From an uncultured virus (IMG/VR IMGVR_UViG_3300028920_000066) (lineage: Duplodnaviria; Heunggongvirae; Uroviricota; Caudoviricetes), in the IMG/VR virus record IMGVR_UViG_3300028920_000066: a DNA stretch of 64,000 bases; one strand, 5' to 3'. The position numbers and the translations under genes were made by a program. This document shows positions 1 to 64,000 of this stretch, piece by piece (the first letter of the stretch is position 1; every line of letters starts with the position of its first letter). The notes under the pieces are model-generated. The model worked only from the letters and a program-made list of their open reading frames with translations. It had not been told where the DNA came from and ran no database searches.

Positions 1-360
1 TTTACGGGTATCTCTCGGTCTGTTTTTATGATACTCAAAGCTCTTCCTGTCCCAGTCTTTCCACTTAGATACGGTTATTAACGGAGATTTTGCTTTAATT
101 AACCTGTATAATATTCTTCTCGGAACTTCCAGTAAAGAATCGCTCCCTACGTTATACACTACCTTTATTTTCTTCTCAAGCTTACGATTAAGATGAACCT
201 GTATCAGTTTCTGAATTTTATCCCATATTACAGGATTATCAGGGGCTAACAAGTCTATCAAAGCTTTCTTGACCTCTTTATCTTGGTCAGCATAATATCT
301 GGTAAATATAGTCCTTATCTCACTCTTTTGCTGTTCCGTCAGCTTAATTTTATCGTCCAT
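1..360 (-). CDS. hypothetical protein, 3'-truncated by the window edge (MDDKIKLTEQQKSEIRT...)
   Basis: ATG at 358-360 overlaps the TGA of the upstream ORF; frame stays open to position 1. Confidence 0.7.
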   Translation of the reverse strand, partial: MDDKIKLTEQQKSEIRTIFTRYYADQDKEVKKALIDLLAPDNPVIWDKIQKLIQVHLNRKLEKKIKVVYNVGSDSLLEVPRRILYRLIKAKSPLITVSKWKDWDRKSFEYHKNRPRDTRK

Positions 361-728
361 CACCTATACCCCATTTCTTTCTCAAACTTTTCCTTTTCTA
401 TCTCCCCTATCTTCCTACTTGTATCTTGTGCCCATACGGTTTTAGCTACTGAATTGGCTGTCGCTATCTTGAGAGCTTTATCGATTCTCATCTGGTCTAT
501 CCAGTTGAACCCACATATCTTCTGGGTATTCCCCTCGTGCCAGTAAGATAAATGATAAAATCCTGTGCCATTTGCTTTCCAGATAGCAAAGTTTATATCC
601 CTGCATACAGCATAATAACTATTAAACGTCCAGAACCTGTCAGGGTTCTTTAACTCCTTTATCAGTTTATCAGCCGTAGTTTCTGACTTTTTTTTAACTT
701 TTAACCAACTTGGCAACCTGATTATCAT
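360..728 (-). CDS. hypothetical protein
   Basis: 122 aa ORF, stop/start overlaps with both neighbours. Confidence 0.7.
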   Translation of the reverse strand: MIIRLPSWLKVKKKSETTADKLIKELKNPDRFWTFNSYYAVCRDINFAIWKANGTGFYHLSYWHEGNTQKICGFNWIDQMRIDKALKIATANSVAKTVWAQDTSRKIGEIEKEKFEKEMGYR

Positions 729-928
729 TTTGTCAAATCCTTTATATATTTTAAAATATCGTCCCCGTCTATTACCTTAGTCTTCCCATATGTCTTTTCG
801 TTCTGTCTAACCCATTTTCTTACTGCCGTATATATCCGTTTGCCCTCAGCTTTTGCACCCTGATTATATATTTTGTTCTGTTCTGCCCACTCATTATCCT
901 GTTGTATAGCTCTTAATAGATTACCCAT
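725..928 (-). CDS. hypothetical protein
   Basis: 67 aa ORF with AGGAGG RBS. Confidence 0.7.
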   Translation of the reverse strand: MGNLLRAIQQDNEWAEQNKIYNQGAKAEGKRIYTAVRKWVRQNEKTYGKTKVIDGDDILKYIKDLTK

Positions 929-939
929 TTAATCCTCCT

Positions 940-1548
940 TTAGACACACCAAGAACTCAGCTCATCTATTAAATCATCTATCTCTATCTCCCCTTGCTCA
1001 TAATCAGATATCAAATCTTTTAAATCTGACTTGTATACCATTTCCTCGCTTATTTGGTCATCGTGCTGTGAAGCTACTGTTTGCCAGGGCGTGAACTGTT
1101 TACTTATCTTCCCACCCGATACGTGGTCATAGATACAAGCACAATTATGTAATACTACCGAATAATCAAATAATTCCCTCGCTACTGCGTCTTTGTCCAG
1201 CTCCCCGTTCACTTCCACTATCTCAGCCCAGAACTCTTCATACTTTTTCATATAATTCGGTAGCCTGTCAGTTTCTTTAATATGTCCCTTAAGCTCTTCT
1301 TCATCAAAATACTTCTCATCATTACACTCATCCACCATATTATACTGCGTCTTCCCGTCCCAAGCGTCACAAGATTGAAACCAAAATACCTCATCAGGAT
1401 ACTTATCTATCTCATATTTCTGATTTCTTTTTAACTTTAAGTTGTTTGCTTTATCTTCTCCAAACTTTTTTTTAACTTCTGGGGCTATAAATGTATTCGG
1501 AAGCTTCTGACTCTGACTTTTTTTTAACTTTTTGTTATCCTTAGACAT
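940..1548 (-). CDS. hypothetical protein
   Basis: 202 aa ORF with AAGGAG RBS. Confidence 0.75.
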   Translation of the reverse strand: MSKDNKKLKKSQSQKLPNTFIAPEVKKKFGEDKANNLKLKRNQKYEIDKYPDEVFWFQSCDAWDGKTQYNMVDECNDEKYFDEEELKGHIKETDRLPNYMKKYEEFWAEIVEVNGELDKDAVARELFDYSVVLHNCACIYDHVSGGKISKQFTPWQTVASQHDDQISEEMVYKSDLKDLISDYEQGEIEIDDLIDELSSWCV

Positions 1549-1573
1549 TTTTTTAACTCTCCTTGACTTTTTT

Positions 1574-1930
1574 TTAACTTTTTTCCTTTTCTTTACTTAA
1601 ATTAAGTATAAAGTCTTTAACTTTATGAGCTAATTGATAATTTCTGGACTCCCACTCTCCGTTTACATCGTTAAAGAACTTAGAGTTCTTAATATCCTGT
1701 TCCGTCTGAAGATACACGGTGATACTCCCGTTTCCATAATCATCGTGACCTCCACCGTCTTCTGCTAACAAACCATATCCTTTAGCTCTCAGGGTTATCT
1801 TCCCGTCAAAGTTATTAGTTACCTCAAAGTCAACATCGTGAGGAACTCCGATATGCCACCCAAAGTCCTGCCCGTAGACTATCCTGTTACCCTCTTTAAA
1901 CCTCAAGGTCTTCTTAGCTTCTGTTTTCAT
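1574..1930 (-). CDS. hypothetical protein
   Basis: 118 aa ORF in the co-directional gene run. Confidence 0.7.
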   Translation of the reverse strand: MKTEAKKTLRFKEGNRIVYGQDFGWHIGVPHDVDFEVTNNFDGKITLRAKGYGLLAEDGGGHDDYGNGSITVYLQTEQDIKNSKFFNDVNGEWESRNYQLAHKVKDFILNLSKEKEKS

Positions 1931-2136
1931 CGGTGAACCCCTTTAGCTATGTTCTGCTTCCTCTGAGCTCTCCTACGCTTACGCTCAGCCTTAAATTTGG
2001 TCTTTCTACGCTTATGACGGTTCTTATTCGACTTTACCATACCGTCAAAGCCTACATCAGGTCTATGTTCCTTTTTAGGCGTTATCTTTCCTTTTTTGGG
2101 GCTTTGGTCTACCATAATATCCTCCTGTTTGTTCAT
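1927..2136 (-). CDS. small basic hypothetical protein
   Basis: Lys/Arg-rich ORF; true start may be the internal MVDQ after a CAGGAGG RBS. Confidence 0.55.
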   Translation of the reverse strand: MNKQEDIMVDQSPKKGKITPKKEHRPDVGFDGMVKSNKNRHKRRKTKFKAERKRRRAQRKQNIAKGVHR

Positions 2137-2195
2137 AATAGTTTCTTAACCATATCTGGCTAAAATCTGTAAATACACTACGCTCAAACCAGATA

Positions 2196-2483
2196 TCAAA
2201 TGCTTTCGACATTGATAAGTCCTCTCTTTCGTGCTTCGTCTTCCAAATCTCCGTATATCGGATAATATTCATTTATACCCTCTTCTATCGCTCTGTCTTG
2301 GTCTTGCTCAAAGAAATATGATGCCATTTCTCCCTGAAAGATATTAGGGGCACAGCAAAACGCTTGATACTGACGCTCAAGCATCTTCATAATATTAAGC
2401 AGGTGAGAATCATCCAGTCTGTTTATCGGAATCTTTTCCCCGTCTTTTGTCACCCAATTTCTCGGTCTTCCCATCCTTGCCAC
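2196..2483 (-). CDS. hypothetical phage protein
   Basis: 95 aa ORF (WVTKDGEKIPINRLDDSHLLNI). Confidence 0.65.
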   Translation of the reverse strand: MARMGRPRNWVTKDGEKIPINRLDDSHLLNIMKMLERQYQAFCCAPNIFQGEMASYFFEQDQDRAIEEGINEYYPIYGDLEDEARKRGLINVESI

Positions 2484-2727
2484 TTCCTTTAAACTTTATC
2501 TTCTTAAATTTCACAAATGGTGGAACAAGCACGATTCCATTACCACCACCCGACATAGCATTTTTAATCATCGTGTTTATATCAATTAACATTTCTTTAG
2601 TTGGCAATATATTACGCTTTAAATCCCCAACTGTAACTATCAACAATTCTGTATCCTTTAAAGGTTTTAGTTTAATCTTCTTCAGAAGTTTCTTCTTGGT
2701 TTTAGTATTATCTGTATTTTTTCTCAT
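2410..2727 (-). CDS. hypothetical protein
   Basis: 105 aa ORF, ATGA overlap with upstream gene. Confidence 0.6.
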   Translation of the reverse strand: MRKNTDNTKTKKKLLKKIKLKPLKDTELLIVTVGDLKRNILPTKEMLIDINTMIKNAMSGGGNGIVLVPPFVKFKKIKFKGSGKDGKTEKLGDKRRGKDSDKQTG

Positions 2728-3395
2728 CCTATCACCATCTTTATCTCAAATTCTTCTCTCTTACCCAATTGAGTAGGAGGAACAGTCACAGGCAGGTCAT
2801 ATTTAGCTTTTCCCGCCCTCAAGTTACCAGCCTCATCCTCAAACAATATTCTCGGTGCTCTGCCTACCTTAGCACTACTTTCGGTGCAAAACAGCTTATT
2901 AGGGTCGTGAGGGTTCGGTAAAGTCCATATAAGAGGTGCTAACAGGCTTCCTATACCCCATATCTTAGTTAATCCACCCTTAAGCCCCAAGAACGCTACT
3001 CCATCCCAGTCATATTTAGTTTTCATCTTTCTGCCAAGCTTCATTTGACGCTTCATCTCTATTTCCATATATTCTTTGTCTACGTTATTAACGTTGCGAA
3101 GCCCCATAATAAACAGTTGATACTTCTTATAATCTACCAAATATTTATCCAAAGCTTCAGGTCCAACAATGCTTCCACCTGCACAGCATACAAGGTTATC
3201 CATTTGTTTACCTTTGTATTCTATTGTAGGAAGTTTTACCTCTACGTGGCAGAAGTATCCCGTTCCTATCTGGGTGAGAACGCTCGGCACGTCCCCGAAT
3301 CCTGCTTTGTCTTGTTTTACGTGAACAAAAATAAAATCATAAGGTTGGATTTGTTTAAGTTTATCGGCAAATTCTTCTTTCGTAATACCTGCCAT
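2724..3395 (-). CDS. permuted papain-like (YiiX-type NlpC/P60) amidase/peptidase
   Basis: His motif YFCHVEV precedes KYDW and the Cys motif KLFCTE, the permuted catalytic order. Confidence 0.6.
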   Translation of the reverse strand: MAGITKEEFADKLKQIQPYDFIFVHVKQDKAGFGDVPSVLTQIGTGYFCHVEVKLPTIEYKGKQMDNLVCCAGGSIVGPEALDKYLVDYKKYQLFIMGLRNVNNVDKEYMEIEMKRQMKLGRKMKTKYDWDGVAFLGLKGGLTKIWGIGSLLAPLIWTLPNPHDPNKLFCTESSAKVGRAPRILFEDEAGNLRAGKAKYDLPVTVPPTQLGKREEFEIKMVIG

Positions 3396-3408
3396 AATTT
3401 AAGTCACC

Positions 3409-3786
3409 TCAATTCAAATTTCTTAGATTTTTTTCAAAATTCTTTTTTAACTCCTCAGCCATTTCTAAAATCTGGTCTTCAGAATAATCTGAGTTATTCC
3501 TCATTATCTCCAGAACATCGTCTAAAAGTTCTGGCAACATAGCTTTAAATTTTTTCTGTATCTTAACTTTTTCTGACAAACATTTGATATTACTATGAAC
3601 CTCTTTCTTTAATGCTTTCACATCACGCTTGTCTTCTATTACAACAGCTAAAGCCTGAAAGATAGTTAAGAACCTTTCTTCATCAGTCTTTCCGTCATCT
3701 GCCTTTATTAACTCCATTAGTGCTTCCTGTGTCTTTTCCTGAAACTTTCCCAGCTTTTCGATATATTTATCTTCTAATTCACTCAT
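3409..3786 (-). CDS. hypothetical protein
   Basis: 125 aa helical ORF. Confidence 0.7.
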   Translation of the reverse strand: MSELEDKYIEKLGKFQEKTQEALMELIKADDGKTDEERFLTIFQALAVVIEDKRDVKALKKEVHSNIKCLSEKVKIQKKFKAMLPELLDDVLEIMRNNSDYSEDQILEMAEELKKNFEKNLRNLN

Positions 3787-3977
3787 CGTCTACTCCTTTT
3801 TTTTGCTGTTCTCTTCTTTCCTATTGTTGAACTACCTGAACGACTTACACTCATTGAAAAATCATTAGGGGATTTAAACATATCCTTTTTACAGCTCTTA
3901 CAATATTTACTGGCTTTTGACTTAGCTTCATATGTTTTTCCACAAATATCGCACTCCAGCTCTACTATTTTGCCCAT
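3783..3977 (-). CDS. small zinc-ribbon protein
   Basis: CDIC...CKSC. Confidence 0.65.
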   Translation of the reverse strand: MGKIVELECDICGKTYEAKSKASKYCKSCKKDMFKSPNDFSMSVSRSGSSTIGKKRTAKKRSRR

Positions 3978-4471
3978 AACTTTTCCATTTCTGCCTTATA
4001 TTTTTTAATAATATCTGAATTTGTTATCCTTATAAGGTTTTCATAATTGTTTTCCTCAGCACCTTTAGTAAAATTATAGCTACCAGTATAAAGCACAACA
4101 TTATCTATAATAAGAACCTTATTGTGCATAATCCCACCGTGAGCCCCACGCATTATCTTTACTTTATAACCTTTAGCTAACAACTCATCTATCTGACTAT
4201 ACCTACCTGCACTCTGAATCTTATCTGCAATTATCCTGATAGTTACTCCCCTACTCTTCGCACGATATATAGCTTCTACTATATCCTTTGAAGTCAGGGA
4301 ATAAATCATACAATCAAGAGATACACCAGCCCCGTCTATATCTTTAATTAAATCTACACTACAATGATTGGGTGAGAAACACGCAGAGATATCTGGTGTC
4401 TGTGGACAAGTAACACACCCTGTAAACATTACCACAAAAGCCAAAATTACAACTATTCCTAATCTCCTCAT
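3965..4471 (-). CDS. phospholipase D-family (Nuc-like) nuclease with lipoprotein signal peptide
   Basis: single HKD motif MHNKVLIID...GSYNFT; N-terminus MRRLGIVVILAFVVMFTG-C is lipobox-like. Confidence 0.85.
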   Translation of the reverse strand: MRRLGIVVILAFVVMFTGCVTCPQTPDISACFSPNHCSVDLIKDIDGAGVSLDCMIYSLTSKDIVEAIYRAKSRGVTIRIIADKIQSAGRYSQIDELLAKGYKVKIMRGAHGGIMHNKVLIIDNVVLYTGSYNFTKGAEENNYENLIRITNSDIIKKYKAEMEKLWAK

Positions 4472-4482
4472 TTATTTCCTCC

Positions 4483-4695
4483 TTAGCTATCTACTTTAGT
4501 AGTTTTATATATCTGAACTTCTGTTTGTTCTACCATAAACTTCTGACCACACCCCTCACACTTGGCTATTCCCATAGTGACAGCACCCTTTGTTATAGGT
4601 GACGCTTCTAATTTTACCGACCTAATATCTTTATAATCTTTACCACAATGAGGGCATTTAACTCCCTCCGTTCTGTATCCTTGAGGTAGCCCCAT
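4483..4695 (-). CDS. small zinc-finger protein (MGLPQGYR...)
   Basis: CPHC...CEGC; ATG at 4693-4695 just after the recA stop with a GGAGG RBS. Confidence 0.65.
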   Translation of the reverse strand: MGLPQGYRTEGVKCPHCGKDYKDIRSVKLEASPITKGAVTMGIAKCEGCGQKFMVEQTEVQIYKTTKVDS

Positions 4696-4696
4696 C

Positions 4697-5788
4697 TTAT
4701 TCTTCCTCCTCTTCAACTTCTTCAGCTTCTTCCTTTTTAGGAATAACTCCACCGTTCTTAAGATAAAGTTCTCTTGTTTCTTTATCAATCTTCTTAGCAA
4801 AAGCCTTATCTTCTTTAAGTTTTTCAAGAACAGCTTTCTTCTGCCCTATCTTTTCTCCGTTATAAGAATACCACGTTCCACTCTTTTCAAATATCCCAAC
4901 GTGTGTTGCACCCAGCATAATAGACTTTTCTTTATCAATACCATATCCAAACAGAATATCAAAGAAAGCCTCTTTAAACGGAGCTGACACTTTATTCTTT
5001 ACCACTTTTGCTTTAACTGTATTCCCAACAAGAGCCCCGTCTTTTTCAATTTTATCCTTTCTCCTAATATCTATCCTTACAGAAGAATAGAATTTAAGAG
5101 CACGTCCACCTGGCGTAGTTTCAGGGTTACCAAACATTACCCCTATTTTTTCACGAATCTGATTGATAAACAGAACTACACATCTTGATTTACTGATAAT
5201 AGCTGTAAGCTTTCTCATAGCCTGTGACATAAGTCTTGCCTGAAGACCCATATGAGAATCACCCATATCACCCTCAATCTCTGCTTTAGGCACAAGAGCC
5301 GCCACCGAGTCAACAACAATAATATCCACAGCATTAGACCTTACAAGCGTTTCAGTTATTTCAAGCCCCTGTTCTCCTGTATCGGGCTGTGATATCATAA
5401 GCTCATCAATATTAACTCCTATCTTTGTAGCATACTCAGGGTCAAGAGCATTTTCCGCATCAACATAAGCACACGTGCCCCCAGCCTTTTGGCACTCTGC
5501 AACAATACTCAAAGCAAGAGTTGACTTACCTGATGACTCAGGTCCGAACAATTCGATTACCCTACCACGAGGAACACCACCACACCCAAGAGCCATATCA
5601 AGAGTAAGCGACCCTGTAGGTATTGCTTCTATTCCCACATTAGGTGTATCCCCTAACTTCATAATACTACCCTTACCAAAATCTTTCTCAATCTGTTTAA
5701 TTGCTTCTTCTAACGCTTTCTTTTTATTCGCTTTCTTATCCTTTCCATCTTCTTCTGGTGCACCTGCTGTTGCTTTTTTCTTAGCCAT
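4697..5788 (-). CDS. recA: RecA recombinase
   Basis: GPESSGKS Walker A, VVDSVAAL Walker [20 protein letters not shown]; start moved to MAKKK after AAGGAGG. Confidence 0.97.
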
Positions 5789-5890
5789 CTTTCTGCCTCC
5801 TTTTGTAATTGGCAATAGCGACATCTATCGCTATCTGATTTTGCATAGCTTGATTACGTTTCTTTTTCTTACGAGTTCTTTTACGCTTAA

Positions 5891-6028
5891 TTACAGACAT
5901 ACGAATACCAGCACTATAAATATTAGTATAGTTGGAATTAACCAATTAAAGATAATTCTTTCAATAGGTGTTAATACTTTGCCGTAGATGATGAACTCAT
6001 CTACCTCTCGGTCTGAAAGGTGCTTCAT
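5891..6028 (-). CDS. small membrane protein (not in ORF track)
   Basis: 45 aa MKHLSDREV... ending in a hydrophobic segment WLIPTILIFIVLVFVCL. Confidence 0.45.
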   Translation of the reverse strand: MKHLSDREVDEFIIYGKVLTPIERIIFNWLIPTILIFIVLVFVCL

Positions 6029-6054
6029 ATACAGTTCTAATCCTTTCAATTCAT

Positions 6055-6516
6055 TTAGTTTTTATTTGTTATACCCCTGTATGTATAACTCGTTTCAAAT
6101 CTACTCATATCATAATCTATCTTCTTGCCTGACGTTTGTTCATCAAACGCCTCCCAGAAACTGCCTCGTCTACCACCCTCAGTATATTCGTGGTCAAAAC
6201 GTTTATGTATCGCCAAACGAACTATTTTTGAATCAATTATAAGATTAGATAAAATCTTATGTGTTTTTAATGTCTTCTCTGAACTGGGTTTTTTGATTCC
6301 CCAATATTTTGCCTTGTATTCATCCTTATTCATTTGACAAAACTCCTTTTGTATCCTCATTATAATTATATCAAGGTTCAGGAAATTTGTCAAGAGTTTT
6401 TTTAAGTGGGTGGGCACAGGGGGTAAATCACAAGTAATAGACGAGTAAGGCTCATCCGTTCCATATACGGATACCCTATTCAATTTTGGCTTGGTATTTA
6501 CAAGATAGATATTCAT
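6055..6516 (-). CDS. hypothetical protein
   Basis: 153 aa ORF. Confidence 0.65.
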   Translation of the reverse strand: MNIYLVNTKPKLNRVSVYGTDEPYSSITCDLPPVPTHLKKLLTNFLNLDIIIMRIQKEFCQMNKDEYKAKYWGIKKPSSEKTLKTHKILSNLIIDSKIVRLAIHKRFDHEYTEGGRRGSFWEAFDEQTSGKKIDYDMSRFETSYTYRGITNKN

Positions 6517-6527
6517 CGCCCACCCAC

Positions 6528-6725
6528 CTATTCTAAAAAAGCTGTCAGCTTTAAGCGTTCAACTTTTATTATTTCACCGAGCTGAGCTATTTCATAATTT
6601 TTTCTTTTATTAAATATTTTATTTTCAGCTTGTTTTTTGGTAGATGCTTTGACTAAAAAAAGATGGTCGTCACTAAACTCTTCGTGTAAGGTTTCGACCT
6701 CAATAAGAAAATAATTGGACTTCAT
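6528..6725 (-). CDS. hypothetical protein
   Basis: 65 aa ORF, ATGA overlap with groES. Confidence 0.65.
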   Translation of the reverse strand: MKSNYFLIEVETLHEEFSDDHLFLVKASTKKQAENKIFNKRKNYEIAQLGEIIKVERLKLTAFLE

Positions 6726-7027
6726 TTCGATTCTATGGCAATTATATCTGCCACTTCTATCATAAGATATTGCGTTTTTGCTTTATCATCATCCCGAACT
6801 TCTGACCCCGTATACTTAGCAACTAATACTATGTCACCTTTCTTAAAGTCTACAGGTTCAACTCTCGAACCCCAGTCAATGATTTCAGCTTTAGGTAATT
6901 CATTACTCATTTCTTTTACAGTTGACGGAACTATAATGTCCCCAACTTTATTCATTTCTTCTTTCTTTTCCTGATTCTGGTCTAAAGGTTTGACCATAAT
7001 CTTACTTCCAACAGGTTTAATTTTCAT
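6722..7027 (-). CDS. groES: co-chaperonin GroES (Cpn10)
   Basis: MKIKPVGSKIMVK..GDIIVP..KKGDIVLVAKYTGSEV..YLMIEVADIIA; GAGGAG RBS. Confidence 0.9.
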   Translation of the reverse strand: MKIKPVGSKIMVKPLDQNQEKKEEMNKVGDIIVPSTVKEMSNELPKAEIIDWGSRVEPVDFKKGDIVLVAKYTGSEVRDDDKAKTQYLMIEVADIIAIESK

Positions 7028-7052
7028 TCAATTCTCCTCTCATCTTTTTTTT

Positions 7053-7271
7053 AAATAAACAGCAAGAGAAATATGAAATAGGAATTTCCTTATTCACGAT
7101 TAAGGATTCGGCTGGGCTTCACCCTGCTTTGTGTCTATTTTAAGGTAAGACATAACCACGTCATTTCTGGTTCTCCTTTCGGAAAAACAAGTTTTGACAT
7201 TCGTCTGATAGTTGACGCTGAGTGTTAGTCAGCTTCGAAGTAACCCATTCCTCACTACTTACCATTTATTT
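7053..7271 (-). ncRNA. Y-RNA-like unit 6 (about 219 nt), multi-hairpin non-tRNA cargo
   Basis: terminal stem AAAUAAAUGGUAAG/CUUGCUGUUUAUUU (G-U pairs only on the minus strand), UAGUGA, GGAAUGGG/CCUAUUUC helix, UUACUUCG. Confidence 0.8.
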
Positions 7272-7275
7272 ATTT

Positions 7276-7459
7276 TTTAATGAGAGAAACACGTGATGGG
7301 GATTGCCCTCTAACGGTGGCGAACCGATAAGGTAACGCTCCTTATTCTTCCTCATTAAGGTCGGAATAACCCTGCTCCCATTTCCCTTTCAGCCTTTGGC
7401 TTACTCGGTGAGAGCTTCTCCAATTGTCGAAGTAGCCCATACACTCACTACTCATTAAA
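7276..7459 (-). ncRNA. Y-RNA-like unit 5 (about 184 nt), non-tRNA cargo
   Basis: terminal stem UUUAAUGAG/CUCAUUAAA, UAGUGA, GUG-U-AUGGG/CCCAUCAC helix, CUACUUCG. Confidence 0.8.
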
Positions 7460-7470
7460 TCTCTGTTTTT

Positions 7471-7607
7471 AAAAATTGGGAGAAAGCCGATAAGGGAACA
7501 CACCTTTCGGTGTTTGGTGGGAATTGAACCCACGACCTAAACTTTATAAGAGTTTTGCTCTACCAATTGAGCTACGAAGTAACCCTGTATCTCACTACCC
7601 AATTTTT
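7471..7607 (-). ncRNA. Y-RNA-like unit 4 (about 137 nt) carrying D, anticodon (UAU) and T arms in normal tRNA order
   Basis: scaffold plus UAGCUCAAUUGGUAGAGCA, AAACU-CUUAUAA-AGUUU, AGGUC, GUGGG-UUCAAUU-CCCAC; no acceptor stem. Confidence 0.85.
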
Positions 7608-7610
7608 TCT

Positions 7611-7622
7611 ATTAAAGAACAA
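7611..7622 (-). promoter_or_regulatory. second boxA-like antitermination element inside the RNA array
   Basis: TTGTTCTTTAAT between units 3 and 4; resembles rrn boxA TGCTCTTTAACA. Confidence 0.55.
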
Positions 7623-7631
7623 TTTATTTTT

Positions 7632-7769
7632 AATGTGGAGAAAACCGAGAAGAGAACGTTAGTGCCTTTTCCAATTAGGCTATTCCCCCTCTTGGTGGGG
7701 GAAGTAGGATTCGAACCTACAATCTCTGCATCCAATTTGCGAAGTAACTCTATCTCTCACTACCACATT
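7632..7769 (-). ncRNA. YrlA-like Y RNA (unit 3, about 138 nt) with a circularly permuted tRNA module
   Basis: scaffold, then T arm GUAGG-UUCGAAU-CCUAC, closed acceptor stem UUCCCCC-ACCAAGA-GGGGGAA, D arm GCCU-AAUUGGAAA-AGGC; adjacent to Ro60. Confidence 0.88.
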
Positions 7770-7780
7770 TATTTATTTTT

Positions 7781-7909
7781 AAAGTGGAGGAAACCGATAA
7801 GGGAATTGTTTGTATCCCCCGTAGGGGACATTTTTAGGGTTTGAACCTAATAAAAAACTTTTTGTAAGTTTTTATTAACCGAAGTATCCCTATATCTCAC
7901 TACCACTTT
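7781..7909 (-). ncRNA. Y-RNA-like unit 2 (about 129 nt), degenerate tRNA-like cargo
   Basis: scaffold, AU hairpin, T-arm-like UUAGG-UUCAAAC-CCUAA, and UGUCCCC-UACG-GGGGAUA hairpin. Confidence 0.8.
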
Positions 7910-7913
7910 TATC

Positions 7914-7993
7914 TTATGGGAGAAAACTTACGAGAGTTCTTTTTAAAATTTTTCACGAATTTTCGAAGTATCTCTTCGTATCACTACCCATAA
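7914..7993 (-). ncRNA. Y-RNA-like unit 1 (about 80 nt), minimal scaffold
   Basis: UUAUGGG/CCCAUAA stem, UAGUGA, UACGA-A-GAG/CUCUCGUA helix, AUACUUCG, short AU-rich insert. Confidence 0.8.
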
Positions 7994-8001
7994 TCTTTAT
8001 C

Positions 8002-8051
8002 TTTTAAAGAACATTATTTCAGATTTAGGATGAGTTTCCCCACCCTAAACC
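8002..8051 (-). promoter_or_regulatory. boxB-like GAAA hairpin followed by boxA-like element, leader of the RNA array
   Basis: GGTTTAGGGTGGG-GAAA-CTCATCCTAAATC (8051-8022) with no U tract, then TGTTCTTTAAAA (8013-8002). Confidence 0.6.
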
Positions 8052-8055
8052 AATA

Positions 8056-9567
8056 TTACAATTCTACTTTCTTAATCTTGTTGACAAGTGCTTTCTTATC
8101 CTGTTCTAACAACTTCATCATATCAAACACTTTGTCGCTAAATCCAGCAAGACAGTAAACCTGATTCTCTGGAAACTCAAGCGTTCCATATCCTGCTAAG
8201 TCAAAAGAATACAAGTGAGTTCCTACGCCATACTTATCTTGGTAGGTTTTGAAAGCTTTTGGAGCGGTTACTCCTGAGCTTCCCCATCCCCAACTTGTTT
8301 CTTTCCAACCCTGCATATCCGACATCAAAATTATTCTGTCATATTTCTTTTTAGCTCTTGTGAACGGATATCCAAAGTCTGTTCCACCACCGTGATTATT
8401 CTTAGCAATATGTTCTGTGATTGTCATCACGGAATCTTTTGGATTCACATTAACATATCTTGCGTCATCAGAAAACATTAAAAAATCACAGTTATTAGTT
8501 TTCACAAGCACAGCCGCAAACAACGCCCCAATTTCAATAGGTGTCTGTTTATCTCTATCACCATATCCAAATCCACCCATAGAACCAGAATCGTCTAATG
8601 CAACTAACATACTTCCGTCAAACTTAGGAACATTATTAAGAGAAATTTCTACAGCGTCATCGATAGCAACCATTATATCTCTTGCTCTGTCCAGTCTACT
8701 ATTCTTAAACTCTTTATAAGCAGTATAAAATCTGAAAGGCAATACAAGAGATTTCTTGATTAGCTTCTCGTCCCTTAACATATCAAGAGCCTTATCAAGC
8801 ATATCAGGTGACTGCTCTGCAATATTTCTTAAATTTCTTAAAAGAGCAAAGTATCCAATCTTTCTTGTGCCTACAAGTTCTTTCCAAGCGTCAGCCTTAA
8901 ACTTTTCTTTCTCTTCCTCAGTCTTAGCTGTTTGACCAGCCTTTGTCAACTTAGTTTCCCAAGTTCCATCTGAAGAAAGTTTATTGTCTACAACAAGCTT
9001 TTTTAAAGCCTCAGCGTTCTTTTCTGTAGGTCTTGGTCTTACAAGATTGATAGCGTCAAGTAAAGATACTTCTTTTGTGCCACCCTTATATTTAGCAATT
9101 TGATATGCGTCAAACTTATCAAAAGCTTTAGCAAGACCTTTCTTTAAAGCATTAGGAAGAACAGCTCTCTTCTTATCTTTACTGTATTTATCAAAATAGT
9201 TTGCAAGGATTTCTGTGATATCATCTGTTCTGTAAACTACTTTATTAAAGAAAGATTTACCCCAAGAAACACCCTGTCCTTTGATTTCATTAGCAATTAT
9301 TGAAGCAAGAGCGTGAGTAATAGACCTCATACCAAACTCAGTTCTTGCATAGATACCAGCCTTAGCACCAAATGATAAGTCAGGAAGCTTCTTTACAACA
9401 GCTTCTAACTGTTTCAAAGCTGTTCCAGAATCCCTGTAATACTGGTCTTTCACAAAGCTGGTTAGTAATAAAGACACTAATTCCAACTCTGGACTTTCCT
9501 TGTAAGATTTTCCACCTGCAAGGTTAGTAGTTTTTGTTCCTGCTTTCTTTTTGTTGAATTTGCTCAT
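8056..9567 (-). CDS. Ro60/Rsr RNA-binding protein (TROVE + vWA domains)
   Basis: TTNLAGGKSY, YARTEFGMRS, FDAYQIAKY, TWETKLT, IGYFALLRNLRNI, LVLPFRFYTAY, MIDAS DDSGSM, GGGTDF, SDMQGW; start at MSKFNKK after AGGAGAGG. Confidence 0.95.
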   Translation of the reverse strand: MSKFNKKKAGTKTTNLAGGKSYKESPELELVSLLLTSFVKDQYYRDSGTALKQLEAVVKKLPDLSFGAKAGIYARTEFGMRSITHALASIIANEIKGQGVSWGKSFFNKVVYRTDDITEILANYFDKYSKDKKRAVLPNALKKGLAKAFDKFDAYQIAKYKGGTKEVSLLDAINLVRPRPTEKNAEALKKLVVDNKLSSDGTWETKLTKAGQTAKTEEEKEKFKADAWKELVGTRKIGYFALLRNLRNIAEQSPDMLDKALDMLRDEKLIKKSLVLPFRFYTAYKEFKNSRLDRARDIMVAIDDAVEISLNNVPKFDGSMLVALDDSGSMGGFGYGDRDKQTPIEIGALFAAVLVKTNNCDFLMFSDDARYVNVNPKDSVMTITEHIAKNNHGGGTDFGYPFTRAKKKYDRIILMSDMQGWKETSWGWGSSGVTAPKAFKTYQDKYGVGTHLYSFDLAGYGTLEFPENQVYCLAGFSDKVFDMMKLLEQDKKALVNKIKKVEL

Positions 9568-9633
9568 AACTTCACCTCTCCTGTTTAAGTGCCCGTCCCT
9601 GTAGTTGGACACCGAATATCTATCTTGTATATA

Positions 9634-9662
9634 ATCTTATCAAATTTATAAGTTCTTGTCAA
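9634..9662 (-). promoter_or_regulatory. sigma70-type promoter of the Ro60/Y-RNA/groES unit
   Basis: TTGACA (9662-9657), 17 bp, TAAGAT (9639-9634) with extended -10 TG. Confidence 0.8.
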
Positions 9663-9696
9663 GTTTTTTTTTCATTTTTTTTAATTTTTTTTGCCT

Positions 9697-10722
9697 TTAT
9701 TTATTAGTGTTTTTTAGAACCCCTAAAAGCTTTTCTCTTTTTTTCTTTAAAAAGAACAACCTACCACGTCTTCTATTTCTCTCTTTTCTTATTTGTTTAT
9801 CTTTATTCTTCTTCCAATTATCTTTTGAATTTTTTCTTTGCTTCTCTTTATGTTCTTCTATTTCTTTTTTTGAAAGCTTTCTTTTCTTACGTTCTTGTTT
9901 GTGTTCCTTGTGCCATTCACTTAAAACACTAACAGCGTGGTGCAATTTGAGGTGTTCCTGATTAACAGCATAATGCAATCGATTATAACATTTATTCTTT
10001 ATCTTATTAACAAACTCCCTAATTTCTTTACTTTGCGACTTTATTTTTTTAACCTGTTCCTTATCCATCAAAAACTTATACAAAGCTATAACGTCTTTTA
10101 TATCTGCCGAGTCTACTAAGAACAACATATTCTTTTTATTACTAAAATTATCTTTTGCTTTCTGTAAACTCCAAGCTTTAATATCTGAAGATTTTTCAAC
10201 AACTTCATTAACGCTACGGTTCTGCGTATTCTCCTTTAGATATTTTTTCATTTCCTCAAGCACAGACAACTTATTATCCTTATTAAGAATAAAATAAAAC
10301 GTCTTCATAAAATATTTATAGTTACAAACAACAGGGTCTTTCTTACAATCTATATCTTCTTTATCCCCAAACAACTTCTCCATATCTTTAGTTGTCACCT
10401 GATATTTTCCCGTAATTGCATCATAACCTTTATTAAAAGCCTCAATGTTAATTCTATCGTTCTTATCTTTCTTTATCTCATTATTAACAAATGTATACAA
10501 TCTTTTCAATACGTCAACTTTATCTTCCAGATACTTATTTATATCTTCCCTCAATTCCTTTCTATATTCAACCCTCTCTTTTTTCTTTGCCATACGCTCT
10601 TCATATTCTTCAGGGTTTAATATACTTTTCTTCCTATTAGAAATCTTCTTTAATTCCCCCTCTTCCTTTTCAATTTCTTGTTCGCACCTTTTTAATTCTC
10701 GCTGTGCCTCTTCATAGTTCAT
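9697..10722 (-). CDS. hypothetical charged coiled-coil protein
   Basis: 341 aa Lys/Glu-rich ORF. Confidence 0.7.
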   Translation of the reverse strand: MNYEEAQRELKRCEQEIEKEEGELKKISNRKKSILNPEEYEERMAKKKERVEYRKELREDINKYLEDKVDVLKRLYTFVNNEIKKDKNDRINIEAFNKGYDAITGKYQVTTKDMEKLFGDKEDIDCKKDPVVCNYKYFMKTFYFILNKDNKLSVLEEMKKYLKENTQNRSVNEVVEKSSDIKAWSLQKAKDNFSNKKNMLFLVDSADIKDVIALYKFLMDKEQVKKIKSQSKEIREFVNKIKNKCYNRLHYAVNQEHLKLHHAVSVLSEWHKEHKQERKKRKLSKKEIEEHKEKQRKNSKDNWKKNKDKQIRKERNRRRGRLFFLKKKREKLLGVLKNTNK

Positions 10723-11079
10723 TTATCTTTCCTCCATTCTGGATTCAATTATGTTCTCAATTCCTTTTTGGTCTAACACACCTGACACTACAGCCCTAAC
10801 CTTATTATCTTTATTGATAAACAAAGTGCTTGGTATCTTATCTATTCCTAAAATAACCCGTGATACCTTTGCTACTTTATCTTTATCAACGTTATATATT
10901 CTACATAACATTGTCTTTCCGTCAGAGTTCTTAACGTCCATTTTTATCAACTCATCTGTATACTCTTTACAAAACTTACAGCCATCAGCTATTAACACTA
11001 CAAGCTTCTCTGTATTATCAGCCAATATCCCTTTAACCTCTTCTATATCTTTTTTCATTTGTTCCATAACTTGTTTCAT
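10723..11079 (-). CDS. thioredoxin-like protein
   Basis: GCKFC redox motif and IPST cis-Pro segment. Confidence 0.8.
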   Translation of the reverse strand: MKQVMEQMKKDIEEVKGILADNTEKLVVLIADGCKFCKEYTDELIKMDVKNSDGKTMLCRIYNVDKDKVAKVSRVILGIDKIPSTLFINKDNKVRAVVSGVLDQKGIENIIESRMEER

Positions 11080-11558
11080 ATCTCATCTTCATCCAGACTA
11101 TAATTTGTTTTCTTTACTTTAATATCTTTCTTACAACCCCTACATTTTTTCTCAGCTTTCTTAACACGCTTAGGCAAATTTAATTTATCCCCAAGCCAAG
11201 ACCAAAAGTTTATATCATAAACTTCTATCATTTTTCGCATTTCATCAACGTCATTATTAAACCCATAAGTAGCATTTTGCTCTACAGCCTCTATCATATG
11301 AATCCTTGTAGAACAATAATGTTTTATATAACACCAATAATTTTTAAATTCTTCCATACGTTTGTTTGAAATTTTATAAGATAAACCAAGAATAGCAAAT
11401 AACTTTTGACCCACTTCAGACCTTTGTTGTCTTAAATTTTTAAGCAACTTCGGAGTAAGTTTATAGGTATCAGACCACATACATATATGCTCTATCTGGC
11501 AAGTTATATGCCCTATAATTGCAATATACTCGTCAGCCATCTCGTATCTGTTTTTCAT
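11076..11558 (-). CDS. hypothetical protein
   Basis: 160 aa ORF with GAGAGGA RBS. Confidence 0.7.
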   Translation of the reverse strand: MKNRYEMADEYIAIIGHITCQIEHICMWSDTYKLTPKLLKNLRQQRSEVGQKLFAILGLSYKISNKRMEEFKNYWCYIKHYCSTRIHMIEAVEQNATYGFNNDVDEMRKMIEVYDINFWSWLGDKLNLPKRVKKAEKKCRGCKKDIKVKKTNYSLDEDEI

Positions 11559-11581
11559 AGTCCTCTCATTTCCTTGTTTTT

Positions 11582-11658
11582 TGGTGACGCATAAGGGATT
11601 CGAACCCTTGATAACCTGATAGAAAGTCAGGTGGCTTAGACCACTTGCCCAATGCGTC
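11582..11658 (-). tRNA. tRNA-Glu(TTC), CCA encoded
   Basis: GACGCAT/ATGCGTC acceptor, CCTGA-CTTTCTA-TCAGG anticodon arm, AAGGG-TTCGAAT-CCCTT T arm. Confidence 0.9.
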
Positions 11659-11685
11659 CCATACTCTTCCTATCTTTGTAACTAC

Positions 11686-11714
11686 ATTATATGATTTTTT
11701 TAAAGGTTTGTCAA
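11686..11714 (-). promoter_or_regulatory. consensus sigma70 promoter upstream of tRNA-Glu
   Basis: TTGACA (11714-11709), 17 bp, TATAAT (11691-11686). Confidence 0.88.
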
Positions 11715-11760
11715 GCAGTTTTTTACATTTCTTTAATAAAACTTAGGGGCTTTAAAAGAG

Positions 11761-12222
11761 TTAAAGCTCCTCCGTCCACCAGAAGTATTTTCTTATATCT
11801 TCAGCAGTAGGTTCGCCCTTTGGCTCATACATTTCTACTACTATTCGCTTAACCTTATCAGGGGTTTTTTCTCTTGATAAAGTTCTCTCAATAAGGTTTT
11901 TATCATTATCCAGCTTACCACTACCCTCAAAAGCGTCCCACAATAACTTATGTAAATTATTTGTATCAGCGTTCTTTTTAAGATTATAAGCCGTAAGCTC
12001 TGCTATAACGTATGTATCTTTCCAGCTTGGCATACCTTGTTTATTAGCTTGGTCTTTTATCATCCACTCAAGCTCTTCTTTTAATTGTTTTCCGTCAGGA
12101 GTCATATACATATGTGGTCTTTTTAAAGGCTTACCTTTTCTATCACGAAACGCCATACGATATATAGCATTAACACTTAAAGGCATAGGCAACTCAAATC
12201 TATATTTCTTAATCGTTTCCAT
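11761..12222 (-). CDS. rusA: RusA-family Holliday junction resolvase
   Basis: LPMPLSVNAIY ... DTNNLHKLLWDAFEGSGKLDNDK. Confidence 0.8.
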   Translation of the reverse strand: METIKKYRFELPMPLSVNAIYRMAFRDRKGKPLKRPHMYMTPDGKQLKEELEWMIKDQANKQGMPSWKDTYVIAELTAYNLKKNADTNNLHKLLWDAFEGSGKLDNDKNLIERTLSREKTPDKVKRIVVEMYEPKGEPTAEDIRKYFWWTEEL

Positions 12223-12223
12223 T

Positions 12224-15200
12224 TTACCACTTCCAAATAAATTTTTTCACATCAATATCTTTTATCCTATCGTTTAAAGAATTGCTTGTATCCTCTTTAG
12301 GCTTATCTTTTAATATCCTATTCTCGTCACCAATATACTGACGCTTCAAGGGTTTATCTTCTTTTATACTACCATCTCCAGTTTCTTCTACAGAAAGGTC
12401 TGCTATATCCTTTACAAGAGTATCGTCTTTAAGAAGCTCCTTTATTTTTTCTTTAGTTGTTTTACTTTCTAACTGACTTAATTTGTCTTTTTTCTTTTTC
12501 TTTTTATTCTTTTTAGGCTTTAAGTATTGCATTACATTATCTATATTCCACCTAAAATAATGTTCTTGTGCAGTATTATCTTCTTCACTACCATCATAAA
12601 CTTCTGTGCTCATCATATTAGCTTTTATATCAAACCTTTCGTCCTTTGGATTTATATAATAAAAATCATTTAATATAAATTCAGTATCTGGTTCTACACC
12701 CATTCCTGCTTCTGGCAAAACAACACTCCCAGGCTTACCGTCCAATTCTTTACAAGCTTCTTTTGTCACATAGGCTAACGTAATATGTGGTTTATAATCT
12801 TTATATGTTGTAATATGTTCAAATTTATCCGAAACATTTTTATGTAGTTTATGTAAATCCTCTGATTCTACTTCTATGATAATCACATCATATGGTTTCT
12901 GGTCATCAGAAAATCTTGATAAATTACCAAATTTTATATTAACAGGATTTACCAAACCTAATATCTCATCTGCATTATGTTCTTTTAAACCATATAAAAC
13001 TGTAGCGTGTATTTCGTTTTCACGACCAAAACCTTTTTCTTCAACATATAAATCTTCATCTTTAATAGTCTGTTTAGCAAAATTTCTTATACGTTCAGCT
13101 ATTTCTATAGGTAGCTCTACCATTAAACACCCATATTTTTCTTCTGCACATATTGAATGTTTTATATTAGCTTCCACTACGTCTTTATTAAATGTAGTTA
13201 CTGCTATCTTATGTATAGCGTCCCTAAAAGCTCTTTCGTCTTCTTCCCAAGCGTCATCATTTTCATCGTCTATATATAAATTATTCTTTTCCCAAGTATC
13301 CGAACATAATTCTATATGAACCTGTTCTCTTTCGTCCTCAAATTTTTGCCAATCTTTTGTAGACCATCCACCCAAAACTATATCGGCATACTTCTTTAAT
13401 AAGTCCATATCTATTTTAAGCTCTCCATTATCAAACATCTTAACATATTCATCAACCTTATACCCCGTCACGTCTTTAACCTGCGTAGATTCTTTTATCA
13501 TTGTTTCTGAGTGCTCTGGATACTTATTCTTTTTAAATCCCATACCCTTATACCATTTCTGTAATTTTTTCTTATTACCACCAAAATCTCCTGACGGAGT
13601 AAGCGTTACAACAAGACCGTGCTCTTTGGCATAATCAAGAACTAAATCCATTACTTGTGTGCCTATACCTTGTTGCCTTTCTTCTTTAGGAACAAGTATT
13701 TTATTAACCGTTATAGCTTTCGTGCTTGGGTGATAAGTAGTCCACAAAGTCACATTAGGATATTTCTCTTCTACTAACTTATCCAACTCCTCTATATTAA
13801 CCTCCGAAGAGTTTACACCTTTTTTATTAAGAGTTTTTATACTCAAGTCTATCCTAAAATCATTATCTTTAAATTCATCCCACGTATTATAAATAAGTTT
13901 ATCTCCATAATCCATAACAATAAAATCTTTTGGTGCATATTCTGTTATCAATTCTTCAGCTTTTGTAAGGTCTACCCCAGCCTTACATTCAATGTTAGCT
14001 GTTTCTTCATAAAACCAAAACCTTATCCAACCGTCACGTATCATATTATTAAATGTTTCTGAAGTTGTCGAACCTATTTGTGTATACTTTTTAACAATAT
14101 CTAAATTTTCGTCTATCCACCAGCTATGCGTTTCAGGAACTCCCTCATTCCTAATATTAAAATCTGTGCCATCAGGGGCTATCCAATAAGCACTTCCTAC
14201 CGCGGCATAAACATATCTTAAATTACTTGCTGGTTGTTCAAACATATCCTTTACTCCCCACACCTTAACGTCTTTACCCTCATAAGTTTTCTCTTCTATT
14301 TTATTTACTGCTGTTAGTTTTCCAAGCGTCACAGGTTTATCATCTTCTAACTCGTTTTCTAAAAATTTATCTAAAGCGTCAAAATCTGTTTTTGAACTAA
14401 ACATCACATTAGTTCCATAACTCCATTTTCTTATACGAGCCCAACCACCTACAACCATTCTATCTAATATATCAAATGGACTTGCTTCATACATATCATA
14501 CTTTTCATATACTTCTATGTCCTTATTAGAAAGATATGGTTCAACGTATTCCATATTTTCAGCTTCCAAAACCCATTCTGCGTGAACGTCCCCCACTTCT
14601 ATTACTTCTCCTTTAGGTGTTATAAACCACCCAGCTATCATCTCTGCCTTTATTTTGCTACCAAATATTTTATCCCAAGTAGTATTATAACTTTTATTTA
14701 AAGTTAAGTCTTGCAAATTATAACTATCCATTATAATACTATCACCACTTTTTCCAATGTCCCCCATTAAAGGTTTTATTTTTTCTATAGCGTCCTTTCT
14801 ATTCCCATAATAATTGACACCCCAATAATTCATATCGCTTAATCTTACAGCTATCCAACCGTCTTTTAACATTTCTGCTATAACATCAGCAAGAGCATAA
14901 TACATTTTATTATCATATAGTTTTATCTTTTTATTATTAACCATATCCATCTGTTCATCTGTAAAATATTGTGACAACTCTTCAGCGTTGTCATATATCC
15001 AAGCTCTATGGTCATCCTTGCCCCATTTACCCAATTTAATATATGAGCTATCAGGCTTTACCCAATAGCCCTGACCTGGCATATCAGAAGCTTTTACATT
15101 ACTTTGTATCTCTTCCAGCCACGTTGTCTTATCTTCTAAATTTTTCTTACCCTCGTCAATGACCTTATATAAAAAGTAATAATCGTGATTATCTATATCA

Positions 15201-17080
15201 AATATTTCATAGTTGCCATAATTCTCGGTTATCTTTATCTTTGTGCCTACTGGAAGTTCTTTATATAATATAACATCTTCTATATCATATGGGTCATCTG
15301 GGTCTGGCTCTGGGTTCTCCCCCCAATAATGAACCATTAACGGTTTAGTTACTTCTACCATCGTGCTACTTGCTTTTACATATTCTTCTTCTATCATTCC
15401 TGTTATCGCAAGTCTTACTGCGTGATTAACATCAGGAATTTCTCCAAAGTCACTATAATCAGCCATATCTAATTGGCTTAAAAGACCGTGCTCTTCTAAA
15501 AGGGTCATAAGCCATTCAATATTACCTGCCGTTGCTTTACTTGTGCCTACTCCTAACAGTTCTGATAAATATTCGTGCTGAGTTTCTCTTTCATAATCAT
15601 CACTTAATCCCTTTTCAACTTTCTCTATTATCTTTTTATATTTATAAAACTCTTTCCAAAACTTTTTCCAATTAACTTTTGGAAATTCTTGGTTCTTTAT
15701 TAAGCTTTCTATAAAAGAAAAAGCGTCTTGTCGTGATGATTTAACTTTCTTGTGGTCTTCTACTATCTTATTTATCTTTTTTAATATTGCTTTACCCCAT
15801 TTACCATTATAAGGAACATTAACTGCTCGGTCATCAAGAAATACTAATGCTGTAGAAGATTTCTCATTTGTTATCTTATCATAAGGCACTTCATTCTTAT
15901 CCAGCAACTTCTTTATCTTATCCCTGTCCTCTTTACCTCTGGCTGTGAATATAACTATCTTCCAACCATCTTCTTTTAACTCCTTTAATATCTTCACATT
16001 TTCTTCTATTAAATCTTTTGAACCAGTATAAGGATAATTATCAACAGCAAGAGTTCCGTCAAAATCTATACAGATTTCTTTCTTTCCAGCATTGATTATA
16101 ATCTTTGATTTTATATCTTTAATAAACTGCAACGCATAACCGTGAACAGCGTCCCTTAAAGGTTCTGTCAATACAGCGTCATATATGTGTTGATAAGGGC
16201 TATCTTCACCTATAAGTTCATTATAAAGAGCCTCATTGTTTTCTATAATCCACATCACTAACTCTATATGTTTATCGCTTCTTAACTGGTCGAATTTTTC
16301 AAACTCATCATCAGAAGCCTTTTCTACATTTTTAACAGCATTTACATAATCTGTTAATAATTTTTCATCAACTTTAAGTTCACCACGATTAAGTCTATAT
16401 TCATAATCTTCTACCTTTTTCTTATGCTCTTCATAATTACCTATCACAGACAGACTGTGAACCTCATACATAAACTGGTCAAAGTCTTCGCCAAAGAACT
16501 CGGCTGGAATTTGGTCAGCCATTTCAAATATTTGCTGGTCAGTAAGATTAGGGTTATTTTTCTGAATATTGATTTTTAATTCGGTGTGTAATCTTTGACG
16601 TTCCTTTTCAAGCTCTTCTAAAAGTTCTACATTATATTTAGAGTTCATCATATTATTAAGGTGTGTAAGATATTTATTAAGAACTTCCTCATCTATCTTA
16701 ATATCGCTTATGGTTATTGCCTTACCATAAACATTACCAAATGCGTCTTCTACATATTCATAATCTTTAAGTGCATCTTCCACAACAAACTGTTTAGCAT
16801 AATGATGCACAGCGTCCCTAAAATCTAAATCATCTAAATCATATTGTTTGTTTAGTTCTGGATTTAATCTCAAAAAAGCTTCCGTAAGTTTGTCGTGTAG
16901 GTCAACTCTATGTAAATCTATTATGATAAGTTCTTTTGTGTTATATTCTTTTTTAGCATAATCGTTTTCTTCTTGCCAAACAGAAATATATTCTTCTAAT
17001 TCCTTTTCTGGGATTTTTATTTTATTACTGTTTAGTTTTCGTAAAATTTGTTTACTATTAGAAGTTATTTTATTTTTTAG
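12224..17080 (-). CDS. polyvalent protein: helical repeats, HAD phosphatase, three W-x-x-P-x-G repeats, GNAT, Acb1-like 2H phosphoesterase; probably the -1 frame continuation of the GGDEF gene
   Basis: frame is open from 17080, upstream of the tracked TTG at 16873; DFDGTL/FTARG/FLDDRAV, VPKEERQQGIGT, HATVLY...HITLAY. Confidence 0.85.
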   Translation of the reverse strand, partial: LKNKITSNSKQILRKLNSNKIKIPEKELEEYISVWQEENDYAKKEYNTKELIIIDLHRVDLHDKLTEAFLRLNPELNKQYDLDDLDFRDAVHHYAKQFVVEDALKDYEYVEDAFGNVYGKAITISDIKIDEEVLNKYLTHLNNMMNSKYNVELLEELEKERQRLHTELKINIQKNNPNLTDQQIFEMADQIPAEFFGEDFDQFMYEVHSLSVIGNYEEHKKKVEDYEYRLNRGELKVDEKLLTDYVNAVKNVEKASDDEFEKFDQLRSDKHIELVMWIIENNEALYNELIGEDSPYQHIYDAVLTEPLRDAVHGYALQFIKDIKSKIIINAGKKEICIDFDGTLAVDNYPYTGSKDLIEENVKILKELKEDGWKIVIFTARGKEDRDKIKKLLDKNEVPYDKITNEKSSTALVFLDDRAVNVPYNGKWGKAILKKINKIVEDHKKVKSSRQDAFSFIESLIKNQEFPKVNWKKFWKEFYKYKKIIEKVEKGLSDDYERETQHEYLSELLGVGTSKATAGNIEWLMTLLEEHGLLSQLDMADYSDFGEIPDVNHAVRLAITGMIEEEYVKASSTMVEVTKPLMVHYWGENPEPDPDDPYDIEDVILYKELPVGTKIKITENYGNYEIFDIDNHDYYFLYKVIDEGKKNLEDKTTWLEEIQSNVKASDMPGQGYWVKPDSSYIKLGKWGKDDHRAWIYDNAEELSQYFTDEQMDMVNNKKIKLYDNKMYYALADVIAEMLKDGWIAVRLSDMNYWGVNYYGNRKDAIEKIKPLMGDIGKSGDSIIMDSYNLQDLTLNKSYNTTWDKIFGSKIKAEMIAGWFITPKGEVIEVGDVHAEWVLEAENMEYVEPYLSNKDIEVYEKYDMYEASPFDILDRMVVGGWARIRKWSYGTNVMFSSKTDFDALDKFLENELEDDKPVTLGKLTAVNKIEEKTYEGKDVKVWGVKDMFEQPASNLRYVYAAVGSAYWIAPDGTDFNIRNEGVPETHSWWIDENLDIVKKYTQIGSTTSETFNNMIRDGWIRFWFYEETANIECKAGVDLTKAEELITEYAPKDFIVMDYGDKLIYNTWDEFKDNDFRIDLSIKTLNKKGVNSSEVNIEELDKLVEEKYPNVTLWTTYHPSTKAITVNKILVPKEERQQGIGTQVMDLVLDYAKEHGLVVTLTPSGDFGGNKKKLQKWYKGMGFKKNKYPEHSETMIKESTQVKDVTGYKVDEYVKMFDNGELKIDMDLLKKYADIVLGGWSTKDWQKFEDEREQVHIELCSDTWEKNNLYIDDENDDAWEEDERAFRDAIHKIAVTTFNKDVVEANIKHSICAEEKYGCLMVELPIEIAERIRNFAKQTIKDEDLYVEEKGFGRENEIHATVLYGLKEHNADEILGLVNPVNIKFGNLSRFSDDQKPYDVIIIEVESEDLHKLHKNVSDKFEHITTYKDYKPHITLAYVTKEACKELDGKPGSVVLPEAGMGVEPDTEFILNDFYYINPKDERFDIKANMMSTEVYDGSEEDNTAQEHYFRWNIDNVMQYLKPKKNKKKKKKDKLSQLESKTTKEKIKELLKDDTLVKDIADLSVEETGDGSIKEDKPLKRQYIGDENRILKDKPKEDTSNSLNDRIKDIDVKKFIWKW

Positions 17081-18240
17081 TTTTTTTTTCTACTCTCTAT
17101 TTCTTTTGGCGTTTCGTCATCACAAGTTTCACACTCTTCATTCTTCGTCAAATCCTTGCCGTCATCTGTGTGAGCCTCACAATCCATACCCTCTTCATAT
17201 TCCACTACCATATCACGCCCACCCTCTTTAGCACAATATAAAGCTTTGTCCGCTTCTTTAAATACTTCTTCTGTGCTTTCAGTTTCTTCATAGCCCGTGA
17301 ACCCAATTGATACAGAAATATTAAACCCATTTTCAAACTCAAGTGTTTTAACTTTTTCTCTTAATTCGTCAAGAAAAACTTCTGCTGTCACACTATCATC
17401 AGCAGGTAATAATAATATAAATTCTTCCCCTCCCCACCTGAAAGCAATTGTTTCTTTGTCCAGCATACCACCTAAAGCCTTAAGCACTTCATCCCCCACA
17501 TCGTGCCCATAAGTGTCATTAACGTCTTTAAAATGGTCTACGTCTATGATTGCAAAATACAAAGACTCATCGTCTAAATCTTCTACCACTAAGTCAAAAG
17601 CATTACGATTATATAATTGAGTAAGATTATCTCTCAAAGCAAGGTCTTTCCAATATTCAATATCTTTATCTTTATCTTCATTCTTTATGTTCTGCTCGTT
17701 CTCTTCGTCAGCTTTAATGTTCTCTAAAACTCTATACTTATCTTCACCTAAATATTGTATGTTGATATATGATTTATCTATTATATTAGTAGCGATAGTT
17801 TTGTCACCACCACCTCGCCAATCTTCTACCTGATATCCAAGCTCTGCTAACTCAAGTTCAGAATATACTTTGTTTGCACACACCAAGTTTCGTGCATTAG
17901 CTTCTTCGATTGTTTCCTCTATGATAGCTTTCTTCTCTGGGTCTTTTTCTGTTTTAAGCATATCCTCTAATTCACATACCGTATGCTCTATTAAAAACTC
18001 AAAATATTTATAAGACTCTTCTTCGGTCATATTAGATTTCACCTTTTTAATATGGTATCGTGGTTCTTCTGCTTCATCTTCTCGAATTGTTTTATCTCTA
18101 CTTCTCATACTCGGTTGAAACTCATCTAATAATCTTAAATAAACAGTATCTCCACCAGAACGAGTAAACCTTTCACGTATTCTATAGTCTATACCGTCAT
18201 AGTTAATATAATTTCCAGGGTCGGTATTTTTAGCTTTCAT
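17077..18240 (-). CDS. GGDEF diguanylate cyclase with N-terminal unknown domains
   Basis: DNLTQLYNR, IIDVDHFKDVNDTYGHDVGDEVL, RWGGEEF, ADKALYCAKEGGRD. Confidence 0.92.
   Translation of the reverse strand: MKAKNTDPGNYINYDGIDYRIRERFTRSGGDTVYLRLLDEFQPSMRSRDKTIREDEAEEPRYHIKKVKSNMTEEESYKYFEFLIEHTVCELEDMLKTEKDPEKKAIIEETIEEANARNLVCANKVYSELELAELGYQVEDWRGGGDKTIATNIIDKSYINIQYLGEDKYRVLENIKADEENEQNIKNEDKDKDIEYWKDLALRDNLTQLYNRNAFDLVVEDLDDESLYFAIIDVDHFKDVNDTYGHDVGDEVLKALGGMLDKETIAFRWGGEEFILLLPADDSVTAEVFLDELREKVKTLEFENGFNISVSIGFTGYEETESTEEVFKEADKALYCAKEGGRDMVVEYEEGMDCEAHTDDGKDLTKNEECETCDDETPKEIESRKKN
17080..17089 (-). other. A9 slippery site (AGA AAA AAA AAC TAA), putative -1 frameshift
   Basis: A AAA AAC heptamer in frame 0; the -1 frame has TAG immediately before the run and is then open for about 4.9 kb. 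Confidence 0.75.
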
Positions 18241-18258
18241 CTATTCCTCCAGAGTTGC

Positions 18259-18285
18259 CTTTATAAAATAGAAATATATAACTAA
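18259..18285 (-). promoter_or_regulatory. 27-bp conserved intergenic motif, copy 1 (putative phage-specific promoter)
   Basis: minus strand TTAGTTATAT-N5-TATTTTATAAAG just upstream of the RBS of the GGDEF gene. Confidence 0.7.
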
Positions 18286-18312
18286 AAAGAACAGGGGTAG
18301 ACAAGCTACCCC
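18284..18312 (-). terminator. intrinsic terminator
   Basis: GGGGTAG-CTTGT-CTACCCC followed by TGTTCTTTTT. Confidence 0.6.
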
Positions 18313-18354
18313 CATTCCACCCTCTAATCCTCTTTCATCCCCTTAAACCTACTG

Positions 18355-18588
18355 TTAAAAAGGACTCTTTTTTATCTTTGTTGTATCTACTTCTTGGTCT
18401 TTATCGTAGATACCTATGTCGTTCTTACAATCAGGGCAGAATAGACCGAACCTTTGCCCGTCTATATTCTGCTTTTCTACCTGATTCCACGTCAGCCATT
18501 TTTCTTCCTGTTCTGTCGTGCAGGTTTTACACCTGAAAATCTTCTCATCAGGAATCTCGCTAATCTTCTTAATGTTTTCGTCACCCAT
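18355..18588 (-). CDS. small zinc-binding protein
   Basis: CKTC...CPDC, AGGAGG RBS. Confidence 0.7.
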   Translation of the reverse strand: MGDENIKKISEIPDEKIFRCKTCTTEQEEKWLTWNQVEKQNIDGQRFGLFCPDCKNDIGIYDKDQEVDTTKIKKSPF

Positions 18589-18628
18589 TCTTCGATACCT
18601 CCTTTCTGGTCATCTCGTTTTCTAAGGC

Positions 18629-19195
18629 TTATTGCCTTTTTTTCAAGTTGATTTTTTCAACTTTCCTACCATATCCACGTTCAGTAAGTTCGTCTAATAT
18701 AATTTTATTTAAATCATCATCGTTCTGAATACTATCAGAAAATTTATCATAAAGTTCTTCATAAGTCTTTTGCATCTCATTATTTTCTTCTTCTTCCTCA
18801 TAATCTTCTATTGGACTTACCTCTTTTTTAAACTTTTTATTTCGTGGCGATTTGCCGTCTGGTCTATCTCCAGGAACACTATATACATTTCTCGCAGGTC
18901 CTAAGGAGTTTGTATCTTCTGAGGCGGGCATATCTTGACCACTCCAGTCAAACCCTGCACCTTGTCCAGAACCATCAGATTTAACCATCTTCCATTTTTT
19001 ATCAACAACTTTCCAACTCCCCCCTATTTTATAATTGTTAATCTTCTTAACAAATAGGTCGGCTATTATTGTGCGTAGGTCGTTAGATTTAAAAAAAGGA
19101 TATTTTGTTCTTACAGCTTGAATAGTTACGTCTATATTGAAATGACATTTCTTTAATGTTTCTAATAAATAATTTTCTATCGGATACCTGTTCAT
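18629..19195 (-). CDS. hypothetical protein
   Basis: 188 aa ORF. Confidence 0.7.
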   Translation of the reverse strand: MNRYPIENYLLETLKKCHFNIDVTIQAVRTKYPFFKSNDLRTIIADLFVKKINNYKIGGSWKVVDKKWKMVKSDGSGQGAGFDWSGQDMPASEDTNSLGPARNVYSVPGDRPDGKSPRNKKFKKEVSPIEDYEEEEENNEMQKTYEELYDKFSDSIQNDDDLNKIILDELTERGYGRKVEKINLKKRQ

Positions 19196-19211
19196 ATCAT
19201 TGTCCTCTCAT

Positions 19212-20540
19212 TTATTCAGACATTAAAACCCAATCGTTCAATTCCGTATCGAAAACCCACTTCTGACCATCTGGTGCAGGAGTTGTTGGTTTAGGTGGCT
19301 TCTCTGCCACTATTTTATTTAACTCTTCTTCTGACAATTTAATCTCAAGCTTATCAACAAGTTCACCAAATTCTTCACCTTTGATTTTACCGTCTTTTAT
19401 AGAACTTGTCAATAGAGTTATAACTTCTTTTTTAAATTCGCCATATGCCTCTGATTTATCAAAGTCTTCTTCTGGGTGCTCTTTATCAAAATCCATTACG
19501 TGTTTTTCATACATACTTAAAACAGACGATTCTATACTTTCTGGTTCTACTTTTTCAACACTAACATCGTCATATCCGTTTTCTCTATATTCATCTGCTA
19601 ATTCTTCTGCTTCTTCCTTTGGTAAAAGATAATCATTAACTTCTACTCCACCAACCCAAACAGTATATTCGCCATACTTATTAGAAACTTTTAAAGCATA
19701 TTCTTTTAGTTCATAATTATCAAAATAGTGGTCGTTTCCCTCAAGGTCTTCAACTACCCAAGCTTGATAAGGACCTTGGTCGGTAACAAAATATCCTGCG
19801 TCTTGTAATATTTCTACTGCTTTAGGAACAGTTATTTTACTTTTTCTGCGACCCGACTCTACTTTATTTACTACCTTTCTAAATAATCTTGCACAGTCAT
19901 CAAGAAAGTCCTCAAGATAATCATAAGTTACTTTTTTATCATCATTAAAATTTTCTTGAATATATTCTGATACTTCGTTTAATTTTTCTACTCTTTCTTC
20001 TTCTACTCCTTGCCCTGCTAAATCTTTTAAAATTTTATAAGCACTTTGTCTTAAATCATATGCCCACTCCGTCACCTGTTCAGAATCTAAATCTACTTCC
20101 CTGTCATATTCTGCTAACCATTTTTCTATATCGCCCTCGTCTGCTGATTCTACCTTACCTGGCACAATGTCCAAATCAACAGCTTTCATTATATCTCCAG
20201 CCTTATTAAGCTCTTCAATAACCTTATCCTCAATATCTTTGCTTATCATATGTTCTTCATTTTTATATTTAATATTATCTGCATAATCAGATATCACTTC
20301 TAATAATTCTTTAACACCGTTATTCATAGCAGATACCTCCTTATCGTTTGCGTTTATGACCTCCATACCCTCAGCCTTAGCAAAATCATCACGGTCTTTG
20401 GCTGTTGCAAACCATTGAACATCTCTGTCAGCTACAGCGTCTTCTGTTTCTTCATTGTCTTCCCAATATTCTATTCCATATCTAAGTCCATTATTATCAT
20501 CATCAAAAACATCTTCTGCCATCATATATTCAGCTTTCAT
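19212..20540 (-). CDS. very acidic multidomain protein, possibly an internal virion protein
   Basis: 442 aa Asp/Glu-rich; short domains separated by INAN, VSAM, VESA, VESG, IESS. Confidence 0.7.
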   Translation of the reverse strand: MKAEYMMAEDVFDDDNNGLRYGIEYWEDNEETEDAVADRDVQWFATAKDRDDFAKAEGMEVINANDKEVSAMNNGVKELLEVISDYADNIKYKNEEHMISKDIEDKVIEELNKAGDIMKAVDLDIVPGKVESADEGDIEKWLAEYDREVDLDSEQVTEWAYDLRQSAYKILKDLAGQGVEEERVEKLNEVSEYIQENFNDDKKVTYDYLEDFLDDCARLFRKVVNKVESGRRKSKITVPKAVEILQDAGYFVTDQGPYQAWVVEDLEGNDHYFDNYELKEYALKVSNKYGEYTVWVGGVEVNDYLLPKEEAEELADEYRENGYDDVSVEKVEPESIESSVLSMYEKHVMDFDKEHPEEDFDKSEAYGEFKKEVITLLTSSIKDGKIKGEEFGELVDKLEIKLSEEELNKIVAEKPPKPTTPAPDGQKWVFDTELNDWVLMSE

Positions 20541-20710
20541 TCCTTAACCTCCCTAACCTCTTCTATTTCATCTTCTTGTAGTGCTATATTAAAATCTTTT
20601 TTAAAAGACACTTTTACTTGCCTTATAGCCTCTTTTTCGCTTTCAGCTTCCCTATATTCTGTAAATTCCAGCTTTACGTCTACTGCATATTTTGTCATAT
20701 TTTTCTCCAT
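20537..20710 (-). CDS. small hypothetical protein (57 aa, not in ORF track)
   Basis: MEKNMTKYAVDVKLEF...EVREVKE; ATGA overlap with the next gene; directly downstream of motif copy 2. Confidence 0.6.
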   Translation of the reverse strand: MEKNMTKYAVDVKLEFTEYREAESEKEAIRQVKVSFKKDFNIALQEDEIEEVREVKE

Positions 20711-20717
20711 TATATTT

Positions 20718-20744
20718 CTTTATAAAATAAAAAAATATAACTAA
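20718..20744 (-). promoter_or_regulatory. 27-bp conserved intergenic motif, copy 2
   Basis: plus strand CTTTATAAAATA-AAAAA-ATATAACTAA. Confidence 0.7.
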
Positions 20745-20748
20745 TTTT

Positions 20749-21120
20749 TTAACTAATAGCACCCTGTATTTCGTCTAATCTATTCCCAACATCACTACCC
20801 TCTGTTTTAGCTTTTTCTCTATCAAAATAAGCAAAATGTTGTCTATCTCCACCATATTTGACAGAAAGCCACCTTAAAGCCTCATCACCTTTATCTGTAA
20901 GAATAAACTGCCTCATCCCAAGTAAGACATTATGAAACTCTATTCCTACACCCTGTATCCAACCATTATGAATACAATATCGAAAAAGTTCTACCATTTC
21001 GTCCAATTTCATCTTGGGTGCTTTCATTCTCATCAGTTGTGCCTGTTCCACTACTTTATGTGGTTGTTTATCACCAAAAAACTTTAACAACGCCAATATG
21101 GTTGCTTCAGGAAATTTCAT
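20749..21120 (-). CDS. hypothetical protein, possibly winged-helix
   Basis: 123 aa; FILTDKGDEAL resembles a wHTH wing; AGGAGG RBS. Confidence 0.65.
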   Translation of the reverse strand: MKFPEATILALLKFFGDKQPHKVVEQAQLMRMKAPKMKLDEMVELFRYCIHNGWIQGVGIEFHNVLLGMRQFILTDKGDEALRWLSVKYGGDRQHFAYFDREKAKTEGSDVGNRLDEIQGAIS

Positions 21121-21128
21121 ATATCCTC

Positions 21129-21755
21129 CTACACTTTTATTTTATACAGAGATAACACTTCAGTTAAGTCGTCTGCTATTTCACGATACTTCTTTTCAGG
21201 TAACCTTTTCTTAAGAACGCCTCTTATAATTATCAATAACTTACTCAACTCTTCTTTTAAAAACTGTTTATGTTGATTGCTCTCCATCATCGTAAGCTTC
21301 ATTTTATCTTCTTTTTCTATAATGTCAGCCAAAACTTTCTGTTGATTCAATAAAAGAGCGTCCATCTCAGCTATTATCCTTTGAGGGTTTCGGGTTTGTT
21401 CATTTACAACTGCTGTAATTCTCTCAACCCCTATCTTTCTCAGCCACTCCATAACTGCCGCTTTATTTTTATAATCCACAACGTTCTGTGGCATATTTGT
21501 AAAATTATTTACCATACTATTATCTTGCTTACTGGGAACTTCTACTTTTGCAGGAATAAGAATATCAGACTTTCTGCTTTCTTTCAGCCCGTCTAAATAT
21601 TTTCTAAGCTCTTTAATGTTAAACTTTATATCGCCTTTATAATATCTCTTTATATATTTCATTATATCTTTTTCGTCTAAGTCTTCAAACTCCATAAGCA
21701 TAGCCACATCATACAATATGCTCTTAGGCAAAAGATATATTTCTTTAATACTCAT
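21129..21755 (-). CDS. hypothetical protein
   Basis: 208 aa ORF. Confidence 0.7.
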   Translation of the reverse strand: MSIKEIYLLPKSILYDVAMLMEFEDLDEKDIMKYIKRYYKGDIKFNIKELRKYLDGLKESRKSDILIPAKVEVPSKQDNSMVNNFTNMPQNVVDYKNKAAVMEWLRKIGVERITAVVNEQTRNPQRIIAEMDALLLNQQKVLADIIEKEDKMKLTMMESNQHKQFLKEELSKLLIIIRGVLKKRLPEKKYREIADDLTEVLSLYKIKV

Positions 21756-22591
21756 TATGTCCAGAACTCCTTTTGTGTTTTATTATGAATTTTTCTTATT
21801 TTTTTTGCTAAACGTCTTATTTCTAAAGTTATATATACCTGAGTAGTTTCTAATAATCTTGCTATATCCGTAACCCTTATTCCTAATAATAATAACGCAC
21901 ATATTTTTTTTTGATTCTCTGTGAGGTTTTTAAAATAATATTTATAAAAAATAGAAAAATCAAAAATTCTATCATATAATTCAAATCCATTTTGATATTG
22001 TTTTAACGGTCGGGTGCTTGGAAGAAAAATTCCGTTCTCATCTATATCGTTTAAGTGTTCATTTTCCGTTTCGGAAAATCGTTCATCTCTATCTATACGC
22101 TCGTCTTCCATATAAATAAGATTATAATCTCTCTCGAAAAATACAGTTTCATTCTTTTTATAAAAATACTGAAGCATATGTAAATTATATTTTAATTTAT
22201 ATCTTTGTTTCTTTATATAAAGACAATAATAAGCAGGTTCTACTTTTCCACTCTTACGAGTAATACTACCAATTTTTTTCAATCTAAAATCATATTTACT
22301 TATTTCTTTAATAGGCTCAGGTTTAAAATCTCCAATATTATAATTCCAAGATTTCAGTTTAACTTTTTGATACGAACCGTCAAATTTTCTTCCTATTCTT
22401 TGTAAATAATATTTACTTATTTTAAATTTAAAATCATTAAAATCTATAGGACACTCTGTTATAATATAATAATCAAACACAGAAAAACTTATGTTTTTCT
22501 TTTTAACAAAACTTATAAACTTATTTAAAATATAATCATTCGGAACAGCATAACAAAAACCCTCAACCATAAGCATTTCACCCTCAAACAA
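21755..22591 (-). CDS. sigma-factor-like protein (C-terminal region-4-type HTH)
   Basis: LTENQKKICALLLLGIRVTDIARLLETTQVYITLEIRRLAKKIRK. Confidence 0.6.
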   Translation of the reverse strand: MFEGEMLMVEGFCYAVPNDYILNKFISFVKKKNISFSVFDYYIITECPIDFNDFKFKISKYYLQRIGRKFDGSYQKVKLKSWNYNIGDFKPEPIKEISKYDFRLKKIGSITRKSGKVEPAYYCLYIKKQRYKLKYNLHMLQYFYKKNETVFFERDYNLIYMEDERIDRDERFSETENEHLNDIDENGIFLPSTRPLKQYQNGFELYDRIFDFSIFYKYYFKNLTENQKKICALLLLGIRVTDIARLLETTQVYITLEIRRLAKKIRKIHNKTQKEFWT

Positions 22592-22853
22592 ATTTTTTTC
22601 CTTTCTTTCGGTGCTCTTCTTTTAATTTCTCTATTCCTCTGGCAGTTCGATTGAGCATCGTCATTTTACTCTGCAACATAGCCTTTCGCAACTGGGGGTC
22701 GTCTAAATCTACATACGCCTGTATTTGAGGCAGTATCATAAGAAAATATGTATCAAAAGACATCACGTCTTTTAGCCCACACGTATCATAAAACTCTTTC
22801 GCCATCTTATGTATTTTATTTTCGTCTAACTTATGCTTTTTATATTCAGCCAT
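22584..22853 (-). CDS. hypothetical protein
   Basis: start at MAEYKK after GGAGG. Confidence 0.65.
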   Translation of the reverse strand: MAEYKKHKLDENKIHKMAKEFYDTCGLKDVMSFDTYFLMILPQIQAYVDLDDPQLRKAMLQSKMTMLNRTARGIEKLKEEHRKKGKKFV

Positions 22854-22896
22854 AATTCCTCCATACAGTAAATTATACTGTGAGTTATTTAATTTG

Positions 22897-23658
22897 TCAA
22901 ATATTCTTAATCTGTAATTCGGTTCTAAATGGGGCTTTTTTAAATTTAACTTTTGAAGCAAGTATTTTATCTTTCTTGAGTATATCTTTTATAGGTTTAA
23001 TTCTAACACTAACCGTGTTATTATCAGCTAAACCTAAAACCCTTGCCTCCTCATAAGTAATTGTATCCTTTTCGATTTCCTTTTTACTTAATTCAAGCCC
23101 CAGCTCAGTTAAAGGAAGTGTGCCTCCACTTGCCTCTATTTTATCATATATTATTTCCTTAACTTGTTTTTCCATTTCTTCTACAGCCTTTCTTCTACTG
23201 GACACTAAAGTAAAAATATTAAACAACTGTTCATTATTCATATTATCTGTTTTCATATGAAAATCTCCCAGAAAAGCCTCTTCTAATTCTGGACAATCTT
23301 TTCTATTAACACAATCCTGACAATAAGCACCAGCCATTAGTCTATCTTCGGGATATTTTATCGGCTTATCAAATTCTTTTATATGTTCTAAATCAAGATT
23401 AACATAGTTAATTTTAAATATAACTTTTTTATATCCTTTGCCAAGAACATAATTTATTATTATCTTCTGCCACATATATAGTTTAGACGTGCTATAATCA
23501 TAATCATCACAAAAAATTATAAATTTATCTTTATCTCCCTCTTTTTCATATTTAAAATCTAAAATATAGTTCTTAAGAATAACTTTCTTATCTTTACCTT
23601 TAACCTCTGTGCCGTCATCTAAATCTGGGCAATACTTTACTTTTGTTAAATTTATCAT
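22897..23658 (-). CDS. divergent Cas4/PD-(D/E)XK-like protein
   Basis: AGAYCQDCVNRKDCP Cys cluster and ILDFKY; catalytic motif not clearly complete. Confidence 0.4.
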   Translation of the reverse strand: MINLTKVKYCPDLDDGTEVKGKDKKVILKNYILDFKYEKEGDKDKFIIFCDDYDYSTSKLYMWQKIIINYVLGKGYKKVIFKINYVNLDLEHIKEFDKPIKYPEDRLMAGAYCQDCVNRKDCPELEEAFLGDFHMKTDNMNNEQLFNIFTLVSSRRKAVEEMEKQVKEIIYDKIEASGGTLPLTELGLELSKKEIEKDTITYEEARVLGLADNNTVSVRIKPIKDILKKDKILASKVKFKKAPFRTELQIKNI

Positions 23659-23667
23659 TTTCTCCTC

Positions 23668-26355
23668 CTAAAATAACGAACCCATATCTCCGTGTTTCTT
23701 TTTCTTCTTCAATTGTTTTCTCATCTCAAGCAAATCGTCTGTAGTATAATTTTTACCAAAAGCGTTCTTAAAAAATCCGTGTGATATTAGAACTTCCATT
23801 ACCGTTTTATTAACCTTGCAACGCTCTAAAAAATCTTCAGCGTCTTTATAAGGTTTATTAACTATAACTTCTATAATACTTTTTTCTCCAATACCCTTTA
23901 AAGACTTAGCCCCTGGCAAAATTTTACCGTCTTTATCAAGCTCAAACTGATATGTTATTTCATTAAGATTATATGGCTTAATAACAAATCCTTGATTTAA
24001 ACACTCATCTATCGTAGCCTCAAACTTTGCTTGTTCTTTTTTCTGACTAAGTTCAAAATTGTTCAAGGTCGCTATAATAAAATACTTACGATAATAACAT
24101 TTAAGATAAGCCATTTGATATGCCAATAATGTATAAGATACACTATGTGATTTATTAAACGTATACCCAGCAGACTGCTCAAGAAAAGCAACAGCCTCTT
24201 CTACGTCTTGCTTGTTATATTTTTCATACATATAATGATAATAATTATGTTCATTAAGTAAGTCTTTAATGCTACACTTCTCAAGCTGTTTACGATAAAT
24301 ATCTGCCTCTCCCACGCTTATGTCCATCCAATCTGATAAAATAGATATAATCTGTTCCTGATAAATTAAAAGCCCATATGTTTTTTCCAAATGCTTTTCT
24401 AATAATTTTGGTGTTTTATATTTCCCACCAAACCTACGACTTTCATATTTATCATCTGTTTTTATAGACAAAGCACCAGGTCGGTTAATAGCGTTAATTT
24501 CAACAAGGTGTTTAAACCTATCAGGTTTCATTCTTTCTAACATTCCCATTATTTTAACTATCCTCCACCCCTCCTTACGTTTATAACCTTTCATAGACGG
24601 TGTATCAAATTGAAATATATTATTAACGTCTATATCTCTAAACATCTGTAATATATTCTGGTCATTTAAATCAAGATTATGTATATCTACATCTTTATTC
24701 TCGTGCTCTCTTATAAGCGTAAGTGTGTCATCTATAATATCAAGACCTTTGATTCCAAGTATATCCATCTTTAAAAACTTCTTACTCGTAAGAGTATCCC
24801 CGTCAATAGCACTTACTACTTCCTTTGCTGTAGCGTTATATACCGTAGGCATATATTCATAAACTGGCTTATCTGTAACAACCACACCAGCCGCGTGTGT
24901 TCCGAACTGTCTTATATTACCCTCCAGTTTACTCGCTATCTCAAAATACTTACTATATTTTTCTTTTATATCCTTACGCTCTATATTTTCTACAACAAAG
25001 TTAGCTTCTTTAAACGGAATATTATAAATTCTTAATACATCCTTTAAAGCATTTTTTAACTTAAATTCCACATAAGAGCCTATCTGAACCACGTTCTCTT
25101 CGCCATACTTCTTAATATAAGATAAAACCTTTTGACGCTGTGACTTTTGAAAGTCAACATCTATATCAGGCATTTTTCTTCTTGTAGGATTTAAAAACCT
25201 TTCAAAAGAAAGATTAAATTTTAAAGGGTCAACATCAGTAATATCAAGCATATAAGCTACAACCGAACCAGCCGCACTCCCACGACCACCACCAACAAAA
25301 ATATCACTCTGTTTAGCCCAGCTTACTATATCTTGCACAATCCAAAAGTATTCTAAAAAACCAAGTTCTTTAATAACACCATATTCATATTTTAATCTTT
25401 TTTTATATTCTTCTATGGGTTTTGCTTTAGGTTTTTTTTGAAGATTTTCACGTATAATATTCTTCATTGTTTCTTCTTTAAAATCTACTTTCGGGAACAC
25501 AAACTCTTTAGAATATATTTCATATTCTTCAACCTTATGTGATATTTGTAATGTGTTTTCCAAACACTCTTCTACAACAGGCTTTTCAAAAACATCACTC
25601 ATTATCGTTATTATCTCGTCATAAGTTTTAAGATAAAGGTCTTTATCGTCCATAACCCAACCTTTACCGTTCTTAATATCTTCTATAGTTACTTTATCAT
25701 TTATGTTATGAAGTATCTGCTGAATTTTATAATCTGATTTATTTATATAATGAGTATCGGTTGTTATAATACTTTTTATATCGTGTTTCTTAGAAAGCTC
25801 ATACATTAACTTCCATAAGTCTTTATAATGACTTGTTCTTGATAAAGCTATATATTCAAAATAAAAGTCCTCACCAAATATATGTTTAAGTCTTTTTATG
25901 TTATTTTCTACCTTTGTGTTGTCTTTTTCTAATAATGGTTTAGCTATAATCCCCGAAGAACAAGCCGTAGAACATATAACGTTTCCACCCATTTGTTCTA
26001 AATTATTCCAGTCTATTCTTGGACGATAATAGAATCCATTCTTATTTGCGTCATATTGAGCTTTAAGGAGTGCTCTATAGCCGTCATAATTTTTAGCTAA
26101 TAAAAGAATATGATAAGGCTTATCTTTTGTAGTCTTATCGTCAACAAAATAAGCCTCAATCCCTATAATAGGTTTTAACCCCGATTGTTTACAAGCGTCA
26201 TAATAATCAAACACTCCTGCGAGAGTGCCGTGATTAGTTTGTGCATATGCTATACCGCCCATTTCTTTTACTTTCTCAAGATATTTAATGGGCTTATACA
26301 TACCATCCTTTAACGAATATGTATCGTGATTATGAAGACTAACGTATTTTTCCAT
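23668..26355 (-). CDS. dnaE: DNA polymerase III alpha subunit
   Basis: PHP SLHNHDTYSLKDG, GRGSAAGS, FERFLNP, MPDIDVDF, GTHAAGVV, FLKMDILG, FNKSHS. Confidence 0.96.
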   Translation of the reverse strand: MEKYVSLHNHDTYSLKDGMYKPIKYLEKVKEMGGIAYAQTNHGTLAGVFDYYDACKQSGLKPIIGIEAYFVDDKTTKDKPYHILLLAKNYDGYRALLKAQYDANKNGFYYRPRIDWNNLEQMGGNVICSTACSSGIIAKPLLEKDNTKVENNIKRLKHIFGEDFYFEYIALSRTSHYKDLWKLMYELSKKHDIKSIITTDTHYINKSDYKIQQILHNINDKVTIEDIKNGKGWVMDDKDLYLKTYDEIITIMSDVFEKPVVEECLENTLQISHKVEEYEIYSKEFVFPKVDFKEETMKNIIRENLQKKPKAKPIEEYKKRLKYEYGVIKELGFLEYFWIVQDIVSWAKQSDIFVGGGRGSAAGSVVAYMLDITDVDPLKFNLSFERFLNPTRRKMPDIDVDFQKSQRQKVLSYIKKYGEENVVQIGSYVEFKLKNALKDVLRIYNIPFKEANFVVENIERKDIKEKYSKYFEIASKLEGNIRQFGTHAAGVVVTDKPVYEYMPTVYNATAKEVVSAIDGDTLTSKKFLKMDILGIKGLDIIDDTLTLIREHENKDVDIHNLDLNDQNILQMFRDIDVNNIFQFDTPSMKGYKRKEGWRIVKIMGMLERMKPDRFKHLVEINAINRPGALSIKTDDKYESRRFGGKYKTPKLLEKHLEKTYGLLIYQEQIISILSDWMDISVGEADIYRKQLEKCSIKDLLNEHNYYHYMYEKYNKQDVEEAVAFLEQSAGYTFNKSHSVSYTLLAYQMAYLKCYYRKYFIIATLNNFELSQKKEQAKFEATIDECLNQGFVIKPYNLNEITYQFELDKDGKILPGAKSLKGIGEKSIIEVIVNKPYKDAEDFLERCKVNKTVMEVLISHGFFKNAFGKNYTTDDLLEMRKQLKKKKKHGDMGSLF

Positions 26356-26371
26356 TGGTTTCCTTTTTATT

Positions 26372-26445
26372 TGGCTACGGGGGGTGGGCTCGAACCACCA
26401 TTCACAGATTCAAAGTCTGTTGTCCTACCATTGGACGACCCCGTA
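26372..26445 (-). tRNA. tRNA-Gln(TTG), CCA encoded
   Basis: TACGGGG/CCCCGTA acceptor with U1-A72, ACAGA-CTTTGAA-TCTGT, GGTGG-TTCGAGC-CCACC. Confidence 0.93.
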
Positions 26446-26446
26446 T

Positions 26447-26929
26447 TTATTCACACAGTTCTTTTCTCAAAACTTTAATTTGACAACTCTGTGCTTCTGT
26501 CTTACTTTCTAACGCTTTAATCTTTGCCTCATTAAGGTTCTTGCGATGAATAAGATAATTCTGGTTCTTTTGAAGCTTGACTATTTGAGTTTTCATCTTT
26601 TCAACTTCTTCTACTTTTGAATCATAGTCCAGCCTAAAATCATCCAGATTTTTAATTGTAACCTCTATCTTGTCTTTAACTTCGCCTAAATCCTTTACTA
26701 TATCCTTTATTTTACTATTTAATTGTTCGTTTGTCAAGGCAAAAATCATAAACACAACACAGGTTATTGCTATTCCCAAAAACGCAAGAAAATTACTATC
26801 CTTAATTTTTTCTTCTTCTATCGGGTTGCTCTCTATTTGTTTGCTTGTAACAACTTTCTTTTTCTTCATTTCCTTTCGGTTCTTAGCTTTTTTTCTGATA
26901 CTCAACTGATTCACCTCCTCTCTTTCCAA
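26447..26929 (-). CDS. membrane-anchored coiled-coil protein
   Basis: TM segment FLAFLGIAITCVVFMIFAL followed by heptad-like region; start uncertain. Confidence 0.65.
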   Translation of the reverse strand: MEREEVNQLSIRKKAKNRKEMKKKKVVTSKQIESNPIEEEKIKDSNFLAFLGIAITCVVFMIFALTNEQLNSKIKDIVKDLGEVKDKIEVTIKNLDDFRLDYDSKVEEVEKMKTQIVKLQKNQNYLIHRKNLNEAKIKALESKTEAQSCQIKVLRKELCE

Positions 26930-27152
26930 TTTCTTCTATTTTCTCATTAGCTTTTATTTTCTTTACTAATTCATATCCGTTCATTAAAGAATATTCCGTT
27001 CCATTTATCTTTACTTTGTTTGTAAAACCCACAATAGAGTGAATGTCTTTGACCTTAAATCTCCAAATGTTTCTGCCGTAAATAATCTCTAACCAATTTC
27101 TTTTACAGCTTTGAATTTTAATACCACCAAAACTGTTTATAATATATTTCAT
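26883..27152 (-). CDS. hypothetical protein
   Basis: 89 aa ORF, ATGA overlap. Confidence 0.6.
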   Translation of the reverse strand: MKYIINSFGGIKIQSCKRNWLEIIYGRNIWRFKVKDIHSIVGFTNKVKINGTEYSLMNGYELVKKIKANEKIEEIGKRGGESVEYQKKS

Positions 27153-27586
27153 TCTTTTGCGATATTGGTTATTTTTTTAAGGTCAATATAATCCTCTACC
27201 ATTAACTCCTTATACTCCTTTACATCAGGCTGAACTAAAACAGGAGCTCCATTCTCATTAATAGCACAATGAAGAAGACAATGTGCCATAACATAAATCT
27301 GGTCAGAATCGTCTAAATCATTCCAATATGCTCTGTCTATTGCTATTACATAATCTACTTCAGGCATATACAACTGAAGCAAATCTTTTACTAACATTAC
27401 TTTATACTTCTTACTTTCCAATTCTTTAACGTTTGTGGTAATAAAAAATTTCATAACGTGTGGTGACTGCAACTGAAATGTTCCTGTTTCAAAAATCTTA
27501 CCTGCCAAATCTCTCAGCTCTTTTGATTCTTCCCAGGGGTTTTTGTCTTTTGCCATTTCTTCCTTTAATTCATTTTTGCTTACCAT
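27149..27586 (-). CDS. putative phage metallopeptidase-like protein
   Basis: DYVIAIDRAYW ... AHCLLHC ... PDVKEY; the HExxH glutamate is replaced by Cys. Confidence 0.55.
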   Translation of the reverse strand: MVSKNELKEEMAKDKNPWEESKELRDLAGKIFETGTFQLQSPHVMKFFITTNVKELESKKYKVMLVKDLLQLYMPEVDYVIAIDRAYWNDLDDSDQIYVMAHCLLHCAINENGAPVLVQPDVKEYKELMVEDYIDLKKITNIAKE

Positions 27587-27605
27587 CTTTTTCTCCTCTC
27601 CTTTT

Positions 27606-28283
27606 TTAAATTTCTGGTGGTGTTATTTGCTTAACTATATCGTCTATAACAATTGATGCGTCTAAAATTTTATTAACAGCTATTTCTAATTCCCTTTTAA
27701 CTTCTGGAAGCTTTAACATCTTTTTACTCTTTAATATTTTTTTATCTTCTTTTGTTAAATCCTGCTTAAATAAATCGTCTATACCCAAATATTCAAACGG
27801 GCTATATTGCTTAATAAAAGTTAAATATTTTTCTGGATTCTTTACGTTACCCTCATCACGCTCTTTAAGGTCAAGATTAAAAAGCTGTGCAATACCCGTG
27901 CAAGAATAAATTTTATCCCCCAATAAAAATTTCTTAGGATAAGTAAATTCCCCAACCCAAAATCCTGTATAAAGGTCACGATATATCATACACTCAACAG
28001 TATAAGGCACTCCTTTAATTATTTTACTACCTGCCTTTACAATACCTCCCCCTGTGGTCTGTGCTTCTGCTCTACTCACAAAAGTGTGTGATTTTGAAAC
28101 CTCTACATCAAAAGCTAACATCTTTTGATACTTCTTACCTTGTTCTTTTTTATAATTTTTTGCATACTGTATTCCTAATTTGCCAGTTCCATTAGCTCTT
28201 AAAAAATCTATAAGCTCCTGAAATTCTTCTGGAGTTCTGTCAAACTTTTCCAATATCTTTATTACGTTTTCTGATAAACTCAT
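27606..28283 (-). CDS. hypothetical protein
   Basis: start at MSLSEN overlapping the sbcC stop. Confidence 0.7.
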   Translation of the reverse strand: MSLSENVIKILEKFDRTPEEFQELIDFLRANGTGKLGIQYAKNYKKEQGKKYQKMLAFDVEVSKSHTFVSRAEAQTTGGGIVKAGSKIIKGVPYTVECMIYRDLYTGFWVGEFTYPKKFLLGDKIYSCTGIAQLFNLDLKERDEGNVKNPEKYLTFIKQYSPFEYLGIDDLFKQDLTKEDKKILKSKKMLKLPEVKRELEIAVNKILDASIVIDDIVKQITPPEI

Positions 28284-30109
28284 TTCTTTTCTCCTATCCA
28301 AGAATTTTCACCATCCGAACTTACTATCAAGTGATTTTTAAAATATCTTTTCATTTCGTCATCGTGACTTATAACAAATATAGTTTTATCTTCTGTATCC
28401 AAAAGACTTAGTATATCTGTTATAATTCCACTATTATGACCGTCTATTGGGTCAAAAATTTCATCAAAGAACATTATGCTTATATCAGTCTGGCTAAACT
28501 TTGAAAACAATTTATACATAGCTATTTGAAATACTATTTCAAATACTCTACGTTCACCTTTTGAAAACTCTTTAAGTTCACTTTCTTGACCTTTTCTCAC
28601 AACTCTTATTTTCATTGTGTTTCGTTTGTCAACATTAAAATCAGTATCAATCTTTATAGTCATATCATCAAATATTTTTATTAACATATCATTTATCTCG
28701 CCTTGTAAAAAGTCTACTATTTTAGCAACAGCAAATTGTTTAAGCCCATCTTTACCAAAAACTTTCTTAATAACTTCAAAGTCTTCTATGTTTTTCTTTA
28801 ACTTATTATTAGTCTTTTTATATTCTTCCAGCTTTGCCTGTTTATCAAGCAACATTTTATACTGAGCTTGAACATCTGCAAACTCTATTTGTTTAGTTCT
28901 AATATCCTGTAACGAAACCTTTGAGTCTTTATATTTGCGATATTCTTTATAATCCCTTACAAACTTTCTTATTTCATCCCTTAAATCTTTTATTTGAGCC
29001 TTAACATCATAATATTTTTTCTTACCTGCTTCAAAATCTACCTTTTTGTTATCATAATCTATCTTTGATTTTTTCTTAACCTTTATCTCTTCCTCAAGCT
29101 TTTTAACTAAAACCTCATATTTTAAATATTCCTTTTCTGCTTTTTGCCTTTCGCTTTCATACTTCATTTTAAATTTACCACGATATTCTTCTGACAAATC
29201 AGAATCGCAAGTAGGACACTTCGGTGTATCAACAAAGCTATTTAATTTTTCACAAGCATTATCTTCCTTTACCCCAGCCTGACTGCGTTTGTCTTTAAGT
29301 GTGCCTAATTCTTTTTGTAGCTCTTCTATTTCCTCGTCCATATTATGCTCGGCAAGTTCCTGTTTTATAACTTTTAATTTTCTTCTACGTGATTTATTTT
29401 CGTCTATCATCTCTTTATATCTTGGTGCGTCTTTATCAACTTGTTTTTTAAATTCAAGATACTTTCTAATTCCATCTTCTTCTGCCTGTATATTTAATAA
29501 CTCTCTTCTTGTTTTTTCTTCTTTTATCTTTACTTTGTCTATATCTTTTAATTCTTCCACATATATCTCTATCATTTTATCAAGTCTATTTTTATTCATA
29601 TCACTAAGCTTATCTTTAACCTTTTCATAAAGGTCATCTATAAAATCAATACTTATTAGTTTCATAAGAATGTTTTTCTTTGAACTATCATCTAAATTAA
29701 AAAACGTATTATCAGAATCAAAAATATAAGTATAAGCCAACATATCATAATCAAGTTTAAGTCTATTGTTAATATACTTCTGCATTTCTGTCTTTCTTCC
29801 CATATGAGGGTCTGCGTCACCTGTTTGAAACTTTACACGCTTATCTGTTCTGATTATTTTATTATTGTCAAACTCAAGTTCTACTTTAAACTTGCCCGTA
29901 TGATATTTAGAAATATCATTTAATCCCCTAATAGTTTTTCCAAAGAGAGCAAATATAACGAGTTCCATAACAGCAGACTTACCAACTCCATTAGACTTAC
30001 TAAAGTCCCCATCCGTATTAGCTAATATAAGAAAAGTATCTTGCTCAAAGTTAATATCTATTTTATCAAACTTAAATACGTTCTCAGCATATAATCTTTT
30101 TATTTTCAT
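28280..30109 (-). CDS. sbcC: SbcC/Rad50-like (gp46-like) ATPase
   Basis: NGVGKS Walker A, coiled coil with CPTC zinc hook, FSKGE signature, FFDE Walker B, ISH. Confidence 0.9.
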   Translation of the reverse strand: MKIKRLYAENVFKFDKIDINFEQDTFLILANTDGDFSKSNGVGKSAVMELVIFALFGKTIRGLNDISKYHTGKFKVELEFDNNKIIRTDKRVKFQTGDADPHMGRKTEMQKYINNRLKLDYDMLAYTYIFDSDNTFFNLDDSSKKNILMKLISIDFIDDLYEKVKDKLSDMNKNRLDKMIEIYVEELKDIDKVKIKEEKTRRELLNIQAEEDGIRKYLEFKKQVDKDAPRYKEMIDENKSRRRKLKVIKQELAEHNMDEEIEELQKELGTLKDKRSQAGVKEDNACEKLNSFVDTPKCPTCDSDLSEEYRGKFKMKYESERQKAEKEYLKYEVLVKKLEEEIKVKKKSKIDYDNKKVDFEAGKKKYYDVKAQIKDLRDEIRKFVRDYKEYRKYKDSKVSLQDIRTKQIEFADVQAQYKMLLDKQAKLEEYKKTNNKLKKNIEDFEVIKKVFGKDGLKQFAVAKIVDFLQGEINDMLIKIFDDMTIKIDTDFNVDKRNTMKIRVVRKGQESELKEFSKGERRVFEIVFQIAMYKLFSKFSQTDISIMFFDEIFDPIDGHNSGIITDILSLLDTEDKTIFVISHDDEMKRYFKNHLIVSSDGENSWIGEKK

Positions 30110-30243
30110 TTATCTCTCCCAACGTCTGGTCTTCCAGTCCAGCCACAAGCCTCACACAAATAAATTCCTAAATTAGGTCTTACACAAATATATACACCTC
30201 TACCACAATTACCACACAAATAACCAAATCCAATTTTTATCAT
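30106..30243 (-). CDS. 45 aa zinc-ribbon protein between sbcD and sbcC (not in ORF track)
   Basis: MIKIGFGYLCGNC...YLCEACGW; ATGA overlaps at both ends. Confidence 0.65.
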   Translation of the reverse strand: MIKIGFGYLCGNCGRGVYICVRPNLGIYLCEACGWTGRPDVGRDK

Positions 30244-31175
30244 TCTTCCTCCAACAATAACTGGATATCGCCTTTTTCAATATAGTTTCTTACACGGTCA
30301 AATAAATCTCCCCTACCCAACGTTTCAAGATATTCCTTTAACAACCCATCAATATTTAAATTCTTTGTGTCTATAGCTTGTTTTTCTGTCACATACTTAA
30401 TATTCATTATCTTCTTTTCCTTTAACGCCTTAACTATTTCCTCTTTATCTTTCATATCTTTAAGTTCTAAAATAATATTTGTTCGGTCATCAACGTCTTT
30501 CAGGTCTTCAAGGGTCTTTACTACTTTTTGTTTAATATTATGTTTTACATTTTTGTATATTACTTCTCCGTCTTTTATTAAAGCTATTTTATATTCATAC
30601 TCAAGTTCATCAAGTTTATGAGGAACAAAACTTCCAAGATAAGTTATATTGCCTTTTTGCTGAAACTTATGTATGTGACCAAGTATAAATTGTTTATCAT
30701 CAAGAGAACCATCATAATCTAATTCGCCTTTAAGTTTTCTCTTTCCCAACTCATACTCAAAACTAAAATGCCCTACAACATATTTTGTTTTTACGTTCTT
30801 AACTATTTTTCCCAGTTTATCAAAATCAAAAAGATAGGCTACCAGCGTTACATCCCCTATTACCTCATACTCTGATACTATTTCGTCTTGCAAAAAGGGT
30901 TCTATGGCTACAAGAGAGTTTTGTTCAGTAGCATTATCTATATCGTGATTACCAAGAATAAATCTTTTAGGAATTTTAATACGGCTAACAAACTCAGAAA
31001 ACACTTTACGAAATTCATTGTGGGGCTCTGGGGAATTAAAATAATCCCCCAGAAACACCACCATATCTTCTTTGTTAATTAGCTCTACTAACTTATCCAC
31101 TTTTTCTTGAAACAAATCCAGCGTTTTAATATTTCCCAGCTTTGCGTCAAGGTGTAGGTCGCCAATAATTATCAT
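30240..31175 (-). CDS. sbcD: SbcD/Mre11-like (gp47-like) metallophosphoesterase nuclease
   Basis: GDLH, LGDYF, GNHD, VGH, GHIH. Confidence 0.9.
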   Translation of the reverse strand: MIIIGDLHLDAKLGNIKTLDLFQEKVDKLVELINKEDMVVFLGDYFNSPEPHNEFRKVFSEFVSRIKIPKRFILGNHDIDNATEQNSLVAIEPFLQDEIVSEYEVIGDVTLVAYLFDFDKLGKIVKNVKTKYVVGHFSFEYELGKRKLKGELDYDGSLDDKQFILGHIHKFQQKGNITYLGSFVPHKLDELEYEYKIALIKDGEVIYKNVKHNIKQKVVKTLEDLKDVDDRTNIILELKDMKDKEEIVKALKEKKIMNIKYVTEKQAIDTKNLNIDGLLKEYLETLGRGDLFDRVRNYIEKGDIQLLLEEE

Positions 31176-31552
31176 ATATCGTCTTCCTCAATTTTTTTTA
31201 ATGTTTCCTTTGGAGCTTTTTCTTTTGGCTCTGCTGTTTCTTCTTTTTTCGCTGACTTCTTTTCTTCTTTCTTTTCTACTGGTTTTCCTTTAGAAAGCTC
31301 TTCTACTTTAACTATCGCTTCGTCTAAATCTTTTGGGGGGATATCCCCGTCATTAACTTTTTTACAAACCTTACTAACATTAGTTGCTACGGGCCAAGCC
31401 AACTTAATTATATGCTTGTTATTAACAAGCTCATCAAACTCTCCCTGAATAGTCAAGGAAGTCCTGACACTTGAATAATTTCCAAGATTTTTAGTCTGGC
31501 TATGTTCTATTGTTAGTATTATCGGTGTCTGTCTTCTTTGTTCATCTCCCAT
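31172..31552 (-). CDS. hypothetical protein
   Basis: 126 aa; TKNLGNYSSVR motif. Confidence 0.65.
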   Translation of the reverse strand: MGDEQRRQTPIILTIEHSQTKNLGNYSSVRTSLTIQGEFDELVNNKHIIKLAWPVATNVSKVCKKVNDGDIPPKDLDEAIVKVEELSKGKPVEKKEEKKSAKKEETAEPKEKAPKETLKKIEEDDI

Positions 31553-31568
31553 AACGCATTACCTCCGA

Positions 31569-32051
31569 TTAAAAGTCATCAGCGTCAGAGCTTGGTGCAC
31601 CTTTAGGGGCTTCGCTTTCAAACTCTTCGTCTTTAGGTTTCTGTTCCTGTGGCTGAGCCTTTTCCTGTATTTCCTGCCCTTTTCTCAAAGGAATTACATT
31701 TACAATCTTAGGAAAAGACTGTGCAGGGTTTTTAGTGCTGGGTTTATTCTCTACAACAATTTTGCATTGTTTACCTACAAAATCGTCTGTATCAAATGAA
31801 GCACCTAAATCAAAATCTTTACCACCATTAAGGGCACTAAACCACTTATAAGTTTTTCTTCCTATTGCAACCTTTTTATCTGTCATACCCGTAATAGTAT
31901 CAAACGATGCGTCTTCAGGAGCGTCCAACAATTTAAAATGAAAATAAAACACATCACCAAAAGTTGACGTTCCCTCTTCAATCTTTTCACACTTTGCTAC
32001 ATAATCTCCGTCAGGGATTCCCTGAGATTCTTCAACTGTTACTTTTGCCAT
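31569..32051 (-). CDS. single-stranded DNA-binding protein (OB fold)
   Basis: IPDGDYVA... core, acidic tail ending SDADDF, position in the replication module. Confidence 0.7.
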   Translation of the reverse strand: MAKVTVEESQGIPDGDYVAKCEKIEEGTSTFGDVFYFHFKLLDAPEDASFDTITGMTDKKVAIGRKTYKWFSALNGGKDFDLGASFDTDDFVGKQCKIVVENKPSTKNPAQSFPKIVNVIPLRKGQEIQEKAQPQEQKPKDEEFESEAPKGAPSSDADDF

Positions 32052-32625
32052 TTACTTTTTCCTCCTTATGGAATTTTAAAAAATCTTTTTTTATAGTAAA
32101 ACCTCCGTTTACTACTGACTCACCACCTTTCTCTTCTATTTTGGCTTTATAGCAAAAAAAGTTTAAAAGCCTTTTATAATCATAAAAGACTTCTCCGTTC
32201 CACTCACGAACCTGAGAAACTAATATGAGGTTTTTCTTATTCCTTTTTACTAAATTAAATATCCTCAAAAGAACATTAGCGTTCTCTTCTATTACTGTAG
32301 CAGTCAAGCTATCAATAATAAAATAATCTACATCATTAACAAGCCTTTGCATCAACTTTAAAATCTCTTCTGCGTCATTTTGATTAGTATAAATAATGTT
32401 TACGTGTTTTCCCATTACACCCAAAAAAGGATAGGGAGTCGCCTCTGTATCAAAATATACAACAGCCTTATCTGAATTATTATTTATTAACCAATAACAA
32501 AACAACGTCTTACCGACAAAAGGCTCACCATATACGTTCACTATATCGCCCTCTTTAATAACAACACCGTCCACTATATTAAGCGTATCTTGGGGCTTAT
32601 GTAAAATATCAAGAAAGTTAATCAT
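32032..32625 (-). CDS. short RecA/RadB-like ATPase
   Basis: GEPFVGKT, YFDTE, FIIDS, SQVR; start at MINFLD. Confidence 0.75.
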   Translation of the reverse strand: MINFLDILHKPQDTLNIVDGVVIKEGDIVNVYGEPFVGKTLFCYWLINNNSDKAVVYFDTEATPYPFLGVMGKHVNIIYTNQNDAEEILKLMQRLVNDVDYFIIDSLTATVIEENANVLLRIFNLVKRNKKNLILVSQVREWNGEVFYDYKRLLNFFCYKAKIEEKGGESVVNGGFTIKKDFLKFHKEEKVNGKSNS

Positions 32626-33181
32626 TTTGTTTTTCTTTTGCCACAGGCAACGTTCCCATCTTTTCCTGTATCTGCATAACAGATACCTTACGACTAACTT
32701 TATTATCAAACTGGTTAATCAAATCAGCAAATATTTTTACTCTTCCCAATAACTCTTTACTTTTTATAATCTGCTTCTCGGCAAAATAAATATATTTATA
32801 ACAGTCTTTAAGTTCGTTGTCGATATAAGCGTTCTTCTCTGCTATGTTTTTAAAACTCCCGTCTTTAACTTCTTTACTTATAAGCATAGCATCGTGAAGC
32901 TCTTTATAAGAATTTTGGAATGTTTTTAACAACGCCTGTGTAGAAGAATCATATGACATAGACATCGCCCATAAATTTGTTATATCTTTTTGCACATCAG
33001 AAAAGTCATCCATAATATCATAAATTTCTATTATATTATTATTGTTTGGATTAAACTTCTTGTTGATTATCTTATCTGATACTTCCTTTAACTTACTCTC
33101 TATATCTTTTTCTATCCTATGTTCCGTATCAAACTGCTCTTTAACAGCCTTTAACTTTTCAAGAATTTCTTCTAATTCCAT
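32618..33181 (-). CDS. coiled-coil protein, possibly a UvsY-like recombination mediator
   Basis: helical 187 aa; functional guess from gene context only. Confidence 0.5.
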   Translation of the reverse strand: MELEEILEKLKAVKEQFDTEHRIEKDIESKLKEVSDKIINKKFNPNNNNIIEIYDIMDDFSDVQKDITNLWAMSMSYDSSTQALLKTFQNSYKELHDAMLISKEVKDGSFKNIAEKNAYIDNELKDCYKYIYFAEKQIIKSKELLGRVKIFADLINQFDNKVSRKVSVMQIQEKMGTLPVAKEKQND

Positions 33182-33209
33182 TCATATTCTCCTCTCATTT
33201 CATAAATAT

Positions 33210-33238
33210 ATATTATCATATTACCCCTACCTTGTCAA
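33210..33238 (-). promoter_or_regulatory. sigma70-type promoter
   Basis: TTGACA (33238-33233), 17 bp, TG-A-TAATAT. Confidence 0.7.
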
Positions 33239-33242
33239 CAGA

Positions 33243-33446
33243 TTAAAAATACTTTTTTATAGCTTTTTCCGAGAATCCAAAGGATATTCTATTACCTATC
33301 CTAACAACACCATTATAATATATCCTGAGCACAACTTTATTGCCTTGAACTCTAACATACCTTGTATGATAACTTAAAACATATTCTTTATGTTCTCTTA
33401 CAAACTTCTCTACCATATCCCTTTTATATGAACGCCCAATAAACAT
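33243..33446 (-). CDS. hypothetical protein
   Basis: 67 aa ORF. Confidence 0.55.
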   Translation of the reverse strand: MFIGRSYKRDMVEKFVREHKEYVLSYHTRYVRVQGNKVVLRIYYNGVVRIGNRISFGFSEKAIKKYF

Positions 33447-33452
33447 ACTTGC

Positions 33453-33869
33453 CTACTTTAAAAGAAATTCTTTTAACGTATTTATTTTATATGCGACATA
33501 ACCATTTTTCCACTTACCGTCTGGCTTATAACCGTCTATAGGATTACGCACCACTATCCTTTGAGCTATATAATGTAATTGAAATCTTACCCCGTCTTTT
33601 AAAAAACTTAAATATCTAACTGTTTCATTTAAACCTATTGAATATCTATTTTTGATATAACTTATAAAACGTTGTAATTCGTCATCGGGTAATCGTCCCA
33701 TTAGCTCCTTTACAGAAGTCACTTCATAATCTTCTGGAACAATACGTGTGCTTTCGTCAGCCATTACATACACTTTAAATGACCCATCAGGTTCTTGTGC
33801 TAAAACTTTAAATTTCGTTCCTTTTTGGGTTACATATCTGTGACCTATAGTCATATCCTTAGCTAACAT
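33453..33869 (-). CDS. hypothetical protein
   Basis: 138 aa ORF. Confidence 0.65.
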   Translation of the reverse strand: MLAKDMTIGHRYVTQKGTKFKVLAQEPDGSFKVYVMADESTRIVPEDYEVTSVKELMGRLPDDELQRFISYIKNRYSIGLNETVRYLSFLKDGVRFQLHYIAQRIVVRNPIDGYKPDGKWKNGYVAYKINTLKEFLLK

Positions 33870-34335
33870 CTTTTTCCTTTCTAAGGCGTTCTAACAGCCC
33901 CGAATATAATTTTATCAATATTTCTTTCTCCCCACTATGCAAGTCCATCATCTCGCCATATAATTTAACTATATTGATATCAGCACCGTCTTTTACCATC
34001 TTGCGAAGTTCGTCACATAATTTAAAATAAAATTCTAAGTTCTTTTTCTTCGCAAAAATATAATTACCACTCGAAGAAAAATTTTTATTTAAAAAGTGCA
34101 ACGCTTCTACAAAATCTTTATTTTCCATTTTCATAACTATACTTATAGAGTCAAAGAACATATCACAACCAAAACACTTTCCTGTATTGTTGTCTTCATA
34201 AATATGTGCTGACGGGTCTTTATCATTATGAAATATACATACCATTTTATTATTAACAACTGGTATATCATAATACGACAGCACGTCAAAAATATTTACG
34301 TTCTTAGCTTTTTTATAAAGCTCGTTATATGCCAT
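33859..34335 (-). CDS. stand-alone DnaG-type CHC2 zinc-finger protein
   Basis: CIFHNDKDPS...KCFGC...DSISIVMKMENKDFVEAL; no TOPRIM domain. Confidence 0.8.
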   Translation of the reverse strand: MAYNELYKKAKNVNIFDVLSYYDIPVVNNKMVCIFHNDKDPSAHIYEDNNTGKCFGCDMFFDSISIVMKMENKDFVEALHFLNKNFSSSGNYIFAKKKNLEFYFKLCDELRKMVKDGADINIVKLYGEMMDLHSGEKEILIKLYSGLLERLRKEKDVS

Positions 34336-35438
34336 TACGCCCTCACAGGCATTATTACATAAACTACTTTATCATCTCCATTATATTCTTTTAAAGCAAT
34401 AGGGTGAGCTACGTCATTTATCCTCACAACCACTTCGTCTGTTTCTATTACTCTTAAAACATCTAAAATATAATGTATGTTATAACCTATTGTGCCTACA
34501 ACTTTTCCTTTATTGATTATATCTATTTCTTCATTTCCCTCACCCTCGTCAGGCTTCTGACTGTTTATCACTATTCTTTTTTCTTCATAATTAAAGTTGC
34601 ATATATTTTGAGATGATACAGTTTGTATTCTTTTTAAAGCACTTACCAGACTTGACTTTTCTATCACTATCTCGTGTTCGTTCATATTTAACTGAGCTAC
34701 TTTTTTATAATCAGGAAAACTCTCATCAATATGTCTTGATACAACTTCAAAACCATTATCAAAAACAAATTTAACAAGATTATCAAATATCTCTACCCTA
34801 ACATTTCCTGTATCACTTGCTAATAAAGGAGTTATATTTTTTATAGTTGGTAAAGGTAAAAGTATTTTAACAGCCTGTTCTGTTTTAATATTTGATTTTG
34901 TATCAAGAAGTTTATATGCAAGTCTATGAGAATTTGTGGCTACAACATCTGTTTCGTTTAAATCAATTTTTATAAAAACAGCTCTTAAATTTCTTCTGCT
35001 GTCATCTTTTAAAGCACAAAATTCAACCTTTTCAAATATACGGCTAAGCCTCTGTGAATTGATTGTAAAAGAATTTTTAAGTTTATCTGTATCAAGATAA
35101 ACAAAAGTTGTATCACTTTTTGGCAACGAATATTTAAACTTCTTTCCCTTAATTATTATCTTTGTTTCTTCGACATTAAGGTTAAACTTATCCTGTGGGA
35201 GCTCTTTTAACAAGCTCATAAATTTTTCTATAGGCAATAAGAACTCTCCCTCTGCGTCAACATTTTCAATAGAAAAACCACCAGAGAAACCAAAGTCACC
35301 ATTTGTTGTTTTAATAAAACCTTTCTTATCTTTAATTGTTACTAAAGCGTTCTTACTCGAAAACTTACCGTCCCCTAAAAAAGTCTGAGCTACATCAAAT
35401 GTTACTGAAATCTTTTCCCTTGATAATTCACAATTCAT
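34335..35438 (-). CDS. dnaN: DNA polymerase III beta sliding clamp
   Basis: VVATNSHRLA, SRHIDESFPDY, IGYNIHYILDVL, YVIMPVR. Confidence 0.93.
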   Translation of the reverse strand: MNCELSREKISVTFDVAQTFLGDGKFSSKNALVTIKDKKGFIKTTNGDFGFSGGFSIENVDAEGEFLLPIEKFMSLLKELPQDKFNLNVEETKIIIKGKKFKYSLPKSDTTFVYLDTDKLKNSFTINSQRLSRIFEKVEFCALKDDSRRNLRAVFIKIDLNETDVVATNSHRLAYKLLDTKSNIKTEQAVKILLPLPTIKNITPLLASDTGNVRVEIFDNLVKFVFDNGFEVVSRHIDESFPDYKKVAQLNMNEHEIVIEKSSLVSALKRIQTVSSQNICNFNYEEKRIVINSQKPDEGEGNEEIDIINKGKVVGTIGYNIHYILDVLRVIETDEVVVRINDVAHPIALKEYNGDDKVVYVIMPVRA

Positions 35439-35450
35439 TTCTATTCCTCC

Positions 35451-36728
35451 TTATGTTGTGTTTTGTTCTTCTTGTCCAGAACGAATATCTACAGCGTCTT
35501 GCATTTTATTTATAGCAAAGTCAACTAAAAATCTTAACGACACACCACTCCTGCCCTCACGATTTTTTATAATAAACATATCCATTATGTGCAACTGGGT
35601 CTTATTACGTTTAAGATAAGCAACAAAATCACTATGGTGTGCAATTAAATCTGACTGACTAATATGTTCAAGTCCAACTATCTCCCCCTCTTTCTCAGCC
35701 TCCATAGTTTTTCTATTAGCCTGAACCGCACTTATCATAACAACATCTTCCTGCTTAGCTATTTTTTTTAATCCTTTTGATACAGCACCCCACATTTCTG
35801 TTTCGCTTTTATATCCTCGTTCATACATTAAACCAAGATAATCTACCACAACAAAATCAAGTGGGTGTTGTTTTTTAAAATCTCTTATAACACTTCTAAT
35901 TAAATTTAAATTAACTTCCTCATCACCCATACACTCTACAAACATTAAAGGTGGTTTTTTATCTTTTACCATATTTAAAATATCACCATAATAATCGTGG
36001 TCTACCTTACCGTGCTTTATGAGGTCACTTGATATACCAGAGATACGACTATCAAACAATCTTTCCATCTGTTCAAGATACATCTCAAGAGAAAAATATA
36101 ATCCAACATATCCTTGCTCTGAAAGATTATAAGCAAAATTAAAAAGAGTTCTTGTCTTACCTACAGAACTTCTACCAAAAAATAAGTAATATTCCTTTTT
36201 ATTAAACCCATTTGTATATTTATCAAACTGTTCAAAGCCTGACGGAATAGAAGAATATGTTTCTGCTTGTTGAACACGCTTTGCTCTTTCGTCAAGATTT
36301 TCATATACAAATCTTGTTCTAATACCAGATTCATCATCAGATATACGTTCTAAGTTTGAAAGTTTATACACCACATCTTTAAGGTCTATATTCGTATAAT
36401 CTATTTCTCCAGTTATTCTTTGAACGTTTTTCTTTATAAATTCCTTTTTAAGTTCTTCTACAAGGAATTGATAATTTTCATTAACATAAGATTTTTTATA
36501 TTTTACAAACATTATCATATATTCATTTGCATCAGCTTCTAATATTACATACTTTTCAAAATCTTTTTCTGTAGGAATACCTTGATAATGAATATAAAAA
36601 TCCATAATTAACTTTGCAAACTTTTTTAACTTAGCGTCATATATATATTTAATACAGTTATTCTTAATAAAATCTTTTAAAAAATATTCATTAAATAAAT
36701 AAAAAATAATCTTCTCAGCAGTATTCAT
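35451..36728 (-). CDS. dnaB: DnaB-like replicative helicase
   Basis: GRSSVGKT, FSLEM, VVDYLGL, QANR, KNREG. Confidence 0.9.
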   Translation of the reverse strand: MNTAEKIIFYLFNEYFLKDFIKNNCIKYIYDAKLKKFAKLIMDFYIHYQGIPTEKDFEKYVILEADANEYMIMFVKYKKSYVNENYQFLVEELKKEFIKKNVQRITGEIDYTNIDLKDVVYKLSNLERISDDESGIRTRFVYENLDERAKRVQQAETYSSIPSGFEQFDKYTNGFNKKEYYLFFGRSSVGKTRTLFNFAYNLSEQGYVGLYFSLEMYLEQMERLFDSRISGISSDLIKHGKVDHDYYGDILNMVKDKKPPLMFVECMGDEEVNLNLIRSVIRDFKKQHPLDFVVVDYLGLMYERGYKSETEMWGAVSKGLKKIAKQEDVVMISAVQANRKTMEAEKEGEIVGLEHISQSDLIAHHSDFVAYLKRNKTQLHIMDMFIIKNREGRSGVSLRFLVDFAINKMQDAVDIRSGQEEQNTT

Positions 36729-36736
36729 ATTAACTC

Positions 36737-37309
36737 CTATTTAATTTTAATTCCTATGCTATCCACATCAAACTCAACCACATCAGGTTCACCCTCTAAA
36801 TTTATACACACAGGCGAGTGCAAAAATATTGTCTGTTTATTTCTATCCATACGTTTCATAAGCTCAATACGATAATTAACATCTGTCATTTTACTTGCCA
36901 TATCGTCAAATAAAATTACATCTGCCTGTGAAATTGCTACTAAATCAGCAGGATTCATTTCTCTGCTTCTACTATGAACATATACTGTAATTTTTCCTGA
37001 TTCCATTTTTTTCCTTGCTATATCAAATCCAATCAATTTAACATATAATTCTGCACCTTTTAAAATCAAAAAAGGTTTATCTATTATATCAGGTAATCGT
37101 TTTTCATAAGCAGGTGATTCAAATTTAACTTTATATCTTTCTGGTATATTTAATATTTGTTCTATAACTGTTTGCTCCGTGCAAGAACAAAATTCCGATA
37201 TACTTTTATATCCTGCTCTACACTTTTCACACTTTTCCCAGGGTTTTAGTTCATTTATACGTTCTGCAATATCGTCTGTAATAAACATTTCTAATCTATT
37301 TATATTCAT
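36737..37309 (-). CDS. DnaC/IstB-like helicase loader with degenerate Walker A
   Basis: N-terminal CEKC..CSC, IPERY, LILKG without GKT, ADVILFDD; adjacent to dnaB. Confidence 0.5.
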   Translation of the reverse strand: MNINRLEMFITDDIAERINELKPWEKCEKCRAGYKSISEFCSCTEQTVIEQILNIPERYKVKFESPAYEKRLPDIIDKPFLILKGAELYVKLIGFDIARKKMESGKITVYVHSRSREMNPADLVAISQADVILFDDMASKMTDVNYRIELMKRMDRNKQTIFLHSPVCINLEGEPDVVEFDVDSIGIKIK

Positions 37310-38214
37310 CCTCTTCCCTCTTTTTTGGTCATAACCTCAACCAATTGGTCTTTAATATATTCATATTGAAAATATTTATCAGTATGTTTTGTTTTTAACA
37401 ATAGTTCTGACATATTTAATTTTTCTTCACCACTTAATACTTCATATATTTTTACTTTCGCATAAAACCCATTACTATATGTATGTTTATTTTTTAATTC
37501 TTCAAATGTTATTTTATCATATATTTTATATAATTTCATACATATTTGCTTTTCATCATTTGAAAAAGTATCCCAATTGCCTAAATTCATATAATACTTT
37601 ATCTTACGCTTTTCAATAGGACTTATAGTCACGTCCAAGTGCCTCCATAAATCAGACACAGATTTTTTACCATTCAAGATTAGTAAATAACTATTGATTG
37701 TATTTTCATCACATATCCACCCAAGATAAATAGCGTCACCTTTATAGTTTCCAAACATAACACAACGCTTCACATATTTTTTAACTACCTTTTGGTCATA
37801 TCCGTTTTTATAAAAAGTATCCATTACTTTTTCAAGTTTTTTAGCATAAGACTGTCTTGTGCTTTTAGACGTATTTAAAAGGATTCCATAATTATCTTCA
37901 TAAAGTTTTTCAAAATATTCAAGCAACATATTTGGTGTCATCACAGGTTCTTTAATAATTTTTTTCTTACGCATTTTAATTGGCTTTAATACAAGTCTTG
38001 AATATAATTTTACTTCATATTCTTTTTCTTGCTGAGGTTCATCGTCAACACCAATTCCTTTATATTCTATAACCTTACCATTGATTATAATTGTTTTATT
38101 ATAAAAATATCTATACTTACTTAAAGCAAAAATTAAGTCCTGCATAGAAATTTTAGTAAGACAGTTAATTACATTATCTTTTTCTTCTAAAAGTATTATT
38201 TCATTTATCATCAT
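37306..38214 (-). CDS. hypothetical protein, possibly replication initiator
   Basis: 302 aa; position upstream of the loader/helicase genes. Confidence 0.55.
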   Translation of the reverse strand: MMINEIILLEEKDNVINCLTKISMQDLIFALSKYRYFYNKTIIINGKVIEYKGIGVDDEPQQEKEYEVKLYSRLVLKPIKMRKKKIIKEPVMTPNMLLEYFEKLYEDNYGILLNTSKSTRQSYAKKLEKVMDTFYKNGYDQKVVKKYVKRCVMFGNYKGDAIYLGWICDENTINSYLLILNGKKSVSDLWRHLDVTISPIEKRKIKYYMNLGNWDTFSNDEKQICMKLYKIYDKITFEELKNKHTYSNGFYAKVKIYEVLSGEEKLNMSELLLKTKHTDKYFQYEYIKDQLVEVMTKKEGRG

Positions 38215-39701
38215 ATCTCCTCTATTTCTTCTATAGAATCAATTCTATGCACATCAAATTCTGGTTCGCTTTCAAATAAACGTAATCTGCTCTTTGCAAA
38301 TTTTTTAAAATAATCTTTAAGTTCTTCGTCTTCATATTCATTATAATCAAAGAAGTCTACTACAATCGGTATTTTCCCTTTTACCATTCTAAGCACACGA
38401 CCCACTTGTTGATAAGCGTCAATAGAAGACTTAACACTTCTTGGATTTACAAGAACATCAAGATTAGGTATATCTACCCCCTCTCCAAATAAAGTTGATA
38501 AGACTATATTATATTCTCCGTCATTCATTTTTTGAATTGCTTTTTGTTTTTGTTGGGCTGTGTTAGACCCTGTTATTTTTTTTATTGTCAAATCTGCGTC
38601 ATTCATTTCTTGAAGTATTTCATAAACTTGTTTAAGGTGGTCTAACCTTACAAAAGATACAAGAACTATTTTTCCTTTACGTGCAAATTTATAAGACACT
38701 TCAGCTATATTGCGATTACGCTGTTCGTTGTTCATAAGAATATCATAACTTTCTTTAAAACTAAATTTTTTATCAATTCGATAAGGTTGTTTAATAACAT
38801 AAATCTTTGGCTTAGCAAGGTAGCCTTGTTTTATAAGTGTAGAAACTTTCAAATCATATATCTGTTGTCCTATTAAAGCTTCTAACATCATATCGTATCC
38901 GTCCTCACGAAAAGGTGTAGCACTAAACCCGTATCTGAATAGTGTCTTGTTCGAACTCCTCAAGAGTAATCCTAACTCATTCATAGATAAGTGGTGAACC
39001 TCGTCAACAATAACCATTTGCATATCCTTTAACAAGGAATCCCATTTTAATTTTTGTGATTTAATTTTACCACCATACTTGCCTATTGTCAACTTATTTT
39101 CTTTAACAATCAAACTTTGAAAGGTAGCAACCGTTATTCTATTTTTTGGGTCATAATGTTTTTCGTCACCAATGTAATTTATTTGGTCGCCACTAAGCCC
39201 AAGCCTTTGTTCTATTTTATCACGTATTTGTCTAAAAAGTGTAGACCTATTAACAATGATTAAAGTTTTAACAGGAATATCTGCTGTAAGCTTTATAAAC
39301 ATCTCAGTCTTACCTGCCCCAGTCGGAGCTTTTACTATTCCACGTTTCTTTTTTTTACAATCTTTTACAATATCTTGTTGATAATCTCTTAAAGTAATAC
39401 CTTTTAAGTCTACATCTTGTATTTCAATTTTATCATTACGATATTCACGAACAAGTTCATAAGGTATTTTATCTGTAGCTAATATTTTTAACATCCTCGC
39501 AACCATACCCGTATAAACCAAACACCCATTATTCTTAACTTTAAATAGTTCTATCCACCCGTCCCATTCTCCGTCCTGATACTTCTTAGAAAAGAAATAA
39601 GAACTTGGTCTGAATCTTAACCTCTCTCTAAACTGTTGCACGTCATAATCACTTAGACCAAAAACTCTTGTCCATACATTTCCAATATACAGTTTTACCA
39701 A
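38211..39701 (-). CDS. SF2 DExH helicase (UvsW-like)
   Basis: LRDYQ, APTGAGKT, VDEVHH, SAT, EGVDIP, QQVGRVLR. Confidence 0.9.
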   Translation of the reverse strand: MVKLYIGNVWTRVFGLSDYDVQQFRERLRFRPSSYFFSKKYQDGEWDGWIELFKVKNNGCLVYTGMVARMLKILATDKIPYELVREYRNDKIEIQDVDLKGITLRDYQQDIVKDCKKKKRGIVKAPTGAGKTEMFIKLTADIPVKTLIIVNRSTLFRQIRDKIEQRLGLSGDQINYIGDEKHYDPKNRITVATFQSLIVKENKLTIGKYGGKIKSQKLKWDSLLKDMQMVIVDEVHHLSMNELGLLLRSSNKTLFRYGFSATPFREDGYDMMLEALIGQQIYDLKVSTLIKQGYLAKPKIYVIKQPYRIDKKFSFKESYDILMNNEQRNRNIAEVSYKFARKGKIVLVSFVRLDHLKQVYEILQEMNDADLTIKKITGSNTAQQKQKAIQKMNDGEYNIVLSTLFGEGVDIPNLDVLVNPRSVKSSIDAYQQVGRVLRMVKGKIPIVVDFFDYNEYEDEELKDYFKKFAKSRLRLFESEPEFDVHRIDSIEEIEEI

Positions 39702-39729
39702 TCTTCAACCTCTGCTCACATTTTTATTA

Positions 39730-39865
39730 TTTAAACTATTTAACTATTACTTATTAACTATCTATATTTAACTATCTATATTTAACTATACTATAGATAG
39801 TTGTATATATTATTTCTATATAGTCAAAGGGTAGTAGTCCTTTTTTTAACTTGTGTAACTATTTT
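39730..39865. repeat. AT-rich non-coding region with tandem TTAACTAT(CTATAT) repeats, candidate replication origin
   Basis: about five AACTAT cores in 39730-39800; lies at the head of the replication module. Confidence 0.5.
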
Positions 39866-39979
39866 GTTAATTTTATTCTCCTAATGATTGATATGTCTTT
39901 CTTTTACTTAATTTCTTGCCCCGCCTTAAAATAAGCTGTTTTAAGCCAATTTGAGGTTTAATGGCACGAATACCCCTAT

Positions 39980-40195
39980 TTAATTAAAATAATGCCCAGA
40001 AACGGCTTTTAAACGACAAATAGAGGGGTATTTAGCCGTCTTCTTGAGATTTTTTGCGTAAATCTTGCTTAAGCATCTGCCTGACACGTTTTCTTCCCTT
40101 GCTCTTAAAATATCGTTTAGCTTTAGTCTGAGCGTCATCAGGGTGAGATGGTCGCTTGGCTGAGTAAAGCTTTCGGTTATATTCCATTGTTTCAT
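39980..40195 (-). CDS. small hypothetical protein
   Basis: GGAGG RBS and its own promoter. Confidence 0.55.
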   Translation of the reverse strand: MKQWNITESFTQPSDHLTLMTLRLKLNDILRAREENVSGRCLSKIYAKNLKKTAKYPSICRLKAVSGHYFN

Positions 40196-40224
40196 TATGC
40201 CTCCAAATAATTTAAGTATGATTT

Positions 40225-40253
40225 ATGTTATCACGAAGTTAAAAAAAAGTCAA
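40225..40253 (-). promoter_or_regulatory. sigma70-type promoter overlapped by a TGAC-T8-AACT motif
   Basis: TTGACT (40253-40248), 17 bp, TG-A-TAACAT. Confidence 0.65.
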
Positions 40254-40255
40254 TA

Positions 40256-40303
40256 GAAAAAATAAAGGAAGTGAGTTTTAACTATTTACAAAACTCACTT
40301 CCT
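40256..40303 (-). terminator. intrinsic terminator closing the structural gene transcript
   Basis: perfect 14-bp inverted repeat AGGAAGTGAGTTTT/AAAACTCACTTCCT followed by TTATTTTTTCT. Confidence 0.75.
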
Positions 40304-40322
40304 ATATAGGTTATTATCTTGT

Positions 40323-40520
40323 TTAGCTTATATCGTTGATTAGTTTATTAACTTGATATCCTAAGTCAAAATTTTCAGCCATAAAATTTGCATACTCTTT
40401 ATCTTCTTTTGAAAATTTACGATTTTTTATTTCATATACACGAGTCTGACACTCTCGACAAAGTTTACCTTTAGCGTTTCTAATTATTTTTCCACATTGA
40501 CAAATTTTTATATATCCCAT
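40323..40520 (-). CDS. small zinc-binding protein
   Basis: CQCG...CREC; start MGYIK. Confidence 0.6.
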   Translation of the reverse strand: MGYIKICQCGKIIRNAKGKLCRECQTRVYEIKNRKFSKEDKEYANFMAENFDLGYQVNKLINDIS

Positions 40521-40521
40521 T

Positions 40522-41565
40522 TTACGCCTCAAAAAACTCCATAATTTTTTCTTTTGTGATATATTTAACAGCGAGGTCATATCCTTTTTGCATCTGTTCT
40601 ATGTTTCCAAATTCTAAAGCACTACCTGTTGATTCATCAGGATATAACTTTAAAAATTCAACTGTTGGATATTCATCAGAAACTTCTGCAAGACGTTGAT
40701 AAATTTCTATTGCCGTCCACATTTTTTGTTCAAAGAAATCCATAGCAACTTGTGGCATCCTTGCCCCTACACCAAAAACATTGTCTGCTACTTTTTCATC
40801 TGCTTTTGTTTTAGGGTGTGTAGCAACAACAATTATTTTTGTTGCCCCACGTCTTATAGCTGTTCCAACAGGGTCATTATTTCCAAAACCACCGTCAACG
40901 TGTAAGTGTCCTCTTCCTGCTCCAATTCTTGGTGGAAATGCTAAAGGAATAGCAGAAGTTCTTTTAGCTAATTCTTCGCACCCTAAATCACAATTATCTT
41001 TTGTGTAAACGTCTTCTTCTATTTGTGAAATATCTGTAGCAGTAGTAACAACGTCAAGGTCTTTAAAATCTTTAAGAGTAAGACCTTTAAATTCTCGGTC
41101 GCATATAGAATACAAACCTGTAGGTCTTAAAATACTTTTAGACCCGTTATCCTTAAAGGTTTGTCCGATGATTCCCATAAAACCACCGATACCACCTTTA
41201 ATTTCCCCCTCATAAACGTCTTTATTACAAGTAATTCCACTCCACATCAAAAGAGCTTTTTCAAATTCGTTAATATATTTTGCTATTGTTAAACCATTAA
41301 GCCCTCCTACTGAAGTTCCTGTAATACCTGTAAGACATTTTAAAAGACCTATTTGCTGTAGCCAAGCAACAGCTCCAATTTGCCACCTACCACAAGCACC
41401 ACCACCTGGTAAAACTAAATAAATCTTTTCTTTCTTTTTAATTTCTTCAGCTTCTGTTAATACATCAAATTGATTTTCAATTTTTTTAAGCTGAATTGCT
41501 ACAGGTTTTTCTTCTTCTTTCTTTTTAAAAATGTTACCAATCCAATCTGTTAAAAAGAATCCCAT
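40522..41565 (-). CDS. patatin-like phospholipase
   Basis: GGGACG oxyanion loop, GTSVG nucleophile, SAIP..FPP, VDGG. Confidence 0.9.
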   Translation of the reverse strand: MGFFLTDWIGNIFKKKEEEKPVAIQLKKIENQFDVLTEAEEIKKKEKIYLVLPGGGACGRWQIGAVAWLQQIGLLKCLTGITGTSVGGLNGLTIAKYINEFEKALLMWSGITCNKDVYEGEIKGGIGGFMGIIGQTFKDNGSKSILRPTGLYSICDREFKGLTLKDFKDLDVVTTATDISQIEEDVYTKDNCDLGCEELAKRTSAIPLAFPPRIGAGRGHLHVDGGFGNNDPVGTAIRRGATKIIVVATHPKTKADEKVADNVFGVGARMPQVAMDFFEQKMWTAIEIYQRLAEVSDEYPTVEFLKLYPDESTGSALEFGNIEQMQKGYDLAVKYITKEKIMEFFEA

Positions 41566-41589
41566 CTCTAATCTCCTCCTCTAAATAAT

Positions 41590-41736
41590 TTATTTTATTC
41601 GCTTCTTCCTTAAACTTTCGTTAGCTTTCCTCGTCTTCTTTTTCAGCGTCTTAAAACTTTTTTTTATCGCAATAGTTTTCATTACAGTTTCTTTCAACTT
41701 ATGCGATATTTCGTCTAATTTACTTATGGTGTCCAT
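41590..41736 (-). CDS. small basic protein (48 aa, not in ORF track)
   Basis: MDTISKLDEISHKL...RKKRIK with AAGGTG RBS. Confidence 0.45.
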   Translation of the reverse strand: MDTISKLDEISHKLKETVMKTIAIKKSFKTLKKKTRKANESLRKKRIK

Positions 41737-41748
41737 TATCTATTCACC

Positions 41749-42219
41749 TTATTTTGTTAAAAATTTTCCTAAAAGTTCCAAATGTTTTTCAAGCAACCCA
41801 GACCCACCGTATATAAATATCAAAATCAACAAGATTGCTACTACAATTACAGCAACATATTTGGAATTTTTAAAGATTGAAACTATGTCTTTAAAGCTCC
41901 AACCTTTGTTCTTAAATTTATTTTGAAGAATTTCCATACGTTCTTTAAAATCTAATTGACTAATTAAAGTATTTAATTTACTTTGTGTATCATTTACAAC
42001 TGGATTTATTTTTTCATATAAATCATTAAGAAACTTCATACGCTCATTTAATAACTGTAGGTCAGCACCGTGTTTTTGTTCCATATCGGCAAGGTCATCT
42101 AAAGTATCTTTAAATGTATTAAGAGTTGAGGTAATATTTACCAAAGATTTGTGTATATCTAAAATAATTTGTAATTCCTTATCTGTAATTAAATTATTAT
42201 TTTTATCACCGTTTCCCAT
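41749..42219 (-). CDS. coiled-coil membrane protein (holin/haemolysin-like architecture)
   Basis: coiled coil then C-terminal TM segment YVAVIVVAILLILIFIYG. Confidence 0.5.
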   Translation of the reverse strand: MGNGDKNNNLITDKELQIILDIHKSLVNITSTLNTFKDTLDDLADMEQKHGADLQLLNERMKFLNDLYEKINPVVNDTQSKLNTLISQLDFKERMEILQNKFKNKGWSFKDIVSIFKNSKYVAVIVVAILLILIFIYGGSGLLEKHLELLGKFLTK

Positions 42220-42229
42220 TTATTCCTCC

Positions 42230-42670
42230 TTACGGCAACGCTTCAAATACAACATACATTTCATATCCTGTTTCAGGACTCCATTTAAGTTGAATTGTGT
42301 CGTCAGTCAAAGTAGTTGTTATAACTTCATAATCATATGAAGCACCCTCTCTTAATACTTGCCCATTATAAATAACTAAAAGCAGTTTTGTTGTATCTAT
42401 TTGTCTTGAACCACTTATAACATAGTCTGTAGCCGAACTGGAAGTAAAACTATCAAAAGTAAATCCTGTAGCAGAAATTAAAGATTCTATTTTTGTCCAA
42501 ATAGTTGGAGTGGCAGAAGTGTGGTCATAAGGTAATGTTTCAGCGTTAATACCTGAGCCATCGCCTGTATCTAATGTCTTTAAATCTTCTGCTTGAATAG
42601 TTCCATTTATAATTTTATCACTATCAATGATATTATCATTTAAATCTGGTTCTCTTATTCTTCTTCCCAT
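42230..42670 (-). CDS. putative tail/virion structural protein
   Basis: LLLVIYNGQVLREGASYDY beta-rich module, related to 45416-45733. Confidence 0.6.
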   Translation of the reverse strand: MGRRIREPDLNDNIIDSDKIINGTIQAEDLKTLDTGDGSGINAETLPYDHTSATPTIWTKIESLISATGFTFDSFTSSSATDYVISGSRQIDTTKLLLVIYNGQVLREGASYDYEVITTTLTDDTIQLKWSPETGYEMYVVFEALP

Positions 42671-42682
42671 TTTATTACCTCC

Positions 42683-43030
42683 TTATAATGCTGGTGCAAA
42701 AACTTTAAAAGCGTCATATAAATTTTGCAACGCTGTCTGGTTAGCAGTAGGCGTTATTGTAGGAGCTGGAATAAGTGGCTGGTTTTCTTCTGCAAAAGAT
42801 TCGCCATATATTTCTTCTCCATTATCGCCATTAAACTTAATATTTAAATTATATGTTTGTTTTATAATATTATTTGGTGTTTCTTTATCATAAATAGTTG
42901 TTATTAAAAATTGCATATCAACTACATTATAAAAATTTATCAAATAACTTAATACATATGTTGTATAATTTAATGAATCATCTGTATTTTCACTTGCAAC
43001 TGTTAAAACTAATTCGTGTGGTGATGCCAT
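42683..43030 (-). CDS. hypothetical protein in tail module
   Basis: 115 aa ORF. Confidence 0.6.
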   Translation of the reverse strand: MASPHELVLTVASENTDDSLNYTTYVLSYLINFYNVVDMQFLITTIYDKETPNNIIKQTYNLNIKFNGDNGEEIYGESFAEENQPLIPAPTITPTANQTALQNLYDAFKVFAPAL

Positions 43031-43044
43031 TTAAGTTATACTCC

Positions 43045-45402
43045 TTATGGTGATATCCTACGCATAATCATTATTCCTGTTACATACATTCTTTCACTTG
43101 TATTTTTAGGAAAAGGCACGGTGCTTCTAAAACTTACTACTCCAGAACCAATTAAATGTGGTGTTATAGCTACAGGATATGTTCCAAACCCGTAATTATT
43201 TTCTACTGTTCCCAATGATGTGTGAGTTGCTATTGAAACAATTTCATATTTAGACCCGTCCCAAGTTACACTTCCCTCACCTTTACCAGTAGTTCCTGGT
43301 AAATAACGCAAGTCCGCTTTAAAAGCCCATAACTCCCAGTTGTCTGTTCTTCCACTATTGTCGCCACCAACTCCAGCACCATCTCCGTGAATATTTAATC
43401 CACCACTAATAGGTATTTTATGAATTATTGTTTGTTCTAAACTTTGATTTCCAATTTCTGTTCTAAAATCATCATTTGCCTGTTCGTTAAATATGTCTTT
43501 AGAAGTTAATGTCGCTGGAACTTTTTGACTATAATTTATAGAATCTGTTCCATAATATGCTGATTTAGGAAAAATAGATACAAGCGTAGACGCTCCCCAA
43601 GAGCCTCTAAAATATAATCTTAAATTTCCTGTATTAAAATCCATATTAAGTTGTGTCGTTCCATTATTTTGTAATGGGGGGAAATAACTTTGACCACTAC
43701 CAGTTTCAATAACTTCAAGATAACCGTCTGTAGCAGGGTCATAATTTGTAACATATATTGCACAATTAAAAACCATTTTATCAGAAGATGGAGGGTTTGC
43801 AGTAAGATTAAAATTAAGAGTAACATATTCATTAGTTTGTATATTACTACATTGAAACCCATAATTTATTCCATAAACATTTGTTCCACCTACTCCATTT
43901 AATCCTACAAAATGATTATAAATATTATCAACAGTATCTGTTTCAATCCATTGACTTGGTCCTGTAAAATATGCCATAGGAATTAAATTCTTATTATTTG
44001 CAACTCTACTTGTTTCACTTGGTCTTATTTTTTCATAAGACGTATTTGTTGTGCCCAAACCTATAATAGGTTGTATCTGGTCAGGGTTTGAACCAGCATA
44101 TCCCTCGTGAACTCTAAGCTCACAATTACCACCACTATTTAACCACCATACATATCCTAAAGTAACACCTTTATCTAAAACGTTATCAAATCTAATATCA
44201 CTTGCTAAAGTTGAAACAAACACAGATTTTAATGTTACATAATCTGTATCGTCTAATCCATCGTGGTCAAAATAAATTCTATACCACCCCTCATCAGGAT
44301 TAGCTCCACCTCCATTACCATCGCCACTAAAATTTAATCTTACAGCACTTATACCCGAATCAAAAGGTTCTGCATTACTTAAACTAAATACACGTCCGTC
44401 AGAATGAACTTCATAATTTGCATTTCTATCTAAACGAATATAATGTTCATCAGCAGGTAAATCACCTGAATTAAATTTATTTGTAATTTGTCTTGCAGTT
44501 TCTAAAACTTGTTGCTGAGAATTAGTTCCTACACCCGTTTTATATACTATACCATTAGAAATAATACGGCTATTCTCTGTAAAACTATCTCTCTCCATTC
44601 CACCAGTATGTAAAGAATTTACCCCGTGTGGGTTTTCTGGTCTTATAAGTTTATCGCCTAAAGCGTTAATATGGTCTTTTAAAGTAGTTTCTGTTCCGTC
44701 CGTATATTCAGACGGTGAAGCCGAACTATCTACTTCTATATTTACGCTTTCTTGTTTTATACCAGCATAATTTCTTTCAGGGGCAGTTGCTGGATTATTC
44801 ACATCGTCATAAAAAGTAAGAACTGTTCCAACTTTATTTATTCTTCCTAAATATAGAACATCAGCAGGGGGTTGGGCAGAGTTATTAAATCTAATAATAA
44901 TTCTATATCCCTCGTGGGTTTTTGGATAAAACACCACTCCGTCCTTATTAACAGCAGTAAAAACAGAATCTTTAAGATTTTCATATCCTATCCATATATA
45001 ATAATCTCCATCACCAGAAGATAATGGTATTTGAATATTTCCTTGATTTTGAAATTCAGTAGGAGTAGTTTTATATGTTTCATTTGAAGCAATATAATAT
45101 AATCTTCCTCCAGCGTCTACAAAATACATAGCAGTCACACCAACTGAAGAAACAGGTATATCAAAATATAATCCTTGATTTGGTGTAGCTATATAATTTG
45201 TCTGGTCAAAAGCTACTAATTGGGGTTGTTTTAAAAACCCATATTCAAAATCGCCTAATGTGTTTTTAGGTATTTGTCTTATAATACCTTTTTCTAAATA
45301 TGCACCGACATAATTTCTAACATTATTAAACATCCACTCTTGCATATTATTCATATCTTGAACTGACACTCTACGTTTATTAAAAAACTCGTATGACCTC
45401 AT
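43045..45402 (-). CDS. putative tail fibre / baseplate-attached protein
   Basis: 785 aa beta-rich; N-terminal FFNKRRVSVQDMNNMQ, internal HINA..NPHGV. Confidence 0.6.
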   Translation of the reverse strand: MRSYEFFNKRRVSVQDMNNMQEWMFNNVRNYVGAYLEKGIIRQIPKNTLGDFEYGFLKQPQLVAFDQTNYIATPNQGLYFDIPVSSVGVTAMYFVDAGGRLYYIASNETYKTTPTEFQNQGNIQIPLSSGDGDYYIWIGYENLKDSVFTAVNKDGVVFYPKTHEGYRIIIRFNNSAQPPADVLYLGRINKVGTVLTFYDDVNNPATAPERNYAGIKQESVNIEVDSSASPSEYTDGTETTLKDHINALGDKLIRPENPHGVNSLHTGGMERDSFTENSRIISNGIVYKTGVGTNSQQQVLETARQITNKFNSGDLPADEHYIRLDRNANYEVHSDGRVFSLSNAEPFDSGISAVRLNFSGDGNGGGANPDEGWYRIYFDHDGLDDTDYVTLKSVFVSTLASDIRFDNVLDKGVTLGYVWWLNSGGNCELRVHEGYAGSNPDQIQPIIGLGTTNTSYEKIRPSETSRVANNKNLIPMAYFTGPSQWIETDTVDNIYNHFVGLNGVGGTNVYGINYGFQCSNIQTNEYVTLNFNLTANPPSSDKMVFNCAIYVTNYDPATDGYLEVIETGSGQSYFPPLQNNGTTQLNMDFNTGNLRLYFRGSWGASTLVSIFPKSAYYGTDSINYSQKVPATLTSKDIFNEQANDDFRTEIGNQSLEQTIIHKIPISGGLNIHGDGAGVGGDNSGRTDNWELWAFKADLRYLPGTTGKGEGSVTWDGSKYEIVSIATHTSLGTVENNYGFGTYPVAITPHLIGSGVVSFRSTVPFPKNTSERMYVTGIMIMRRISP

Positions 45403-45415
45403 TTTAATTTCCTCC

Positions 45416-45733
45416 TTATGTCATATCTCTTCTGTAATCACAAACAACATCTTGTCCTGTCTGTGGTTCGTTACCAGCAGTAAAACTAAAAGAATTAGCT
45501 CCTGTTTCTATATAATGCTTAGAAACACCTTTCAATTGTCTTATACCATCAACTAAAACTATTAAACTTCCTGAAACATAATTGTTGGCTGTAGTAAAAC
45601 TGGCATTACTTCCATTTATTAACCCTACTGGAATTTCATCACGGATATCCCATTGTGTTATTATCTCAAAATTTCTATTTATTTCGTCTTTTAATATAAC
45701 GGTATTAGCTACAAAATTAAATTTTAAACCCAT
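45416..45733 (-). CDS. putative virion structural protein
   Basis: PVGLINGSNASFT..LIVLVDGIRQ..HYIE module. Confidence 0.6.
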   Translation of the reverse strand: MGLKFNFVANTVILKDEINRNFEIITQWDIRDEIPVGLINGSNASFTTANNYVSGSLIVLVDGIRQLKGVSKHYIETGANSFSFTAGNEPQTGQDVVCDYRRDMT

Positions 45734-45993
45734 TATTTGTTCTCCTTTCCATTTGTTAAGAAATTAAACATATCTACACCAGATTGTAAGGCACTAAATC
45801 CTGCTGTTATATATCTTTCTTTTGTTTCATCGTCTAAGTCTTCATAACTTACAACTGAATATTGAAACATATGTTTTTTAATTTCTTCTGGGAACTGGTC
45901 GTTCTTAATAATATCATCACTAATTATTCCCAGCATAGTATAAAACATTTTACCAATTTTATCTGCTACTTCATCATCTCGTCTTATGTCCAT
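45733..45993 (-). CDS. hypothetical protein
   Basis: 86 aa ORF. Confidence 0.6.
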   Translation of the reverse strand: MDIRRDDEVADKIGKMFYTMLGIISDDIIKNDQFPEEIKKHMFQYSVVSYEDLDDETKERYITAGFSALQSGVDMFNFLTNGKENK

Positions 45994-45994
45994 A

Positions 45995-46381
45995 TTAACC
46001 CCACAAACATACGTCCCAAAGCCCTACGTCCCACCTGCAAGGTTCTGGAATAGTTGTTATATCGCCCTCGCTTATAATTCCATATGAAATTGCACACTCG
46101 CCTATTTCAATACCGTCATAAGCACATACTCTATATAATACGTTTTCAGGAGCATAATCTATATAAAACACATCTGGGTCTACAAAATTGTCTGGGGTTT
46201 CTACAAAGTATATTGGATTTCCCCATTCAATTCCATTAGGGTTTGCTGTTTTATATACATAATAACCAACTATATTTGTATAGTTTTGGTCTATATCTTT
46301 TACAACTTTATCCCATACTAATATAGCCGCACTCCCACTTCTATTTATATAAAAATTTTCAGGTTTTTTAGGCTTAGCCAT
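45995..46381 (-). CDS. fibronectin type III-like structural protein
   Basis: PKKPEN..LVWD..IVGYYVYK..YRVCAYD. Confidence 0.55.
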   Translation of the reverse strand: MAKPKKPENFYINRSGSAAILVWDKVVKDIDQNYTNIVGYYVYKTANPNGIEWGNPIYFVETPDNFVDPDVFYIDYAPENVLYRVCAYDGIEIGECAISYGIISEGDITTIPEPCRWDVGLWDVCLWG

Positions 46382-48111
46382 TATGTAGACTCCAAAAAGT
46401 AGTAGTTTATTTTAATAAACGCAGGTTTATTCTGCTCACATAAAGGAATCAATTCTTCCTTTATAAAATAAGAATATATAACTATATATTGGTCACCAGC
46501 TAAAGGCACACCTACTTGTTGTCCTCCTGTAAAACCAAGTATCGTTTCGCCTGTTCCACCCACTATTTTTATTGCGTAGCCGTCAAATCTAACGTATTGG
46601 CTTGGTCCTGAAACCTCTATACTCGCTGGAGAACCTGTGAAAAAATTATTTATTTGTGATACAACGTCTGCTATAGATATTGGGTCTGTGCCACTAAATT
46701 TTATTTCTACTTGTTCATTATCAACGTCAATAATTAAAGTCTTACCTGTAATATTAAATCCAGAAGCACCGTCTACCGTTCCTATCATATTTATAGGAGG
46801 GCTTAACCATTCTATAGCCCACACGTTACTACCAGCAGTAGGATACTCTACAAGATTAAAATCTGTTCCCTCAACATAGCCAGATATTAAAATAGGGTGG
46901 GTTATTGTGTTAATAAGGTCTTTGTGAACCATAAAATCACGCACGTCTGAACTGCGTGTTTTTACAACTTGTATTTCTTTACTTCCCTCTTTAACACGTA
47001 AATCTATTTTATTTCCATAAAAATTTTCGTCATATAAAGTAATAATATCAAAATCGTCATCAATAAAGTCATCATCTGAAGTTGTTAAAAACCCCAATAA
47101 AGGTAAAGCCGTCCCGCCCTTTATAATGATAACTCCTCCAGCAGGAGCTCCTAAAGTGCCGTCAGCTATTAACATCACGTGACCTGGCTGAGGTGCATAT
47201 GGGTGAGTAGACGCATTAGCCGCCACAACCGACCCATAAGCTATATTTATTTGATTTACTATATCTCCAATAGTAGCTGTGGTAGTAAAAGTCATATCAA
47301 TAATAGTAGTTTCTATTTGAAAACTAAAAGTTAAACCATTTAAATCCACACCTGTTGCTACATCTTCTGTTCCTGTAATAACCCTTGTATCCCAAAGATA
47401 AAAATCTTTAAAGTTCCAGTATAGAGGAAGTTGTGCTGTAGAAACAAATGGAGGATACCAAGTTTCTGGAATAACCCATCCGTTTTCATCACGATAACTA
47501 AAAATATCAGGATATACTCCCGTAAAACTTTTAACAAGTTCTTTTAAACTCCAATATGTCATAGAGTTGACAAACAAATGATTTATTTGTTCGTTTGTTG
47601 ATGAGCCTATTAGTATTCGTCTATAATCAGCTAAGTCCCAGCCGTAAGGTTTTCCAAATCCATAAAACCATCCAATTTTATTAAAAAGCATATCGTCTTG
47701 TAAATATTTATCCCATACATTTCCAAACATTTTAAATAATTCAACATAATCATAGTTATATTCTAAAGATAAAACATTAAGAAATAAAAAACTATTTGTA
47801 GAATAATATACTTCTTCTCTATATGGTTCTCCGTCAATCTCTGTTCTAACTGTAAACTTTCCATATGGGGGTTTAATCTTTAAATATAAAGCGTGTGTAG
47901 GAAGAATTTTTTTAGTTTCATAAAATTTATCATTTATATAAATATCTACGTCTGTTCCCACAGAGTAGCTACTTGGAAATTGTTCTACATAAGTAACAAT
48001 TTCTACAGCAGGTATTATATTTCTTTCTTTAAAATAAACTAACCCATTAGGCAATTGTGCAACAAGGTCATCAAAAATACTATTGTTGCCATCAAAAGCA
48101 AAAAATCCCAT
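46381..48111 (-). CDS. putative baseplate wedge protein
   Basis: follows baseplate J; ends KPAFIKINY; two copies of a module also present in the sheath. Confidence 0.6.
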   Translation of the reverse strand: MGFFAFDGNNSIFDDLVAQLPNGLVYFKERNIIPAVEIVTYVEQFPSSYSVGTDVDIYINDKFYETKKILPTHALYLKIKPPYGKFTVRTEIDGEPYREEVYYSTNSFLFLNVLSLEYNYDYVELFKMFGNVWDKYLQDDMLFNKIGWFYGFGKPYGWDLADYRRILIGSSTNEQINHLFVNSMTYWSLKELVKSFTGVYPDIFSYRDENGWVIPETWYPPFVSTAQLPLYWNFKDFYLWDTRVITGTEDVATGVDLNGLTFSFQIETTIIDMTFTTTATIGDIVNQINIAYGSVVAANASTHPYAPQPGHVMLIADGTLGAPAGGVIIIKGGTALPLLGFLTTSDDDFIDDDFDIITLYDENFYGNKIDLRVKEGSKEIQVVKTRSSDVRDFMVHKDLINTITHPILISGYVEGTDFNLVEYPTAGSNVWAIEWLSPPINMIGTVDGASGFNITGKTLIIDVDNEQVEIKFSGTDPISIADVVSQINNFFTGSPASIEVSGPSQYVRFDGYAIKIVGGTGETILGFTGGQQVGVPLAGDQYIVIYSYFIKEELIPLCEQNKPAFIKINYYFLEST

Positions 48112-48121
48112 TATTTACTCC

Positions 48122-49591
48122 TTACACGTTTATAGTAATATCATTCGCTCTTATATATTCGTTTGCTTCTACTTCTAATTGATTCACTTGAGCTACTGTT
48201 TCTTCCACAAAATTAAATATATCAAACGGTATTTCTACACTATCTACACCTGCCGTATTTTCTATAACACCTACTATATCTGATTGTGATAAATCGTCCC
48301 CTAACCCTAAATTTGTTATAAAGTTTAATATATTTGTTGTTGTATTGCTTATAACTTCATTGATATCAAAATTTGGTAATGTGGTAATAGTAGCACTAAC
48401 ATTTATTAAACGTTCTATAGCCTTTTTTACTAAAGCCATATCTTCAACAGCATTAGCTTTTTTAATAGTATTGCCCAAAATAGCATACTCGTCTTGTTGA
48501 AGAAAATTTTGTATTTCCTCAATCAAAGGATAATAAGAATATGTTATTTCAAAAGGTAGTGACGGAGAAGTTCCAAAAATAACAGCCGTTCTATCAGCAT
48601 AACTATGAGCCAAAGCCCCAGTATCAGGTTCAACACTTGCTGTTGGTGGTGCACTTATAAGTGTAGATATAGGCTGTTTAGAAAAAATAAAACCGTCCTG
48701 TCCACCCTCATATAAATTAAATTCATTTACTGTTTCTGTATTTTGAACAGTTAGTGTTTCTTCTAAAACCCAGATATCAACAGCACCTCCGTAAGAGCTT
48801 ACGTCCCTTTCCATTAACTCATCACCAGCAACAACTACTAAAACGTCTTTAACATCCCTAAAATTATCAAGAATAAGGCTTTTGTATCCATTTTTTGTCC
48901 CAAAATTATTTCCAGATAGTTTATTTTTAATCCTTTCAATGAAAGCGTCATCTGTTTCTTCGTCATATCCATTAGTAAAGTTATCTTTATTAAAAACATA
49001 ATTAAGACCACTTATGCTGTTAATAAATTGTGTAACAGTTCCACTTACTGTATTGCCGTTTATTCCAGATTCAACCGCCTCAACGGGCACAGCAACTACA
49101 TATAGGTTGCTTTCAGCGTCATACAAGTCAGTCCCTGGGGTTTCCATAATAATTTCTTGAGTTACTTTATAAACTTTATTATCTAAAGTTTGAATTTGAG
49201 TGCCTACGGGTATAGTAATATCTTGACTGGGAGGGTCTATTCTTCCCATATAAACAATTCCTGTAGTAGCTACTGCTGGAAATCGTGAAAGCTTATAATT
49301 ATCGCCTATTTTATTTATAAAATTAGCCAAATCTATTTTAACATCATCAACTGTTTTTAATTCTATACTTGCAATTTCTTCTAATGCCGCTTCACTATTT
49401 AATAAAATTTGAATAGTAAACAAGCTTTGAAGAGCCTTAACATAATCCTGTAATACTCTATTCTTATTTAGAACATAAGCTGTAGGGGTAATAAATGAGT
49501 CTGATATTACTGACCCAGGATTTACTACTATATCTGTTCTAATTGATAGAAGTTTATTTTTTATGTCATTGTAAACGCTTTCTATTGACAT
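48122..49591 (-). CDS. baseplate J-like wedge protein
   Basis: ITIPVGT, VEAVESGINGN, FTNGYDEETDDAFIERI, GGAVDIWV. Confidence 0.88.
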   Translation of the reverse strand: MSIESVYNDIKNKLLSIRTDIVVNPGSVISDSFITPTAYVLNKNRVLQDYVKALQSLFTIQILLNSEAALEEIASIELKTVDDVKIDLANFINKIGDNYKLSRFPAVATTGIVYMGRIDPPSQDITIPVGTQIQTLDNKVYKVTQEIIMETPGTDLYDAESNLYVVAVPVEAVESGINGNTVSGTVTQFINSISGLNYVFNKDNFTNGYDEETDDAFIERIKNKLSGNNFGTKNGYKSLILDNFRDVKDVLVVVAGDELMERDVSSYGGAVDIWVLEETLTVQNTETVNEFNLYEGGQDGFIFSKQPISTLISAPPTASVEPDTGALAHSYADRTAVIFGTSPSLPFEITYSYYPLIEEIQNFLQQDEYAILGNTIKKANAVEDMALVKKAIERLINVSATITTLPNFDINEVISNTTTNILNFITNLGLGDDLSQSDIVGVIENTAGVDSVEIPFDIFNFVEETVAQVNQLEVEANEYIRANDITINV

Positions 49592-49602
49592 AACTTGCCT
49601 CC

Positions 49603-50019
49603 TTATAAATTAGACGTTTCGTCTATTTTTAAATATTCTCCGTCAGTTAAAACCAGAGAAATTCTTATATTTAATTGTCTTTCATTTACAATTTCCATAT
49701 CTAACTTTTCAAGATTTTGTATGTTTATATCTTCATTTTTATTAAGCTCTTGAATCCATTGAATGGCATATATTATTTCATTTTTTAAATCATTATAAAT
49801 TAAATTGCTTGTTCTATTATTCATTAAGAAAGGTATGTTTGTTCCATAAGTAGGAAATAATGGGGCTGTGCCTTGTTGGGTTAAAATAAACTTACAAATT
49901 TCTTGTCTTATTTTATCTTTGCCATTTATAAGTTGAATATCTCCGTTTATAGCAATATCATTAAAATTAGCATAAAACAACCCGTCTGAACTCTGTAATA
50001 ATTTTATTTCGTTTGGCAT
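49603..50019 (-). CDS. gp25/GpW-like baseplate protein
   Basis: KIRQEICKFILTQQGTAPLFPTYGT. Confidence 0.8.
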   Translation of the reverse strand: MPNEIKLLQSSDGLFYANFNDIAINGDIQLINGKDKIRQEICKFILTQQGTAPLFPTYGTNIPFLMNNRTSNLIYNDLKNEIIYAIQWIQELNKNEDINIQNLEKLDMEIVNERQLNIRISLVLTDGEYLKIDETSNL

Positions 50020-50400
50020 TTAAATCTCCCATAAATTTCTATTTTTCAATTCCCTTTCCATTTTTTCTTTTTCTTTTTTATCTTTTTCTTCTTTGTATTT
50101 ACGTCTTAATTCTGTATAATTTTTAAATCTTCTAATAAAACAATTGATTACTTCTACCATATAGCCAGATTTTTCAACGTCTTGCCTTGCATATTCTAAA
50201 TATTTTTCGGCTACGTCTAATTGTTTAACCCCTTGTTCATACTTTAAGTATTTCAAATAAGCCTCTATATTTTTGTCGGCAATACAATCTGCTAATTTTA
50301 CCTTTGCTTCTTCTTCACTTTCATAATAAAGATACATCTTAATCAATTCATCTCGGTTCATTGTCTTTTCTAAACCCATAATTTTCTCCTCTCTATTCAA
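50020..50400 (-). CDS. hypothetical protein
   Basis: 126 aa ORF. Confidence 0.6.
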   Translation of the reverse strand: MNREEKIMGLEKTMNRDELIKMYLYYESEEEAKVKLADCIADKNIEAYLKYLKYEQGVKQLDVAEKYLEYARQDVEKSGYMVEVINCFIRRFKNYTELRRKYKEEKDKKEKEKMERELKNRNLWEI

Positions 50401-50890
50401 GGGAATCTATATAATTCTGAACTTGTTCGATTTCTAAATCAATAGTTCGAAGTTCTGCTTTAAAAAATAACTTTTTATAACTAATAATCCCTAATCTATA
50501 TTTAAATTCAAGCATATCTGAGTTTGCATCAGAAAATTGAACATTGGCTATATTCATTATTCCGTTGTTAATGCCCTTTTCCTGAAGACTCTTTATTGTA
50601 TCATCTTCATTAAAATTGTCAACTTCCTCTTTTAAAATAGCTTCGCTTTCTTCAAGATACGAAACCCTTTTATTAAGTTCATCACGATTAGTTCTCATTA
50701 ACGTTAATATTTTATTTAATAAAGTTTTAACATCATTTTTCCAAGCTGTTTGGTCAGCCTCAGAGCTTTCCTGAACGTTTTTTGGCAAAGTCTTCTTATA
50801 AAAACTTATAGTTTCTTTATTTTTTCCTGATAAAACTTTCTCATCATCTATATAGCTTCCTGAATTTATTCCACTTAAAATATCGCCCAT
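50393..50890 (-). CDS. hypothetical coiled-coil protein
   Basis: start at MGDIL overlapping the upstream stop. Confidence 0.6.
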   Translation of the reverse strand: MGDILSGINSGSYIDDEKVLSGKNKETISFYKKTLPKNVQESSEADQTAWKNDVKTLLNKILTLMRTNRDELNKRVSYLEESEAILKEEVDNFNEDDTIKSLQEKGINNGIMNIANVQFSDANSDMLEFKYRLGIISYKKLFFKAELRTIDLEIEQVQNYIDSLE

Positions 50891-51624
50891 TATTTTTTCG
50901 CCTTTACATTTTCGCTTCCTAATATTGGTGCACCCGTTACAAAACAAAATGGATGCGTAGGAACATTATCTGGTGACGGGACACCCCCAGTTACAACCTT
51001 ACCTAAAAGTTCTGCCCCTAAGTTTATTTTATCACCTTTAATTTGAACTTGATTATTGTTATCTATTGTTATTTCCACATCTTTTCTGGCAATAGTCATA
51101 CCCTCATCGTTTATAGTCATTAAAAATTCATATTCTGGTTCTGTTTCTCCGTCTTCTGTGTCTTCTTCATTAACAACTTTTCTACCTATCGTAATATCTT
51201 TATCTAATTTTAAATATACTCCATCATAAGTATTAACTTCAAATTCTTTTAATTGAGCTATAAATCCATTTAATGTAAGTTCAAAATGATTAAGAAGAGT
51301 AGAATCAACAAATACTATTTTGCCATTTCTATCTAAGTGTATATACTGCCCAAACAATCCCATTAACTGAACCTCTCCAGACCTTAAGGGGTATTCGTTT
51401 TGTCTTATTAAAGGATTATTTTGAATTTCCCAAATCTTTATTGCTTTAAATATTTTATCGTCTATATTATAATATAATACACTATTTCCCACAACTGGCA
51501 TTATCTGTAATTGTAAAATATTATCTAATGGAACAGTTACAACAGTTGCATCATAATTGTCTTTTACAAGTATTGTGTTATCTGTTTCGTTTACTCCTAT
51601 TATTGTTCCCATTTTAAACATCAT
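50890..51624 (-). CDS. baseplate central spike (gpV-like)
   Basis: OB-like N-terminus with MPVVG, LRSGEV, beta-repeat C-terminus with HPFC tip. Confidence 0.65.
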   Translation of the reverse strand: MMFKMGTIIGVNETDNTILVKDNYDATVVTVPLDNILQLQIMPVVGNSVLYYNIDDKIFKAIKIWEIQNNPLIRQNEYPLRSGEVQLMGLFGQYIHLDRNGKIVFVDSTLLNHFELTLNGFIAQLKEFEVNTYDGVYLKLDKDITIGRKVVNEEDTEDGETEPEYEFLMTINDEGMTIARKDVEITIDNNNQVQIKGDKINLGAELLGKVVTGGVPSPDNVPTHPFCFVTGAPILGSENVKAKK

Positions 51625-51635
51625 ATCGATTCTCC

Positions 51636-54600
51636 TTATAATCCTTGCCTGAAAACTTCTTTCTCAGGGTTTAAGAAATCTTTATCGTTCACCTCAACGT
51701 GATATACATCAACAGTATATTGACGCATATCTTGTTCTTTTGTGTTTAATCCTTTAAGCTGATTTAAATCAAAATTTAATGTAGCCTGAGTGATAACTAC
51801 TTTATCAAAATATTTAAGCAACAAAGTATTAAATTTAGCTAAAGCCGAACTTTTTAAATTATAATATCCCAATAGCCCATAATATACCCAGGGTAATTTA
51901 TTGCTACCAGTTTGTGCAGGTAATATAAAATCTATAGCTCTACCTTGTTTATGAACTTCTTGCTTTTCTGCATTTTCATTTATGCCTAATTTTTTTAATT
52001 TTTTTAAATCATCTTGAGTAGGAACAGCCATAAGTGTGTTATATTCTAATATTGTGTGCATATTAAAGAAAAATCCTGGACTAAAATACTTTAGTGAGTT
52101 GTTACTTGGTATTTCTTGAGTAAATATATTGTTCCAAAAATGATTTCCATAATAAACTTTTTCAATTTTAACTTTATCGTCTGCAACGTTCATCTCTATT
52201 TCAACGCCTTTAGGCATATATCTTATTTCTTTTCCTGCTGGAAACTCAAATATATCATCTATATAAGGTGATTTGTGAGTCCAATTATTACTATCTGTAA
52301 ATTTATAAACATCTGCCTTATCCCCCACGCTGGTTGAATCCCAGTCAGGCCCTATCTCTCCATTAAAACCTTTTGTTTTAAAAAACATATTTGGTGCATA
52401 CGGTGTTTTAAATACTTCAAACATTTCCATATCAAGCTCTATAATTCTATTAGCTAATTTTTGAGATATTTTTGTTAAGCCGTCACTTGTTTTTGTTACA
52501 AGAGGAAGTCTTGAGGGGAATTGATAAACAAGAGTATTGTCTTTTGCTATAGGCTCTTTATTTTTAGAACTATTATTATATGCTACTTTAAAGTTTACAA
52601 ATTCAGCATATGGATTGGTATAAGTTAATTTCTGATAATTATCGATAGTTTGAGTTCTTTCTACTTTATTTTTTAAAACTACATTTTTATCCAAAACTTT
52701 AATAAAAGTATTATAAATTTTATCATTAGCACTTTTACCACCGTCATTTGCCCCTGATTTATCTTGACTATTAAATTCAACATATTCTATTTTATCATAA
52801 TATTGTTCCGTAGCCAGTATATAAGGATAATCGCCTAAAAAGTTACCCACACTTAACCCTTGACCAACAAGCGTTATTCCTGTTTGGTCAGCAGATGAAC
52901 GGAAAAATCTTTCCATTTTAAGTTTATAACTTTTATACCATAAATATTTATCATCAAAAAATACTAAATCTTTACTTTTGGTTTCATCTCTAACTTGATT
53001 TTTAAGTTTATTTATTTGTGCTTTTGTTTCTGGGTCTGAATAAGTAAGTTCTATAAGGTCAATTACAGACGGCATAGTTTTAAAAATAGGAACGTTTTTA
53101 AACCAACCACCGTCTATAAGTATTTGTTTAAAAGCATTTCTTCTTTCTGCTTTTTTATTTTCATATTCTGTAGGTGAAACATTTCTTAAACTTTTATCTT
53201 GAAAGTCTTCAATATAACCATAAGGGTGATATATATTATATAAATCGTCTAATACTCTATTTAAAGTATCAGAATCACCTAATTCAGATAAATTAAGTAA
53301 TTTTATATCTCTTATAAAAGCAAAGTCTAAATCATATATAATATAAGTTCCATAAGAATATGCTTTCGATATTGTGGTTAAATATCCCATAATACCCTTA
53401 TTAGAAACTATTCTTTTTCCACTTATTAAATCTTCAATTTCATCTCCCATAGTGCCTAAACTTTTTAAATCAGGTAAATCTATATAATATAATCTACCTA
53501 ATTCAAATTTAAGTTTTTCTATTGGCAGGTCAGATTTAATAGAAATTCTTAATACCCTTGAGCCATTATTTATTTTATGATTATATAACATAGCTAATAT
53601 TCTTGCAGTTTTAGGAGCTATAGCATTAGGATTATTTCTTGCCCCCTCGTATCTAAATCCAAATTTTACCAATGCTGGAATATCTTCATAAAACTGAGGA
53701 GGTATACTTTCAATTACTCCGACATAGGGCCACGTAAAAAATGCGTCACTTCTGGTTTCTATACTGGTATTATCTGCTACATAACTATAATCTTGTATCT
53801 TATCTCTGGATATTACATATTCTGATTCTTGTTTAAATTGAGATACATCTGGGTCAGGATTAAAATCTTCTAACGGAAAATAATTATATAATGGAGGTCT
53901 AACTACCAGCGTTCCATTATAATCAACAAACATATCATACATAGCGTTTTGAATAATGTTTTCAAAAACCTCACGTGTGGTTTTAAGTGTAGGCAAAATA
54001 ACAGGCATAGAAGCTTTTACTTTTTCGTTATATGTTTTATGTTTACCGTTTGTTATTCTACACAGTCTTAAATCTTCATTATAAAAAGGTTTATAAACAT
54101 TTTCGTTATACAAATACAACAAATACATCATAGGAAACATAATATTAAAAGATTCAAATGTTTCATATTGAGCTGGGTCTAATATATACTCTATAGTTTT
54201 TGACTGGTCATTATCTATTTTACATTTATATAATCCACTCATTATCGTTTCTATTATCTCAAAAGTATTTTGATTGTTAAAAATATCTTGAAAAGGTGTT
54301 GCGTCTTTAAATATTAAGTCTTTACCTTTAATGCCATAATCTGCAAGACTTCTATCTGAAGATATTTTAGCCAAAGCATAAATTTTACCTACATTTACAA
54401 GTGTTATTTTTTGAACTGAAAATTCATTATATTTAATACCATCTTCTATATTAGATACGAAACCTAAAAATATTACTTGGTTTTCTTCCATTATTTCTAT
54501 TAAATCATTTTCTTGAATCTCAAATTCGCCTTGTTTTATTTCTAAAGAAGCTACGTCTGTTATATTATTAAGCTGTAATTTAAGAGTATAATTTGTATAA

Positions 54601-54869
54601 TAATCTGATAAATCAAATGTCAACAATTCAAAAGCTGTATCATTTATATTTTTTAATATAGAGTCAAGTTTAGTTTCATAAAATTTTATATATTCTCCGT
54701 CATTTTTATCTATAAGATTACGCCAAAAAAAATCTGACCTTGAATCAAGTTCTTGTCTAAAATCATAATCTAATACATATGTTAAATTTAAATCTTGATT
54801 AGTATTTGCTGTAGACGAACCTACGATTCCTAATCTATATAATGTTATTTTAAAAGACGTGTCTGCCAT
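51636..54869 (-). CDS. putative baseplate hub protein
   Basis: 1077 aa between tape measure and spike; MFVDYNGTLVVRPPLYN, KFGFR. Confidence 0.6.
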   Translation of the reverse strand: MADTSFKITLYRLGIVGSSTANTNQDLNLTYVLDYDFRQELDSRSDFFWRNLIDKNDGEYIKFYETKLDSILKNINDTAFELLTFDLSDYYTNYTLKLQLNNITDVASLEIKQGEFEIQENDLIEIMEENQVIFLGFVSNIEDGIKYNEFSVQKITLVNVGKIYALAKISSDRSLADYGIKGKDLIFKDATPFQDIFNNQNTFEIIETIMSGLYKCKIDNDQSKTIEYILDPAQYETFESFNIMFPMMYLLYLYNENVYKPFYNEDLRLCRITNGKHKTYNEKVKASMPVILPTLKTTREVFENIIQNAMYDMFVDYNGTLVVRPPLYNYFPLEDFNPDPDVSQFKQESEYVISRDKIQDYSYVADNTSIETRSDAFFTWPYVGVIESIPPQFYEDIPALVKFGFRYEGARNNPNAIAPKTARILAMLYNHKINNGSRVLRISIKSDLPIEKLKFELGRLYYIDLPDLKSLGTMGDEIEDLISGKRIVSNKGIMGYLTTISKAYSYGTYIIYDLDFAFIRDIKLLNLSELGDSDTLNRVLDDLYNIYHPYGYIEDFQDKSLRNVSPTEYENKKAERRNAFKQILIDGGWFKNVPIFKTMPSVIDLIELTYSDPETKAQINKLKNQVRDETKSKDLVFFDDKYLWYKSYKLKMERFFRSSADQTGITLVGQGLSVGNFLGDYPYILATEQYYDKIEYVEFNSQDKSGANDGGKSANDKIYNTFIKVLDKNVVLKNKVERTQTIDNYQKLTYTNPYAEFVNFKVAYNNSSKNKEPIAKDNTLVYQFPSRLPLVTKTSDGLTKISQKLANRIIELDMEMFEVFKTPYAPNMFFKTKGFNGEIGPDWDSTSVGDKADVYKFTDSNNWTHKSPYIDDIFEFPAGKEIRYMPKGVEIEMNVADDKVKIEKVYYGNHFWNNIFTQEIPSNNSLKYFSPGFFFNMHTILEYNTLMAVPTQDDLKKLKKLGINENAEKQEVHKQGRAIDFILPAQTGSNKLPWVYYGLLGYYNLKSSALAKFNTLLLKYFDKVVITQATLNFDLNQLKGLNTKEQDMRQYTVDVYHVEVNDKDFLNPEKEVFRQGL

Positions 54870-54887
54870 TCTTTCTCTCTTTCCTTA

Positions 54888-55622
54888 TTAAGGTTTTTTA
54901 TCAACTATTTTGCCTGTTTCTGTTGCTGTTGTTGAGCCCTTTACACTATCAGATTGTGTTTTATATTTTTTTGCGTCTGCTCTTTTTTCATCATTAATAG
55001 GCTTACCAATAAATTTTAAATCAAAAGCATATGTATCAGGAAGCTTTGCGTTCTCACTAAAATTAAAAGACGTAATAACACCTTGAAAATTGTCCAGACC
55101 CTGAAGACCGTTCTCTACTACCATACGAAATCTTGGCTTTTTAAAATAATTATAATTAACTTCTGACAAATATTCTTGTATTTTTTTATATATATCAAGA
55201 ACTATATTATCAGAACCTAAAAAAGCGTTAGCAGATATTACGGATACTCCTTTTAAAGATATTGATACAGGTTTTATATACCAGTTAATTAAATCTGCAT
55301 TAGTTAATCCAGTAAACATAGCATTACCTACTTCAAAATTATAACTTATTTCCTCAACATAAAACCTTATTTGGTCTGATAGATTTTCTTCATTAGACAC
55401 AACAGTATCTGTTACATAAGTAGGTTGTCTTAATCCTTGCCTATATTGGTCATATTTTAAATTATATTCCTTTAAATCATCTTGATATTCTGGAGAATCC
55501 GTTCCCCCCTCATAATCAGAAGCATTAGGCTTTTGAGGTTTAGTTGTTTTCTCTGGAACGTTCTTTGAAAAAACAGAATTAAGAACATATCTAAGTGTTA
55601 TATATTTATTTCTTTGTATCAT
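54888..55622 (-). CDS. putative tail tube initiator / baseplate protein
   Basis: FQGVITSFNFSENAKLP..AFDLKF; position after the tape measure. Confidence 0.5.
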   Translation of the reverse strand: MIQRNKYITLRYVLNSVFSKNVPEKTTKPQKPNASDYEGGTDSPEYQDDLKEYNLKYDQYRQGLRQPTYVTDTVVSNEENLSDQIRFYVEEISYNFEVGNAMFTGLTNADLINWYIKPVSISLKGVSVISANAFLGSDNIVLDIYKKIQEYLSEVNYNYFKKPRFRMVVENGLQGLDNFQGVITSFNFSENAKLPDTYAFDLKFIGKPINDEKRADAKKYKTQSDSVKGSTTATETGKIVDKKP

Positions 55623-55627
55623 TTATT

Positions 55628-57388
55628 TTATCCTCCAGGTGCTCCATATGTTGATTTTGACGCTGTTGCTGGAACTTTATTTGTAGCAGTTAAAGAGCTT
55701 CTTAGGTCTTTCAAACTTTTCTTTGCCTCATCACTTCCTTTCCAATTAACAAGAACAGCCGCCATCTCTACTATAACATTCAACATCTTCTTTAATGTTC
55801 CTGCTATAATTTCATCTATATTATTACCTACAGCCATTTCTACACCTATTTGACTCATAACATCTCCCTCTCCACCAAAAACTTCCATCATTTGCTTCAT
55901 CTGTTCTTCTCTTGATTTACCTAACAATTCTTCAGGTTTAAATTTACCAAAGGTTACAGCGTCTATAAGTTTCATTTGCATAGCTTCGCCCATACCTGCT
56001 GTTACACCCATTTGTTGCAACATCATTTGGGCATAAGCTTTATTACCTTTAGTAACGTCTTTAACTTTATTAATAATAGCTATATTTTTAGCCAAAGGAG
56101 AAGTTTCTATGGCTGACATATAATCAGAAGTAAATCCTTTACCACTCGGACCTTTTAACGCCATATAAGTAAATGTATTAGCAGATTTTGTAAGACCATT
56201 AACACCCTTAATAACTTCAGCTACTTCTCTATCTGTCATACCTACAGCGTCAGCAAATGCTCTTACATTCTTAATCAATGGCATAAAATGACGTGCCATT
56301 TCGTCTACATCTCTTCCTGTTCCAAGCATAGCTTCACCCATATTATCAAACATTTCCATTATCAATGGTGTTCCAACCCTTGCTATACTTGACATTTTAC
56401 TTATTCCAGCACCTAATGTTTTTATACCGTCAACAGAACTTAACTTCCATTTTACAGCTATACCTGTAAGTTTTTGTGTTGCTTCAGCAGAACCCGTTAA
56501 AGCCCAAGACATTTTAGCAAGTTGAAGAGTAAGTGTTTGTGAGTGATTAATAGCCATTATTGTTGTTGCTTGTGTTACTTGAGTAATGCCTTGTTGTTTT
56601 ATTGCCATATATCCCAAAGAGGTTATATGTTCTTGTTGTGCTTGTTTATAAAGAGCCATAGCTTGGTCTGTAGTTATCCAAGCATTTTTTAATTCTGTTA
56701 AACTATATAAAGATTTAGTAGCTTCCATACCCATAGCTTTAAATCCCTCTTTAGTCATATTCATTCCACCACCAGCAGACATCAAAGCAGGAGTAATATT
56801 AGCCATTCTCTGATACATAATACCAGCCGCCTGAGAAGCCAATTTAATAGCTAAAGCTACTGCACCAACAATACCACCTAATTTTATAAGTTGTGGCATT
56901 ATTTTTCCAGAAGCTTCTTTTCCAATAACTTTTGTCATACCCTCAGCCATTTCCAATGACATTTTTTTGTATCTGGCTTTCACCATACTTAACATACCTT
57001 TTTCTTCTGCTTCTACTATTTCCCTTTTGGCTTTTGACATATGAAGCTCAAACAATTGTCTGCGTATAAAAGATTTTCTTAATGCTGAATCTGTTCCTGT
57101 TTGAACTGCATATAATTTTTCAAATCCCTCAATCATATTATTTGTAGATTTATTAGCTACTTTTAATTCTGCTGACGCTAATTCTTCAAAGTTTTTATTA
57201 AGAGTATGAATAGAGGCTTCACCCTTATTAAGCTTTTCAAAATTTATTCCCACCTTTTCAAAAGCAAGAGCTATCTTCTGAGCATCTTTAACTTTTAATC
57301 CCTTGAACATACCACGAACTAAAGCCGCGGCTTGTTGGGCTTCTTTTAACTCTTTTTCTGACATTCCTTTTTGGTCTTCGTTAGCCAT
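55628..57388 (-). CDS. tape measure protein
   Basis: Ala/Met/Lys-rich helical 586 aa directly after the frameshifted chaperone pair. Confidence 0.75.
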   Translation of the reverse strand: MANEDQKGMSEKELKEAQQAAALVRGMFKGLKVKDAQKIALAFEKVGINFEKLNKGEASIHTLNKNFEELASAELKVANKSTNNMIEGFEKLYAVQTGTDSALRKSFIRRQLFELHMSKAKREIVEAEEKGMLSMVKARYKKMSLEMAEGMTKVIGKEASGKIMPQLIKLGGIVGAVALAIKLASQAAGIMYQRMANITPALMSAGGGMNMTKEGFKAMGMEATKSLYSLTELKNAWITTDQAMALYKQAQQEHITSLGYMAIKQQGITQVTQATTIMAINHSQTLTLQLAKMSWALTGSAEATQKLTGIAVKWKLSSVDGIKTLGAGISKMSSIARVGTPLIMEMFDNMGEAMLGTGRDVDEMARHFMPLIKNVRAFADAVGMTDREVAEVIKGVNGLTKSANTFTYMALKGPSGKGFTSDYMSAIETSPLAKNIAIINKVKDVTKGNKAYAQMMLQQMGVTAGMGEAMQMKLIDAVTFGKFKPEELLGKSREEQMKQMMEVFGGEGDVMSQIGVEMAVGNNIDEIIAGTLKKMLNVIVEMAAVLVNWKGSDEAKKSLKDLRSSLTATNKVPATASKSTYGAPGG

Positions 57389-57390
57389 AT

Positions 57391-57650
57391 TTACCTCTTA
57401 TTTTTCTTTCTACTTTGAGCCATAGCCATTAACTCTTCAAAACTTATATCTCCAGCGTCATATTCAACACTCTTATCTCCAATAGCGTCTTTCATAGCTT
57501 TTTCTTCTAACTCAATATCATATTCCATATTACCAACACACCAAGCTATTTGTGACGGAGTGAGTTTAAGCAGTTCTGGGTCATTAGGCAACTTGTGTAA
57601 GTTTTTACAAATCAGCCAAAAAGTTCTACTGTATCTATCTTTTATTGTGC
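57391..57650 (-). CDS. tail assembly chaperone, -1 frameshift extension (GT-like)
   Basis: the -1 frame after the A9 run reads STIKDRYSRTFWLICKNLHKLPNDPEL... into the tracked 66 aa ORF. Confidence 0.8.
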
Positions 57651-58070
57651 TTTTTTTTTAACCTGAGAGAACTTTTTAGAAACCTCATTTTCATACTGTG
57701 TGATAAGACCAGAAATAACACCCTCACCAAGTCCTTTTAATAAATCTTCTATTTCTTCAGACTTTTTGGCAGGAAAAGTCTTACCTTTAACAGTAGCACT
57801 TACTAAAGCTTTAGAAATTTTTAACACGTTAAGAGTATTGGTATAGACATTTGGAGAACCTGTAATAAGAACACCACGTTTTTCCATTTCGTTGTCTATA
57901 TCTTCTAAATCTTTCTGTGTCAATTCTCTTAGGGTGAACTCTACGTCTTTGTTAATTTGCAAAGTAAACTCCATATTTCCTGAAATAAGTCTTCTTAATT
58001 CAGTAATATTAAGTTCTGTTCCTAACTCTTCACCCTGTCCGTTCACGTCTACTTCAATTTTCTTCTCCAT
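57642..58070 (-). CDS. tail assembly chaperone (G-like)
   Basis: FTLRELT motif; between tube and tape measure; ends GTT AAA AAA AAA GCA CAA TAA. Confidence 0.8.
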   Translation of the reverse strand: MEKKIEVDVNGQGEELGTELNITELRRLISGNMEFTLQINKDVEFTLRELTQKDLEDIDNEMEKRGVLITGSPNVYTNTLNVLKISKALVSATVKGKTFPAKKSEEIEDLLKGLGEGVISGLITQYENEVSKKFSQVKKKAQ

Positions 58071-58085
58071 TTCCTATCTCCTCCT

Positions 58086-58739
58086 TTAAAAGTTTATATC
58101 TAAATCAAATGTGTTTCCAGCATTTGGCAATTCTACCCCCAAAGAACTTAAAGCTTCAGCACCTAAATTTACTCCCGTCTGAATAATATCAATAGGGGCA
58201 AATGTTCTTGCAACGTCTATATTAAGTTTTGATATAAGAAGCAAATTACCGTCCATATCATAAGCAACATTGTCACTTTTAATCCAGCAATCCAAGTGTA
58301 TTATGCTTTTAATTTCCCCGTCAGGAGCTTCCATAAGTTCTACTATCATCATAGGAGCTGTTTGTTTAATTGCTCCCCCATAATTTATAGACAAAACGCT
58401 ATCAAAAAGATTATTGTCTTTATAAAATTGAACCTTATCTAAAGTTAAAGCTATATCAATTTTTCCTGGTATCTTTTGAACTGTTTCATAATTACCAAGA
58501 ATACGCTTTTCTGAAATATCTCTGGAATATGTTTTGCTAACTGATTTTACTCCACCAATAAGAGTTCCAGAATTTCCTAATGCTTGACTTAATACCGTAG
58601 AATAAAAATCAGTATAAGCTCTACCTACGGTGCTTACAAGCGAAGAAAAAATTTGAGGATAAATGTAACCACCAAAATCAATTGACTGGCTTACTCTCCC
58701 CTGTGTGTGGGGAATGGAGTGTGTTTTCTTGACTGCCAT
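58086..58739 (-). CDS. tail tube-like protein 2
   Basis: paralog of 58765-59292 (MAVKK.., LTLDKV.FYK, CWI). Confidence 0.7.
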   Translation of the reverse strand: MAVKKTHSIPHTQGRVSQSIDFGGYIYPQIFSSLVSTVGRAYTDFYSTVLSQALGNSGTLIGGVKSVSKTYSRDISEKRILGNYETVQKIPGKIDIALTLDKVQFYKDNNLFDSVLSINYGGAIKQTAPMMIVELMEAPDGEIKSIIHLDCWIKSDNVAYDMDGNLLLISKLNIDVARTFAPIDIIQTGVNLGAEALSSLGVELPNAGNTFDLDINF

Positions 58740-58764
58740 CTCTGTATCCTTTTCAAGTTATTTA

Positions 58765-59292
58765 TTAGCCAACACCCTCGATAATTCCTGCCGTGTTGAT
58801 ATTTAAAGACTGAGCTAATAATAAATCACCAGGTGCCGCTTCAAATTCATAAGGGTTATTTTGAATCCAACTACCCCAGAATGTCCAAGTTCTTTGAATT
58901 ACATCATCAGGAGCAAGTAATTGTAATTGTATAATCTGTGGCTTGTCCTGATAACCAACATCAGCCGCTCCAAATCCTAACGTTTCAAAAAATGTTTCTT
59001 TATATAATACAACCGTGTCTAAAGTAAGTTTATAGGTAGGTAATCCTGGATAAGTTTCTTTTACTGTTCCAGGTGCTGTTCTGTTAAAAACCCTATATTG
59101 ACCTCCACCCTCTCTGTCGTTAGTATAAGTAAATTTTGTAACACTACCCACTTCTACTAAGGGCTGTGATAAAATATCTGCCGCTGTAAAATCCTTTGTC
59201 CCGTCATAGCCATTAGGGGTCATAAGAATTGCTATATACGGTTTTAACCTTACTCCTGTATACGGAACTGAGTAATCTTTTTTTACTGCCAT
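58765..59292 (-). CDS. tail tube protein
   Basis: directly after the sheath; ETYPG..LTLDTVVLY..GSWI. Confidence 0.75.
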   Translation of the reverse strand: MAVKKDYSVPYTGVRLKPYIAILMTPNGYDGTKDFTAADILSQPLVEVGSVTKFTYTNDREGGGQYRVFNRTAPGTVKETYPGLPTYKLTLDTVVLYKETFFETLGFGAADVGYQDKPQIIQLQLLAPDDVIQRTWTFWGSWIQNNPYEFEAAPGDLLLAQSLNINTAGIIEGVG

Positions 59293-59313
59293 TTTGTATT
59301 ACCTCCTATTGTT

Positions 59314-61461
59314 TTATTGCTGTATTGTAGCCCCAAAAGTTACAGATATCCAGTTCAGGTCAAACGTAGGTCTGAACAAGAACCTTATATCTAATTGTCT
59401 TGGGTCATTTTCATTAAATTGAATTTCAACGTTCTGATATCCAGCAATAGTCCCTGTATTAACTTTTTCAGTTAATATCAAGTTTATAAAGCTGTCAGCA
59501 ATCGCAAGTATATTCTTACCATTGTTTATTATCCTTACATTGATAAGTGTTGAAGAAAGAGTTCCTCTTAATGTCTTTTTAAGGTCGTCTATCTGTTTGA
59601 TTACTTTTAATTCACTATCAATAATATCGTCTACCTTAGTTGAAAGATAATGAATTATTTTATAATCAACACCTTGCTTTTCAGTCACGATAGCACCGTT
59701 GCCACCAAGAGTTCTTTTTTCTTGTCTTAAATATGGGTCATCAATATAATCAAATAATAATGTTTTACCACTTATTGGCTCACCAGCGTCATAGTTTGGA
59801 TTAGTTATTAACCCAGCTATAGCTGAAGCTATATAGCTTCCGTCTAATTGCCCAAGTCCTGTTATTCTTGCATATGGGCTTGATACAACGCCAACTCTTG
59901 CGTCTTTAATTCCTGTTGTAAGATTAACAACATCTTGGAAGTCGGTTATTGAGGCTTTTACGCCAAATAGAGCCATTCTTTCTTGTTTAGTGGTTACTCC
60001 ATTCATTTCATTAAGATAAGATTTTATGTAGCTTACAATTGAATCATTTTCATCTACACCTTTCATATATACCATACACCATCCCTGAAATCCATTTACC
60101 AATTCTTTTGTATTATCAATAGCTTTTCTCATATTGTTGTCGTCAACAATGTCTTCTTCACTTTGGCTACCCATAAAAAGAGTTGCACCGTGATTTTGAG
60201 CTATTGTTGAAGCTATTGAAATTTCAGATTCAGGTCCGTTTTTAATTGAAATGTCAGAAGTTTCATCAAGAACTTCTGAAAGAACTGGTGCTACGGTAAC
60301 ATCATTTGTGTCATCGTCAATAGCCATTATTACTCTTATTTGACCCTCTCCCGTTCCACCTGTTACTTTAATGTAATTCCCTGCCGATAAACCTGAAAGG
60401 TCTGTCTTAGGTAAAATGTCAAATGTTGAGGTAGCGTCTGGGGCGGTTGCCAATGCAGGAGATACTGTAATATTATCTCCAGTATCGTCTACGTCTGTAA
60501 CAATACTTGTTTCACCAGAACCTGTTCCAGCAGTTCCAACATAATAATCACCAACATTTATATCCGACAAGTCAGGAGAACCAGTAACATTAACAACAGT
60601 TGTTGTTGAAGTTCCAGTAGCTGTTCCTGAAAAAGTTGGGGTTGCTGATGAAGGACCTACTTTAATATTAGTTGTTGTGTTGCCAAAACTATAAGCTTTC
60701 CCTGAAACTATTTCTGTTGGAATAGCATATGCACCATACTCAGCGTAAACGTCTTCAAGTCTTGAGAAAAGCTTAGGAACATATTCAGAAGAAAGTTTTA
60801 ACCTTTTGTATACAATTGTATATGTTTGACCCTCTGCTGGTTCTTTACTTATTATTTTCTGACCTTGAACATAACCTAAATCAGCTAATGAAGAACCACC
60901 CTCAATTATAACCAAGTCACCAGTAATTTTAATATATTCTTCTGAACCTACAGTTTCTTTTGTTACAGGAGTATCTGTTGTTCCTGACGCAGTTTGATAA
61001 TCTGCATTTATCTGGTCAATTACACCAGAACCACCGTCTATAACTATAGGGTCTGTTCCTGTAAATGTGACAGTAAATGTTGTTGAATCAATATTTAATT
61101 TTAAAGTTTTACCGTTCACGTTATATCCTGAACTTCCATCTGCTGTATTAAGCAGGTCTTGTGGCTGATTCCAATCAACGTAATAAGCTCCTCCACTTTC
61201 TATAAGCTTATAATCCACGTCCTTTGTATAAATAATATTGTTTGAGTCGCTGATACTCAAAATTTTAACAACAGTATATTCATCTGTTATTAAATCTGTA
61301 TCAAGATTTGTCCTTTCAATTCCTGCTGATATATCGTATTCCTTTCTTCCCAGACCAACAAAGATAGGAATAAATGTCCCTCCTGTTACATTAGGTGCTG
61401 GAACGTTCTCTATCTTAATATAAACTCCTGGTTCAACATACTGGTTTGTGAAACTTGGCAT
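59314..61461 (-). CDS. contractile tail sheath protein
   Basis: N-terminal YVEPGVYI, C-terminal DPRQLDIRFLFRPTFDLNWISVTF. Confidence 0.9.
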   Translation of the reverse strand: MPSFTNQYVEPGVYIKIENVPAPNVTGGTFIPIFVGLGRKEYDISAGIERTNLDTDLITDEYTVVKILSISDSNNIIYTKDVDYKLIESGGAYYVDWNQPQDLLNTADGSSGYNVNGKTLKLNIDSTTFTVTFTGTDPIVIDGGSGVIDQINADYQTASGTTDTPVTKETVGSEEYIKITGDLVIIEGGSSLADLGYVQGQKIISKEPAEGQTYTIVYKRLKLSSEYVPKLFSRLEDVYAEYGAYAIPTEIVSGKAYSFGNTTTNIKVGPSSATPTFSGTATGTSTTTVVNVTGSPDLSDINVGDYYVGTAGTGSGETSIVTDVDDTGDNITVSPALATAPDATSTFDILPKTDLSGLSAGNYIKVTGGTGEGQIRVIMAIDDDTNDVTVAPVLSEVLDETSDISIKNGPESEISIASTIAQNHGATLFMGSQSEEDIVDDNNMRKAIDNTKELVNGFQGWCMVYMKGVDENDSIVSYIKSYLNEMNGVTTKQERMALFGVKASITDFQDVVNLTTGIKDARVGVVSSPYARITGLGQLDGSYIASAIAGLITNPNYDAGEPISGKTLLFDYIDDPYLRQEKRTLGGNGAIVTEKQGVDYKIIHYLSTKVDDIIDSELKVIKQIDDLKKTLRGTLSSTLINVRIINNGKNILAIADSFINLILTEKVNTGTIAGYQNVEIQFNENDPRQLDIRFLFRPTFDLNWISVTFGATIQQ

Positions 61462-61480
61462 TTTTTATTACCTCCTAATT

Positions 61481-61747
61481 TTATATTTCCTCTTCTGGAA
61501 TTAGTGTATCTTGCTTATCTTCTTCTTTTTCTTCCTGTTTTTTCTTTTTGCTACGTTTAGTTTTGTTTTTTTGTATCTTAGGCATAACTTTAAGTTCTTC
61601 TTCTATTTGTTTTGATTTAACTACTTTGTTTTGTATAAGTCTTATTATTACATCGTCTAATTCTTTTACTACAATAAACTGTTTATACTTTAAAGATTTA
61701 CCTTTTACTGTAATCTGTCCAAATGTTTCATTTGTTATCTTAAACAT
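61481..61747 (-). CDS. hypothetical protein
   Basis: 88 aa ORF upstream of the sheath. Confidence 0.6.
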   Translation of the reverse strand: MFKITNETFGQITVKGKSLKYKQFIVVKELDDVIIRLIQNKVVKSKQIEEELKVMPKIQKNKTKRSKKKKQEEKEEDKQDTLIPEEEI

Positions 61748-61756
61748 TTTAACTCC

Positions 61757-62467
61757 TTATTTCTTATATGGGTTCGGTGGCTCTGGAGGTTTCGGTGTCG
61801 GCTTCGCTGGTTTCGGTATATCACTTGCATCCCCATAATAAGTTCCAATCTGAAAATCTATATTTTGTATTGTGTCATATAAATCTTTATCCAAATAGTG
61901 AGTGAACTCCGTTTGACACTCTATCGTAATAGTGTTTCTATGAACAACCTTATTAGGTCCTTCCACACTTCCCTCTTCAGAAGTTATTCCACCATTTGTT
62001 ATATCCACATACGCTATATTTTTTTCTAAGAACTTTTTCTTAAATAAATATCTAACATAAACACCTACGATATCTGAAAGGTGTTCTATGTCCCTTTTTG
62101 TTCCTGCCAGAATATCTATGTTTACTCCAATTTTAAGAAAGCCTCCATAAAGATATCCTTTTATTCCATCTACCTCTACGCTGGTTTCTTTCATAAACTC
62201 GTCACCAACATAAGTCATACTCATATCCCCTCCACCCAATGTTACAACTATTATCGGCAACTTGGATATCCTTTGAGGATAATCGCTTCGTATATCTACT
62301 TGGCTCAAGTTTATATCTCGGCTATACCTATATTTTTCTGGTGTAGCAGGGTGTTCAAAAGCCACTCTTAAAGCTGTTATGAACGCTCGTTCTATATAAT
62401 TATTATATAAATATATAAAAAACGGTTCTTCTACTTGCCCTTGTCTGGGTCTTTCATCAACATTCAC
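61757..62467 (-). CDS. putative tail completion / neck protein
   Basis: YPQRISKLPIIVV; position before the sheath. Confidence 0.55.
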   Translation of the reverse strand: MNVDERPRQGQVEEPFFIYLYNNYIERAFITALRVAFEHPATPEKYRYSRDINLSQVDIRSDYPQRISKLPIIVVTLGGGDMSMTYVGDEFMKETSVEVDGIKGYLYGGFLKIGVNIDILAGTKRDIEHLSDIVGVYVRYLFKKKFLEKNIAYVDITNGGITSEEGSVEGPNKVVHRNTITIECQTEFTHYLDKDLYDTIQNIDFQIGTYYGDASDIPKPAKPTPKPPEPPNPYKK

Positions 62468-62477
62468 CGTCTTACTC

Positions 62478-62504
62478 CTTTATAAAATAAAATTATATAA
62501 CTAA
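62478..62504 (-). promoter_or_regulatory. 27-bp conserved intergenic motif, copy 3, heading the tail operon
   Basis: plus strand CTTTATAAAATA-AAATT-ATATAACTAA. Confidence 0.7.
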
Positions 62505-62506
62505 TT

Positions 62507-62761
62507 TTAAGGCAAAATTCCTGTAATAGGTGTTCCACTTGCTGTTGAACCAGTTACTGTTTGAGTGCTTTGCCAAGCAGTCCAAGTCAAATGAACCCCC
62601 TCAGCAATAGCGTCTACTATCTCGTCTAATTGGTCTTGAAGCTGGTCTTGATGTTCTGTAACCTCATTAGTTTCAGCATTAAATTCTTGTCTATAAAACC
62701 CTTTTGCTAATAGCTGAGTTTTAATATTTTGTTTAAGCAAATCCTTACTGGGAGCGGGCAT
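62507..62761 (-). CDS. hypothetical virion-associated protein
   Basis: 84 aa ORF with GGAGG RBS. Confidence 0.6.
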   Translation of the reverse strand: MPAPSKDLLKQNIKTQLLAKGFYRQEFNAETNEVTEHQDQLQDQLDEIVDAIAEGVHLTWTAWQSTQTVTGSTASGTPITGILP

Positions 62762-62762
62762 T

Positions 62763-63257
62763 TTATACTACCTCCTTTTTCTTTCGTTTCTTTATAAAAT
62801 CCCAAATCAATGGAATTAAAAACCCTATAGCTAAAACCTGATAAGTAATAGGGTTATGAAACATATTGTAAAAAAAATCTCCAATACCTGAAGCAGAACT
62901 ACTATAATCCATATCTGGAGATAACATAACTATATCTCCTCCAGAACCATATCCTCCAACTCCCCCACCACCAATGCCAGACCCTGAAGTTCCTATTTCT
63001 TCTACAATATCAAGGTCTGGGTGTATAGCCTCGTCTATAGGTAATTTTGCTTTTAGTTTTCCTTTTGACGTTTTCTGTAAAAAATATATTCCCCAATTTA
63101 CGAGCGTCATAACCGAAAAGCCTAAAACCATTATCCCGTTTCTAACATCTTTAATCCACTCACCTATGGCTTCACCTTTAAGTTTTAATATCTCTGCTTG
63201 AAGTTTTTCTTTTTTTAACTGTTCAAGTGTTTTCTCTTTTTTCTTTTTCTTCCCCAT
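62763..63257 (-). CDS. two-TM membrane protein, holin candidate
   Basis: two hydrophobic segments with basic termini, close to the endolysin; start MGKKKK after AAGGAG. Confidence 0.5.
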   Translation of the reverse strand: MGKKKKKEKTLEQLKKEKLQAEILKLKGEAIGEWIKDVRNGIMVLGFSVMTLVNWGIYFLQKTSKGKLKAKLPIDEAIHPDLDIVEEIGTSGSGIGGGGVGGYGSGGDIVMLSPDMDYSSSASGIGDFFYNMFHNPITYQVLAIGFLIPLIWDFIKKRKKKEVV

Positions 63258-63537
63258 CTTGTAGCTCCTTTGATTTAGACAGGTCAAACTCTTCTCTATC
63301 ATAAAATTCTGCTTGTTTACCCTCGTTCCATTGTTTTACTGGGCGGAAGTAACCAACTACTCTGCTGTATACTTCACATTCTGTTCCTTTTACGTTTTCT
63401 AATTCTTCTTCCAATTCCTTTATTTGCGATAATATTTTTTTATTTTGGGGAGTAAGTTCTATCCTTTGTCCGTCCAAAATAATTGTTTCATATTCCTTTA
63501 CTTCAATTTCAGTTTTTTCAATAGTCAAATCACCCAT
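63223..63537 (-). CDS. stand-alone NrdD C-terminal glycyl-radical domain protein
   Basis: CEVYSRVVGYFRPVKQWNEGKQAEFYDR; start MGDLTIEK after AAGGAGG. Confidence 0.8.
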   Translation of the reverse strand: MGDLTIEKTEIEVKEYETIILDGQRIELTPQNKKILSQIKELEEELENVKGTECEVYSRVVGYFRPVKQWNEGKQAEFYDREEFDLSKSKELQDGEEKEKRENT

Positions 63538-64000
63538 TGAAATCCTCCTTATAAGAATCATAAAATTGTAAACCAGGACAGCTCTTATAACTTGCATACT
63601 CTCGGTGATAACTAATTTTTAAATCACCGAATTTATCTTTCAAATATCGTATCAACATTTTCAATAATAGTAATTGCGATTCATTTGGGCGATTCTTATC
63701 GAAGTTACCCACAACACATATTCCTATACTCTTTGAATTGTGCCCAACCGTGTGAGCACCACCTTGATTTAAAGGTCTACCCACTTTTACAACATAATCT
63801 TCTACATTAAGAAATTGGTCTGCCTTATTAAAAGCCGTTAAGTCTTTTTCTATAATGTAATGATAACCTATGTCGCTCCAGGGTTTTGTTACTTTTTTAC
63901 CCTTTTCAATTAACTGTTTCGCTTCATCTTCCGTGATAATATTACCCTCATATCTCCAACTCGTATGAAATCTTTTTATTGCTTCAAAATCTGATAATTC
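63530..64000 (-). CDS. N-acetylmuramoyl-L-alanine amidase (Amidase_2) endolysin, 5'-truncated by the window edge
   Basis: WSDIGYHYII, GRP..GAHTVGHNSKSIGICVVGNFD, YHRE..KSCPG; frame open to 64000. Confidence 0.9.
   Translation of the reverse strand, partial: ELSDFEAIKRFHTSWRYEGNIITEDEAKQLIEKGKKVTKPWSDIGYHYIIEKDLTAFNKADQFLNVEDYVVKVGRPLNQGGAHTVGHNSKSIGICVVGNFDKNRPNESQLLLLKMLIRYLKDKFGDLKISYHREYASYKSCPGLQFYDSYKEDFNG

Follow-up and report, generated by a model that had tools for sequence, protein, structure and literature searches.

A run of nine adenines as a putative slippage site between a diguanylate cyclase gene and a giant multi-enzyme gene in a marine-sediment phage

The frameshift motif of the insertion sequence IS1 is A6C. 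Frameshifting is used by elements of both the IS1 and IS3 types, and in E. coli the heptamer A_AAA_AAC is described as less prone to shift than A_AAA_AAG (PMC5009743). In the same source, runs of nine A or T are reported to cause efficient RNA polymerase slippage in vivo and to be used in this way in Thermus dnaX (PMC5009743), and an A11 run has been described that gives two length variants of TssM, at 20–25% (PMC4256274). As for multi-enzyme phage proteins, GGDEF, 2H, and GNAT domains are reported to occur within polyvalent proteins (Iyer et al. 2017, PMC5512222). The locus described here belongs to a marine-sediment phage and lies in a stretch of 64 kb, to which all coordinates refer and which we call the window; in it, a diguanylate cyclase gene and a giant ORF, which like all genes here are on the minus strand, meet at a run of nine adenines (Table 1). 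We favor, with a probability of roughly 0.6, the reading that slippage at this A9 run, by RNA polymerase and/or the ribosome, would produce both a 387-aa cyclase and a 2005-aa fusion protein.

The cyclase ORF ends with ...GAG AGT AGA AAA AAA AAC TAA, and the -1 frame, once past its TAG, runs for 1621 codons without a stop, down to position 12224. Because the TAG lies just 5' of the run and the TAA one codon 3' of it, any change of frame between the cyclase and the giant ORF is limited to a span of 16 nt (TAG to TAA), and the A9 run is the sole site at which the two frames could be joined. Inside the overlap of the two ORFs lie the heptamers A AAA AAA and A AAA AAC, which have the X XXY YYZ form of a frameshift site; the run is also as long as those on which RNA polymerase slips, and a version with ten A would read AGA AAA AAA AAA CTA... 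directly into the 1621-codon frame. The sequence-only reading had described the end of the GGDEF ORF with its A9 and A AAA AAC, the TAG before the run, and the lack of an ATG in the 69 codons leading to a TTG, and each of these is found as described, the 72 start-less codons being three Lys codons plus those 69. Since only four A9 runs occur on the coding strand of the window and one of them covers the joinable span, its placement at the junction by chance is unlikely. The first 60 nt after the run fold no better than shuffled sequences (z -0.04), and over 90 nt there is a weak 8-bp A/U-rich stem that starts 16 nt downstream (-8.4 kcal/mol, z -3.3). A GAGAG sits 6 nt 5' of the heptamer.

The upstream partner of the putative fusion is a predicted GGDEF diguanylate cyclase, both by its domain (PF00990 over residues 201–343, E 1.3e-31, 110 bits against a cut-off of 23.8) and by the active-site motif RWGGEEF in its translation. 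Given the terminator-like hairpin upstream of the cyclase, this gene and the giant ORF would belong to one transcription unit, and no promoter-like or terminator-like sites were found within 16874–17076. In the downstream partner, both H-x-T motifs of the 2H domain can be read in the translation (HATV and HITL), as predicted for an Acb1-like phosphoesterase, and HAD, GNAT, 2H, and repeated domains of no known type are gathered in one polypeptide, which is the multi-domain composition of polyvalent proteins. The domain search detected no MuF or LPD signature domains in the giant protein, and the gene is neither beside virion genes nor fused to virion-associated domains such as MuF; its neighbors with a family match are a RusA-like resolvase, a DNA polymerase, and SbcCD, the tail genes being at least 30 kb away. 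Two distant relatives, P0003 and P0004, carry LPD22, PBECR3, and ART-PolyVal.

The 72 codons that precede the TTG behave as coding sequence in the -1 frame, because of their codon usage, a module match specific to that frame, and a confidently predicted fold that the TTG cuts. Their codon log-odds is +27.1 in the frame of the giant ORF (genes in frame score 38.2, sd 10.8, 5–95% range 20.9–55.8), and -79.0 and -101.3 in the other two frames, the same as off-frame genes. Per codon, the gap scores +0.42 and holds no stop, against -0.04 to -0.91, with stops, for true intergenic stretches. A profile built only from copies 2–4 of a helical module gives the 72 residues 9.1 bits, a score matched by 3 of 1000 composition-preserving shuffles, and the match is collinear with the C-terminal RDAVH helix of the module; with the same profile, four of the other five frames of the gap DNA score -0.7 or less and one has no hit. 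When the 72 residues were simply compared pairwise with the remainder of the protein, the result was not significant (94 of 500 shuffles scored as high). The AlphaFold2 model of module copy 1 (pLDDT 83.4, pTM 0.77) has helices at residues 16–34, 39–63, and 76–87, and the TTG is residue 61, so that a start there would cut the helix 39–63. The proposal that the gap is coding is thus borne out by the log-odds, the stop-free per-codon score, the profile match, and the predicted fold, and the helical repeat said to be shared with the downstream protein proved to be present in four copies. The helical N-terminal region had no relatives among 1.84 billion representatives or 5.8 billion clusters.

The only syntenic relative found is L008, a metagenome contig of 6.9 kb whose genes stand in the same order, at 43–54% amino acid identity. 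The cyclase has an orthologue there, 51% identical over 311 aa, and another in P0007. The L008 cyclase ends within two residues of the homologous place, and past the conserved motif KN[DE]xC the aligned tails are 17 residues long in our phage, 15 in L008, and 5 in P0007. As the cyclases of L008 and P0007 end at the homologous place, the cyclase TAA looks like an ancestral stop rather than an accidental off-frame one. In L008, the giant gene (ORF 4628–6883, 54% identical to the HAD region of the phage protein) starts at the HAD domain, with AGGTGG, 4 nt, and an ATG placed directly after the cyclase stop (TAAATG), and the junction consists of two ordinary, translationally coupled cistrons. The start-less N-terminal extension of 327 residues is therefore peculiar to our phage when compared with L008, and, since L008 still has both a ribosome-binding site and an ATG at this point, the giant gene of our phage looks to have lost its own start.

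Table 1. Positions of the features discussed, in coordinates of the 64-kb window
Feature	Position	Strand	Remarks
A9 run, proposed slip site	17081..17089	-	Exactly 9 nt; includes heptamers A AAA AAA and A AAA AAC
Heptamer A AAA AAC	17086-17080	-	0-frame sequence
TAA, 0-frame cyclase stop	17077..17079	-	One codon past the A9 run
TAG closing the -1 frame	17090..17092	-	Abuts the A9 run on its 5' side
GGDEF diguanylate cyclase ORF (predicted)	17077..18240	-	387 aa, short standard-decoding product; strong ribosome-binding site ctGGAGGaatagATG; intact GGEEF
Terminator-like hairpin	18288..18318	-	13-bp stem and T tract, shortly before the cyclase gene
72 start-less -1-frame codons (KKKLKNKITSNSKQ...LTEAF)	16874..17089	-	Coding by composition; encode the N-terminal half of helical module copy 1
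ORF of 1549 aa, called from TTG 16873	12224..16873	-	Remainder of the 1621-codon open frame; predicted multi-enzyme "polyvalent" protein
Helical module copy 1	16760..17053	-	Spans the TTG, which sits in the second long helix
Helical module copy 2	16424..16735	-	
Helical module copy 3	16100..16408	-	
HAD-type phosphatase domain	15752..16093	-	Motif DFDGT; phrog_1238 (1.2e-16), phrog_415
Uncharacterized domain, three copies	13985..15082	-	YW.xPxG...H..W...GW.R; common to P0002 and L008
GNAT acetyltransferase domain	13529..13741	-	PF00583, 21.9 bits (cut-off 20.7); PF13508
Helical module copy 4	13175..13468	-	Just before the 2H domain; last helix also in the relative P0002
Acb1-like 2H phosphoesterase domain	12755..13021	-	PF23474, 33.4 bits (cut-off 27); PF13563, 27.7 (cut-off 27)
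Tail-assembly-chaperone pair, internal comparison	57394..58070	-	142-aa ORF ends GTT AAA AAA AAA GCA CAA TAA
A9 run of the tail-chaperone site	57651-57659	-	Same -1 geometry as the cyclase junction
Sheath gene	59317-61461		Chaperone pair lies downstream of it, in the tail module, as in a G/GT arrangement

The phage provides an internal comparison in its tail module. The sequence-only reading had also placed a -1 shift of the tail chaperone on an A9 run, which is supported by the geometry of the site, where the 0-frame stop comes two codons later and the -1 frame continues for 88 codons to the next gene, and by a match of the -1 extension to phrog_4988, "tail assembly chaperone" (E 6e-6); the 142-aa upstream ORF of the pair has no family match. 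None of 15 A8 runs has such an arrangement of stop and -1 frame. The RNA after the tail-chaperone run shows no structure (z -0.1). Elsewhere in the window, a further A9 run (21904–21912) is found inside an ordinary ORF, and the genes for the polymerase and the helicase contain A8 runs, so that long A runs are evidently tolerated where they have no part in recoding.

An alternative account would be that of two independent genes, with the giant protein started at TTG 16873 or, following termination at the TAA, through reinitiation at a near-cognate codon (ATA 17068, for example), and with the open upstream codons as an untranslated remnant. TTG is a legal start, a GGAAG element is found 5 nt upstream of it, the two genes are separate in L008, and gene callers in three sources (JGI, Logan, and ENA) split the locus into 387 aa and 1549 aa. 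Nevertheless, we consider this account improbable, as the upstream codons are coding in exactly the frame of the giant ORF and match the module profile, and the TTG interrupts a confidently predicted helix. The TTG is the first ATG, GTG, or TTG of the 1621-codon frame, at codon 73 (the first ATG is codon 147), and its ribosome-binding duplex of -3.5 kcal/mol, against a median of -8.2 for 53 ATG genes, is as weak as in 4 of these genes and is equaled at 28% of random positions. Among the 15 ATG, GTG, and TTG codons within the first 401 codons, none is better than -6.3, and for the near-cognate codons of the gap the ribosome-binding match is slight or absent (0.0 to -0.9 kcal/mol), the ATT at codon 35 (-5.6) being the exception. 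Within its first 401 codons the giant ORF thus lacks a credible start, as the sequence-only reading had implied, and its 72 codons form the largest start-less upstream extension among 65 ORFs of at least 100 aa (median 4, next 37). For two independent genes, moreover, the presence of an A9 run on the one span where the frames can be joined would be fortuitous, with a chance of about 1 in 1000, as estimated from four runs in 64 kb and a window of some 20 nt.

The run itself might instead be the trace of a 1-nt change. The homopolymer indel, not corrected since, would have split a formerly continuous 2005-aa ORF (A10) or altered some other frame relationship, so that slippage would restore the fusion only incidentally, or the gene for the giant protein would be decaying; populations phase-variable between A9 and A10 belong to the same account. 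Homopolymers are mutation hot spots, the gene lacks close relatives that would show whether the site is conserved, and a stop-to-stop span of 21 nt or less arose in 14.6% of simulated 1-nt deletions, which makes the observed tightness only weakly unusual. We regard such an indel as unlikely, given that the TAA matches in position the natural cyclase stops of L008 and P0007, whereas a recent deletion needs an off-frame stop to be there by chance (the density of such stops is 0.10–0.14 per codon), that L008 has two genes and not one fused ORF, and that the 1621 codons are still open and normal in codon usage. The nine adenines are also the consensus elsewhere: a Logan contig of run X1 (55,153 nt, depth 59) has no differences and no gaps over 16500–17700, and in an ENA assembly (contig 78,181) the 387-aa protein is identical and the 1549-aa ORF differs by one substitution. 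The A9 is thereby reproduced in three assemblies, although these were possibly built from the same reads and, as consensus contigs, they hide minority A8 or A10 forms and any heterogeneity of the population. A plain sequencing or assembly error, with a true A10 and a single ordinary 2005-aa ORF, would profit from the same shared data set and from homopolymer length being a classic weak point, but it is very improbable in view of the identical Logan contig at a mean depth of 59, the same split in the gene calls of all three sources, the in-frame TAA at the homologous stop position, and the tail-chaperone run, which likewise comes out as nine and is biologically sensible.

With slippage at the A9 run, the two genes, for the cyclase and for the giant multi-enzyme protein, would be a single recoded unit. 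Standard decoding would end at the TAA and give the GGDEF cyclase, and in a fraction of expression events a -1 change within the run would give the fusion, whose order would be cyclase, three helical modules, HAD phosphatase, the triple uncharacterized domain, GNAT, and the Acb1-like 2H phosphoesterase. Either RNA polymerase would add one A, yielding an A10 mRNA, or the ribosome would slip back on A AAA AAA or A AAA AAC. We lean toward transcriptional slippage, perhaps with a ribosomal share, because RNA polymerase needs nothing beyond a run of nine A, the site is not followed by any convincing stimulatory structure, and A_AAA_AAC is comparatively poor for ribosomal shifting in E. coli. With the giant ORF devoid of a credible initiation site, slippage may be the chief or even the sole way in which it is expressed, and would hold the fusion at a low proportion relative to the free cyclase, in the manner of this phage's tail-chaperone G/GT pair. 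The sequence shows the frames, a coding gap, an absent start, and a cyclase stop conserved in position; slippage, its efficiency, the machine that slips, and the function of the fusion are what we infer from these features. The word "programmed" is likewise an interpretation, since no other genome with the same N-terminal extension or junction was found and the sole syntenic relative has two cistrons.

A fuller scenario, which we hold tentatively and at somewhat less than even odds, is that the giant gene lost its ribosome-binding site and ATG, was extended on its 5' side by three helical modules, and is now made only by slippage from the cyclase, a single A9 run dosing a 2005-aa enzyme array against the free cyclase. 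The predicted array would combine a cyclic-nucleotide synthase with a cyclic-nucleotide phosphodiesterase, a phosphatase, and an acetyltransferase in a putative anti-defense "polyvalent" gene, and the slip would join two genes that were separate in the ancestor, away from the structural modules in which phage recoding is known. If so, this would be an instance of phage recoding beyond the tail-chaperone and capsid genes, in which a giant counter-defense protein, instead of a small C-terminal addition, could be reached through the slip alone. It would physically tie a cyclic-dinucleotide synthase to an Acb1-like cyclic-nucleotide phosphodiesterase, with a built-in stoichiometry of free cyclase and rare giant fusion that suggests how phages might dose costly anti-defense proteins. 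Because gene callers split the locus into 387 aa and a TTG-started 1549 aa, such fusions would be invisible in protein databases.

Of the described systems, the -1 frameshift of lambda gpG/gpGT (Xu, Hendrix and Duda; in PMC5009743) has its counterpart in the A9-based tail-chaperone site of this same phage. The cyclase junction departs from it in that the extension would comprise 1618 residues of enzymes, against some 90 residues of chaperone, in that the two parts are separate cistrons in L008, and in that the genes are beside replication and recombination genes and not in the tail module. Thermus thermophilus dnaX (9 T/A) and Citrobacter rodentium tssM1 (A11) likewise have a homopolymer of at least nine just before a stop (PMC5009743, PMC4256274), and as described there one extra A in the mRNA restores the downstream frame and gives two length variants per gene, which for the cyclase junction is a prediction; in tssM1, however, the full-length form is described as ancestral, whereas here the short form looks ancestral. 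An A-rich heptamer is also shared with the -1 shifting of dnaX (A_AAA_AAG) and of the IS1 and IS3 transposases, but our site differs from dnaX in that neither a Shine-Dalgarno-like element with the spacing seen in dnaX nor a convincing stem-loop or pseudoknot 3' of the run was found, and in its A-site AAC, reported as a weaker shifter in E. coli (PMC5009743). Finally, polyvalent proteins as described in PMC5512222 also combine unrelated enzymatic domains in one chain, as HAD, GNAT, and 2H are combined here, although no LPD signature domain was detected in the present protein, its gene is not beside virion genes, and its GGDEF domain would be joined to it through recoding instead of by an in-frame coding sequence.

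The stretch is a phage genome segment of about 32% GC with all its genes on the minus strand, among them tail sheath, baseplate genes, DNA polymerase, helicase and SbcCD, and the single public run that contains it is labelled as a marine sediment metagenome. Its diguanylate cyclase gene ends ...GAG AGT AGA AAA AAA AAC TAA, and from the first A of the nine-base run (A9) the -1 frame runs on uninterrupted to 12224, a length of 1621 codons. This giant ORF has no ATG, GTG or TTG before the TTG at 16873 (codon 73), from which it is called as 1549 aa, and its first ATG is codon 147. The sequence-only reading was correct in every detail here, namely the end of the cyclase, the A9 run, the TAG before it and the 69 codons LKNK...TEAF leading into the TTG, as it was in the size of the proposed fusion, 2005 aa (387 + 1618). 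The possibility that a sense reading of the TAG might let the -1 frame reach a start further upstream was ruled out: two TGA codons stand 8-9 codons beyond it, and no start codon intervenes.

Features of the cyclase locus and of the other A9 runs of the window
Feature	Position	Strand	Remarks
GGDEF ORF	17077-18240	-	387 aa; PF00990, E 1.3e-31; GGEEF motif intact
A run, nine bases	17089-17081	-	End of cyclase ORF
TAG in -1 frame	17092-17090	-	Adjoins A9 run on its 5' side
Helical module, first motif of copies 1-4	Residues 24, 130, 238 and 1224 of open frame		
Uncharacterised domain YW.xPxG...H..W...GW.R	13985-15082	-	Giant protein; three tandem copies of ~145 aa
Intrinsic-terminator-like hairpin	18288-18318	-	13-bp stem, 6 GC pairs, T tract; 48 nt upstream of cyclase start
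Tail-assembly-chaperone pair	57394-58070	-	A9 at 57651-57659; downstream of tail sheath gene
A9 run in ordinary 278-aa ORF 21755-22591	21904-21912	-	51 codons before stop
A-rich intergenic stretch	9612-9697	-	One A9 and two A8 within 30 nt

The 203-bp gap between the cyclase stop and the TTG reads as coding, as had been claimed from the sequence; four tests (codon usage, comparison with intergenic DNA, a module profile and a predicted fold) were in favour and one simpler test was silent. With 43 further long ORFs from the window as its training set, a codon-usage model gave the 72 gap codons a log-odds score of +27.1 in the frame of the giant ORF, within the 5-95% range of in-frame genes (20.9-55.8; mean 38.2, sd 10.8), and of -79.0 and -101.3 in the other two frames, values equal to those of genes in a wrong frame. 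In whichever frame scored best, true intergenic stretches gave -0.04 to -0.91 per codon and contained stops, against +0.42 per codon and zero stops in the gap. Among 65 ORFs, this start-less upstream extension is the longest (median 4 codons, next 37). The second largest belongs to ORF 11076-11558, and the 202-nt ORF-free stretch between that ORF and a RusA-like gene (11559-11760, minus strand) looked non-coding, with -0.20 per codon and 3 stops in its best-scoring frame.

The giant protein holds four copies of a helical module, marked by the successive motifs [IL]K[IV](D/P)E..L..Y, H.(E/D)L and RDA[VI]H, and copy 1 spans the TTG. When a profile was made solely from the N-terminal halves of copies 2-4, the 72 upstream residues matched it at 9.1 bits, a value reached by 3 of 1000 shuffles. 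Read in its five remaining frames, the gap DNA gave no match in one and at most -0.7 in four. The matched residues keep the register of the RDAVH helix, itself downstream of the TTG. An AlphaFold2 model of copy 1, with the four copies as alignment, predicted three long helices (pLDDT 83.4, pTM 0.77) and places the TTG at residue 61, within helix 39-63; Foldseek of the model against the PDB returned no match at E 0.001 or better. The silent test was a plain Smith-Waterman comparison of the 72 residues with the rest of the protein, which was not significant (94 of 500 shuffles as high) because their composition is rich in Lys and Glu, and module likeness was judged by the profile instead.

Start signals in this phage are strong: 53 of the 65 long ORFs start with ATG, typically preceded by AGGAGG, with a median Shine-Dalgarno duplex energy of -8.2 kcal/mol. 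Before the TTG at 16873 the element is GGAAG, with -3.5 kcal/mol, as weak as in only 4 of the 53 ATG genes and matched by 28% of random positions. Codons 1-401 of the giant frame include 15 canonical starts, of which the best is no better than -6.3, the ATGs having essentially no such site. Neither a terminator-like site nor any of the nine promoter-like sites counted in 16500-18500 (8.1 expected) lies within the gap. Because a strong terminator-like hairpin, which marks a transcription-unit boundary, stands just upstream of the cyclase gene, the two ORFs are probably carried on one shared transcript. Elsewhere in the window, the 14-mer AGTTAAAAAAAAGT occurs five times within 900 bp (686-1579, minus strand; one copy with a mismatch), partly within ORF 940-1548, and once more at 40237-40250 (plus strand); these 6 matches, against 0.68 expected and reached by 1 of 100 shuffles, could represent a regulatory or origin-type repeat.

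No relative of the junction or of the N-terminal modules emerged from blastn against phages, from a protein scan of viral_contigs or from the ESM Atlas; a 5.8-billion protein-cluster search and HMMER against 1.84 billion representatives returned only the query itself, and scans with exact 31-mers gave no match in metagenome_contigs or viral_contigs. By these searches, the junction region appears to be an orphan. The cyclase, used as query for longer relatives, retrieved the protein P0007 (E 8e-103; no match in viral_contigs), which led to L008, a 6.9-kb metagenome contig. This is the only syntenic relative found, ending 109 nt past the matched region; four of its genes are syntenic with the window at 43-54% amino-acid identity, and an alignment of the two giant proteins matched nothing in viral_contigs or genome_contigs. 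The L008 cyclase (318 aa, 51% identical) ends ...KNDACETPTMSDEDEEELGG and that of the window ...KNEECETCDDETPKEIESRKKN, their stops no more than 2 residues apart, and P0007 ends 5 residues past the same conserved motif. The L008 giant gene starts directly at the cyclase stop (TAAATG), with AGGTGG 4 nt before the ATG, and its Met aligns at about residue 328 of the window's open frame, where the HAD domain begins (54% identity) and the window reads ATT ATA ATC with no ribosome-binding site. From synteny, stop positions and the L008 start it follows that the order of cyclase and giant gene is conserved, that the cyclase stop of the window is most simply the ancestral one, and that the giant gene here has gained about 327 N-terminal residues (three helical modules) and lacks an initiation site. 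In the comparison with related phages proposed earlier, L008 shared the gene order but had a separate start for its giant gene, and the searches yielded no second genome with the junction.

The closest cyclase relatives (P0007, 682 aa; L008 3671-4627) form a phage-borne GGDEF subfamily with a conserved Cys/His-containing acidic tail after the domain, E.GM(D/E)..C.AH...G.L.KN..C, and P0007 has two such units in one protein. Six distant GGDEF loci (L001-L006; 29-44% identity in the domain), with cyclases stand-alone or differently fused, were uninformative on the junction; the distant polyvalent relatives P0002 and L007 lack a GGDEF domain and have starts of their own.

We place the probability that the phage uses slippage at the A9 run at about 0.6, and the putative fusion by slippage proposed in the sequence-only reading is indirectly well supported. 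A coincidental open frame followed by an independent start at the TTG is quite improbable, because it accounts neither for the coding look of the 72 upstream codons nor for an A9 run precisely where alone the two frames could be joined. That a homopolymer indel recently broke a once continuous ORF is unlikely: a tight span is by itself not uncommon (21 nt or less in 14.6% of simulated deletions), but the position of the in-frame TAA, homologous to that of the relatives' stops, must then be due to chance, at an off-frame stop density of 0.10-0.14 per codon. Very improbable indeed is an assembly error, as an independent Logan contig (one run, probably that of the source sample; mean depth 59) is identical to the window over 16500-17700 with no gap, the identical 387-aa protein is present in the protein collection from JGI, Logan and ENA, and the ENA version of the 1549-aa ORF (78,181-nt contig) differs by one substitution and the L/M notation of the start. 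As the reads behind these assemblies may be the same, their agreement speaks against an assembler artefact, not against minority genotypes.

For slippage at the A9 run, two routes to the giant frame may be envisaged. RNA polymerase slippage on the run would restore this frame, and ribosomal tandem slippage on A AAA AAA or A AAA AAC would give the same frame change; residue 387 would be Lys with an A10 mRNA or a slip on A AAA AAA and Asn with a tandem ribosomal slip on A AAA AAC, and cDNA run lengths would also separate the routes. Nine A are described as giving efficient polymerase slippage in bacteria, the run alone being sufficient, as used by Thermus dnaX, and, in E. coli, A_AAA_AAC as shifting less readily than A_AAA_AAG (PMC5009743); in Citrobacter TssM, A11 before a stop is reported to yield 20-25% of full-length product (PMC4256274). 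No convincing stimulator was seen downstream of the junction, where 60 nt fold like shuffles and a weak 8-bp A/U stem begins after 16 nt (z -3.3). For these reasons, transcriptional slippage is favoured, possibly with a ribosomal share.

The short product is a stand-alone GGDEF cyclase like those of the relatives. To this the long product would join three helical modules, a HAD phosphatase, the uncharacterised domain in three copies, a GNAT acetyltransferase, a fourth helical module and an Acb1-like 2H phosphoesterase, in which both H-x-T motifs are present. The uncharacterised domain, repeated also in P0002 and in an L008 ORF, had no Pfam match and may be a new polyvalent-protein domain. Distant relatives of the giant protein carry the polyvalent-protein signature domains LPD22, PBECR3 and ART-PolyVal, and GGDEF, 2H and GNAT are listed among polyvalent-protein domains (Iyer et al., PMC5512222). 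The family names would fit a role in counter-defence, for example breakdown of the cyclic nucleotides with which the host signals alarm, or synthesis of a cyclic dinucleotide.

Four coding-strand A9 runs occur in the window, and none of 15 A8 runs has a stop soon after it and a long -1 frame. The run within the 278-aa ORF, whose -1 frame would give 42 codons, shows no sign of a recoding role, and slipped transcripts there would yield an alternative C-terminus; the A-rich intergenic stretch lies upstream of a 518-aa RNA-binding-protein-like ORF with a GTG start as listed. In the tail-chaperone pair, a 142-aa ORF ends GTT AAA AAA AAA GCA CAA TAA, and the -1 frame continues for 88 codons past the A9, up to the ribosome-binding site of the next gene, with no downstream structure. 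This extension matches the tail-assembly-chaperone family phrog_4988 (E 6e-6); it also matches phrog_1316 (1.5e-9), labelled 'RNA polymerase beta subunit', probably a mislabelled family. The tail-chaperone ORF had no relative in viral_contigs and the tail-module ORFs no Pfam match. Frame geometry and the phrog_4988 match confirm the earlier claim of a -1 shift at this run, which is the canonical conserved phage frameshift on the same A9 device, followed by a -1 extension as at the cyclase junction. The mechanism itself is of a known kind; what would be new is that slippage joins two ancestrally separate genes and serves as the sole entry to a giant multi-enzyme protein.
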